From Macrostomum lignano (taxonomy: Eukaryota), in assembly GCA_002269645.1 (NCBI GenBank), contig NIVC01000107.1, positions 186,001-250,000 of the forward strand: 64,000 nucleotides of DNA. Direction: 5' to 3'. Shown here in pieces: positions 1 through 64,000 of the stretch (the first letter of the stretch is position 1; every line of letters starts with the position of its first letter). The notes under the pieces were generated by a model. That model had not been told where the DNA came from, made no database searches, and saw only the letters and a list, made by a program, of their open reading frames with translations. A program made the translations under genes and the position numbers.

Positions 1-688
1 ACTGTCAGGTGAAATCGATGCCGGTCGGCGTAGCCGGTGACGCGAGAGCCCGGCTGGTCTGTAAGATTTTATAAAGTACTTTTAATTGAATCTTCGATAC
101 CTTAAAAGTTGAAGTCTAGCGAACTGACCATCGATGTAACCAGTGAAGAAGTCTTCAAGCAGCTCTTTGGTTTTGAGCTCAGATCGGGAGCCATTCTGCG
201 CGATCAATGTGCTCACGACGGGATGCAGCTGGCTTGCGTAGGAGCGGTCGGGTTTGAGCACCAAATGGAACTGCCTGCATTGGATTTGTGCGAACAATAA
301 AGGTTAGTGCCACAATAGGGTGGTGGAACATGCTGAAGCAGCAGTCTGCTCGCACCAACCTGCTGAATGCGACAAAGTGCAGGTGCTGAGTGGGTAGCGC
401 ATCCGAGCCCAGGCTCCTCCTGCTGACAAGTCTGGCCGGCTGCAGCAGCTCAAACTCGCTCAGCTGGGAGTGCAGATATTCTAAAAAGTGACGTGGATTT
501 TTAAAATCCATGGAAAGCAAAGCAAAGCAATGTGCCTGTGAAAGGAGCTGCTTACCGTCTACTGACTGGGGTGATTTCGCACCGTTTACTTGATGAGGCT
601 GCAAAGCTATCAAGATGCAGAGGCATGCAAGCTGTCCACGTGACGGGAGACTCAAGCCGATCCATTTTCTGTGGCTGTGAGACGCCAT
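1..688 (-). CDS. ADAM17: ADAM17/TACE-like metalloprotease, 5' exons (signal peptide + prodomain): 688-556, 480-360, 274-129, 58-<1
   Basis: The spliced translation MASHSHRK...LACLCILIALQPHQVNG..VD-E-YLHSQLSEFELL..QHLHFVAFS-R-QFHLVLKPD..EDFFTGYID-D-QPGSRV resembles the ADAM17 prodomain as I recall it (EKLDSLLSDYDIL..FSALKRHFKLYL..DFFTGHVVGEPDSRV). All three introns are GT-AG with compatible phases (1,2,1). Confidence 0.8.
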
Positions 689-924
689 TCGCCCAGCGAC
701 CGTTCGGTCTGAGCTCCTCAGCGGGAAAATTATTAACAAACAAATCGCCTTTTTCAAAACCCAAATGAGGTCAATTATTTCTCTAAGAGAACTCCGGCCA
801 CAGACAAGTCTAAAAGCTGTCAAGTGCGCTGCAGCAAGGCCAGAAACTGAAAAAAGCATCACAAAGCGCTTCTCGGGGCTCAAATACATGTATAGAGGTT
901 TGATAGGCTCTTAAATTACTTCAT

Positions 925-1162
925 GGATGGGGAGCGGGATGGGGAGCGGGATGGGGAGCGGGATGGGGAGCGGGATGGGGAGCGGGATGGGGAGCGGGAT
1001 GGGGAGCGGGATAGGGAGCAGGATGGGGAGCGGGATGGGGAGCGGGATGGGGAGCGGGATGGGGAGCGGGATAGGGAGCAGGATGGGGAGTGGGATGGGG
1101 AGCGGGATGGGGAGCGGGATGGGGAGCGGGATGGGGAGCGGGATGGGGAGCGGAATGGGGAG
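925..1162. repeat. 12-bp G-rich minisatellite (GGATGGGGAGCG) x ~20
   Basis: Tandem units read directly from the sequence. Confidence 0.95.
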
Positions 1163-1583
1163 TGGAGTTCTGGCTAGGTGAAAGTATGTGAGAAAATTAG
1201 GATGCAGATAAATATTGCCAGAAAGCTCTGAGCAACCAGCTGCTCAATCCGCTGAGTTGTCACTCAACCAAGCCACCCTGTCACTCAACTAATTTTTCAT
1301 TTCAGACTTCCTGAGTTCCGTACTGAAGCAGCGGTGGCCGCGTACAGCTGACTACTTTGAGTAATCTTTCGAGCAAATCATTTACTCACCAGAGGAGACA
1401 TTGAGTAGCAATTTCACACAATACGCAATACCGGTATAGCACTATTTTCAATTTTCAGAATTAAGTCGTGCGAATAATTATTAAATCTCATCTCAGTGCA
1501 ATTAAAAAGTAGCGATTAGCAACTGTGTTTTAGAATGCGGGAGAATATTTTACTGTCAGTTTACTACTGCAAGTAGACACCGG

Positions 1584-3261
<1,678 letters not shown>

Positions 3262-3519
3262 TCGTTTTATTCAGCTACTCATAGACCAGATTTGACGGTA
3301 CGCTAGCTGTTCGGGGGGAGTTTTAATTTGCTGTTTCATTGCTGTCATTGTTTGTCAATTTTAGCAAAAAAAAGATTGAAAGATATCTTTGCCTGAAAGA
3401 CCGATCCGTCCATTTTTTCGGCCATAGACTGCGCATTGCAGTTTCTATTTTAATCTCCTTTCCCTTCCACATGCCGCCATAGAGACTCGTAGTACGGTAT
3501 AGAATAAAACGATTGAACG

Positions 3520-4790
3520 ATTCGCAGTTAAAGTTGTGAAAAAGCAGAGCATCTACTATAGCATTTTATAGACTACGAGCAAGCAATTTAATCCTTGGAG
3601 CACCCATTTAAGCACTGAAATCCACAAACAGCGCTGTCCATGCCTTCCACTCTCAGTTTTGTCAAAATGTCAGACGAAAGTGACCAAGCCAGCACCATTT
3701 TGAAGACATCGACGAAATCGCTGCCGAAGATGGCGGAGCGCCACCTGCGCAATATGCTAAGATTATAGCGATGAAAAGCATAGATTGATATTCGACGCTA
3801 TCGATAGAGGCCTTTTTTTCGTTAAGTGAACTTTTTTTGCTGAATCTTGTTCTACGTCGTAACTTTTTGATATGGAGCTTTCTGGTTGGTTTGGTTGGAG
3901 GCATGCGAAATAAATGAAAAGGCCCAGCAAGATAGTACCTTAACGAGCGCTCCAAGGATTAAATTGCCTGCCGATTTGACACATTTTTACCATAGACAAC
4001 TAGCAGGGGGCTCAAAATGCATGTCTTTTTGCTATTTTGGATTAAATTGCTTTGTCGTAGTCTCTACTAGCTTGCAAAATGCTATTTTTTCAGCCATTTG
4101 TCTGCGCAGCATCACTTAATTTATTGTGTCAGCTAAAATTTCCTTCTCTTTCTCATTGTTTAGCAATTTGACGATTATTTTTTGCATCTTTTTATGCAGA
4201 ACAATACCTGACTACAAACAATGCATTGTTTTTAGAAGGATCGTCAAACAGAAAAACAATGCAAAGAATCAGCGGTCGCAGCACGTGACAACGATTTGTC
4301 TATGGCTCGCGCCGCACTGGGACCGCTGATTATTTATCCATTGTTTGCGGCCTCAGGTAGTTTGAATATGGGATTAAGATGAACATGAGTTTAATTCGAA
4401 GTACACAAGTGAAGGCAAGATGGATGAACTCAGCCTAGGCGGGGGCAGACTAAATTTAGCCAATGAGAGAACAGTAAGGACAAAGGTCAAAGTCAGACGG
4501 ACTAAAACTCAGCCTAGGGGGCAGACCCAATAATCTAGCTTAGCCAATGAGAGAGCAGTAAGGACAGACGTCAAAGTCAGACGGACTAAAACTCAGCCTA
4601 GGGGGCAGACCCAATAATCTAGCTTAGCCAATGAGAGAGCAGTAAGGACAGACGTCAAAGTCAGACGGACTAAAACTCAGCCTAGGGGGCAGACCCAATC
4701 TAGCTTAGCCAATGAGAGAGCAGTAAGGAAAAGGTCAAATTCTGACACAGCAAAAAGAAAGCTAAACATAGGGAGCTGGCATCAACCTTT
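3520..4790. mobile_element. Unclassified interspersed element with ~83-bp CCAAT-containing subrepeats (4429-4735); related copy inverted at 57010-57480
   Basis: Shared blocks GTTTGCGGCCTCAGGT..ATATGGG.TTAAG, AGCCAATG.GAGAGCAGTAAGG, TTTGTCTGCGCAG and CTCTGCTTTTT.ACAACT occur in the same order on opposite strands. Confidence 0.6.
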
Positions 4791-5569
4791 TTCACTCTCA
4801 GTGTCTCACTTTTCATTAAATTTCTTTTTTATCATTACCCTCGTATGATGGTAAAAACCGCGAATTTTGCTACTTTGCTTTGACTACTTTTGCTAATTTT
4901 CGCTCAAGAGAGGAATGAATCACTGCGACAAAGTTGTCGGATTTGTGAGCGAGAAAAACAGCAAGAAAACAGACGTTGGAATCGCTTCCTTGATTCACTG
5001 CCATCGGAAGATCGACGAGCACTTGGATCCGCTGATAGACTTCGCGATAAGCCAGGTGCCGGAGGATCTGCAGCCGTTCACTCCAATCTTCTTGGCCGCC
5101 AGTGCGCGGCCTGACCAGAGACCAGCAGCAGCTGCTGATGCGCTGGGTGTCCGCTAAATTGAAGAAGTCCCCGTTTGCACTCGTCGCACCGTCTTCCGAT
5201 CAGCCGCCTGGCTCGGCTGCTGCGTCCTTCGTGCTCAGTGAGAACGAGGAGGCCTACTGCACCCTTCTGATGCTCCAACTAGTCGTAATGGGTTCAAAAG
5301 ATTGGGCGGGTGGCATAATGTACCGAAGTTGGCAACAAAATTATCGATGCGCTTCGATCAAGATCGGCAATGAATCCACTCAAATCGCTGTAGTTAATAA
5401 TTCCACGAGAGAGTTACCGCTGGTAAGCTGGAGGAGGGCTAATAAAGCAGACTTTTTCGTCGAAAGTTCAATGGGACTGGGCAAGTCTGCTGCAGCGCTG
5501 AGCATTCTTGGCTACAGAGAGGGGCAGCAGCTCGAGGCTGAGTACAAGTCTTCATGCCTGAACCCGGAT

Positions 5570-5915
5570 AGTTGACGGAATAGTTGACGGAAAAGTTGAC
5601 GGAATAGTTGACGGAGAAGTTGACGGAATAGTTGACGGAAAAGTTGACGGAATAGTTGACGGAGAAGTTGACGGAGAAGTTGACGGAGAAGTTGACGGAG
5701 AAGTTGACGGAAAAGTTGACGGAATAGTTGACGGAAAAGTTGACGGAGAAGTTGACGGAGAAGTTGACGGAGAAGTTGACGGAGAAGTTGACGGAGAAGT
5801 TGACGGAGAAGTTGACGGAGAAGTTGACGGAGAAGTTGACGGAGAAGTTGACGGAAAAGTTGACGGAATAGTTGACGGAATAGTTGACGGAAAAGTTAAT
5901 GGAAAAGTTGACAGA
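5570..5915. repeat. 12-bp minisatellite (AGTTGACGGAGA) x ~28
   Basis: Read directly from the sequence. Confidence 0.95.
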
Positions 5916-7152
5916 AAAGTTGAGGGCCAAAGTTATACTCGTCTCCGGGGGGAGGGTAGTCAATCGTAGCGGAGCGGTCGTTAGCGGCACGGTCGTTCAA
6001 ATGGTAGACGCATTGATTTGTTGAGCTTATTACTTTCAGTAGGGCAGTTGTTGCCACCACCGTAATTTTCGTATTACGGAATTGAAGGGTCTCAGAGCTT
6101 TCTTTGAGTTGAGACTTGGTTGTTTTATGCCCCACGGGCAAATGATTCAAGATAGGCTATGGCTTACTTCAACGAATAAGTATTAATGATTAAATTGGTT
6201 GGGTATTTATTTATTAAAGCAGGTTTTACTAGCTTGCGAAGGCTATTAATAAATTGAAGTTAATTGCTACAGACGAAAGATGTCGCAGGCGCCGGTGCGC
6301 TAAATAAAACTAATAAGATAAAAGCTGATACGCTAAATTAACTGGAAAAGAAGGGGAGAGAGAGAAAAAGAAAAGGGAAAAGGCATGCAGAAAATTGAGC
6401 AGAGCAAGGTTATTTATAGTAGACATATTTAATAATTACAAGGCGTGGGGTCTAAGCTCGCCAAAACTAGGGCCACGCAATGGTTTATAATGAAACTAAC
6501 AAGGAATTATACATAAACGGTTAAAAACAACTGGTGATTTAACGTTGGGCCGGAAACTGGGAAACTAAACCTCAACCAGTGGTCCAAACTCGGGACCAGC
6601 AGGGGGAGGTGAGGTCATTGGCAAATCTCAGTTGGCCACATGAGTTGGCGTTCACGGAAAATTAGCACGCATTTGAAAATTAGAAAAAATTAATTATTAA
6701 AAATAAAATGAAAACTGTCCACTGGACAAATAGGCATTTTGTTATTTGTCTGGTTAAATTGATATTGCTAAAATATCTATTTCATAGAAACTACAAAGAT
6801 AAATATTCCTAGACTTTAAAGACTTCTATTTGTATCTTGATTATTATATTGTTATACTAGTGTGTGTGTTATATACCAAGTTATGCCAAACATGCCAAAC
6901 TAAATACACTGCTTTGTTTACACGAGTATAAAAGAAAATATTAATATGTATATAAGAAAAGGTCATAAAAAATCTAGAATATTAATCACGAAACAAATAG
7001 ATACTTGTGTTAGCAATTTAACTAGACAAATAGCAAAAAGGCTATTTGTCTGGTCACCAGACAAATAACAACAGCCTTTAAGTAATTTTGTTTGCAATAA
7101 TTTTCTATGCTATTAAATGTGTCTTAGAGTTTAAGTTTGTCTTTGCTTTTTG

Positions 7153-7302
7153 CTAGTTCCCAGTGAGCTCCGCGAAACCCACAAACCCAAGGACACGCGC
7201 GAAGCGCGTGTCCTTGGGTTTGTGGGGTGAGCGGAGCGAACGCGCGAGGCACAAAGTGCCGAGCATGAGGAACAAACAGCCAGCTAATGCGCGAAGCGCA
7301 TT
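7153..7302. other. Perfect 23-bp hairpin with GAA loop (7178-7226), a second GCGC-GAA-GCGC hairpin (7286-7302) and CTAG at 7153-7156; possible Helitron-type 3' end on the minus strand
   Basis: CCCACAAACCCAAGGACACGCGC-GAA-GCGCGTGTCCTTGGGTTTGTGGG is an exact inverted repeat. The Helitron assignment is inference. Confidence 0.5.
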
Positions 7303-9489
7303 GGGTGGTCTGGCTTGTGACGAATATAATAATATGAGACGTGTGCATCGAAAAAATGACAAGAAAAATCTCACAAAAACTGCTGTAACTTCAAAACTAC
7401 AAGTGCGAATTTCACAAGTGAGGTGTCATTTTAAAGAGAAGAATCTGATCTATTTAACGAGTATAGTTTTGTATGGATTCACTGCGGAGAAAAGGAACAG
7501 GCTTCAGTTGAAATGTTTGTCTTAAGATTATGTCTTTACAAAAGTGCATTTCCTCATGCACATTAAAACTCGAGCTAAAAATGTTCGAGGGTTATAGGTG
7601 CGCCTTACTAAGATGCATAACATTATTGGGTTGTTTTTTTCAATTGTATCAAAAAGTTGGCACTTTGGTTGCAAAAAATGCAAAAATTGAAAATGTACTT
7701 TTACAGTTTTTTGCATTTTTTTCTATACTGCTAATAGTTAAGCATACATACTATGCACCAATTGATGCGCAATTCAAAGATACACAAGTGTGGAAGTTTT
7801 CAATTCTTAAACATTTGAAATCAGAAAGTTATCGACGAAAGACTAAAAATCATGATCTCAAACTGATTTGAGGAAAAGTGCTCATTATAATTTTTGGAAT
7901 ATGGAAGAAACAATTCAACGCCGTCATCTAATTCCAAACTAACTGTACTTTAAGGTACTGCGATGATTTTTTTATTGAAAGAGCGAAACCTGTTTAAATA
8001 TTTGAAAAAATGGAAAAAAGTACCTTTTTTTATAGAAATACACTCTTTTGACTGCTTAATCCGATTTCCAACAACAAAATAGTTGCTTTCCTGCTGGTGC
8101 AAACCGTTATTAGGGTGAATTTTCAAAATTGCATACTGTGCCAAAAGTAAACTGAAGCTTAATATTTATAAACATTAGAAACGGGACCACTAATGGGTAT
8201 TTTACTTTGGTTACTTACTATGGACTAAACTGGCACTGGCAGAGACAGATTTGAGAGAAACTAATTGCTCCATTGTATTTGTATTTGGCTCCAGCGTTAC
8301 AAATTACAATAGCTATTTCGGGGTCTAACCGGCTAAGTTATCAAAAAAGCTAGATACCAATCACCAGTTTCATCATCAGCTATACCTACCACGATTTTAT
8401 AGTCACATGCAACAGTAATACCCTCCTTTAAAAGTTTTCAATATCTAAAATGATGTGTTAAATTTTATAAAATTTCATAAACAGTGAAATTTTAGCTGTT
8501 TACGTGCTGGTGGTTTGAACGTAGCTACTTTGTGCGAAAATACACTGTCATTAATACCGTACCTATTATTGTATTTATTGTATTGAAAGTTGATGTGTAA
8601 ATTGTACTTTTCTATTTTTTTGTCATTCGTTATCGCACTCGGGCCGGCCTGCCTGCCTTGTGGGGTGTGGTGGCCTTGGCCACTTTCTCCCCCTTCTGCT
8701 AGGATCCAAAGCAAGCTTTCAAGTGTACATTTAATATTATCGATCGATTATTTAAAACAAGCCTCTAGTGGCTGGTGTTGAGAGTGAGTGGCCTTGAGTG
8801 TACGCGAAAGCAAGAGGAAGCCCATGGGCGGACTATATGAACCTTCCTTTAGTGGAAAGTTGGGCCTTGTGCATTGGATAGTGTACGCTACACAAGACAG
8901 AAGGTAAAGAGAAAGAGAACGACAGGCTAGCCAATAGCGATAGCATGTGCTTCTTTCTCTCCAGTCCACTATGGTAGGGGGGGGGGGGAGGGGGGTGTCA
9001 GACGGCCCAACTCTAACCCCCATACCCAAAACAGCGTACATGTAGAATAAGAAGGGATTGGGTCCAGATAAGTCTTCCCAAATGTACATGTATGTACAAA
9101 GACAAACACAGACAAGAAAAATGGCTCTAAAAACCATTGTTATTGTTACACTGTGTGTCTATTTTTATTAACTTGACTTTGACTTGTCTTTACTCTAGCA
9201 TGGTCAAGGATAATTACTGTTACTTCATACCTAATTTACAATTAATTGCATAAGATTAAGAAGGAATAATACAATCGAGGTCGAACCCATGATCACTTGA
9301 CCCACCCACCCATGATCACTTCTGATTCTGACCTACATGTATCTACTATATCCTGCCAGTTTCTCCAGTTTTATGGGTCTTGGTGTCGGTGATTCGAGCA
9401 ATTCCATTACATTTTATCGGTGCAGTGCGTCTATTAATGCTTAGCTACTTGTATATGTGTTGCAGAAGTTATGCTCGTAGTTTCCCTTC

Positions 9490-10267
9490 TAGGGATGTTG
9501 ACCCCGGGAGTGCTCCCCGGGGAGCTTGTCGGGGAATACTCTCCGGGGAATTTAACCGGGGACCCTGGGGAGAAAAAATATGAAAAAATGCAATTGTAAC
9601 TTAATTTTTGCCATTAAAATAAGAAACTGATTCACAGAAAGCTGATTGAAACTCTGTCTATGCTCTTTTACCGCATAATTGCCTATTTCAATGCATTACA
9701 TGTATTTGAAACACAACACACGTTTGATTGTTTTTTCACTAATAAGTCATTCAATCAAGCAAATTGCACGTAGAAAAGAAACCCGTCAGGAAAAAGAAGC
9801 CTTACTGACTAGTGACTGCTGTGTTGGTCTGCGTTGACGGCTTGACGCAGGCGCAGCGCTGCGTCATGCGTCAGGCACTGACGCATAGGGGGTGTCATAC
9901 ATATACTCCCTATTAGACAAGGACAAAATGGTGATTTACATATATATGCAAGAAATAAAATTCCGATTATAAAAACAGTCTCATTCATTAATTATCCTCT
10001 CACGAGCGTAGCTGTTTAGCATGCATTCCAACAAATGCACTTTTCCGATAAAGGTGCGCGCACGATTTCGTGATGCCACATTGTCAAATACAGTTTAAAA
10101 AAACATTGTTTAAAATTTTTACCCCTGCGCCTTGAACATGTAGTACAAAGCTTAAATCAAAGTTTAAAAAATTCCACTTACAATCTAAGTGATCCGCCGT
10201 TTTTACTTATTTTTTCTTTTCACCGGGGTCCCCGATAAGATAATTCCCTGGGGAATCGACATCCCTA
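9490..10267. mobile_element. Non-autonomous hAT-like element with TAGGGATGT termini
   Basis: The left end TAGGGATGTTGA and the reverse complement of the right end, TAGGGATGTCGA, match, and both have GC-rich subterminal CCGGGG motifs. The flanks TTCCCTTC and (A)TTCTCTTC are only a near-TSD. Confidence 0.55.
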
Positions 10268-10399
10268 ATTCTCTTCCTATAAATCATTTGACGTTAGAGA
10301 CATTTTACAACTCTCGCCCTACTTTATCTATTAGGCTAACTTTATGTATGACACGACGCAAAATATTAGGAGCATCAGCGTTAATAATGCCTTGAAAGT

Positions 10400-12700
10400 C
10401 TTTAAATAATCGATACAACACTAGGTATTATAAAATTCCAACCCCAAAGCTCACTGGGGCGAAAAGACTTTGTCTTCATTAACTAGTCCCTATGGCTTGG
10501 TCATTAGCAAAAAGGAAGATGAGTGAAATGGTTGGTCTTAAAAGAGAATAGGCTTATCTAGGCCTAGTGTTACAAAGCTTAAGATAATAAGATATTCATT
10601 AATGTTGTTAAAATAAAGCTCAAAAGCATAGTAGAAAGGTTGCCTTGGAGAACTCCTTTAGATATTGAGATTGGCTAGGTTTATTAGAATTATATTTTTT
10701 TTAGAAAAAGCAAGTATTTATATATATTTTTTCAATGGGTATTATTTGATCCTTTATTATAAAGGGTATAAGTTTATACCATGGTTGTTGATTTTGTGCC
10801 AAAAAGTAAGGTTGGTTTTAAGCTATGAATAGCTTTTTTATAATCAACAAATCTTATGAAAAGTGTATCTTTGTTGGACATAGAATGGTTTATAATGATT
10901 GTTATAAAGATTAAAACATTGGTCAATTGTGCTATGGTAAGGCTTGAAACTATATTGGTATTTTGAGATTAGGTTGTTAGAGTCTAGAGTGGGCTAGGTT
11001 TTTTAGTCTAGATTTAATCATTTGGCAAAGGAGCTTGCCAAGAATAGGTTGCATATAGATATCTCTATAATTGTTAAAGTTGGTATTGCTACCTTTGTTT
11101 TTGTAAATTAGGCAACATATATTGGTTATTCAAGTAGTTAAAAAAGTTTTTTGTTTGAGTAGTTCATTGAAAAGTAAAACAGAAAGTTAGAAAATATTTT
11201 CCCAAGGTAGACTAGAAAGTTTCTACATCTTAATTATGACTTAGTGCTTTTTATATTTTGAGCTTTCTATTATTTTGTAACTTCTTCTTTGGTAAATAAA
11301 GCATTAAAAAGATCAGTTAGAGTTGGATAGTCTAGGTATAGATTGTAGGAAAGTAATATTGCTACTCTGCTTAGTAATTAGTAACAAGGTTTTAAAAACA
11401 TCTTACAAAATTATCATTAATTATTGAATTGTTGGAGTGGTTATATGATTTCAGTAAGTTCCAAAGCTGTTTTTTTATCATTTTGTATAAAGCCTAGATG
11501 TTTGTATTTTCTGCACAGAGAATAGATTCATGTTTCCAAGAGTATATTTTCTATAAGCATGCTTAGTAGCATTTCTTAAGGGTTTAAGAAAGGGCTCAAT
11601 GTTAAACAGAGGTTTTTTGTTTCTACTGTGAGTTTGCTTTGAATTTGCCTAACTTTCCTAAAAAAGAAAGCTGGATTTTGCATGTCAATATTTAAGATTT
11701 TGTCCTCAAAAAATCTGAGAAACAATATGTTTTTCTTGCTGTGAGGTGGGTTTATTAATGTTGAAAAGTTTATCTTTATTTTTTGTCTATTATCCAAGCT
11801 TTTTGAAGACAAAATGCTTAAAAGTTGACTCAGCTTCTAATAATTCAAGTTTAAGAATCATCACTGAGGTATAAAAGTCCTATAACATTCCAACTGCTAA
11901 CAGTAAATTTTTGTTATTCTTTGTAATATTAAGTTCAATGAGTTTTGATTTGGTATTAGGTGCATAGCCAGGATTCACATCAGAAAGAAAGGTAGTTCAA
12001 TAGACATAAATCCATCTTGGATAGAAGCAAAAAACAAAGGCAATAAAAAATCCTCCTTTCTCCAAGGGGGAGAGGCATGTCTCCAGTGTTCCCTCCCCCT
12101 TGGCTATACCTCTATTTGTTATTGTGAGAGATTTTTTGCTCTTTTGTATGCTATTATTTTTAATTGAGATGAGGTTATCTCTAGTGTACTATATCCACTT
12201 CTTATATGCCCTAGTATTAGTAATAATTTTATTGATTGATTTTATTGATAGTTAGATCATGGTTGCAGTAGCTCAGTAAGTTCAGTTTTTTAGCTCCTTG
12301 ATAGTCTTTTGCTTGAATGAAATCTCACTCTTTTTCTATTAGAGTGAGAGTGAGATTCTATTATTCTTTTTCTCTTTTTCTATACTCTTTATCTAGGTCA
12401 TTCTTTATCTGGACTCTTGGGAAGGCAGAGCCAGCTTCTTGCAGATTTTGTAGGTTGCCAATAAATGCTACCTTGTCATTTTTGTTTACTAGGCAGATAA
12501 CCAAAAGCCTTAGTTGGTTGTTGAAAGGTTGCTCACACCCAATTTGCCTAGAATCAACAATTGGCACTGTTGAAGATGTCAGCTTTGTGTTGTGTATGGA
12601 CTTTTGTTTTAGCAAATGCACTAATGCTTCCCTTCTTTTGTCTATAGTCTAGGGTACAATATTTTATTTCTTTAAGAGCCGAAGGCTAACAGTATTACAA
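10400..12700 (-). pseudogene. Heavily decayed non-LTR retrotransposon (ORF1 tail, APE endonuclease, reverse transcriptase)
   Basis: Minus-strand motifs occur in the expected order: IKNDLDKEYRKRE (ORF1-like), CESWL (~11970), LISKYQYSFKPYHST (~10950), FVDYKKAIHS (~10835), GVLQGNLS (~10645) and LFAND (~10510, from FADD). There are many stops. Confidence 0.8.
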
Positions 12701-13269
12701 AGGGCAAGCAAGACGTGTGCCGGCTAGAGGCAAATAAAGCTTGTGAACAGCTTGTATTTTAAATAATGCTTCTTCGACTTGACTTTGATGTCAGATGGTA
12801 GCCTGGAGGCAATAGTCGGTATAGAAGCAGAAGAGGACATAACATTTGGGCCATCTTGCATTAGATTTTTGAGCTTCTTAATTTCTTAGAGTCCAAAGAT
12901 AAGTGATGTTTTTCTTAATACTGTGCTGATTTACCTCCTACTATAGAAAATTAGATAATGAGGTTTGACAATAAAGAAGGATTATTAAAAAGAGCAGAAA
13001 AAAGAGAAAAAGAGAAGAAAGAGAAAAGAAGGGAAAGAGAAGAGAAAAGAGAGGAGAAGAAAAAAGAAAAAGATAAAAGAAATAAAAGAGGAGAGGCAAA
13101 AGGAAAGAATATTAAGTTTTAATAGCATCTTTCGAATTGGCTTTAAAAAGAGAAGAAAGCAGTCAATCATAAACTAAAAATATATAAATTGCATAAGTCT
13201 TTGTTATTATTAAATGAATATTATCTATATTTTAAGATACTATAAGGTGAAGGGCTTTAACAAAGGTGA

Positions 13270-14190
13270 GGTCTGAGCTTTCCTTTAGTAACAAATCCTA
13301 AGCTGCTTCAATGTGCTCTTTAGGAATATCAGATCATATAGTAGACAATTCTTAAAGGTGAGCTTCACTATACTCTCTCTCCTTTAGGCTTGTATAAGTT
13401 GTATTCAACATTCAAGTTACAATACTTGGCTACATTTTTTATGTCTATATAAAGAATTAAATGGTTTTCCCTTTATTTGACTAAATGATAGCAGCTTAGG
13501 TCTCATGGACATTGTTGGATATACCTTAAAATAGAAAGCTAAGTGCTTCTTCCATTGCTTGATAGCTTTGTTTTTAGCTTACTGTTTGTAGCAAATTTAG
13601 GGTTTTTGGCCTTGTTAGAAGCAATATGACCTGCTTCTTTTGTTAGCCATTCTTTGCACTTTGTAAATAACTCATTTTTTGCACATAATCATTCTACTTT
13701 GTATTGCTATACAGATCTTTATCTGGATCAAAATGCTCAATGTTATAAAGCTATGCTAAGCCATTCATGTATTTTCTTAATAGTACATCCTTTAAGGCTA
13801 CAAGTGTAGTTTTTCTCTTATCACCATTGTGATCAACGTGGTGTAGTGCTTTGTAATGTTACCATATTTCATTTTTGACAATGCTTTAAAATTTTCACCA
13901 TAGAACATTTATTACATGAAGCAGCAAAAAGGCCAATATGACTTAAAATGTAAGTCTCTTTCAAGGTTTCAAAAGTAATTTTAGAAATTCTTATATAACT
14001 AGGGTCTGGATATGAATATTTGCAGCTTAGAATGGTCAAAGTTAATTTTGGAATAGATATTGCCTTATTAAATGTCAATAATGATGACTTTAATCTTACA
14101 CTAAGATTTAAAAAAGTGTAAACAAGTTGATATAGTAAAAAAACATAGTTGCATCTTTTAATAACATACATTCCATTTCTCAACTGTTTG
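13270..14190 (-). pseudogene. Probable second decayed LINE fragment (endonuclease C-terminus/linker)
   Basis: Only weak motif remnants (VDH, WLTKE, KNPKF) in AT-rich, CpG-poor DNA. Confidence 0.3.
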
Positions 14191-14214
14191 AGGTGGATAA
14201 TGAATGTGTGGCTT

Positions 14215-14510
14215 CATACATGCGCAACAGTCGGCCAATCCGGCCAACCGATTTAGCGGCCAACCAAGGAAGTTGCAAAAATACCCACCCGAAGGCTGAA
14301 GAAACACTAAGTAGTAGTACTAAGTAGCTGACGAGGCATTTTGGGTTTTATAAGACAGTCATAGTTACTCCTGCCATTTACCCATAGTTGCGTTAATTTT
14401 GCTTTCGGGTTTTTTTGCATGTAAGTTGCATTTTTGGCCAAAAACTACGTCGCATTTTTGTTAAAACTAAGTTGCACGGCCGACCGAATTTTGGAGGTTG
14501 CACATATATG
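14215..14510. mobile_element. 296-bp hAT-type MITE
   Basis: 14-bp TIRs CATACATGCGCAAC / CATATATGTGCAAC (reverse complement), flanked by a perfect 8-bp TSD TGTGGCTT (14207-14214 and 14511-14518). Confidence 0.85.
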
Positions 14511-15774
14511 TGTGGCTTCTAGATGCAATTCTAGCAAACTAGTAGCAAATGACATGCAATGCAACAAAATGGTTCAGTGCAAGCTTTGCACTTGTTATAG
14601 GTGTCTAAAGGGGCCAAGAATTTAGAGAATACTGTTTCTACTTGGTCAATGTGCTCTCTAAAGTCTATGTCTAATGCATCAGCTTCTCAATGGCCTAAGC
14701 CTCATATCATTACTTGCACTTGATTGATTAAGCTGCAATCTGTTTAATATAAAAATGATACTTTCAGTTATATTATTTTTGTTTATACTCAGACACTAAA
14801 TTTTTATTTGAAAGCTTAAAAGTAGTTTAGGTAAGAATGACTCACACTGAATGGCATTTCTTATATGTAAAAATTCTCTTTGTCTTTGTTTTTGCTCACT
14901 TTCCAAGTGTATAATAGCTCACTTGGTTCTTGCTCAAGGCATGTGGCTAAAATGTTTATAAAAATATTTGATAATTATAGTTTGCTGATAATTATAATGA
15001 ATAAAAACCACATTTGGTAATAACAAAAATAAATAAGATATTGTCATTCTTATTTTCAGAATAACAAATTTAGCAAGAATGTAAGATAACAAATGGTTTT
15101 AAGTCTAAAAACAAAATGAGCTAAAAGTCGATTTTATTATGCCTGGCTAATTTAGCCCTGTCTTGGGCTTGGCTTTTCTTATGCTTTAAAATAAGAATTT
15201 TTGGAAGTCTAACTATATGCCTAGCTATAAAATAAAAAGTTAATCTAGCCTAACCTAGGACCTAGCCACCTAGGGTTGGTTAGTCATTAATGCTAGGCCA
15301 ATAGACTAAATGTCCTATATATCCCTACAGTAAAGAAGTTCTAGACAGGCTTAGTCTATGGCCTAACTTGGCCTATCTAAAGCCAAAGCCAGAACATTGA
15401 TACACATTTGCACAGTGCAAAGGCTGAGGTCTTAGGCCTACCAATAATAAAAAATTATTTTTATAATATGCATGTGTGTTACTATATATGACTTATGGCA
15501 CATGTCGAGCATGCTATTAGTTTAAAGTCTGCACAATGAAGGTCTGGGTCTAGCAAGCATGCAATTTGTAAGTACAGCTTCCAATTATAAGAATCAAGTA
15601 GAAGGATGCGAAACAGCAAATCTTAGAAAATGTTTATGAAGCTGGTTTTCGCCGAGAAATACACTACGGAGATAGGAAGTTTTGATTTTTTCAGCATGTT
15701 CACCCAATGTTCACCTTTTGATATGTTGTGCTTTCTTGTAGCTCTATTGAGAATTCTCATGCTAATCCGCAGCA

Positions 15775-17205
15775 ATGGCCAGCTCCGCCTCAGCTGATGC
15801 GGGAGGCTTCGCCGAGTTCGGCAACATCTTCGCCGACGAGCTGGTCGGCCTCACAGACGACCAGCTGGTGGCCCTGAGCGCCAGGCGCCTGGCAGCCCGC
15901 CTCGCCTCGCTCTCCAAGCCCACCTCGGAATCTCGACGGCCTTCGAAAAAAGTCCCTGTTGACCAGGGCGACCTGCTTGACGGTCTGGACGATGACGGCG
16001 CCGACGAGCTGGAGGATGAGGATGAGGAAGACGAGCCGCCGCTGTCCGATGCCGATGCGGACTCCGAGGAGGCTGCAGGCAGCGATGACGATGATGCGAT
16101 ATTCCGAGGCGGCGAGCTGGACGAAGCTGAGCAGGAGGAGCTGCTGGCGATGGAGGCCGAGGAGGCGGACGGCAGCGCCGATGACGAAGAAGACAGCGAG
16201 GCGGAGGCGGACCTGGCGGCCCGGTTCGACCGGGAGGACCTGCCGTTCGACAGCTTGAAGTTCGACGACTTCATCGACCCGGCCAAGCGGCCAGGGAATG
16301 AACCGCCTGATGAAGAGGAAGAGGAGGAAGAAACCGGGGAGCGGGACGATGATGAGGAGCCGGAGGAGGCTGGCGAGGCCGAGGGTCCGCAGTCGAAGTT
16401 CGAGCGCAGCCAGAAGCGAATGCGCGAGGAGATCGCCGCTCTGGAGGACTCGCTGGTGCGGCCCGCGCCCTGGCAGCTGCGCGGCGAGATCGAGGCGGCT
16501 GAGCGGCCCGAAGGCGGCCTGCTGGAAGAAGACCTGGACTTCGATCACATCGGCCGGCCGCGGCCGCTGGCCTCAGAGGAGCTGGAGTCGCGCATCCAGG
16601 AGCTGGTGAGGGCGCGCATCAAGGAGGCCAAGTTCGACAGCGTGGCCAGGAAGCACCGGCCCGAAGAGCGGCCCGCCGAGTACCGCAAGGCGCTGCTGCT
16701 GGACACGGAGAAGCCGCGGCCTCTTGCCGAGGTGTACGAAGGCGAGTTCGCCAAGCAGCAGACGGCCGAGGCAGCCAAGTCGCTGCCGCAACACGAGGAG
16801 ATCCGGCGCGACCTGAACTCCCTGCTGGCCCGGCTGGACCGCCTGTCCGGCCTGCACTTCGCCCCGCAGAACCCGCTGCCCCGCGTCCGGGTGGTCAGCG
16901 GGGCGCCCGCTCTGGCCATGGAGGAGGTCCGTGGCACGGCCGCCTCTGCCGAGGCCTCGCAGGCGGCCCCGGAGCAGCTGGCTGACAAGCCGGGCCGGCG
17001 GGCCGGCAAGGAGGTCGGCGACAGCGAGCTGAGCCGCACCGACCGGCTGCGGCGGCGGCGCAAGGCCAAGAAAGGCCAGCGGCTTCGGCGCCAGCGGGCA
17101 GAGGCGGCGGGCCTGGCATCGAAGGATCCGAGGCAGGCGGCTCTCGCGCAGCTCAAACAGCAAGCGCGAAAACCCGGGTCCCGAGTTCGAATCCTGGCGT
17201 CCTAA
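15775..17205 (+). CDS. MPHOSPH10: U3 snoRNP protein MPP10 (single-exon ORF, 476 aa)
   Basis: An acidic N-terminal tract is followed by SKFERSQKRM..PWQLRGEI..RPEGGLLEEDLDFD..RIKEAKFDSV..HFAP..MEEV..DRLRRRRKAK, typical of Mpp10. Confidence 0.92.
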   Translation: MASSASADAGGFAEFGNIFADELVGLTDDQLVALSARRLAARLASLSKPTSESRRPSKKVPVDQGDLLDGLDDDGADELEDEDEEDEPPLSDADADSEEAAGSDDDDAIFRGGELDEAEQEELLAMEAEEADGSADDEEDSEAEADLAARFDREDLPFDSLKFDDFIDPAKRPGNEPPDEEEEEEETGERDDDEEPEEAGEAEGPQSKFERSQKRMREEIAALEDSLVRPAPWQLRGEIEAAERPEGGLLEEDLDFDHIGRPRPLASEELESRIQELVRARIKEAKFDSVARKHRPEERPAEYRKALLLDTEKPRPLAEVYEGEFAKQQTAEAAKSLPQHEEIRRDLNSLLARLDRLSGLHFAPQNPLPRVRVVSGAPALAMEEVRGTAASAEASQAAPEQLADKPGRRAGKEVGDSELSRTDRLRRRRKAKKGQRLRRQRAEAAGLASKDPRQAALAQLKQQARKPGSRVRILAS

Positions 17206-17284
17206 TTGATATTGCGATAAAATTCTGTTGAAGCCACACGAGTAGCAACTATAATCCCCTTCCAGAAGTGACTCAAAACGTTTC

Positions 17285-17428
17285 ATAAACCCTGCCAGAA
17301 ACCACCCATAAACCCTGCCAGAAATCGCCTATGAACCCTGCCAGAAACCACCCATAAACCCTGCCAGAAATTGCCCATAAACCCTGCCAGAAACCACCCA
17401 TAAACCCTGCCAGAAATCACTCATAAAC
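17285..17428. repeat. 23-bp minisatellite (ATAAACCCTGCCAGAAACCACCC) x ~6
   Basis: Read directly from the sequence. Confidence 0.9.
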
Positions 17429-17911
17429 CTGTCTAAACACATTAGAAATTGCTTCTTGTTGTCATGCACAATTTCTGCGCATTTTTGTCATGCTATCAAT
17501 GCTCTTCAATTTATTGCCTTGTCTAAAAAGTTGTCAGTTTTTGTGAATTAAAAATTTGCTCCGCCAGTGCTCAGCTGTAAATCCGTTGTCTTTGGCATCC
17601 TGGATAAATAAATCCGAAACAGGGGCTTCTGGACTCAGAGTTGCTTCCGTGGACTTGACACTGTCAACATTGTTCATTATTTTTCGTTCGTGTAATTCTG
17701 CTCTTCGCTAGGAAATCTTGGGCTGCCGATCTGGTTCCAATTTACTCGTAGATTACTAGCTAGGCTACTGATGTCCGCGTTTTTTATCTTTTTTGTAGCA
17801 AATTCCCCAAAAATACTCGCGAGAAAGGATGCCTTATTTGTAGGGAATCAGAGAAAGGCTGGACCTGACTGTTCTGTTCATCACAGGCGACTTTGAAATC
17901 TGTCTGTCAGA

Positions 17912-18310
17912 CTGTCACCCATCTTGGCGCCCCTGTGTCACCCAACTTGGCGCCCCATGTGTCACCCATCTTGGCGCCCCTGTGTCACCCATCTTAGCGC
18001 CCCATGTGTCACCCATCTTAGTGCCCCATGTGTCACCCACCTTGGCGCCCCTGTGTCACCCATCTTAGTGCCCCATGTGTCACCCATCTTAGCGCCCCAG
18101 TGTCACCCATCTTGGCGCTCCATGTGTCACCCATCTTGGCGCCCCATGTGTCACCCACCTTGGCGCCCCTGTGTCACCCACCTTGGCGCCCATGTGTCAC
18201 CCACCTTGGCGCCCATGTGTCATCCACCTTGGCGCCCGTTTGTCTCCCATCTTGGCGCCTCATGTGTCACCCACCTTGGCGCCCCATGTGTCACCCATAT
18301 TGGCGCCCCT
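17912..18310. repeat. ~23-bp minisatellite (TGTGTCACCCATCTTGGCGCCCC) x ~17
   Basis: Read directly from the sequence. Confidence 0.9.
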
Positions 18311-18351
18311 ATCAACAATTCTCTCCCAAAAGCCGCGGATTATCCTCCTAG

Positions 18352-20737
<2,386 letters not shown>

Positions 20738-20782
20738 TTCGCTGGTCAGGGGGCTTCTGACTCGATGCTGCTGGGTCTGACA

Positions 20783-21230
20783 GTGGCCAGTGGATTGCTA
20801 ATCTAGCCAATGGATTGCTAATCTAGCCAGTGGATTGCTAATCTAGCCAGTGGATTGCTAATCTAGCCAATGGATTGCTAATCTAGCCAGTGGATTGCTA
20901 ATCTAGCCACTGGATTGCTAATCTATCCAGTGGATTGCTAATCTAGCCATTGGATTGCTAATCTAGCCAGTGGATTGCTAATCTAGCCAGTGGATTGCTA
21001 ATCTAGCCAGTGAATTGCTAATCTAGCCAGTGAATTGCTAATCTAGCCATTGGATTGCTAATCTAGCCATTGGATTGCTAATCTAGCCATTGGATTGCTA
21101 ATCTATCAGTGGATGGCTAATCTAGCCAGTGGATTGCTAATCTAGCCAGTGGATTGCTAATATAGCTAGTGGATTGCTAATCTAGCCAATGGATTGCTAA
21201 TCTAGCCAGTGGATTGCTAATCTAGCCAGT
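20783..21230. repeat. 20-bp minisatellite (TGGATTGCTAATCTAGCCAG) x ~22
   Basis: Read directly from the sequence. Confidence 0.95.
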
Positions 21231-21699
21231 GGGCTACTAGTTTAGTTAATATATTTCTCACTTATCAATAATCAATAGTGATCCACCAGCATCCACACCA
21301 ATCGGCCGCTGTCGGACTTTCTTTGGCGCCCCCAGATAGCATCTAATTTATAAGCAGTTTTTTTAATTAGATAATTAAAATAAGCGTTTTTGCGTCACTC
21401 CTACTGATAGTAGATGATTAGCTCGTGACGACAGTTTTTCCGCTTCGATTTATTCTGTATTTGCAGTTGTAGTTGTCATAGCTGTTCGTATTGCAGCCAC
21501 TGCTGTTAGCGCGTGGGCGCCAGTGCGGTGCAGGCGCGAATCTCCTTGCCTGCATTGACCAGAGCTCCGATTCCGGTTGACTTAATTAATAAACCAGGAT
21601 TTTTGCTAATCTGTTTATCATCAAACAATTGAAATTCGTTTCAACTTTAAAAAATGTTTACGTTTTCTTTACTGCTTCATTCTTTAACTTGGTTGTCCT

Positions 21700-22092
21700 C
21701 CCAGATCCTCAGTTGCTGGGCCAGTCTCCCAGATCCTCAGTTGCTGTGCCAGCCTCCCAGATCCTCAGTTTCTGGGCCAGTCTTCCAGATCCTCAGTTGC
21801 TGGGCCAGTCTCCCAGATCCTCAGTTGCTGGGCCAGCCTTCCAGATCCTCAGTTGACGGGCCACCCACAAGCCTCCCAGATCCTCTGTTGACGGGCCACC
21901 CACAAGCCTCCCAGATCCTCTGTTGACGGGCCACCCACAAGCCTCCCAGATCCTCTGTTGATGGGCCACCCACAAGCCTCCCAGATCCTCTGTTGACGGG
22001 CCACCCACAAGCCTCCCAGATCCTCTGTTGATGGGCCACCCACAAGCCTCCCAGATCCTCTGTTGACGGGCCACCCACAAGCCTCTCAGATC
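21700..22092. repeat. Minisatellite grading from ~21-bp units into a 35-bp unit (CCCAGATCCTCTGTTGACGGGCCACCCACAAGCCT)
   Basis: Read directly from the sequence. Confidence 0.9.
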
Positions 22093-22589
22093 CCCAATAT
22101 AATTTTTCACATTAGTGTAGTTTATCGTACTACTATTTGCAAATGTGAGTAGTAAGTATAGAAATTTATGTCCAATGGCAAACACTATCAGCGGTTCCGG
22201 GAGCGCTGTCATATTGCGTGTCTCTGTCAGCTCAGCTGGTCAGCCCGTGTTTGCACTGGCAGAGTGAACTTTTAGAGTGGGCTGGCAGCCTCCTGCTGCC
22301 GCTTTTTGCCCATCGATTATTATAGTTGATAAGAGAGTTCTCACTCAAAACTCGTTTCGAGCCTGACAGCCGCACTCGACTCGAGAGAGTTTTATCGTTC
22401 GTGCTCGATCGAAACGTTTCTGGTTTAAATCGATACGCAGTTTGTCGATAGTTGAAAGCCAGTGTATTTTTATTTACACAACAAAGCATGTGCAGTTTTA
22501 CAAGTTGATTTTGAAATGCAAACAGAATTCATATTGTAGAGCTTTATGCTTGAATGCCCCCTAGCAACTGGCACGGGAACCCGCTGCAT

Positions 22590-22660
22590 CAGGGGTCGGC
22601 AACCTTTTTACCTCAAGGCCCAGATAGAAAACTTAGCGCATGACTGCGGGCCAGAGGGGG
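22590..22660 (+). mobile_element. Solo hAT-type terminus (CAGGGGTCGGCAACC)
   Basis: Matches a common hAT TIR; no partner end was seen in the window. Confidence 0.4.
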
Positions 22661-22930
22661 GAGCAGAGAAGAGACGAGAGATGAGATGCAGTGTGGAGAT
22701 CAAGAAAATGTCCTGACTTAGGAAATTTCTCCTACTGCGACTTGAGACTTCTGCAGTCACATGTAGCTTGCAGAGCAGCCATGAAGCTTTTCTCAATGAT
22801 CTCAGTTTCCTACCTGTTGACAACTTTGCGAATACCGAGTTTCAGTCTGAGGAGGGAGGGTTTGCCTCGCTTTTTTCAAAGTGGCTTCGCTGCCTCCTTG
22901 CCGAGTCCCAGTTTCATAGAAAGCTCTTTC

Positions 22931-23085
22931 TCGGATTAGGTCTCCGCTGGTCTGTGGGCGGCTCTCTCTCGGATTAGGTCTCCGCTGGTCTGTGGGCGGC
23001 TCTCTCTCGGATTAGGTCTCCGCTGGTCTGTGGGCGGCTCTCTCTCGGATTAGGTCTCCGCTGGTCTGTGGGCGGCTCTCTCTCC
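22931..23085. repeat. 38-bp tandem repeat x ~4
   Basis: Unit CGGATTAGGTCTCCGCTGGTCTGTGGGCGGCTCTCTCT. Confidence 0.9.
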
Positions 23086-23292
23086 CAGTCCGTCCGAGCG
23101 GCCGCAGGTCGGGCAGGTCTTTGAAGTTGCCGCCGCTCTCCCGCCGGCTTCCTGGGCGTCTGTCTCTTCCGGCATGAGCATGAGCAGGTCTCTGAGCTGC
23201 ACCAGCAGCAGCTTCATCTGGCTCAGCTCCTTCTGCAGCTCGGGGGCCGGCGGGTCCTCGGAGGCTGCCGCTGCTTCTCGGCTTTCCTGCAT
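23050..23292 (-). CDS. Putative orphan coding exon (coiled-coil-like segment + CPTC)
   Basis: GC3-rich codons encode ELQKELSQMKLLLVQLRDLLM..KTCPTCGRS; gene context is unresolved. Confidence 0.4.
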   Translation of the reverse strand: MQESREAAAASEDPPAPELQKELSQMKLLLVQLRDLLMLMPEETDAQEAGGRAAATSKTCPTCGRSDGLGERAAHRPAET

Positions 23293-24112
23293 CCTCTGGG
23301 CTGCTCAGCTTTTCTGTTTGATCTCGAGAGAGCGAGCTGGAGGCCGAAACAGAATCAGCGAATCCTCCCCTTTTATCCCCCCTTTGCGGTCAGGGAGTGA
23401 AAAGGGGATCAGGCTAGAATTCTCCCTTCTCCCCACTCCCGCCTCCCCAGGGCCCATGCAGTTGATCCCAAGTTTTGCCTCCGAACTCCCCAAATTCGAT
23501 GCCCGCCTGCGTACAGCGCGGCGCTGCCGGCTCGCCTTCTTGCGGCCGATGATCCGAGAGAGGCGAGGCGGGGAAGACGGAGCGGGAGGGGCAGTCAGGC
23601 GAGGGCAGTGTTGCTGCTTTAACGCTTTTGCGTTGTGCATGGCACATGGCGAACAGCATGCTGGCAATTGGATGCCAGGTTTTCGGTTTTCCAAGGCGGC
23701 TCCTTGCGCTCCTTGTTGCAGCAATAATTTGGTCGCTGAGATTTGCTTTCAGCCAGTCCTGACCCCTGGCAGAGAGGCTCCTCGCCCCTCCCCCCCCATA
23801 CAAAACCATCCAGTGTGAAAGAGTGAGTCATCACGCATCACCAGGGACGGTTCTACTGCAGTAATTCATTACTTTTATTTTCTGTAACACGCTTCTGGAC
23901 AAGTGCTTTCGGGGGGGAGAGTCGTACGTGTAAGGTAAAAGTAAATCAGAGGAAAGGCCAAAATTTTTTCTACGCAGCATTGCTACGTTAATTAACAAGT
24001 TTTAATAAGTAGGAACCAACTTTGGAGCAATACAACATCCTGGTTCTGTTCATGGAAGCACTCAGATAAAGCCAACAAGAAGTGTCCAGGCAACTACCTG
24101 ATCCCTCTTAAC

Positions 24113-24750
24113 TGTTGCTGACTTGATCCCAGTCCCCTGTTGCTGACCTGATCCCAGTCCCCTGTTGCTGTTGCTGACCTGATCCCAGTCCCCTGTTGCT
24201 GACCTGATCCCAGTCCCCTGTTGCTGTTGCTGACCTGATCCCAGTCCCCTGTTGCTGACCTGATCCCAGTCCCCTGTTGCTGACCTGATCCCAGTCCCCT
24301 GTTGCTGACCTGATCCCAGTCCCCTGTTGCTGACCTGATCCCAGTCCCCTGTTGCTGACCTGATCCCAGTCCCCTGTTGCTGACCTGATCCCAGTCCCCT
24401 GTTGCTGACCTGATCCCAGTCCCCTGTTGCTGACCTGATCCCAGTCCCCTGTTGCTGACCTGATCCCAGTCCCCTGTTGCTGACCTGATCCCAGTCCCCT
24501 GTTGCTGACCTGATCCCAGTCCCCTGTTGCTGACCTGATTCCAGTCCCCTGTTGCTGACCTGATCCCAGTCCCCTGTTGCTGACCTGATCCCAGTCCCCT
24601 GTTGCTGACCTGATCCCAGTCCCCTGTTGCTGACCTGATCCCAGTCCCCTGTTGCTGACCTGATCCCAGTCCCCTGTTGCTGACCTGATCCCAGTCCCCT
24701 GTTGCTGAACTGATCCCAGTCCCCTGTTGCTGAACTGATCCCAGTCCCCT
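24113..24750. repeat. 25-bp minisatellite (GTTGCTGACCTGATCCCAGTCCCCT) x ~25
   Basis: Read directly from the sequence. Confidence 0.95.
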
Positions 24751-24887
24751 ATCGCATAAATTTAGAATTCTAATATTTCACAGAGCTTTCATCAGCCCAC
24801 TGTCTGCCTAATGCCAAAAGCAAAACATTTGCACCAACTGCTCAAGTGCGATAGAATCTGCAGCATCTCAGTCTGCCAGTCTCCGCC

Positions 24888-29213
<4,326 letters not shown>

Positions 29214-30611
29214 CACCTGCAGAATTCAAAGCGAGCGAACGAAAAAATATTTCTAAGAAATCAATTAAGAAGATGAAAGCCTACGGTGCCAGATACAGCT
29301 CCTTTGCAGCATCCATCTAGCCTCATCAGTTGCCCAGAGTCTTTTGCTTTTAGAAGCAGAAAGCAGCGAGCTTGCATTTGTCAACACAGAAGCTCCCTCA
29401 CTGCCCCCCGCCTCACCTGCCCTCCTCTTTCAGACTGAAATCTCATTTTTCTAGTTGCTAGGGCGAGAGCCTGCAGTCAGTGTTTGCCCGTATGACTTTC
29501 TTTGCTTTGCACTGCTTCAATACTTTAAGTTTCTGACTTGAAAATAACAGCGCAGAAAAATGTCGGACACTGGGACAGAAAAATGTCCCAGTTTCCAAAT
29601 CAGAATTTGCCGCATTTTAATTAGAAGATCAGCTTTTCTTTTCACTTTCTGCTACACCTGGCAACAAACGTAGCTCTTAGAAAACAAACTTGCCGCTCCC
29701 TTCAAAGCAGAGAGGCAGCAGGCGATTCACTTTGCAAAGCTACTATAGCTGATCCCCGTGACTTTCTGTCCCTGTTGCTTTTAGGTTTCCTGAACTGTGT
29801 GATTGCTATTTTGATTCTGAGTTAATGTCTGCGCTCACTACTTACATGAACTGCAGTGGGGCATTGTGAACTGGACGCCTTCCCCCACCAGCTCCTCACT
29901 AAGCAAGATGGGACTTCTGTTAGCAACTAAACTACCCCCTTAAATCCCAAGCGGCCCAAAAGCAATTTGCAAGTCTGCTGCAGCTGTTTGGTGCCGAGAA
30001 AAAGTTGAGCAATAACTGACTGTGTGAGCAGACATTTGATGCTCAGTAGCTTAATAGACTGAGTAGTGCATTGAGTGCTCAAGTCAACCCTGGCTGATGC
30101 TGATTCAATACTCGCAGCTGCTAATGATGCGGCCCTGTTTGAGCACCTCCTGAGCTCCAGGTGCATGACTACGGATTAATAATGCTTTTGAGGTGGTTAT
30201 GAGTGGGCTTTGCATCTAAAGCTGCGGGGATTAGTGAGACGAAGGCAGACGATCGATAATCCTCTTTACCCCCCCCATAGCTGGGATTTAATCCCAAGCA
30301 GCTCAGTGTCGACCTTTGTGTTGGAGGGACAAGTAGATGGGGTTGAGAAGCTGGGGCTCTGAGTGAGCCGGCGTTGGGGACGGAGATCGATGGGGTATCG
30401 GCTGCTGCTCATCCCGCTGAGATGGCCTGGCAAAGATGTCATTGTTGGCGGCTGCCCTGCTCAGCCCTGCTGCCCCCCCCGCTGTAATTTCAGTGGGGCT
30501 TCGGATTGCACCTGTGCGGCTCTGCTGCATCAGCCTGCCGCTGCCGTCTTCTGCTTGCTGAGGTGCCTTTTGTGCGCTGTGGCCTTTCTGATGGCTCCAC
30601 AGCATCCCTAC

Positions 30612-31190
30612 ATTAGCAATCCATTCTATTCCTGCATCCATGATAGGCTAGATTAGCAATCCATTCTATTCCTGCACCCATGATAGGCTAGATTAGCAAT
30701 CCATTCTATTCCTGCACCCATGATAGGCTAGATTAGCAATCCATTCTATTCCTGCACCCATGATAGGCTAGATTAGCAATCCATTCTATTCCTGCACCCA
30801 TGATAGGCTAGATTAGCAATCCATTCTATTCCTGCACCCATGATAGGCTAGATTAGCAATCCATTCTATTCCTGCACCCATGATAGGCTAGATTAGCAAT
30901 CCATTCTATTCCTGCACCCATGATAGGCTAGATTAGCAATCCATTCTATTCCTGCACCCATGATAGGCTAGATTAGCAATCCATTCTATTCCTGCACCCA
31001 TGATAGGCTAGATTAGCAATCCATTCTATTCCTGCACCCATGATAGGCTAGATTAGCAATCCATTCTATTCCTGCACCCATGATAGGCTAGATTAGCAAT
31101 CCATTCTATTCCTGCACCCATGATAGGCTAGATTAGCAATCCATTCTATTCCTGCACCCATGATAGGCTAGATTAGCAATCCATTCTATC
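30612..31190. repeat. Highly homogeneous 40-bp minisatellite x ~14
   Basis: Unit TTAGCAATCCATTCTATTCCTGCACCCATGATAGGCTAGA. Confidence 0.95.
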
Positions 31191-31974
31191 CTTGCTCCCC
31201 AGCCGTCGCCAGTCCTTCAACCCAGCTCGCACCCTCGCCGCCCCTCATTATCCCGCAGCTGCGACATCTCCCAGAGCCGACACCCCGCCTCTCCCGCCAG
31301 TCTGTGCCGCCTCTCAACTCCGGCGCGGAGTCTCCGAGCCCCGCTAATGAAATCTCAGCCCGCGAGAGCCCAGGAAACCCCAGAGACGGGCGGGGCGACT
31401 CCGCATTGAGGGGGGGATAAGTGGCGCTGGCCCGGTCGTTAAACTAGTGGGCTGTTAGATCCCAGATCCCAGTCTCCCCGTCTCTCTCCTTCTAGTTCGC
31501 CAGTTCTACAACTTCCCACCCTGCCAAGAGCCTCAATGGGGATCTGGGAGGGAGCGGCAACAGGGGAAGGGGGATCCGGGCTGTGCCGGCCCTAACTCGA
31601 TTCTCCCAAATCCACTTCTCGCTGCTGCAAAGGGCCGCTCGGCCGGCAAATGAGGGGCCGGCGGAGGCTGCCTCATCTGTGAGTTCCCGGCTGAGGATTC
31701 TGCTTTTGTGCAGCACAACGCGATTCCCAGGGTGCTTCTGAGCCCGAGCCTCTGCCGTTTCAGTTCGCTTCTCTCCCGAACTCTCCTAATATGGGTATGC
31801 TGTCTGGTTTACTCATTGCTGCTTTCAACATCTCCAGCTTCCATCTCAATTTGCACTCTCGTTGTCTGAAACTTTTTTTGTTACTTTCTTAATCATCTGC
31901 TGCTGTCTGTTCACCCGCTTGCCCTCTGACACTGATCTTCTCTTTGTTTCTGGCTCTCTGAATTCATCTCCTTC

Positions 31975-32790
31975 CCTCTCCCTCTCCCTCTCCCTCTCTC
32001 TCGCCCTCTCCCTCTCCCTCTCCCTCTCCCTCTCCCTCTCCCTCACCCTCTTCCTCTCGCTCTCCCTCTCCCTCTCCCTCTCCCTCACCCTCTCCCTCTC
32101 GCTCTCCCTCTCCCTCTCCCTCTCCCTCACCCTCTCCCTCTCCCTCTCCCTCTCCCTCTCCCTCTCCCTCTCCCTCACCCTCTCCCTCTCGCTCTCCCTC
32201 TCCCTCTCCCTCTCCCTCACCCTCTCCCTCTCGCTCTCCCTCTCGCTCTCCCTCTCCCTCTCCCTCTCCCTCACCCTCTCCCTCTAGCTCTCCCTCTCCC
32301 TCTCCCTCTCCCTCTCCCTCACCCTCTCCCTCTCCCTCTCCCTCTCCCTCTCCCTCTCTCTCGCCCTCTCCCTCTCCCTCTCCCTCTCCCTCTCCCTCTC
32401 CCTCTCCCTCACCCTCTCCCTCTCCCTCTCCCTCTCCCTCTCCCTCTCCCTCACCCTCTCCCTCTCCCTCTCCCTCTCCCTCTCCCTCTCCCTCACCCTC
32501 TCCCTCTCGCTCTCCCTCTCCCTCTCCCTCTCCCTCACCCTCTCCCTCTCCCTCTCGCTCTCCCTCTCCCTCTCCCTCTCCCTCACCCTCTCCCTCTCGC
32601 TCTCCCTCTCCCTCTCCCTCTCCCTCTCGCTCTCCCTCTCGCTCTCCCTCTCCCTCTCCCTCTCCCTCACCCTCTCCCTCTCGCTCTCCCTCTCTCTCTC
32701 CCTCTCCCTCACCCTCTCCCTCTCCCTCTCTCCCTCTCTCTCTCCCTCTCTCTCTCTCCCTCTCCCTCTCTCCCTCTCTCTCTCCCCTCT
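31975..32790. repeat. (CTCTCC)n pyrimidine microsatellite
   Basis: Read directly from the sequence. Confidence 0.95.
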
Positions 32791-33411
32791 CCTATTTCTT
32801 TCTTTTTCCTCCCTCATTCCTCTCTCCCTTTATCCTTTTCTATATCTCCTCCTTCTCTCACTCCTCTACCCTCATCTTCATCTCTTTCCTTCATCTCTAT
32901 CCCATCTCACCTCACTCTCCACTTTATTCATCTTCCTCACCAAGATCCAATTACCAAAACAGTTGGTTGAGCTCGGATTTCACACCGGAAATTCTTGCAA
33001 AGTGCACTCAGTGGCGGGGCGGGGCGGAGCGCACCACCGGACTGCACTTTGCGACCCAGCCGCTGTGAAGGCCTGCCGCACTCGGCAGACACGGAAACGG
33101 GCAGCACTGACTGGCTATCTGGCTGGCAGCGAGCCGTGCAGAGCTGAGATTCGGAGAAAGCTGAGCGCCAACCCCAGGCTGCGTGCAGATTGCGGGCGGC
33201 CGCCCCGCCCTCTGCCGCTGCACCGCCAGTCTGTATTTTTAGACCTGATCGCACCGAGTCCGCCACTTCTAGTGACTCATTCTGCCACCTTTTTCCTGAC
33301 CTGACTTCACAGTCTAGCCTTGCCGAACGTATAAATTCGTAGTGATGAAGCCGATTTGCTACTAGAAGCAGACGGGCAGCAGAATAAAAAAGCAGATCCC
33401 CACTCGCAGCG

Positions 33412-34497
33412 ATGCCCGCCGAGGAGGAGCGCAGAAAGAGGCGCGGAATTTCCTGGCGCCGGCTGTTGAAGTCGCTAATTTCCTGTAAAACAAGCCGACC
33501 TGAGCGGCTCGCTGATGAGGCAGCCCAGCCTCCGCAGCCGCCGATTCCCTTCCCCAGCTTCTCCGTCCGCGGGCTCGAGTTCCGCCTGCTCGGACCGCTC
33601 GGCAGCGGCGCCTACGGTGATGTCTTCCTGGCCCGCTGCCCGGAGCGGCCGCCGCCCCCGCTGCCCCACCTGCTGGCGCTGAAGCTGCACACCCGCGCCC
33701 GCCCGCCCGCCTGCCCGCCGCCCGACTTCGCCGCCTCGCAGCGACTCGCCCGAGCTCTGGCCGGGCCGCCGCACCCGCTGATTGTCGGCCTGCTTGGTCA
33801 CGTGACCACCCACGGCTCTGACCGGCTCACCCTCATGGAGTTCTGCCACCGCGGCGACCTCCAGCGAGCCGCCGGCCGGTGCTGGGAGGCCGAGGCCGCC
33901 TTCGTCAGCCTGGAGGTGGCGGAGGCGCTCGGCCACCTGCACGAGCGTGGCGTCTGCCACCTGGACGTCCGGCCGTGCAACGTGCTGCTCAGCGGGCCCG
34001 GCCACTGCCGACTGGCCGACTTCAGTCTGGCCGATTTTCGGCCGCCCGGCCGCCAGCTGGAGCTCCGAGCTCGGTTCGCCTGCCGGGCTGACTGCGGCAG
34101 CGACTGGCTGCCACCGGAGATCCGGCGGGACGGCAGGCCGAGCCCGGCGGGCGGCTTCACCGACTGGTTCGGCCTCGGCGCGCTGGCCGCCAGCCTCCTC
34201 GCCGCCGACCACTCGGAGGACGTCGGGTCGCCGGATTTCCGACATTTCGTGTCCCGACTGCGGTGCCCACAGCCCGGCCATCGGCTAGGCAGTCAGGGCG
34301 GCGTGGCCGAGGTGCTGAGCCACGGCTTTGTGACCGGCCGGGCCGCCCGGCTGCTGGAGATCCCGCTGCTGCCCGCGGCCGAGGCGGACGGCGGCGGAGT
34401 GGCCGGCCTGCGGGACCTGCTGAGGCGGCAGCGGCTGCGGCCGCCCGACCGGCTGCTGCGGCTGGTGCCCGAGCTGGGAACTGCGGGTGCTGAGTGA
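33412..34497 (+). CDS. Divergent Ser/Thr (AGC-like) protein kinase, possibly a pseudokinase; single-exon ORF, 361 aa
   Basis: Kinase subdomains in order: LGSGAYGDV, ALK, LMEFCHRGDL, HLDVRPCNVLL, LADFS, WLPPE, TDWFGLG. Confidence 0.85.
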   Translation: MPAEEERRKRRGISWRRLLKSLISCKTSRPERLADEAAQPPQPPIPFPSFSVRGLEFRLLGPLGSGAYGDVFLARCPERPPPPLPHLLALKLHTRARPPACPPPDFAASQRLARALAGPPHPLIVGLLGHVTTHGSDRLTLMEFCHRGDLQRAAGRCWEAEAAFVSLEVAEALGHLHERGVCHLDVRPCNVLLSGPGHCRLADFSLADFRPPGRQLELRARFACRADCGSDWLPPEIRRDGRPSPAGGFTDWFGLGALAASLLAADHSEDVGSPDFRHFVSRLRCPQPGHRLGSQGGVAEVLSHGFVTGRAARLLEIPLLPAAEADGGGVAGLRDLLRRQRLRPPDRLLRLVPELGTAGAE

Positions 34498-34720
34498 CTG
34501 AGCCTTAGGGTGCTGAGTGACTGAGCCTTAGGGTGCTGAGTGACTGAGCCTTAGGGTGCTGAGTGACTGAGCCTTAGGTTGCTGAGTGACTGAGCCTTAG
34601 GGTGCTGAGTGAAGTGACTGAGCCTTAGGTTGCTGAGTGACTGAGCCTTAGGTTGCTGAGTGACTGAGCCTTAGGTTGCTGAGTGACTGAGCCTTAGGTT
34701 GCTGAGTGACTGAGCCTTTG
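34486..34720. repeat. 23-bp minisatellite x ~10 whose first unit supplies the kinase stop codon
   Basis: Unit GGTGCTGAGTGACTGAGCCTTAG; the ORF ends GGT GCT GAG TGA. Confidence 0.9.
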
Positions 34721-35221
34721 GTCCTGAGGGACTGAGTGACTGAATGATTGATGTTGAGTGACTGAGTGACTGAGCTGGAGCATCATATTTTCAACTGGCT
34801 TATTTTAAGCAGCAAGCCTTCATGTACACAGCCACGGGTCATCTGTATATTCAGTGTAAATCCTGTTTGTACTCAATGAACTTTCAGATGCTTTCTTGGA
34901 AATAAATAATTTTGTACTGCAGCTTCAAGAATATCTGATGAAGAACCAATAAATTCAAATATGATTTACTTTGCCTCGGAGGCTACTAAATCCGCGGTTT
35001 TACTTTGGGTAAACATTTTTAAGCGACATTTCGCTAAACAGGAAACTCAGAAGTGATGAAGTTCACTGGCTGGGCGCATCAGTCAAACTGGGCACTCGAT
35101 CCTGACAAAGCTGGGCGGGACGGCACGAAATTTTGGGCTTTGCCGCTAATCTTTTTAAAATTAATTGCCTCTGTTCGCAGCTGCCTTCTGTTGGCCTTCT
35201 TTGTGCCTCCGTTTGAAGGAC

Positions 35222-36135
35222 ACCCTGTCTCACCCTGTCTCACCCTGTCTCACTCTGTCTCACCCTGTCTCACCCTGTCTCACTCTCTCTCACCCTGTCT
35301 CACCCTGTCTCACTCTGTCTCACCCTGTCTCACCCTGTCTCACTCTGTCTCACCCTGTCTCACCCTGTCTCACTCTGTCTCACCCTGTCTCACCCTGTCT
35401 CACTCTGTCTCACCCTGTCTCACTCTGTCTCACTCTGTCTCACCCTGTCTCACTCTGTCTCACTCTGTCTCACTCTGTCTCACTCTGTCTCACTCTGTCT
35501 CACTCTGTCTCACTCTGTCTCACTCTGTCTCACTCTGTCTCACTCTGTCTCACTCTGTCTCACTCTGTCTCACTCTGTCTCACTCTGTCTCACTCTGTCT
35601 CACTCTGTCTCACTCTGTCTCACTCTGTCTCACTCTGTCTCACTCTGTCTCACTCTGTCTCACTCTGTCTCACTCTGCTTCACTCTGTCTCACCCTGTCT
35701 CACCCTGTCTCACCCTGTCTCACTCTGTCTCACCCTGTCTCACTCTGTCTCACTCTGGTTTACCCTGTTTCACTCTGGTTCACTCTGTCTTACTCTGTCT
35801 CACTCTGTCTCACTCTGTCTCACCCTGTCTCACCCTGTCTCACCCTGTCTCACTCTGTCTCACCCTGTCTCACTCTGTCTCACTCTGGTTTACCCTGTTT
35901 CACTCTGGTTCACTCTGTCTTACTCTGTCTCACTCTGTCTCACTCTGTCTCACTCTGTCTCACCCTGTCTCACCCTGTCTCACCCTGTCTCACTGTCTCA
36001 CTCTGCTTCACTCTGTCTCACTCTGGTTTACCCTGTCTCACTCTGTCTCACTCTGGTTTACCCTGTTTCACTCTGGTTCACTCTGTCTCACTCTGTCTCA
36101 CTCTGTCTCACTCTGGTTCTCTCTGTCTCACTCTG
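35222..36135. repeat. 10-bp repeat (CTGTCTCACT/CTGTCTCACC)n
   Basis: Read directly from the sequence. Confidence 0.95.
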
Positions 36136-36674
36136 TCGATTCCACCATCTGTCCCACCTTTCCAGTGACGAGTTATCAGTCAGTTTCAATCTGTATTTTG
36201 TTATTCTAATCTCTGCAGCCGCGTGACGCCCTCAGTGCAGACCAGTTCACCCGCCGCCACTTCGGTCACCCCAAGCTGCCCGGGCATTGTCCAAACATTT
36301 CCTATCAGTTTTCATCTCATCTGCTGCCGCCCGCTTATTCACCAGGCCGGAGCTGTCAAACCTCGCTTCGGAGTGACTGACAGAGCCAACCGCTGGCGGA
36401 GGCGGCCCGCGCAGCACGGCTGCCACCCGCAGCGCCAGTTAGCCGCTCTTCTTCTTCTAGAAGCGCAGAAATACAGCGCAGCTGCGCAGCAAGGCACTTG
36501 GCGGAAGAACAACTGCGCAGAATTTGCAGGCGTTTTGGCAGCAACTGCGAGCCGATGCTTTTGGGATTTGGGATTTTCCTTTTGTACTTAATCTATATTT
36601 AATATTTTCATTTATGATTGTGGTTGATTCAAATAATTTTAAATTCTTGTGAAATCAACTCGGGATAGAGATGT

Positions 36675-37495
36675 AGAGATCTGTATGGGGATCAGAGTTG
36701 GGATCTGTATGGGGATCAGAGTTGGGATCTGTATGGGGATCAGAGTTGGGATCTGTATGGGGATCAGAGTTGGGATCTGTATGGGGATCAGAGTTGGGAT
36801 CTGTATGGGGATCAGAGTTGGGATCTGTATGGGGATCAGAGTTGGGATCTGTATGGGGATCAGAGTTGGGATCTGTATGGGGATCAGAGTTGGGATCTGT
36901 ATGGGGATCAGAGTTGGGATCTGTATGGGATCAGAGTTGGGATCTGTATGGGGATCAGAGTTGGGATCTGTATGGGATCAGAGTTGGGATCTGTATGGGG
37001 ATCAGAGTTGGGATCTGTATGGGGATCAGAGTTGGGATCTGTATGGGAATCAGAGTTGGGATCTGTATGGGGATCAGAGTTGGGATCTGTATGGGGATCA
37101 GAGTTGGGATCTGTATGGGGATCAGAGTTGGGATCTGTATGGGGATCAGAGTTGGGATCTGTATGGGGATCAGAGTTGGGATCTGTATGGGGATCAGAGT
37201 TGGGATCTGTATGGGGATCAGAGTTGGGATCTGTATGGGGATCAGAGTTGGGATCTGTATGGGGATCAGAGTTGGGATCTGTATGGGGATCAGAGTTGGG
37301 ATCTGTATGGGGATCAGAGTTGGGATCTGTATGGGGATCAGAGTTGGGATCTGTATGGGGATCAGAGTTGGGATCTGTATGGGGATCAGAGTTGGGATCT
37401 GTATGGGGATCAGAGTTGGGATCTGTATGGGGATCAGAGTTGGGATCTGTATGGGGATCAGAGTTGGGATCTGTATGGGGATCAGAGTTGGGATC
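36675..37495. repeat. 24-bp minisatellite (GGGATCTGTATGGGGATCAGAGTT) x ~34
   Basis: Read directly from the sequence. Confidence 0.95.
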
Positions 37496-38087
37496 GCTAC
37501 AGTGGCTGCATAATAATTTGAAGATTTGTGCAACAAAAATTGTCACAGAAATTCAAGTCAAAATGAAATCCCCTCTGATTGACAGCCCAAGTTGCCATTC
37601 ATTCCCAATAAACCGTCACGCGTCCCTGGATGACCCCGGGCACAGCGGCAGGACTCATCGGACCCCCCAGCTCGGAAGGAAGCTGGAAATGCTAAAATCC
37701 CATTTAGGGGAAAAAGATTCTCACGAATCGGCGAGCTCCCCAATGCTGATGAGGCGGCGGCTTGCGTGAGCCCTCGGATCTCAGAGCAGCTCATCGTGAG
37801 CTCTTTATGATATTTGGGCACCGACTGACTCGCGCTCTGAGAGCAGGGGGGCTCAGGAGGAAGGAAGTAACGGGAGGTAGAATGGGGAAAATTCGCCATA
37901 TCCATATTTCTCGTCTCCATTTTTCAGCTCCCATGCAGTTTCAGCCTTGGCCGCACGCGACTGACTCAGCGAGTGGGGATGCCGTCCGCCTGGGGATGTG
38001 GCGGGGCGCCCATGCGGGCAAACAAAAGAGACCTGCGCAGTCGCTGGGCACGGCGCCAAGGAGGCTCAGGACAGATGCCTGGAATAG

Positions 38088-39305
38088 CAACTGCTGGAAC
38101 TGCAGGCTGGGACTGCAGGCTGGGACTGCAGGCAGGCTGGAACTGCAGGCTGGGACTGCAGGCAGGCTGGAACTGCAGGCTGGGACTGCAGGCTGGAACT
38201 GCAGGCTGGAACTGCAGACTGGAACTGCAGGCTGGAACTGCAGGCTGGCTGGAACTGCAGGCTGGAACTGCAGGCTGGGACTGCAGGCTGGGACTGCAGG
38301 CAGGCTGGAACTGCAGGCTGGGACTGCAGGCTGGAACTGCAGGCTGGAACTGCAGGCTGGAACTGCAGGCTGGAACTGCAGGCTGGAACTGCAGGCTGGC
38401 TGGAACTGCAGGCTGGAACTGCAGGCTGGGACTGCAGGCTGGAACTGCAGGCTGGAACTGCAGGCTGGAACTGCAGGCTGGAACTGCAGGCTGGAACTGC
38501 AGGCTGGAACTGCAGGCTGGAACTGCAGGCTGGCTGGAACTGCAGGCAGGCTGGAACTGCAGGCAGGCTGGAACTGCAGGCAGGCTGGAACTGCAGGCAG
38601 GCTGGAACTGCAGGCAGGCTGGAACTGCAGGCTGGCTGGAACTGCAGGCAGGCTGGGACTGCAGGCAGGCTGGAACTGCAGGCTGGGACTGCAGGCTGGA
38701 ACTGCAGGCAGGCTGGAACTGCAGGCTGGCTGGAACTGCAGGCAGGCTGGGACTGCAGGCAGGCTGGAACTGCAGGCTGGGACTGCAGGCTGGAACTGCA
38801 GGCAGGCTGGAACTGCAGGCAGGCTGGAACTGCAGGCAGGCTGGAACTGCAGGCAGGCTGGAACTGCAGGCAGGCTGGAACTGCAGGCAGGCTGGAACTG
38901 CAGGCAGGCTGGAACTGCAGGCAGGCTGGAACTGCAGGCAGGCTGGAACTGCAGGCAGGCTGGAACTGCAGGCTGGCTGGAACTGCAGGCAGGCTGGGAC
39001 TGCAGGCAGGCTGGAACTGCAGGCTGGGACTGCAGGCTGGAACTGCAGGCAGGCTGGAACTGCAGGCTGGCTGGAACTGCAGGCAGGCTGGGACTGCAGG
39101 CAGGCTGGAACTGCAGGCTGGGACTGCAGGCTGGAACTGCAGGCAGGCTGGAACTGCAGGCAGGCTGGAACTGCAGGCTGGGACTGCAGGCTGGAACTGC
39201 AGGCTGGAACTGCAGGCTGGAACTGCAGGCTGGAACTGCAGGCTGGGACTGCAGGCTGGAACTGCAGGCTGGAACTGCAGGCTGGAACTGCAGGCTGGAA
39301 CTGGC
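38088..39305. repeat. 13/17-bp minisatellite (CTGGAACTGCAGG, with or without CAGG)
   Basis: Read directly from the sequence. Confidence 0.95.
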
Positions 39306-39984
39306 AAGCCTGGATCTTGAATCAGAGCGAAGAAAAGATATTTTCTACATCAAAACTTTACAATAAAAGAATACTGAAAAAAAGTTTAAAAACTTGTGCC
39401 AACCCCCTACAGCTAAGACTGCAAATATATTTTCTCAATTACTGAGAACTCATTCTCGGTTTAAAATGAGACCAAGTTTATAAGCATCGTTTTAAACTGA
39501 AGTTGGCACTCCAGCTTCTGCTTCTGGGCCTCCTTGGCGCAGAGCCGGGAAAAGCCTTCAGCTGAGCTGCCTGGCTAGGGAGATGGGAAGAGCAGCGAGG
39601 ACAACAGGGGAGGGGGGACTCAGCACTGCCCCCAGGGCAACTCAGCATGGTAGGAAAGCGACATGGAGAGAGAGAGAGCTGCGGGGCGCAGGTGGGTGGA
39701 GCAGCGGCTCCCATTAGCGGCTTCCGCGCCGGTCCCCAGCATCCTCCAGCATCATTTTAATTCCCTTTTCAGAGGAGCTGGCAGACACTATACGTGCCAG
39801 GCTTGCAGGCGGAGGCTGTGCGATGAGGCAGCGGTGCGCCATTGTTGTGGCTGTTGCCATCCGGGACAGGCTTGCTTGTGTTCCCTTGGATTCTAAAATT
39901 ATTAATTCAGAATACCTTTCTCTCAGAAAACCCAAGTTCCAAATTCCAGGTCCTGAATCTCATTATTCTAGTACGAGAGTCCAG

Positions 39985-40620
39985 ATCCCAACTCCCAAAT
40001 CCTGACTCCCGAATCCCAACTCCCAACTCCCAACTCCCAAATCCCAACTCACAACTCTCAAATCCCAACTCCCAAATCCCAACTCCCAACTCCCAACTCC
40101 CAAATCCCAACTCCCAACTCCCAACTCCCAAATCCCAACTCCCAACTCCCAAATCCCAACTCCTAAATCCCAACTCCCAACTCCCAAACCCTAACTCCCA
40201 ACTCCCAAATCCCAACTCCCAACTCTCAAATCCCAACTCCCAAATCCCAACTCCCAACTCTCAAATCCCAACTCCCAAATCCCAACTCTCAACTCTCAAA
40301 TCCCAACTCTCAAATCCCAACTCCCAAACCCCAACTCCCAAATCCCAACTCCCAACTCTCAACTCCCAAATCCCAACTCCCAACTCCCAACTCCCAAATC
40401 CCAACTCCCAACTCCCAAATCCCAACTCCTAAATCCCAACTACCAACTCCCAACTCCCAAATCCCAACTCCCAACTCCCAACTCCCAACTCCCAAATCCC
40501 AACTCCCAACTCCCAACTCCCAACTCTCAAATCCCAACTCCCAAAACCTAACTCCCAACTCCCAAATCCCAACTCCCAAATCCCAACTCTCAAATCCCAA
40601 CTCCCAAGTCCCAACTCCCG
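39985..40620. repeat. 7-bp repeat (CCCAACT/CCCAAAT)n
   Basis: Read directly from the sequence. Confidence 0.95.
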
Positions 40621-41679
40621 AATCTCCCAAGTTCTCAATAACCTCTGAACTTAAGTGACTTCCCCAGCCATAAACTGAGCAGTGACTCACTCCCACAAGC
40701 GGCACTGAGAGCCCCGGGATTTCGGAATCGAATCGCAGATATTCGGAGGCCCCGGGAGACGGGCGGCTGCAAGTCAATCGCTTCGCCAAATTGGCGACCC
40801 GCGCAGATCTGCAGCGATCTGCGGTTATGCAACTGCTCCGGAGGCACAGACAGACAGCGGCTGGAAATCACGACCCGCGGACTAAAAAAAGCTTTCGAAC
40901 TCGAGGGGCTCCGCATCGACAGCGGGTCCGGGATGAGTCAGCCAGATGGATTGCCTCCGCGATCGCACTTGGCAGATGTGATGCAACTTCTAACACTCCG
41001 CCGTCTCCGAGGCATCCCAGGCTGAGCGATCCGGGGATCGAGCCCCCGCGACTCGCGAGATCCCCACTTGGGATTCGAGACGAGAGCAGCTGAATGGGGA
41101 TTTCTCCCAGGCGCAATCATTTCTGGGGAGCCAGGGAGGGAATGAGAGGATCAGCGGGGCTGCCAGCCAGAGTGTCCAACTTGAATGGGGATTTCATAAA
41201 TCGCTGTCTGGTGTGGGATTTGGGACACAAGAGGGGAGGGCGAGGGGAAAATTGTAAACGAAGGGCGGGCCGACTTCCCCAGCAGCAGCAGCAGCAGCGG
41301 GAATCCGCCGGAGACCCGAGTTTGCCGCTGCCGTCATTAATCAAAGGGGAGACCCGCCTGCGATAGAGGCTGCAGGGAGGGGGCAGAGGGGGAAGCGGGA
41401 TTGCGGGAGGCGGGCGGCGGACTAAAAAGCAATCAAAGTCAGGAGAAACTCAAGACATTCTGCAGCAGCGGCAAGAATGAAAGTCGGCTTTTGCGGGAGT
41501 TGCCTCTGCCTCGCCATCCGGTGCTGCATGGCAACAAGAATTGAGCAAAGACCGAATTTCAGCCGCAGCCTGAGAATGGGATTCTGGATGGGGGGAGCTG
41601 CGACTTGATGAGGCTGGACACCGTGTTTCTGTCTTCGGGCGGGTCTGATTGGGAATTGTCCGAATTTCTGCAATTAGCG

Positions 41680-41835
<156 letters not shown>

Positions 41836-42834
41836 AGTCCGAGCCCTGCCCAATTGAAAAAAGCAGAAATTTGCAGAAATTGTGCAGAAGCAGCCGCCTG
41901 GAGACAATGCAGCTCCCTACTGAATGATTCAGGAGCAGTCGCCCGACGCTTTCAAAACAACCCAGGTGCCGAAAAAAGGTGAAGCAGCCGCAGCCCTAGA
42001 AGTGGAAGAGAAGCCTCCCTCCCCCATCGGGGGGTCTTCATGTTCTTCAGACGCGGCAAACCCGGAAAAAGTGATGACAGAAAAGCAGAGAGAAGCAAGA
42101 GACTGTCGGGGCGGAGGCGGAACCATCAAAGCGGCGGCGTGAGGCGGTGTCGGGTGACGCCAGCGGGAACTCAGGCTGCCCAGGGGAGGCTGGCGGGTCA
42201 TTAGCGCTGGGGATCCACGGGAGGCGCTTCATTTTGGGGTGCGGACGGGAACTTTAGTGGGGATTCTTCCCAGTTGGGATACTTCTGAAGAGGGAAGAGC
42301 AGCGGAGCAGTCGGGCGAGAGTTGCGCAACTTCCTGCCGCATCTCTTTAAGCCGGAGTTGCTGCCCCTCATGGGGGATGTGGGAGTTTATCCCCTCCCCA
42401 GGGCCGGTGTCAGGTTTCCGTGTGATGGCTGCGAACAGCTTGTTTTCGCGCGGAGCAGCACAGTGTCGGGTGACCAGCCCAGTGGGGACAGCAGAGTCAA
42501 CACGCCGCTAATTGCCGCCCCCTTTCCCAGTTCAGAAATCAGGCCATTGCCTGCAAGAGCTTCAGTCGCGCCCATTTCGCTGACCGTTGAGCACGGCGCA
42601 CGGCAACCCTGACTTTCTCAGCCCAGTTTCTAGTTCTCAAGCCTCAAATGAATTTGTCTCAGAGTCAGACTCGTTACCGCTAAACTACCCACGAAAATTG
42701 CTGTGTAGTTTTTACCGAGGCGAAAGTATCTTTTCGATACATATCGTTAATGCCGATTCTTGAATGAGTTTTCATTTAGAATAAATCCCACGATTAGCGA
42801 AAAAATTCCATTCCTGAATCTCACATCAGTGCGA

Positions 42835-43035
42835 GCCGGTCCTGTTCCCCCCGGTCCTGTTCCCCCCGGTCCTGTTCCCCCCGGTCCTGTTCCCCCGGTT
42901 CTGTTCCCCCCGGTCCTGTTCCCCCGGTCCTGTTCCCCCCGGTCCTGTTCCCCCGGTTCTGTTCCCCCGGTCCTGTTCCCCCGGTCCTGTTCCCCCCGGT
43001 CCTGTTCCCCCGGTCCTGTTCCCCCGGTCCTGTTT
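42835..43035. repeat. 14-15-bp repeat (CCGGTCCTGTTCCC)n
   Basis: Read directly from the sequence. Confidence 0.9.
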
Positions 43036-43434
43036 CCACTCGCGCGCTTTCAGCAGCTCCCACTCCCCTCGTCCCGGGGACTCCGCTGCGACCTGCCTGT
43101 CGAAGCCTCTGCCCTCCCCAACCCTCCCGCCAGGACTCAGTCGTGCATTATTTTTCCCCCTCGCGTTTTCCTCGAACGCCTTTCGATGAATTCTCGTCAT
43201 TTTTTTCTCTTCCCACTTTATTGGTCTCATTTTCTTCTAGATCCCTAATGGGGAGGAGCTCAGATCCCCAGACTCTCTTCCCCATCTCCCCTCGCTCCGG
43301 CTCGCAGAGTCAGCAGGTGGCGAGCGAGGTCGCCTCAGGTGAGAGGAGGCTGGCGGGCCGGATGAAGCAGCTTGCCCGCCGTGCTCACACCTGTTCGCGA
43401 TTTAGTCGGTGCTGGGAATAACCGGATAGTGTCA

Positions 43435-44120
43435 GTTCATGAGTGAGTTCATGAGTGAGTTCATGAGTGAGTTCATGAGTGAGTTCATGAGTGAGTTCAT
43501 GAGTGAGTTCATGAGTGAGATCATGAGTGAGTTCATGAGTGAGTTCATGAGTGAGTTCATGAGTGAGTTCACGAGTGAGTTCATGAGTGAGTTCATGAGT
43601 GAGTTCATGAGTGAGATCATGAGTGAGTTCATGAGTGAGTTCATGAGTGAGTTCATGAGTGAGATCATGAGTGAGTTCATGAGTGAGTTCATGAGTGAGT
43701 TCATGAGTGAGTTCACGAGTGAGTTCATGAGTGAGATCATGAGTGAGTTCATGAGTGAGTTCATGAGTGAGTTCATGAGTGAGTTCATGAGTGAGTTCAT
43801 GAGTGAGTTCATGAGTGAGTTCATGAGTGAGTTCATGAGTGAGTTCATGAGTGAGTTCATGAGTGAGTTCACGAGTGAGTTCATGAGTGAGTTCATGAGT
43901 GAGTTCATGAGTGAGTTCATGAGTGAGTTCATGAGTGAGTTCATGAGTGAGTTCATGAGTGAGTTCATGAGTGAGTTCATGAGTGAGTTCATGAGTGAGT
44001 TCATGAGTGAGATCATGAGTGAGATCATGAGTGAGTTCATGAGTGAGTTCATGAGTGAGTTCATGAGTGAGTTCATGAGTGAGTTCATGAGTGAGTTCAT
44101 GAGTGAGATCATGAGTGAGT
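43435..44120. repeat. 12-bp minisatellite (ATGAGTGAGTTC) x ~57
   Basis: Read directly from the sequence. Confidence 0.95.
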
Positions 44121-45250
44121 GACACTCGTCTCAGTTCAGCAGCTCCGGGCAGCCAGGTGAATCATTCCATCCCCCAACCCGCCCCAGCTGTCAGCGCCCC
44201 TGCCAACTTCCAAAAGAAGCTGGGATGGCCATGCCGTGTGAGCACTCACTCAGCAGCAGAAGCAGAGAGTTCAGAATTTTGTGGCTGTGCCACCGAGCAG
44301 GCTGAGGGGCTCGGGCCACTTAGGATCGACTCGCGTACTCGCCCTGCTCTGCCCGCCTAATTGATGAAGAGAGGGAGAGGCTGGAGAGCAGGCGGAAAGG
44401 AACCAGTGAGCGAAGATGCTGAAGTTGAAGTTTAAAAGATGCTGAGTCCTCCCTACTCAAGCTTATCGATCTGATGAAGAAGAAATGTTTAAGAGTCTGC
44501 AGCCAGTCCGCTTTTGTTTAACCGCGTGTCCCAATTAGCCGAAATGCCCCATCGGGTCTGGGCTGAAATCGCGGAGCATTTCGCGGGAAGTCACGATCGA
44601 AGCGGGGCGAAGCAAAGAAACGAATATTGCTGTCCATCTCTCACAGACTCAATTGAGGATTTCGTGTCGCTCATTTTTCCCAAGGGAGCATCTTTTATTC
44701 ATGCAGCTCTCCAGCTCCTCGATGAAGCTGATTTCCCAGTCTCCATGCGGGACATCGCATCTCAATTCCCATGAGGTTTCCCTCAGGCTGGGAATTGCAA
44801 TGCAGGGATTTTGCCCGCCAGACTCTCAGCTGAAGCAGACAATCCATGCAGAAAGAAAGCGGAATTTCGGGGGGGGGCTCTAGCCGGAGGGATGCTGGCT
44901 CAGGTGTAAAAAAATTACACTAGCTGCTGATGAAGCATGGGATTCTGGGGGAGACAGGTGGGCGCGCCTAGACCCAGATGAGTAGGTTGGGCTGGGCGAG
45001 ACACTGCAGCGGACCGGGGACTGGCTGCCTGCTCTGGCGAATCAGGTGGCGGCCAGAGGGGATGCTAAAATGGGGGATCATTTTAGCAGAGGAAGGAACA
45101 GGGCAGAGGAGGAACAGAAGAACTGCAGGAGAGACGGAAAGACCTCATCGCTGAGGATTTTGCTTGCAGCAGCCGCCTACGCGCATTTTCCCATCGCTGT
45201 TGCTCTTCGGACTGTCAGGGGAAATTTATCCCAACCATAGCGCACCCACC

Positions 45251-47608
45251 ATGCCGCCGCCGCCGCCGCCGCCGCCGATGCTGCTGATGCTGCTGCTTCT
45301 CGCCGCCGCGGCCGCTGCACAGCCGCCTCCTCCAGCTGCATCGCCGAGCTCCACGCCGAGCCCGACGCCGCTGGAGGAGGCGGCGCTCGCCGAAGCGCTG
45401 TCCGTCGTGCGCCACGACTTCCGGTTCCTGCGGCACGAGTGGGCCTACACTGCCATCAAGTACCGCGGCTTCATGCGCCACTTCGCCGCGCCCTGGCGCC
45501 TCGTAGCCAATCTTGGCGGCGCCTACACGGTGGGCGGCTCCGTCTACTTCAACCGCTGGGCCTGGGAGAAGGCGCTGGCCACGCTGACGGAGTTCTCCAG
45601 CGAGATGGAGCGCTACCACCGGGTGTACCGCGCCGTCCGGTCAGGCGGCCGCCTCCGCCGGCACTGGCTGGCGCGCTACCCGCGCCTGGCGCGGGACACC
45701 ATCGATTTTGTTGACTTTGTCGAGCGCCACTCGGCCCAAGTCTCCGACTGCAGCGGCCGCCCGATCCGCGCCTTCCTGGCGCCTGGCGTCTCCTACGGCG
45801 AAGGCGGCGACAACGCCACGTGCGAGCTGCTGCGGCTGGCAGGCGACATCTTGGCCGACGCCACCGCCGGCCGCCTGTCCGAGGCTCTGATTGGCTATGT
45901 TCGGCTGTCCGAGCTCGCCTGGTCGGCTGATGCCTGGCCCGGACAGTCGGGCCCAGAGTCGGACATCCGCCGGCCAGCCGCCGTGCCTGGCGAGTCCTCG
46001 GCGACATCCGACGCCGCCGCCGCCACCGACATGGCTGAGCAGCCAACTTCGAACCGCTCGTCGCGGCCGATCGACGCCCGGAGCCTCGCCCGGCAGATTC
46101 TTGGCCACGCGCTGCTGCACCTGCGCCGCTATCGGCCCCGCCCGCCGGCCGCCGGCCTGCCCGACTTCTACTGTCGGGTCGTCCGCGAAGACCTCGACGG
46201 CCGGCTGGCACAGCAGCTGGACGCCGGCGAGCTGGTGGAGCTCAATGCCGTGCTGGAGCAGTGCCGAAATGCCAGCAGGGGCTCCGCGGCCTCGAAGGAC
46301 ATTGCGGTGGTGTCGAAGGCCTACACGGAGCTGCTGGGGCTGTGGGAGCGCACGCGGCGCCAGCTGTGGCGGGAGTACTCGGCCTACAGGCAGTACCGCA
46401 GCCGCATCCCCGCCATCCTGGCCGCCAAGTCCGCCATGCGGGCCGTCCTGCCGCTCATCGCCGCTGTCGGCCTGCTGCTCAACGCCGCCGTGCTGATCTT
46501 CTACGGCCGATGGGCTTGTCGACACGGCGGCGGGCGAAGCCTCCTGATCGCCCTGCTGGCGCTCAGCGACTCGGCCCTACTGGCCGTAGCTCTGGTGTCG
46601 CTGTTCACCGACAACTACATGGAGCACGACCACAGCCTGCGGCCCAGCGGCGCCGCCGATCTCTGGTGCAAGTTCCAGCCGCACCTGTACAACCTGGCCG
46701 CCGAGACCTCCGCCTACCTGCTGGTGGTGCTGGCGGCCGAGCGCTTCCTCGCTGTCCGCGCCTGCTGCTGCAGCGGCGGCGGCCACAAGCCGCTGCCACA
46801 GCGCCGGCTCTGGGTCCTGGCGCTCACCGCCTTCTGCTCCGCCTGCATCCTCAACTGCCTGCTGGTCATTGGCGACGAGCTGGCGGCCCCGGCCAGGTCC
46901 ACGGTCGGCCGGCAGTGCGTGCAGTACGTGCGCCTGCGGCACTTCGACTCCAACCTGGCCTACGTGACCCGCGCCAAGCCGCTGCTGAACGCGCTGGCCC
47001 GCAGCCTGGCGCCCTTCGGCCTGGTGCTCGGCCTCAGCCTGGCCACCTGCCGGCTGCTCTGCCGCCGCGGCGCCTACCGGCTGCTGCTCCGCCAGGACGA
47101 GGCGCGCGGCGAGCAGCCCGAGCTGCCGGCGGCCGTGGGCCAGCTGTGCCTGGCGCTGGCCTACCTGCTGCTCACCGCCCCCGCCCCGGTCACCCACGCC
47201 CTGTTCATGACGGCCCACGCCGACCGGCTGGTTGTGAAGCTCGCCAACGGGCTGATGGACGAGTCCGACCCGATGTTCCGCGGCCACTGGCAGCGCCTCG
47301 GCCGCCTCACCGTCGCCCAGTACGTGGCGGAGTTCGGCCTGCTGCCCGCCAGCGCCGCCTGCTGCTTCTTCGCCTTCGCTGCCACCGACCGCGCCTTCCG
47401 CGGCTTCGTGCGGGCGGCCCTGCGCGGTAGGTCGCCGAGCCCGGCGTCCGCGGCTCCTGCGTCGGCTGTCGGGGAGGCCGCGACGACCGCCATCGCCGAC
47501 TTGTCGGACCCGGCGATCGGTCAGGCAGCAGAGATGGCCGGTGCTGAGCCCGCGGAGCGGCAGCGAAGGGTTCAGGAAGCCGACTGGGAGCAGACTGACC
47601 TTATTTGA
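45251..47608 (+). CDS. Class A (rhodopsin-family, peptide-receptor-like) GPCR with signal peptide and ~370-aa N-terminal ectodomain; intronless, ~785 aa
   Basis: Starts at accATG 45251 with the hydrophobic leader MLLMLLLLAAAAAA. Seven hydrophobic segments include GLLLN (TM1), LALSD (TM2), WCK..AAERF (TM3) and conserved prolines in TM5 and TM6. Confidence 0.85.
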   Translation: MPPPPPPPPMLLMLLLLAAAAAAQPPPPAASPSSTPSPTPLEEAALAEALSVVRHDFRFLRHEWAYTAIKYRGFMRHFAAPWRLVANLGGAYTVGGSVYFNRWAWEKALATLTEFSSEMERYHRVYRAVRSGGRLRRHWLARYPRLARDTIDFVDFVERHSAQVSDCSGRPIRAFLAPGVSYGEGGDNATCELLRLAGDILADATAGRLSEALIGYVRLSELAWSADAWPGQSGPESDIRRPAAVPGESSATSDAAAATDMAEQPTSNRSSRPIDARSLARQILGHALLHLRRYRPRPPAAGLPDFYCRVVREDLDGRLAQQLDAGELVELNAVLEQCRNASRGSAASKDIAVVSKAYTELLGLWERTRRQLWREYSAYRQYRSRIPAILAAKSAMRAVLPLIAAVGLLLNAAVLIFYGRWACRHGGGRSLLIALLALSDSALLAVALVSLFTDNYMEHDHSLRPSGAADLWCKFQPHLYNLAAETSAYLLVVLAAERFLAVRACCCSGGGHKPLPQRRLWVLALTAFCSACILNCLLVIGDELAAPARSTVGRQCVQYVRLRHFDSNLAYVTRAKPLLNALARSLAPFGLVLGLSLATCRLLCRRGAYRLLLRQDEARGEQPELPAAVGQLCLALAYLLLTAPAPVTHALFMTAHADRLVVKLANGLMDESDPMFRGHWQRLGRLTVAQYVAEFGLLPASAACCFFAFAATDRAFRGFVRAALRGRSPSPASAAPASAVGEAATTAIADLSDPAIGQAAEMAGAEPAERQRRVQEADWEQTDLI

Positions 47609-47759
47609 CCTCGCCGGACAGACTGCTGACATTTTCATTTATCCTCCGGATTGAAAATGCACTTGGCTGTTGTTGTGTATTTACCTGGCAGTTGCGAATT
47701 GACCTCGGAACATCCAAGGGTTTTTTGTACAAGTTGACCTTGGATGACTCCCAGTTGTT

Positions 47760-48008
47760 TATTGTTGACCTCAGATGACCCCATTTGTCCATGGTTGACC
47801 TGAAATGACCCCATTTGTCCATGGTTGACCTGAAATGACTCCATATGTCCTTGCTTGATCTCGGATGATCCCAGTTGTCCATGGTTGACCTCGGCTGACC
47901 TTAGTTGTCCATGATTGACCTCGGCTGACCTTAGTTGTCCATGATTGACCTCGGCTGACCTTAGTTGTCCATGATTGACCTCGGCTGACCTTAGTTGTCC
48001 ATGATTGA
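47760..48008. repeat. 30-bp repeat (TTGTCCATGATTGACCTCGGCTGACCTTAG and variants) x ~8
   Basis: Read directly from the sequence. Confidence 0.9.
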
Positions 48009-49810
48009 CATTTGATGCAACCAGTTCGCCATCTGGAGAACTTGAAAAAAGCAGCTGAGAGCTTCATCTTGCGCACCTGCGTGGCTTTTTATCCAAACGA
48101 ATTTCGTCCCTCTCGGCGCCGCGGCAGTTTGTCTTCGAACCGCGGCATCCAAAACTTGCCCGATACTTTTAACTTTGGAGTAAAGTTTTTTGATTTGTTG
48201 TTGCTGTTGGCTGTTGCCATTTTCTGAATACTTTAAAGCAGAAATAGCAAATATGTATCATAAAGTTAGCCCTTAATCCGCGCTACTTGTCTCTGCAAAA
48301 TCAATAATCAACCTCAAATAAAGTTCTTTCGCAGAGTTCAGTGCCAGCAATTCTTTTTTCATTTCATTGTCCAGATAAAAAGCTGACATATTTGATTGAC
48401 AACTATAAGGCCAGGTAATTTCAATGGCTCCAAAACAGTTGCTTTAGACACCTGAGATTTCCTGGAATTTTGACCGGGCTGCCTGGCCGGCTGGCACGCG
48501 ACCCCCATTATCATAGCTATTCCCCCTCTCAGTCAGATTTCCCAATAGAGGAGCGGGGCCCGATGCAGTCAGCTGAGCTCAACGGGAAATGCCAATTATG
48601 AAGATGAGCCCGCTGCAGAAAAAATGTCGCGACTATATGGCCACCGGCTAGCAGAGATTGCTGGAGCGGCTCATCTGCAGCTCTAAATCGGGATTCCAGG
48701 CTTGGCATGGGAGGCGCATCGCAACGATAATTGTGGCCTCATCAACTCAATTGGTTGCTGCATAGGTGAAGTGGATGCCATGAATGGCGCTGTGCTGCTG
48801 CTTTGGCGCAACTTCTGATCAGTTCGGCATGCGAAATGGCCAGTGGAATGTGCAGTTATTGCGCCATATAAATGAGATTATCCTATCGATAACTCCGCTT
48901 ATACCATGGGGGTTCGGAGAGCAAGGGCTGCACTAGTTCTGCTTTTTGCACTTCTCTGGCTGGAGTAATGATGAATTCATATACTCGTATAACCTTACTT
49001 CCCTTGCCATCTAATATTATTCAACTACATGGAAGTTTTATAAATATCAATGGACTTTTTAAATGTTTCATTAATCCCCTTTGAGTTGAGTTGATCCTCA
49101 TACAGACTTGATGTCATCGATTTTCGTCGGACTTCAGTCGCAGTTTAATCACTAATCACAAACACAATCTGTAGGGTATGCAGCGGCCCTGGATTCCTAA
49201 CCGTCAGATAAGTTCACTCTGTGCCCTAGGGGTTGGGCTCTCATGGATGCGAATTGCGCGACAACCATCTAGCAATTTTTCGCGCACACGCCATTTTATA
49301 GTTATTCAAAGACACATGTAGGAGTTACATATGAATGGGGCTTGAAATACAAGCTGACTCAAAAGATGCTTGCACCTTGCACAATGTTTTTTAACCTATT
49401 CGACGAGGTAAGCGTAGTATTAAACATTAAACAACCAGAACAGAACATACAAAACATGATAACGTCAGACTCATTGATTCTAATTTCATCGCAATATAAT
49501 TATGAAGGTTTGAAATGATACATTGTAATTTTAACGGTAGAACGATTGATATCTTCAAAAATAATTTGAGTTAAAATCCATTCCTTTATTTTAGAAGCAG
49601 TTAGAAAAAGTTTGCATACCTATTTAATACTAGTATATAAACTAATGTTGTTTTTCTTTCTTTTTCATAGAAACTGTAAATTTCAAAACACTATACGTCA
49701 CGTTACTGCAAAAATTCACATCTTTATATTTTTTCCTTACTGTCTCTATTAAAGTCATTTGGCTTTGGCTTTAACTTCTAGAATTTAAAAATCATCTTAC
49801 ATTGAAAGTA

Positions 49811-52800
49811 ATGGAAAACGCAACTTTAAATGATACCCTGAATGGTACAGCTGGAAATGCCACATTTACAGCTACAACCGAAGGCTTTTTGTTGGCCTAT
49901 TCTAGTCTTTTTACCATGGCTATTGTGCCTATTATCATTGGATCACTGCAGTCTGTTGCCGCTAACAAGCTAAATAAGGTAATTTTATAATTTTAAGCAT
50001 GCATTCAATTTCCCCAAAATAAGCCTGCTGTTATAATTTACTTTTTAGTTAAAAATAATATATATTATAAATACTTGCTATTATTGTTATGAAAACTTTT
50101 AATTTAATGTCGCTTTAATTTGCCTTAAATACAGAATTATAAAACATCTTAATTTAATATTAATTTCAAATATATGCTTTCCTATTCCTAAAGTTGACTT
50201 GCTTTTTTCTAAATTGATTTATTCAAGTTAACTATTCTTTAAGTTGAACCTTTCTTTTAGTTTGACCTATTAGGCCTACCTTCAAATGAATCTTAATATC
50301 TAGTAATATCTTGATATGGCATAACTATGGTTTTGTTGGTTATATTATTTCTTGTTTTGAATTTGTTCCAGCGCACATAGAAATGGCTCATTATATTGTT
50401 TTAAGTTAAAAAAAGATGACCCACCACCAAAAAAGTTCAAATTGGAGTTAGAAGTCACAAGAAAGATAATTAGACAGGATAATAGTGTGACACCCAGTAG
50501 AGAAAGTTGCCAAACACATTCCGTGGATATAGACGGCGCCACAGAAATTCCTGCAGATGAGTTTTGAATAGACCATCACTTGTCCCATACATGTTGCAAA
50601 ACTTCGCCTTGCAATGCACCCATGTTCCCTCAATAGTGTTCGTATAAACCGTTGGGTCCTGGGGGTCTACAAAATGGAGCCGGTGGTTTACAGACATGTG
50701 ATTTGGCAGTGTATTGTACGCAACCCAACCATCTGTGATGATTCATGTTCTGGGAAGCACATAAGTTGGCACAGCTCTGCAGGTAGATGCAAATCGCCTA
50801 CCGGAATGATTGTCATAGGAGCCAATGCCGCAATGGTTGTCCAACCATTTCTACGTGCACTGGAACAAATTGGAAACAATAAATAATATAACGAACAAAA
50901 CTATAGTTATGCCCTTGATACTTGACTATGTATTGTCTGCTTTGATAGTAAGTGAAATTTTATAGTTGTTTTGATATATGACATATATTATAAATACAAT
51001 ATATTTATATTATTAAGATTTATTTTATTGCCAAATAGATCAATCAAAGAGAATTTAAATTAAATTGTATTTATATAATATTAAAAAAATTAATATGGTA
51101 AAACTGGTATTTTTTATTAAACTGTATAGAGCTAGTTCATTTTAACTATCTTTGTTTTACTTTCAACTTTTTAAAAAAGTTAAACCTAAAATTTTTTTTA
51201 ATTCAGTTTCCTTTTTTCATAAAAGGCTGGCTATTCTTTCTGATCAAAATGTAGCTATTGTAACTAATGACTATGTACATGGAGACTATGCCAAATATAA
51301 ACTTTATCATTTTTGTATGCTAATTGTATAGATTGATTGGGACTTAGAACTTTTGGTCTCATTTGCTATCTTGGCAATCTCTATATGACAAGCTATATGC
51401 CAAGAGGGCATACCAGGCCTCTCTATATGCCAAGTTGTATGCCAATGGTATACTCTAGGTCCCTCTGTATGCCAGAATTTTCTGGCATTTATGTATACCA
51501 TCTGTAGTCTGGGGTGTGCACAGTTGGCATCTATGACTTAAGAAAATAGTATGCATGTACACCTGGTATGTATTTCATAGAATCACATGGAAGAATTAGT
51601 TTTAAGTGGAAAAATATTGAAAAAGTTCAATAAAAGGTTCATATTTTAGCATAAATTCTAAACTTTTAAGCTTTTAAGCTCATTAATAGTTGCATTAAAA
51701 CAAGTTTATAATACATATCAATTTTCTACTATAAATTGTATAGAACAAAAAAGGATGAATGATCAACTAAATTATTAGCCAAAAAGGGTCCTGTACACAA
51801 TACAAATCATTTATTGTAACAACATTAGCTTACATTTTGAGAGTGCAGATATATATTAAATTTTTGGCATGAATTTGTAACTCTTCAATTTTTGTTTGGG
51901 TGTGCACCTAGCATGATTTGGAATATGGCAGTAATCATACACTTTGAGAATAGCTACTTTAGTAACAGCCACTTTAGTAACAAAGCATGACCAATTTGGT
52001 AATAGCCATTTTGGTAACAAGTGAGACTAATATATTAATAGACTAACTATAATAAATGTTGCTTATTTTAAAGCTTTGTAAGGGTTGAGGAGTTAAGAAA
52101 CAAATATTTTTATGCCATATTTAGTAGGGCTTAAGTGAAGAAAATATACTGCTAGCTATTTTTTTGTACAATAAAAATAAGAAATAAAAAAGCCTTTGGA
52201 AATGAGTTTTTTGTTTATATTGGAATTTATTATGTTGGTTAAATTATTATTGAATGGTTGCAAATAGATTTAATATCATTAAATGTTATATGGGAAATTA
52301 TGAGAGTCATCCATTTTGGTTATTGATTTAAATGATAGGTACTCATGAACAATAATTGTAATTTTGCAACTGTAATTTAAACGTAACTTAATTTGAACAG
52401 GAAACTGGAGAAGTGGAAACCATGACATCAAAGGATGCCGCCATGTTCCCTCTGTATGCCAGTGGTGCACTGTTTGGCATTTATCTGTTTTTCAAGGTGT
52501 GTATTGTGTTAATTAACTTGCCATTGAATTGCCTAAGAAACGCTTAACTTTATTACTGTTGCATTTCTGTTATCATTCCTGACTGCAGTTGATATCTAAG
52601 GAGTACATCAACATGCTGCTGGCTTTCTACTTTTTCCTGCTTGGAGTTCTGGCCCTCACGCACGTGCTCAAGTGAGTTAAGATTTTTTACAAGCTGAGCA
52701 CCTTGAAGTTATTCTGCTTTTGTCCCTTAGCACTGCTGCTTCACTTGTCACTCACCCAGCCTTGTCACTCCCCCAGCCTTGTCACTCCCCAGCCTTGTCA

Positions 52801-55054
52801 CTCCCCCAGCCTTTTCACTACCGCCGCCCTTGTCACTCCCCCACCCTTGTCACTCCCCCACCCTTGTCACTCCCCCACCCTTGTGACTCCCCAGCCTTGT
52901 CAATCCCCCAGCCTTGTCACTCCCCCAGCCTTTTTACTACCGCCGCCCTGATCACTCCCCCAGCCTTGTCACTCCCCAGCCTTGTCAATCCCCCAGCCTT
53001 TTCACTACCGCCGCCCTGATCACTCCCCAGCCTTTTTACTACCGCCGCCCTGATCACTCCCCCAGCCTTGTCACTCCCCCAGCCTTGTCACTCCCCCAGC
53101 CTTGTCAATCCCCAGCCTTGTCACTCCCCCAGCCTTGTCACTCCCCCAGCCTTGTCAATCCCCCAGCCTTTTCACTACCGCCGCCCTGATCACTCCCCCA
53201 GCCTTGTCACTCCCCAGCCTTTTCACTACCGCCGCCCTGATCACTCCCCCAGCCTTGTCACTCCCCCAGCCTTGTCACTCCCCTAGCCTTGTCACTCCCC
53301 CAGCCTTTTCACTACCGCCGCCCTTGTCACTCCCCCGCCCTTGTCACTCCCCCCACCCTTGTCACTCCCCCACCCTTGTCACTCTGATACCCTTGTCACC
53401 CTTCTGCCCAGCTCTGAGGCGCAAAAGCAGTTCGGGCCCGGCTTGACCCCTGACCCGCCCCTGTCCCAGGCCGGTCTACCACAGGCTGGTGCCCGCCAGC
53501 CTGCCCAACCGCAGCTTCAACATCCGCATCCTGGAGTTCGTCTCCAAGCTGAAACCAGCCGCTGCCGGGGAAGCCAAGGAGAAGGAGAAGCAGCAGACTG
53601 GCGAAAAGGCCGAACAGAAGCAGCCAGCCTCTGATGAGGCTGCCCCCGCCGGAGAAGAGGCCGCTGGCAAGGGTGAGTGAGCTCGGATCGTACAATACAA
53701 GTCTTGGATTCCCTTCTTAGATCATTGTTGGGAATCTTAGGGGAGATCTCACTTCTTAGATGGGAATCTTAGGGGAGATCTCACTTCTTAGATGGGATTT
53801 TTAGGGGAGATCTCACTTCTTAGATGGGAATCTTAGGGGAGATCTCACTTCTTAGATGGGAATCTTAGGGGAGATCTCACTTCTTAGATGGGAATCTTAG
53901 GGGAGATCTCACTTCTTAGATGGGAATCTTAGGGGAGATCTCACTTTTTAGATGGGAATCTTAGGGGAGATCTCACTTCTTAGATGGGAATCTTAGGGGA
54001 GATCTCACTTCTTAGACAGGATTCTTAGGGGAGATGTCACTTCTTAGATAGGAATCTTATGGGAGATCTCACGTCTTAGGTAGAAATCTTAGGGGAGATC
54101 TTACTTCTTAGACGGGATTCTTAGGGGAGATCTCACTTCTCAGATGGGATTCTCAGGGAAGATCTCACTTCTTAGATGGGATTCTTAGGGGAGATCTCAC
54201 TTCTTAGATGGAGTCTAGGGTAGATCTCACTTCTTAGATGGGATTCTTAGGGGAGATCTCACTTCTTAGATGGGAATATTAGGGTAGATCTCACTTCTTA
54301 GATAGAAATCTTAGGAGAGATCTCACTTCTTAGATGGGATTCTTAGGGGAGATCTCACTTCTTAGATGGGATCATTGTTGGTGCCATCGCTCACCCCGCC
54401 TGGCCAGGCTCGGAGCTGTGGCTGAACCTGGACTTCGACCTCCTTGACCTGGCCAACCTGGCCGTGTCTGCCTGCGTGGGCCTGTGGTACCTGGCCACCC
54501 GCCACTGGCTGGCTAACAACGCCTTCGGCTTGGCCTTCGCCATCAACGCCATCGAGCTGCTGCACCTCAACAAGGTGGCCACCGGGGCCATCCTGCTCAG
54601 CGGCCTGTTCATCTACGACGTCTTCTGGGTGTTCGGCACCAACGTGATGGTGACGGTGGCCAAGAGCTTCGAGGCCCCCATCAAGCTGGTGTTCCCGCAG
54701 GACCTGCTGGAGAAGGGCCTGGCGGCCGACAAGTTCGCCATGCTCGGCCTCGGCGACATCGTCATCCCCGGCATCTTCGTGGCCCTCCTGCTGCGCTACG
54801 ACGCCGCCAGGGGCCGCTCCGGCCGCCCGTACTTCTGCTGCTGCCTGGCCGCCTACTGCGCCGGCCTGCTGGCCACGATCGTTGTGATGCACGTGTTCAA
54901 GCACGCCCAGCCAGCGCTGCTGTACCTGGTGCCCTGCTGCCTGGGCGCCCCGCTGCTGCTGGCCCTGGCCAGGGGCGAACTGGGCTGCCTGCTGCGCTAC
55001 GAGGACACGGACGGGGCCGCCGATAGCCGCACGGGCGCCAAGAAGACCGACTGA
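49811..55054 (+). CDS. HM13: Signal peptide peptidase (minor histocompatibility antigen H13); exons 49811-49978, 52401-52496, 52589-52671, 53470-53672, 54408-55054
   Basis: ETMTSKDAAMFP, YDVFWVFGT (YD), LGLGDIVIPG (GxGD), QPALLYLVP and a C-terminal KKTD are present. Intron phases 0,0,2,1 are consistent. Confidence 0.95.
50318..50913 (-). mobile_element. Internally deleted Merlin (IS1016/IS1595-like) DNA transposon in HM13 intron 1
   Basis: ~70-bp TIRs start with GGCATAACTAT, and the 8-bp TSD is CTTGATAT/CTTGATAC. The transposase tail reads IITDGWVAYNTL..HMSVNH..FVDP..TNTIEGTW..LQEFLWRR. Confidence 0.9.
52745..53390. repeat. 17-18-bp minisatellite (CCTTGTCACTCCCCCAG variants) in HM13 intron 3
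   Basis: Read directly from the sequence. Confidence 0.9.
53740..54370. repeat. 32-bp minisatellite (CTTAGGGGAGATCTCACTTCTTAGATGGGAAT) x ~20 in HM13 intron 4
   Basis: Read directly from the sequence. Confidence 0.95.
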
Positions 55055-55094
55055 GCGGCTGCTGGGGATCTCTTCTGCTTTCTGTTTGACCTGT

Positions 55095-55274
55095 TTTAGT
55101 CTGTCTAGATCTGTCTGTGTGTCTGTCTGTCTGTCTGTCTGTCTGCCTGTCTGCCTGTCCTGTCTAGATCTGTCTGTCTGTCTGTCTGTCTGTGTGTCTG
55201 TCTGTGTGTCTGTCTGTCTGTCTGTCTGTCTGTGTGTCTGTCTGTCTGTGTGTCTGTTTGTCTGTCTGTCTGCC

Positions 55275-55353
<79 letters not shown>

Positions 55354-55479
55354 CCGTCTGTCTGTCTGTCCGTCTGTCTGTCTGTCTGTCTGTCTGCCCG
55401 TCTGTCTGTCTGTCTGTCCGTCTGTCTGTCTGTCTGTCCGTCTGTCTGTCTGTCTGTCCGTCTGTCTGTCTGTCTGTCC

Positions 55480-55515
<36 letters not shown>

Positions 55516-55520
55516 GCCTG
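55095..55520. repeat. (TCTG)n microsatellite
   Basis: Read directly from the sequence. Confidence 0.95.
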
Positions 55521-56283
55521 CCTTTGTATCTGTCTGTCTGTTTTAGTGTTTGTCCTTGTCTGTCCGTTAACTCTTATATTATGCAATCCGATAGTCTACC
55601 TGTACCTGTCTACGAATACTCCCAGATCCCAGGTCCCATCAGCCCGGTCCTGCAATCCATGATTTAATCTCGCTTTTTAAAGCAATTAGTTGTTGACAAA
55701 TCGTTATGTGTGTTTATTTTATTCGATTTATTCCTGGCCCCGTCTCTGCTGCTGTGCCTCCCGCATCAGCGGAATTCAACTGATGGAAGCAGATTGTTAT
55801 TGTTGGTTTTTCCCGTGTTGCAGTCTAATCAATGTTTTTCTCTCCAATGCTTGTCGGCGTTCAAAGCTTAACTCTCAAATTCGTGTGGTATTTTCAGTTA
55901 ATTGTCAGCTTCACGAGTCGTCCTTTGTCTTCGCGTCCTCCTAGCAACTATAAGCGGTTTAAAAATCAAAGAATTTTTCTTAGTATTTCTGCTTCTTTTG
56001 CTTTGAGAATGGCAAATAGGATTTTAATATTTTCTGCTTACTACTGCAATTTCAAGCGATAGTAGTATGATAAGCGCATAGTCTTAAATATTCGTTGTTA
56101 CAATAATTTAATATTCGTCTGAACGAAACGTTTTGCCGCTTCATTCGAGTCAGTTTGTCTTTGTTGTGCTCGCATTGTGTCCTTCCTGTCTCCTTTCTGC
56201 TCCTTTGGTCTCTCCTGGTCTGAGCCACAGATACTAGAATGACTAGATAAGCCACTCAGGCATATACTCAACAAAACAGCTTT

Positions 56284-56610
56284 CTACTTTCAGTTCAGTA
56301 GCAATGAAGAATGCGTAAGCTATTTTATAAGAATAAAGGCAGCTGAGATGACTTTGATAAGTTTTTAAGCCAAGTTTGCAGATGTAAACTTGCTAATTGG
56401 TTCAGCCATAATGTACATTAGCCACTGCAATGTACAAGGCAGTTTTAGGCTGAAACAACCGAGGACGGCAATAAAAATTGGGCGGCGGGCGGGGTAGAGG
56501 TTTGCGTGGAGTTTGGGGGTTTAAGCTTAAGATGTGAGAACCAATAAATGAGCCGTCTTTAAAAATAAATTAAAATGCTTCAGTTTAACTTACTACTGAA
56601 CTGAAAGTAG
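56284..56610. mobile_element. Possible MITE bounded by perfect 18-bp inverted repeats
   Basis: CTACTTTCAGTTCAGTAG (56284-56301) and its reverse complement CTACTGAACTGAAAGTAG (56593-56610); no clean TSD. Confidence 0.5.
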
Positions 56611-57009
56611 CTTGCACGCAAATGTGCCGATTGGCTCATATATTTATTCTTGTATCTGTGTTCTGAGCTGGTTTCAGCTGCAAGGCATTGCCAATTAGGT
56701 ATACAAAATGCTAGGCATTTAAATTTAAATCTATTGGAAATTCAGAAATATATAGGTCATGATGCTACTCTTGAAGAGCTGCCAAGCAATCATTATTCCC
56801 TTCTCTGTTTCTGATCTCTCGGCCTCCCTTTATTCTCTTAAATGTTGCTTCTTGTTGCTTTCTGTGTTGCTGTGTTGTTAAAGCAGCTTGTTAATTGGGT
56901 GTGAAACAAAAAAAAAATCGCAAGCTTTAAAATGTCACTTGACAACCGTTGGTTGGTTTGGAATTGCAGATGCAGATTCGAAATTTCCAACTCTTAATGG
57001 TTATTTATT

Positions 57010-57480
57010 TGGTCACAGTCGTGTCTGACTTCTGTCCTTACTGCTCTCTCATTGGCTGAGCTGACCTGCATTGGGCCTGCCCCCAGGAGGGTGTGTCCGT
57101 CTAAACTTTGACCTCTCCCCTTACTGCTCTCCCATTGGCTGAGCTAGATTGGGCCTGCCCCCAAGCTGAGTTTCGTCTTATCTAAAGTTTGATCTCTCTC
57201 CTCAACTGCTCTCCCATTGGCTGAGCTCGATTGGGCCTGTAGACTGACTTTCGTCCGTCTTGCGTTCACTTGTATACACCGAGTTAGTTAAATGCCTGTT
57301 GTTCATTCTTAACCCCATATGCACCTGAGGCCGCAAACCCTGAGGAAGGAAAGGAAATTTTTGCATCCCGTATTTAATTTAAAAAACACTGCGCAGACAA
57401 ACTACTGAAAAAAGAGTAGACACTCTGCTTTTTACAACTTAATTGCAACTGGCATATTTAGTTATTCTAGAATCTGCGGT
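57010..57480. mobile_element. Shorter inverted relative of the 3520-4790 element (3 CCAAT subrepeats)
   Basis: CCTTACTGCTCTC.CATTGGCTGAGCT-type units, then CATATGCACCTGAGGCCGCAAACC, GCGCAGACAAA and CTCTGCTTTTTACAACT. Confidence 0.6.
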
Positions 57481-58101
57481 TCTATCTGTTCAATTTGTCT
57501 TAACAGATCGATTCAGCTGTCCATACTATAGGAAAAATTTTGCTTCTCATTCAACGAAGTTCTTGCAGTAATTTATGTCTAAAGAAGAACTTTAAAAAGT
57601 TCAGTTTAATGCATGATTGCCCTTTTCACTGTTTTATCCTAATTGCTTGTCCGCGCGCTGCTGCAGATGTGCCGTCACAGATAAAGGTCTTAAAAAGAAC
57701 GCAGATTAACATATCTTATCTGCAGATCTGCTCCTGCAGATCTTATCTGCAGATCTGCTCCTGCAGATCTTATCTGCAGATCTGCTCCAGCAGATTAACA
57801 TACACTCCAACAGCGCGACTGCAAAGCAGTTGCAAATTTCGTGTTTTAGCTACTAATTAGCTGCCGAGGCAAAGTTTTCATATACTCACGCTTTTTAGAA
57901 TGCAGCTCAGATAAGCCGATTCGATTATTCAGAAATTTGAGCACCTCGAAGGCCTGTCTTGGGCCTGTAGAACTTTAATGCTATAATCTCTAGAGAGCTT
58001 TGACTTAGCTGCAGGGTGGTCCGTAGACACAGCGGGGAGGCGAGGGTCGCCCATTCCGCTAGCCCCTGAAGGCCCGCAGACAGGCAGAGGCGTGGGGCCG
58101 G

Positions 58102-61100
58102 TCAGGGTGGTCCGCCGGTCCGTCCTGCAGCGTGATCTTCCGTTGGGAAGAAACTGGCTCGTCTAGTCGCCCGAAGGAACTGGATGAGCCGTGGGATGCT
58201 GTCGGGCTGGCAAACCTCGTCAATGGACGGGTTCGGCCCGAGGTAGCGTAGCCGGTCTCTGTTAAAGAAAGGGCAGTGACAGACAAAGTGCTGAGCATCT
58301 TCATTGTCGCACTCGCAAAAGGGGCAAATTTCGCTCTCGAGGTCGCCTCGGAGGAAGCAGTGCCTGGCGAGGTAGCCATGGCCGGTAAGGGTCATGACAA
58401 GGGCTCGAATATCCTTCCGATTCTGGTTCAGAAGGATGTTTCTGAGCCTGTGAGACGGGCAAGGAACCGCGGCACGAGATTGCCGGCAGTTTTGGGTGCC
58501 CGCCCATCTGTCCCTGTGGAGGGAGTCAGCCCAGTCGTCGATCTGACGATTGATGACTGTCAAGGGCATAGGGACCAGGGGGCAGGGCCGAAAAAAGAGC
58601 CAGAGCCGCCCCTCTTGGCGAGGGTGTCTGCCAGCTCGTTCCCCGGAAACCCTGCGTGCCCTGGGATCCACTTCAGCCTGACAGTATTGCTTCTGGCCAG
58701 GAGGTTGAGCTGCCGGGCGCAGTCGGCGACTGTCCGGGAGTTCGTTGTGGTGTGGCAAAGGGCCTGTAAGGCCGCTTGGCTGTCGGAGTGGATGACAATA
58801 GTCTTTCCTCTCGTAACCTTGGCGTTTAGCTCTGCAGCGCAAGAGCTGATGGCAAGGACTTCGTTCTGGAAGACTGTGGAGAGTCTACCAGTGTGCTGGG
58901 CATGCGTGGCAATTACGCGGCCGTTGATGATGATGCAGACCCCAAAGCCGGCGCGACCGTCTTTGATGGATCCGTCCGTGTAGCAATGGACCTCCTGGAA
59001 ATTCCAGTGGTCATTGGCAGCATCCCTAGAGGGGATGGTGACCTTGTAGCGCTGAAAGAGGTTGAGAGTGCGGGGTTCGCCGTCAGATAGGACGTGGAGC
59101 CCGCCGCTGTCTCTCAAGTCCTTGAGGCAGAGGTCAGCGTGGGGCAGAAGCTTGCGCTTAGCCATGGCCCTATGGGGCTGGATTCGAATGCCAGCGTCAG
59201 CTAGACGGCGGGCAGTCTTAGCCGCTTCCCTGCGGACAAAGATGTCCAGCGGAGGAATGTTGAGGAAGGCGTTGAGGCCATCGTAAGGAGCAGACGGAGG
59301 GGCGCTCATGATCGTGCGACAAGCGCGCCCTTGCGCTCTCCTGAGAGCCTCTAGACAGGTCTTTATCTGCAGGGCGCTAGCCCAGATCAGGCCGCCATAC
59401 GAGATAGCGGGCCTAACCATTGCAGTGTAGATCCACCAGAGGCGCTTGGGGGTGAGCCCCCAGGTGGTGCCGACGGCCCTGCGCAATTGCGCGAGGACTG
59501 CGAAGGCCTTTTTGGCTTTTGTTTGAACGTGGGGAGACCAGTTCAGCCTGTGGTCCAGGGTAATACCCAGACATTTAGTCTGCTTGCAGAAGGGGATTTC
59601 CCTTCCGTAAAGCGTGAGCGGCCGAATCTGCCACTTGGTCCTGCTGGTGAACATGATCGCTGCGGTCTTAGTCTCAGAGAGCCTTAAACCACAGCGGTCC
59701 GCCCATTGCTCAGCAGCGTAGATGAAGTTCTGAAGAAGGTCCCTGAGGGTATCAGGGGACGGACCAGATGCCACCGCGGTGACATCGTCCGCATATCCAA
59801 CTTTCAGAATGGGGTCAGGCCGAACATCCCGGAGGAGCTCATCGATGACCATATTCCAGAGAACTGGAGACAGCACCCCACCTTGCGGGCTACCTTTGCA
59901 GACGGGGACCGTCCTCTGGTAGCCCAGCAGACTGGCGGTGGCCGTGCGATGGCTGATCATGTACATGATCCATCTGGTGAGATGTGAGTGCGTTAGCCTC
60001 TCACAAAGAGCTCTTCGGAACGCCTCAAAGAGGACGTTATCGAAGGCGCCAATGATGTCCAGGAAGATCCCCAGAGCAAAGCCACTACCAAGCACGGCCT
60101 TCTCGAGTTTATCGACCAGGACGTGCAGCGCGCTTTCAGTGGAGCGACCCGCCCGAAAAGCGTGCTGGTTCTCGCTGAGAGGTTTGTTCTTCAGCTCAAC
60201 AGAGAGAAGGCGCCAAAGCACCAGTCTCTCCATCAGCTTGACCAGGGAGGAGGTCAAGCTGATCGGTCTGAAGGATTTGATAGAATGGTAGTCCGGGCGG
60301 CCTGGCTTAGGGATAAAGATCACCTTTGCCTCGGTCCATGCCTGCGGGACATAACCAAGCGTGATGCATGCCCGAAGAAGGCTGCAAAGTTTGCGCAGGA
60401 AGCCTGGGCATTTAACCGCCTCTCTTAGAAGGGCCGGTACAATGCCGTCGGGTCCTGGGGCTTTGAAAGGCTTGAAGGAATTTGCCGCTCTCACAATGCG
60501 GTCCTCCGTGATGATAGATGCAGCCAGCGCGTGACCTCCCTCCGAGTGATCCGGAGTGGTCTGGTTAGCTGGCTCGTTAGGGAAAAACGCAGTGAGCATT
60601 ACATCAAGCGTTTCCCCTGGGTTGTCCGTGGACGTACCGTCGGTGCGTTTGACCGAGGAGAGCTTAGACATTTTGTCCAGCGTGAGCGCTTTCACAACTC
60701 TGGAGGTGGGGCGTGAGCCCTCTAGCTCCTCACAGTATTGTCGCCATTTTTGAGCCTTTGCATTCCTAACCTGCCTTTTAAACTCATGAATTGCTTCATG
60801 ATAGGCGGTTTGGTCTGCAGGGCTCTTAGTTTTAGTTGCTCTGCGGTGGAGTCTCTTAGCCCTGCGACGGAGGTTGCCGAGCTCGGGATTCCACCACGGC
60901 GCCGATTTTTTCCCTTTATAGGCTTTTAAAGGGCAGGACGCCTCAAAGGCGGCGGTTAGCGTCTCTGTCAAAACAGTCGCGCACTCATCCGCCTCTCGGC
61001 ACGACGTGATCGTGAATGGTTGGCCAGGAGACCGATGGAATTCCTTCAGGGCGAGCCCGAAGGTTTCCCAATCAGTATTTCTGGCGTTCCGTCTCCACAT

Positions 61101-61805
61101 AACACGAGTTGCGCTACGCGCGGCCATTAGGTTGAAGGAGATGAACTTGTGATCCGATAGTGAGGACACTGGAAGCACCCGCCACGCCCCAATACTCTGG
61201 TAGAGTCTGGGCGTTGCGAGCGTAGCGTCGATCACCTCCGACCACCGTCCGTTGTCAAAGGTAGGGGTGGACCCAGAGTTGCAGAACTCGAGGGTCGTAG
61301 AGGCAACGTAGGCTAGGAGGTCTTCGCCTCTCTGATTAATGCCAGTGCTGCCCCAGTGAGTGTGGTGGGCGTTGATGTCGCCGGCAACCATGAGCTCGTA
61401 GTTTTTGGCAGAGCAGAGCTCTACCAGCGTAGCGAGGGCTCTGGGGACGACCGCAGCATCGCCTGGTAGGTAAACCGAGGCAATGAGGGTGGTCTTCCCA
61501 GGAAGAAGGTCCTCGGATTGGATGACGCAGATGTCCCTGTTGGACAGGTCCGATCTGAGCCACGCACTGAGCGTTTTGCTCGCAAAGATGCAAGCTCTGG
61601 GAGGCTGGTTGGCCTCGCGAGGGTAAGTATAAAAACAATTGTAGCCAGCAGGGGCGTTTTGAGGCTTACCTCTGAGAGTCCAGGGTTCCTGGACGAGGAT
61701 GAGCCCCGGCTTGTCGAGCTCGGCGTAACGCATAAGGTTGACCGAGGCTGCGACGCAGTGCTGCAGATTAATCTGCAGGCAATGGATTCCCTGGTTGCTG
61801 ATCAT
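58102..61805 (-). CDS. LINE ORF2: APE endonuclease, reverse transcriptase, RNase H, C-terminal CCHC; one frameshift at ~58580
   Basis: QINLQH, VQEPW, GDINAH, SDH, APGPDG, FRPISL, QHAFR, QGGVLSP, YADD, YTDGS and WIPGH, then CPFC..EDAQHFVCHC in the shifted frame. Confidence 0.93.
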
Positions 61806-61807
61806 TA

Positions 61808-63274
61808 TCACGCAGTTGGGGAATCGTTGAGCAGGTCATCCTCCTCCTTTTCAGTGGTGGGTGACCCGCAGACCTCCATGGGAGTTTCAGCGTCCTCAGC
61901 AGTTAGGGTGGCTGTGGAGTCCTCCGCGGACGTGAGCCCAGCGTGGACGTTACCGTCGCCTCTCCTGCGTGCTTCGGTGCTGTCACTGCCCGTCCCCTCT
62001 GCCTCGTCGGTCAGGTCGATGCGGGTGGCGCCAGCCTCCTGGTGAGTCACAGACTCGAACCAGTCGGTCGGAGCCTCCCCGCTTAGAGTCTGGCCTTCTG
62101 GCTGTTGGGGTGGAGCGCGAGAAGCGCGGGCCCGCTCACGATGCGCACGAAGGTTCTTGGCCTGGTCCAGCGCGCGCTGGATCAGGCCGGACCTCCGGGT
62201 GCTCCTGGCGGGTCTGCGATTGCGATTTCCGGTTTCAGCAGCGCGAACTGCCTTACCGGGCATAGGATCGGCCGTTTGCCTCGGCTTCTTTGCCGGAGGA
62301 GCCTGGGCCCCAGTTCCGGTTTCGGAAGCTTTGGCATTCTTGGCTTCATCAGCTTTCCGCTCCTCGCAACGGAGGATGGTCAGCTGAGTCAGACCAATAT
62401 GAATTGTGGACTTAGGCGGCAAGCGCTTAGCCCAGTCATCAGAGAGCCCTAGGATCACCGTAGCCCCCTTCTCCTTGCGGGAAGTGGCGTGGTGTAGGAG
62501 CCCGTTGACCTTAAGGTCGGGGTGCAGCTTTAGCAATATTTGCCTAAGCTGATCTCCGGACTTAATGGCACTGCCGGCCGGGATCCAGACGCGAAAGCGC
62601 TGGGTCTTCTGTCGTTCGCCCTCGCTGGCGAAGACGAGCTTGCCGAGCTTCTTGGGCCAGTTCAGCTTTGGCAGAAGCTCGCGTAGATTGCGGCTGCTCT
62701 CCTCCGAGCTGCACCAGATGAAGATGCAGCCGTCGGTCTTGGCAGACTTGACCACGCTCACAGGGCGGCCCGCCAGGAGCTGGTCGATGAGCGCAGCATC
62801 GATGGTGCGCCAGGCACTGTCGAGCTCGTCGGCCGTGAGGTCCTGCTCTTCCCCGAAGACGATGACCGCCGGTTGGAGCTTGACCTTTGAGGCGTAGTTG
62901 GTGGCGGCGGTTCCCGAAGGCCCGGCCGCGCTTGTAGCAGGTATACTGGGTGGCTCACCAGCGGGGGTTGTATCCTGGGGGGCAGGGGTTGCTGTGGTTC
63001 CTTTCGGCCCAACAGCAGCCTCGCCCTCCCTAGGTTCCCCTTCCGCCGGTGGCCGGCCCGCAGTACCCCGTAGTCGCCGTCGCCGCTCGTTGCGGCGTTG
63101 GTTGCGGGTGCGTCGGGCTTCAGCGGAGGGCCCGGTTGCGCGTGCGGGCATGTCACCAGCCGAGCCGGCGGCAAGCCTATCTGCCCCCGGTGGGGCGGCG
63201 CTGGTGCCAGAGTCACCGGCCGGAGTTGCCGGGGCCCCGGCTTCAGCGGGGGTTAAAGAGGCGGATGACGCCAT
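61808..63274 (-). CDS. LINE ORF1 (488 aa)
   Basis: An intact ORF directly upstream of ORF2, with an Arg-rich N-terminal stretch and a globular middle region. No CCHC knuckle was seen. Confidence 0.85.
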   Translation of the reverse strand: MASSASLTPAEAGAPATPAGDSGTSAAPPGADRLAAGSAGDMPARATGPSAEARRTRNQRRNERRRRLRGTAGRPPAEGEPREGEAAVGPKGTTATPAPQDTTPAGEPPSIPATSAAGPSGTAATNYASKVKLQPAVIVFGEEQDLTADELDSAWRTIDAALIDQLLAGRPVSVVKSAKTDGCIFIWCSSEESSRNLRELLPKLNWPKKLGKLVFASEGERQKTQRFRVWIPAGSAIKSGDQLRQILLKLHPDLKVNGLLHHATSRKEKGATVILGLSDDWAKRLPPKSTIHIGLTQLTILRCEERKADEAKNAKASETGTGAQAPPAKKPRQTADPMPGKAVRAAETGNRNRRPARSTRRSGLIQRALDQAKNLRAHRERARASRAPPQQPEGQTLSGEAPTDWFESVTHQEAGATRIDLTDEAEGTGSDSTEARRRGDGNVHAGLTSAEDSTATLTAEDAETPMEVCGSPTTEKEEDDLLNDSPTA

Positions 63275-63939
63275 AGCTGAAAGCGGGAAGGAGTGAGCTG
63301 AGTCACAAAAGAAAGAGGAAAGAAGAAAAAGAAAAGGACCGCTAGCGACCGGACAACCCCCCGGCCTTCCAGCCCATCGGCACGGTCAAACACCTTAGGC
63401 ATTAGGGGGTACGTTAAGCAGTACCACGGCCTGCAGGCTGGCAAGCCAGACCCGCATACCCAAATTCGGCCGAAGCCACTGGATGGGTCGCCAGCGTCGG
63501 AGCCCAGTCTGTCCAGCAGCCCTAGGGTCTGCCTTGAACACACGCGGGGACGAGTACCCTGGGTCGACTTGTGAAACAGCGTGAGGGGGGGGGGTCTGCG
63601 GCTGCCAGTGGCAAATAGCGGGTGCAGACCTCCCTCTCCAGCCTTGACCTGCTGAATATAGGGGCAGGCGTGAAGCATCGCAGACCGTAGCCCTTAGGCC
63701 TGGTCTGTCTCATACTTCACTGGCGTGCTGAATACACCTTCGCGTGCCTCTAGAGAGCTGTTGTTGAGCATCTGTGAGTTGAGGCGGGCTAGCCATGTAC
63801 AGTAGTACATGCCTACGTCACGTCAGATTTCAGAAGCGTGCGTTATGGTGCTGTGCCGATTTAACAAATGCCCACCTTAAATCTGATATTAGCATCTTCC
63901 CTTAAATCATCTATTTCTCCCTGCATCTTTTGTTCCCCC

Positions 63940-64000
63940 ATCATCTGTCTCCCTGCACCATCTCTGTATCCCTGCATCACGTCCGTCTCCCTGCATCATC
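63940..64000. repeat. Start of a ~17-bp repeat (TCTGTCTCCCTGCACCA variants) running off the window
   Basis: Read directly from the sequence. Confidence 0.6.

Follow-up and report, generated by a model that had tools for sequence, protein, structure and literature searches.

An uninterrupted open reading frame (ORF) of 785 codons at 45251-47608, on the forward strand of the 64-kb stretch of Macrostomum lignano DNA analysed here (the window; contig NIVC01000107.1, positions 186,001-250,000), probably represents a real, protein-coding and intronless (single-exon) gene. Its predicted product is a rhodopsin-like (class-A-like) receptor that is highly divergent, restricted to its lineage and equipped with an orphan ectodomain. 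The original prediction had joined a class A-like seven-transmembrane (7TM) part to a long N-terminal region, and we find both in one ORF, together with a signal peptide and a GC3 signal that runs continuously through them. Hydropathy gives eight hydrophobic segments, which we read as a signal peptide followed by seven TM helices (Table 1). The equivalent signal segment of a paralogue, P0001, reads MPGPLLLALLMLPGALG followed by QPGNG, and we infer cleavage in the receptor because small residues stand before the glutamine. Given the position of TM1, about 365-370 residues would precede it after signal removal, in good agreement with the roughly 370 proposed.

Table 1 Features of the receptor gene (nucleotide positions in the window; residues of the predicted protein)
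Feature	Nucleotides	Residues	Strand	Remarks
Pyrimidine-rich tract ending AG	45157..45169		+	attttgcttgcag; 81 nt upstream of ATG; identical in homeologous contig
Start codon	45251..45253		+	context CCACCATG; first ATG of the ORF
Signal-peptide-like segment	45251..45319	1-23	+	MPPPPPPPPMLLMLLLLAAAAAA, followed by QPPPP; hydropathy peak at aa 5-23
Ectodomain, N-terminal half	45368..45940	40-230	+	predicted helices and one short hairpin; sequon N188
Linker	45941..46075	231-275	+	Pro/Ser/Ala-rich, predicted coil; sequon N268
Ectodomain, C-terminal half	46076..46420	276-390	+	predicted helices; C308, C338; sequon N340
7TM domain	46421..47386	391-712	+	from hydropathy, Pfam 7tm_1 and V1a receptor alignment
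TM1		about 391-420	+	N411 (N1.50)
TM2		about 429-453	+	LALSD, D440 (D2.50)
TM3		ends in ERF, 497-499	+	C473 = C3.25
TM4		about 520-541	+	W521 (W4.50)
ECL2 cysteine		556	+	partner of C473
TM5		about 583-604	+	P587
TM6		about 625-650	+	YLLLTAP; T at 6.48
Long ECL3	47201..47320	about 651-690	+	pattern H.D...L.N.L....DP.FR.HW conserved in P0002
TM7		about 690-712	+	LLPASAACCFFAFAATDRAF; NPxxY absent
Helix 8 and cytoplasmic tail	47387..47608		+	DRAFRGF; tail of ~65 aa ending TDLI; stop codon 47606-47608

An exhaustive phmmer (HMMER) search of 1.84 billion representative proteins returned only two relatives and no Schistosoma or Schmidtea protein. P0001 is a fragment of an M. lignano paralogue that runs from the signal peptide through the initial ~160 residues of the ectodomain (43% identity to aa 7-169, E 1.7e-30). 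P0002 is an environmental fragment covering TM6, ECL3, TM7 and helix 8 (34% identity, E 1.5e-12); its alignment is gap-free across the long ECL3, it shares with the receptor a DRxFR motif where TM7 meets helix 8, and the ORF on its contig extends upstream through a TM5-like segment. These alignments show the N-terminal ectodomain and the TM6-helix 8 region to be each separately conserved in relatives. Paralogues with the same fusion, to which the original prediction had looked, did not appear, and because no relative among the 1.84e9 representatives shows both parts in one protein, the proposed 'new receptor architecture' rests on one ORF and the opening 60 nt of the homeologous gene. A word-indexed homologue search with the whole protein, the three-sequence alignment and the ectodomain alignment gave no matches and missed P0001 too, and scans of JGI metagenomes with ectodomain and TM5-TM7 patterns yielded no confirmed relative. 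IMG/VR viral contigs were negative for both parts, on which ground a viral GPCR origin was dropped. UniRef entry A0A1I8FML4 carries the paralogue fused to an ATG27-like gene and is read by us as a chimeric model; synteny with that gene was rejected, the window being without ATG27. A literature search on ERZ21788738 and A0A1I8FML4 found nothing.

A rhodopsin-like identity of the 7TM part is supported by its TM1-TM4 hallmark residues, which line up with those of the V1a receptor and also with Pfam 7tm_1, the latter below threshold. The 7tm_1 family is the sole Pfam match, with statistically significant E values from 3.7e-5 (whole protein, 23.8 bits) to 9.3e-6 (7TM part alone, 25.7 bits) against a gathering threshold of 30.5 that is not reached, and its alignment spans aa 430-557 (TM2 to ECL2), or profile positions 20-139 of 260; GAIN/GPS and 7tm_2 gave no matches in Pfam. 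The vasopressin V1a receptor gives the best, although weak, PDB match (E 0.005-0.009, TM1-TM3), to which the proposed likeness to peptide receptors now reduces, and the HMMER alignment to this receptor puts N411, D440, C473 and ERF at canonical positions. With seven TM helices, N411, D440, the C473/C556 pair, E497-R498-F499 and W521 in place, the protein shares with class A GPCRs (PF00001) a predicted N-terminus outside, GN in TM1, LAxxD in TM2, the C3.25-ECL2 cysteine pair, E/DRY (here ERF, as first read from the sequence), W4.50, the prolines of TM5 and TM6, and helix 8. It departs from them in its sub-threshold 7tm_1 match, in T for W6.48, in the missing NPxxY and the long third extracellular loop of about 40 aa, both of which had been predicted, and in the signal peptide with a ~365-aa ectodomain. 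An ECL3 of ~40 aa is far longer than usual in class A. TM6 carries Y...T.P where CWxP would be expected and TM7 is without NPxxY, likewise in P0002, and canonical G-protein activation is not assured because both motifs are missing.

Flatworm-restricted orphan rhodopsins (PROF1/Srfb, Rho-L/R, Srfa/c and fwRhods), as portrayed in the available portions of PMC3261222, PMC4862687 and PMC6114109, share with this receptor a flatworm origin, an intronless gene, remnants of class-A motifs, an absence of significant matches outside their lineage and frequent absence from gene sets; those portions contain no description of a long ectodomain in PROF1, Rho-L/R, Srfa/c or fwRhods. The Y...T.P of TM6 resembles the [F/Y]...T.P that PMC3261222 gives for PROF1-II. 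Set against the PROF1 remnant motifs in the same text (TM2 [LI][AS]..[DE], TM3 D[RK]x, TM6 [FY]...[SAT].P, TM7 [NSD][FG]..[YF]), the intronless structure, LALSD and Y...T.P fit; the ERF of TM3 begins with E instead of D, and TM7 does not carry the corresponding motif. A profile built with hmmbuild from 12 full-length S. mansoni PROF1 sequences (supplement of PMC3261222; Schmidtea PROF1 left out) reached 13.5 bits, over TM3 only, and we rejected PROF1 membership since this score lies below the 25.7 bits of the generic 7tm_1 profile. It is unlikely, in our view, that the 7TM part is not functionally a GPCR, being instead a rhodopsin-fold protein with other signalling or one with a scaffold or adhesion role exerted via the ectodomain. 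Such a role would be consistent with the loss of the TM6/TM7 activation switches CWxP and NPxxY both here and in P0002, and with a 7tm_1 match that is sub-threshold and confined to TM2-ECL2. The elements on the G-protein side are nevertheless kept, namely R3.50 in ERF, D2.50, N1.50, a short basic ICL3 and an amphipathic helix 8, and PROF1 receptors with motif remnants only are still treated as GPCRs (PMC3261222).

The ectodomain is predicted to consist of two helical halves connected by a Pro/Ser/Ala linker, about 365 aa in all. DSSP of AlphaFold2 (AF2) models assigns helix to the N-terminal half, and the model lacks secondary structure at aa 229-275, where GC3 is still 0.83-0.84 in frame; as structures the models, run without an alignment, are unusable (pLDDT 40.3 at full length, 47.5 for aa 38-235), and Foldseek with the aa 38-235 model returned noise alone (best E 3.3, TM <=0.25). 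In the C-terminal half, GC3 is 0.90-0.94 and the last predicted helix, rich in Arg (about aa 349-385), leads directly into TM1. No homologue of aa 170-390, the middle and C-terminal ectodomain, was found among the 1.84e9 representative proteins, and this stretch is marked as coding by codon bias alone. The aromatic richness originally ascribed to the ectodomain holds for the core of the N-terminal half at aa 55-130 (21% F/Y/W, with motifs RHEWA, WRLVA, RWxWE and YHRVYR) and not for the ectodomain as a whole, which is ordinary at 8.7%. The few cysteines noted there number four (167, 191, 308 and 338), and the NAT sequon, at N188, is joined by two more, N268 (NRS) and N340 (NAS).

Pfam gave zero matches in aa 38-390 even at E<=10, as anticipated for LRR, LDLa, EGF and GAIN. 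A PDB search with a two-sequence ectodomain profile found nothing, a match to GST at E 0.92 being dismissed, and by these sequence comparisons (Pfam, PDB profile, 1.84e9 proteins) the ectodomain is without a detectable relative among known domains. LGR/glycoprotein-hormone receptors and RXFP1/2 are likewise built with a signal peptide and a large extracellular module at the N-terminus, ahead of a rhodopsin-type 7TM part. In these receptors the ectodomain is an LRR solenoid, to which an LDLa module and a Cys-rich hinge may be added, whereas the present one has no LRR or LDLa (Pfam, E<=10), is predicted to be all-alpha with four cysteines and showed no sequence relationship to them. The ectodomain could still belong to a known extracellular or GPCR-associated family that has diverged past sequence detection, which would make the architecture a variant of one already described. 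The comparison rests on sequence searches, the AF2 models at pLDDT 40-47 having suffered from the lack of an alignment and Foldseek having given noise, and flatworm proteins are described as extremely divergent, with 'hidden orthologues', in PMC6114109. Yet Pfam is empty at E<=10, as is the PDB profile search, HMMER finds the paralogue alone, and the beta/solenoid or Cys-rich nature of LRR/LDLa ectodomains is at odds with a predicted all-alpha fold with four cysteines, so that we consider a known family improbable here.

The coding status of the ORF is indicated by its composition. GC by codon position is 0.71/0.54/0.89, and GC3 stays at 0.80-0.99 in one frame in all 300-nt windows of the ORF, as against about 0.4-0.6 in the flanks, matching the 0.83-0.86 of the other genes of the window. 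Because the single-frame GC3 is high relative to flanks of ~0.5, the region before TM1 is protein-coding and passes without a break into the 7TM part. The probability of finding no stop in 785 codons is about 1e-5 under the ORF's own composition, and none of 300 shuffles reached 814 codons (longest, 594); the length of the ORF is beyond chance and no composition effect. No LTRs or TIRs bracketing the gene were found, nor a paralogue within the 64-kb window, nor internal repeats in the protein. The available sequence of the homeologue (contig NIVC01001006.1, kinase-anchored locus) ends 60 nt into the receptor gene; ATG, Kozak context and reading frame are all kept there, with two indels before the ATG, one of 1 nt that breaks the frame and one of 21 nt, and an in-frame one after it in (CCG)n, giving 12 rather than 8 Pro codons. 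The pyrimidine-rich tract upstream may be a 3' splice or SL trans-splice acceptor.

These data bear on whether the ORF is a working gene or a duplicate, recently inactivated or never expressed, that is too young to have decayed in a redundant neopolyploid assembly. No gene model for the receptor product is on record for the assembly in the collection searched, while the neighbours Mpp10 and a kinase have theirs; the published annotation is transcript-based, blocks totalling 180 Mb are duplicated at >=95% identity (PMC5730564), and stop codons are rare because GC is high. The annotation is, however, visibly sparse, other evident genes in the window also being without calls, and intronless flatworm GPCRs of the PROF1 type are mostly missing from gene sets and yet confirmed by RT-PCR (PMC3261222). 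A dead duplicate is quite unlikely given 785 open codons at a probability of about 1e-5, a very strong and uniform codon-position signal, and a homeologue that keeps start codon, Kozak context and frame amid nearby indels.

That the mature receptor has no ectodomain, through a start or trans-splicing near M396 or a convertase cut at RTRR (367-370), is highly improbable: an in-frame Met (aa 396) does occur where TM1 begins, TM1 is preceded at a distance of about 20-25 residues by an R-x-R-R motif, and many mRNAs of M. lignano are trans-spliced, with polycistronic precursors also present (PMC5730564), but with no stop codon separating the parts an upstream cistron would read through, a start at M396 would give a receptor with virtually no extracellular N-terminus, R-x-[KR]-R is expected by chance at 11.5% Arg in the ectodomain (three occur in the protein, those in the ectodomain being RLRR at 134 and RTRR at 367), RTRR sits in a predicted long helix, RLRR at 134 is RLRA in the paralogue, and Pfam finds no GAIN/GPS domain. 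Cleavage by the convertase would expose a new, short N-terminus, which might then serve as a tethered agonist. With tethered-agonist receptors (protease-activated receptors and adhesion GPCRs) the protein shares only the general idea of a TM1-adjacent N-terminal segment acting on the 7TM part; unlike them it has no GAIN/GPS, no conserved cleavage site and a 7TM part that is not class B2, and the tethered ligand that had been suggested finds no support in GAIN/GPS or in either arginine-rich motif.

For the divergent class-A-like receptor that we favour, a mechanism can be proposed. A cleavable signal peptide would put a glycosylated, mostly alpha-helical ectodomain of ~365 aa outside the cell, as two helical halves with a flexible linker, the last helix continuing into TM1. 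The orphan ectodomain and the long conserved ECL3 may together form the ligand-recognition surface, and binding would be relayed to a 7TM core that keeps N1.50, D2.50, the C3.25-ECL2 disulfide, ERF and W4.50. TM6 and TM7 would be remodelled, with Y...T.P for CWxP and DRxFR at TM7/helix 8 for NPxxY, and coupling may therefore be atypical. We infer signal-peptide cleavage, extracellular location, ligand binding by the ectodomain and G-protein coupling in this scheme. A bolder version, which we hold to be possible but doubtful, is that the receptor represents a family confined to Macrostomum and its close relatives, whose class-A scaffold, having lost CWxP and NPxxY, bears a new module for ligand recognition made up of a novel all-alpha ectodomain together with an enlarged, conserved ECL3.

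Provided that the fusion is expressed as predicted, it would represent a large-ectodomain class-A architecture beyond the LRR/LDLa kind, and a natural rhodopsin-type core that works without NPxxY or CWxP would bear on the limits to which the activation machinery can be rewired; were the Macrostomum-restricted family to hold, the architecture would be new to class A and possibly the activation route as well. The surprise is limited, since animal genomes commonly contain orphan receptors of restricted taxonomic range whose N-termini cannot be assigned. Since intronless lineage-specific receptors are missing from the gene models and collections searched, counts of flatworm GPCRs are likely underestimates. 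M. lignano is open to transgenesis and amenable to RNAi, and this tractability makes the role of the gene directly testable.

The receptor gene is an intronless open frame of 785 codons, running from an ATG at 45251 (context CCACCATG) to a stop codon at 47606-47608. As the original prediction held, it fuses a class A-type 7TM part to a long ectodomain; GC3 is uniform, and since no stop codon intervenes, neither an intron nor a second cistron can lie between the two. The three codon positions have GC of 0.71, 0.54 and 0.89, respectively. Measured in 300-nt windows, GC3 stays at 0.80-0.99 in one and the same frame throughout the ORF and drops to ~0.4-0.6 just outside, and the same bias is found in the Mpp10 (0.83) and kinase (0.86) ORFs. 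Under the ORF's own composition, 785 stop-free codons have P ~1e-5, and none of 300 mononucleotide shuffles attained 814 codons (longest, 594). Given the open frame, the GC3 bias and a length beyond that of the shuffles, the ~390 codons ahead of TM1 are coding and continue unbroken, in the same phase, into the 7TM part; for residues 170-390, it is codon bias by itself that marks them as coding.

The homeologous locus L003 on NIVC01001006.1 (20700-21086, against window 44950-45312; intergenic DNA ~96% identical) reaches 60 nt into the receptor gene and retains its ATG and the ATG context. Its Pro run differs in frame by (CCG)4, a (CCG)n length polymorphism of 12 versus 8 codons, and the 5' flank has two indels, of 1 nt and 21 nt; together these argue for a translation start at 45251 rather than in an upstream TTG extension. 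Ahead of the ATG, a pyrimidine tract at 45157-45169 closes with AG and may act as an acceptor for splicing or trans-splicing. The first canonical AATAAA past the gene lies 709 nt downstream (48317), so the mRNA 3' end is unclear. Tandem arrays stand on both sides of the gene.

The accession NIVC00000000 denotes assembly Mlig_3_7 of Macrostomum lignano, a free-living flatworm. In this neopolyploid line, duplicated blocks with >=95% identity amount to 180 Mb (PMC5730564), and the ~96% identical second copy, L003, fits such duplication. Locus L004 (NIVC01000107.1:209412-230497) matches window 23412-44497 at 100% identity, so adding 186,000 to a window position gives its coordinate on that contig. 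GC along the window ranges from 31% to 67%, exons are conspicuous through very high third-position GC, and tandem repeats make up 44 strong rows. By exact-product look-up in GCA_002269645.1, the Mpp10 and protein-kinase ORFs are both gene calls; the Mpp10 match is on the homeologous contig NIVC01001006.1 only, not on the window's own contig. The receptor product has no gene on record there. Annotation is sparse: the kinase is the only call in 21 kb that also hold evident GC3-rich exons, as the uncalled ORFs at 25250-28722 show, so the missing receptor call is weak evidence against expression.

Features of the receptor protein (aa) and of the window (nt)
Feature	Position	Strand	Remarks
Signal-peptide-like segment	aa 1-23		P8, then MLLMLLLLAAAAAA, then QPPPP
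Ectodomain helical half 1	aa 40-230		aa 55-130 with motifs RHEWA, WRLVA, RWxWE, YHRVYR
Pro/Ser/Ala-rich stretch	aa 231-275		without predicted structure
Ectodomain helical half 2	aa 276-390		terminal Arg-rich helix continues into TM1
Seven TM helices	aa 391-712		
ECL3	aa ~651-690		~40 residues
Helix 8 and tail	aa 713-785		DRAFRGF; ~65-aa tail
Mpp10 homologue	15775-17205	+	one 476-codon exon
Thiolase (acetyl-CoA acetyltransferase) gene	18352-20734	+	adjoins Mpp10; 24-bp tandem arrays in introns
Exon-like ORFs	25250-28722	-	GC3 0.83-0.90; coiled-coil-like product; no gene call
Protein-kinase ORF	33412-34497		
Tandem array	43434-44120		12-bp unit x57; ~1.1 kb upstream of receptor gene
Tandem array	47733-48009		30-bp unit x9; begins 125 nt past receptor stop
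HM13-like (signal-peptide-peptidase) gene	49811-55054	+	at least 5 exons
HM13-like exons	~49811-49978, 52401-52496, 52589-52671, 53470-53672, ~54366-55054	+	
Non-LTR retrotransposon	58560-63274	-	seemingly intact
Retrotransposon ORF1	61808-63274	-	488 aa
Retrotransposon ORF2	58560-61811	-	1083 aa; overlaps ORF1; endonuclease, reverse transcriptase, RNase H domains

Among the neighbours, the HM13-like gene shifts sharply in composition from AT-rich 5' exons to a last exon with GC3 0.93, and its introns are packed with 17-bp and 32-bp tandem arrays. The retrotransposon may still be active.

The receptor domain is rhodopsin-like across TM1-TM4 and strongly remodelled across TM5-TM7. Its hallmarks include N411 (1.50), LALSD with D440 (2.50), C473 (3.25), ERF 497-499, W521 (4.50) and C556 in ECL2, followed by P587 in TM5 and YLLLTAP in TM6; TM7 lacks NPxxY. 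The predicted ERF, missing NPxxY, NAT sequon and long ECL3 were all borne out. Pfam 7tm_1 is the sole family at E<=10 (23.8 bits for the whole protein, 25.7 for the 7TM part; E 3.7e-5 to 9.3e-6), spanning TM2 to ECL2 only and falling below the 30.5-bit gathering score. The suggested likeness to peptide receptors goes no further than a weak best PDB sequence match, the vasopressin V1a receptor (E 0.005-0.009), in which N1.50, D2.50, C3.25 and E/DRY are correctly positioned.

The ectodomain matches no Pfam family at E<=10, in keeping with the predicted lack of LRR, LDLa, EGF and GAIN patterns, and a two-sequence profile of it found no match among PDB sequences. It holds four Cys (167, 191, 308, 338) and three sequons (N188 NAT, N268 NRS, N340 NAS); its description as aromatic-rich fits aa 55-130 (21% F/Y/W) but not the whole (8.7%). 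AlphaFold2 models built without an alignment (pLDDT 40.3 at full length, 47.5 for aa 38-235) were not usable as folds, and Foldseek with the better one returned noise only; both models consistently predict an almost entirely helical ectodomain.

An exhaustive phmmer search of 1.84e9 representative proteins gave exactly two matches, none from Schistosoma, Schmidtea or other flatworms besides M. lignano; word-indexed homologue searches, metagenome scans and viral-contig scans were empty, and tblastn found no paralogue inside the 64-kb window. The first match, P0001 (UniRef A0A1I8FML4, M. lignano), is named 'Autophagy-related protein 27' and has an ATG27/mannose-6-phosphate-receptor-like domain at residues 8-179; a fresh Met and signal peptide then open residues 184-343, 43% identical to receptor aa 7-169 (E 1.7e-30). 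We read the entry as a chimeric gene model, one that takes in the start of a receptor paralogue. The second, P0002, lies on a contig of 1,044 bp (ENA assembly ERZ21788738); its ORF has a GC3 of 0.61 and so belongs to another organism. It aligns gap-free from TM6 through the long ECL3 and TM7 to helix 8 (34% identity, E 1.5e-12), sharing C..AL.Y.LLT.P.P, DP.FR.HW and DR.FR, and its ORF extends upstream, 3' of a good splice acceptor, to include a TM5-like segment. The two matches thus show conservation of both protein ends and the odd ECL3. Each covers one part, never both together: the paralogue shares the signal peptide and ectodomain start, but the 7TM part of the expected fusion is not in the fragment.

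By prediction, the N-terminal domain lies outside the cell, given the signal peptides of receptor and paralogue and a hydrophobic layout of 1+7 segments; there it would serve as a ligand-binding or ligand-presenting module. The enlarged, conserved ECL3 may cooperate with it in the ligand step, and the continuous juxtamembrane helix would couple it mechanically to TM1. The cytoplasmic face retains R3.50, D2.50, N1.50, a short basic ICL3 and helix 8, which makes G-protein coupling plausible; with CWxP and NPxxY lost, the activation route is uncertain. Nothing found speaks in favour of the tethered ligand once proposed: a GAIN/GPS domain is absent, RTRR 367-370 sits in a predicted helix in a region of 11.5% Arg, and P0001 does not conserve the second R-x-R-R site of the ectodomain.

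Known receptors with large ectodomains differ: LGR/RXFP receptors carry LRR and LDLa modules and adhesion GPCRs a GAIN domain and class-B core, all lacking here. Flatworms, as two reports describe, carry lineage-specific, intronless, motif-eroded rhodopsin-like orphans (PMC3261222; PMC6114109), including PROF1, most members of which were missed by gene sets yet are transcribed (PMC3261222). The receptor resembles PROF1 in this general character, including the TM6 Y...T.P. Membership in PROF1 was rejected, since a profile of 12 S. mansoni sequences gave only 13.5 bits, confined to TM3, and was outscored by the generic class-A model. We regard the gene as real and probably functional: it encodes a taxonomically restricted, class-A-like receptor whose orphan ectodomain is predicted to be helical and whose long ECL3 is conserved. 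Its single ORF plausibly represents a new receptor architecture.
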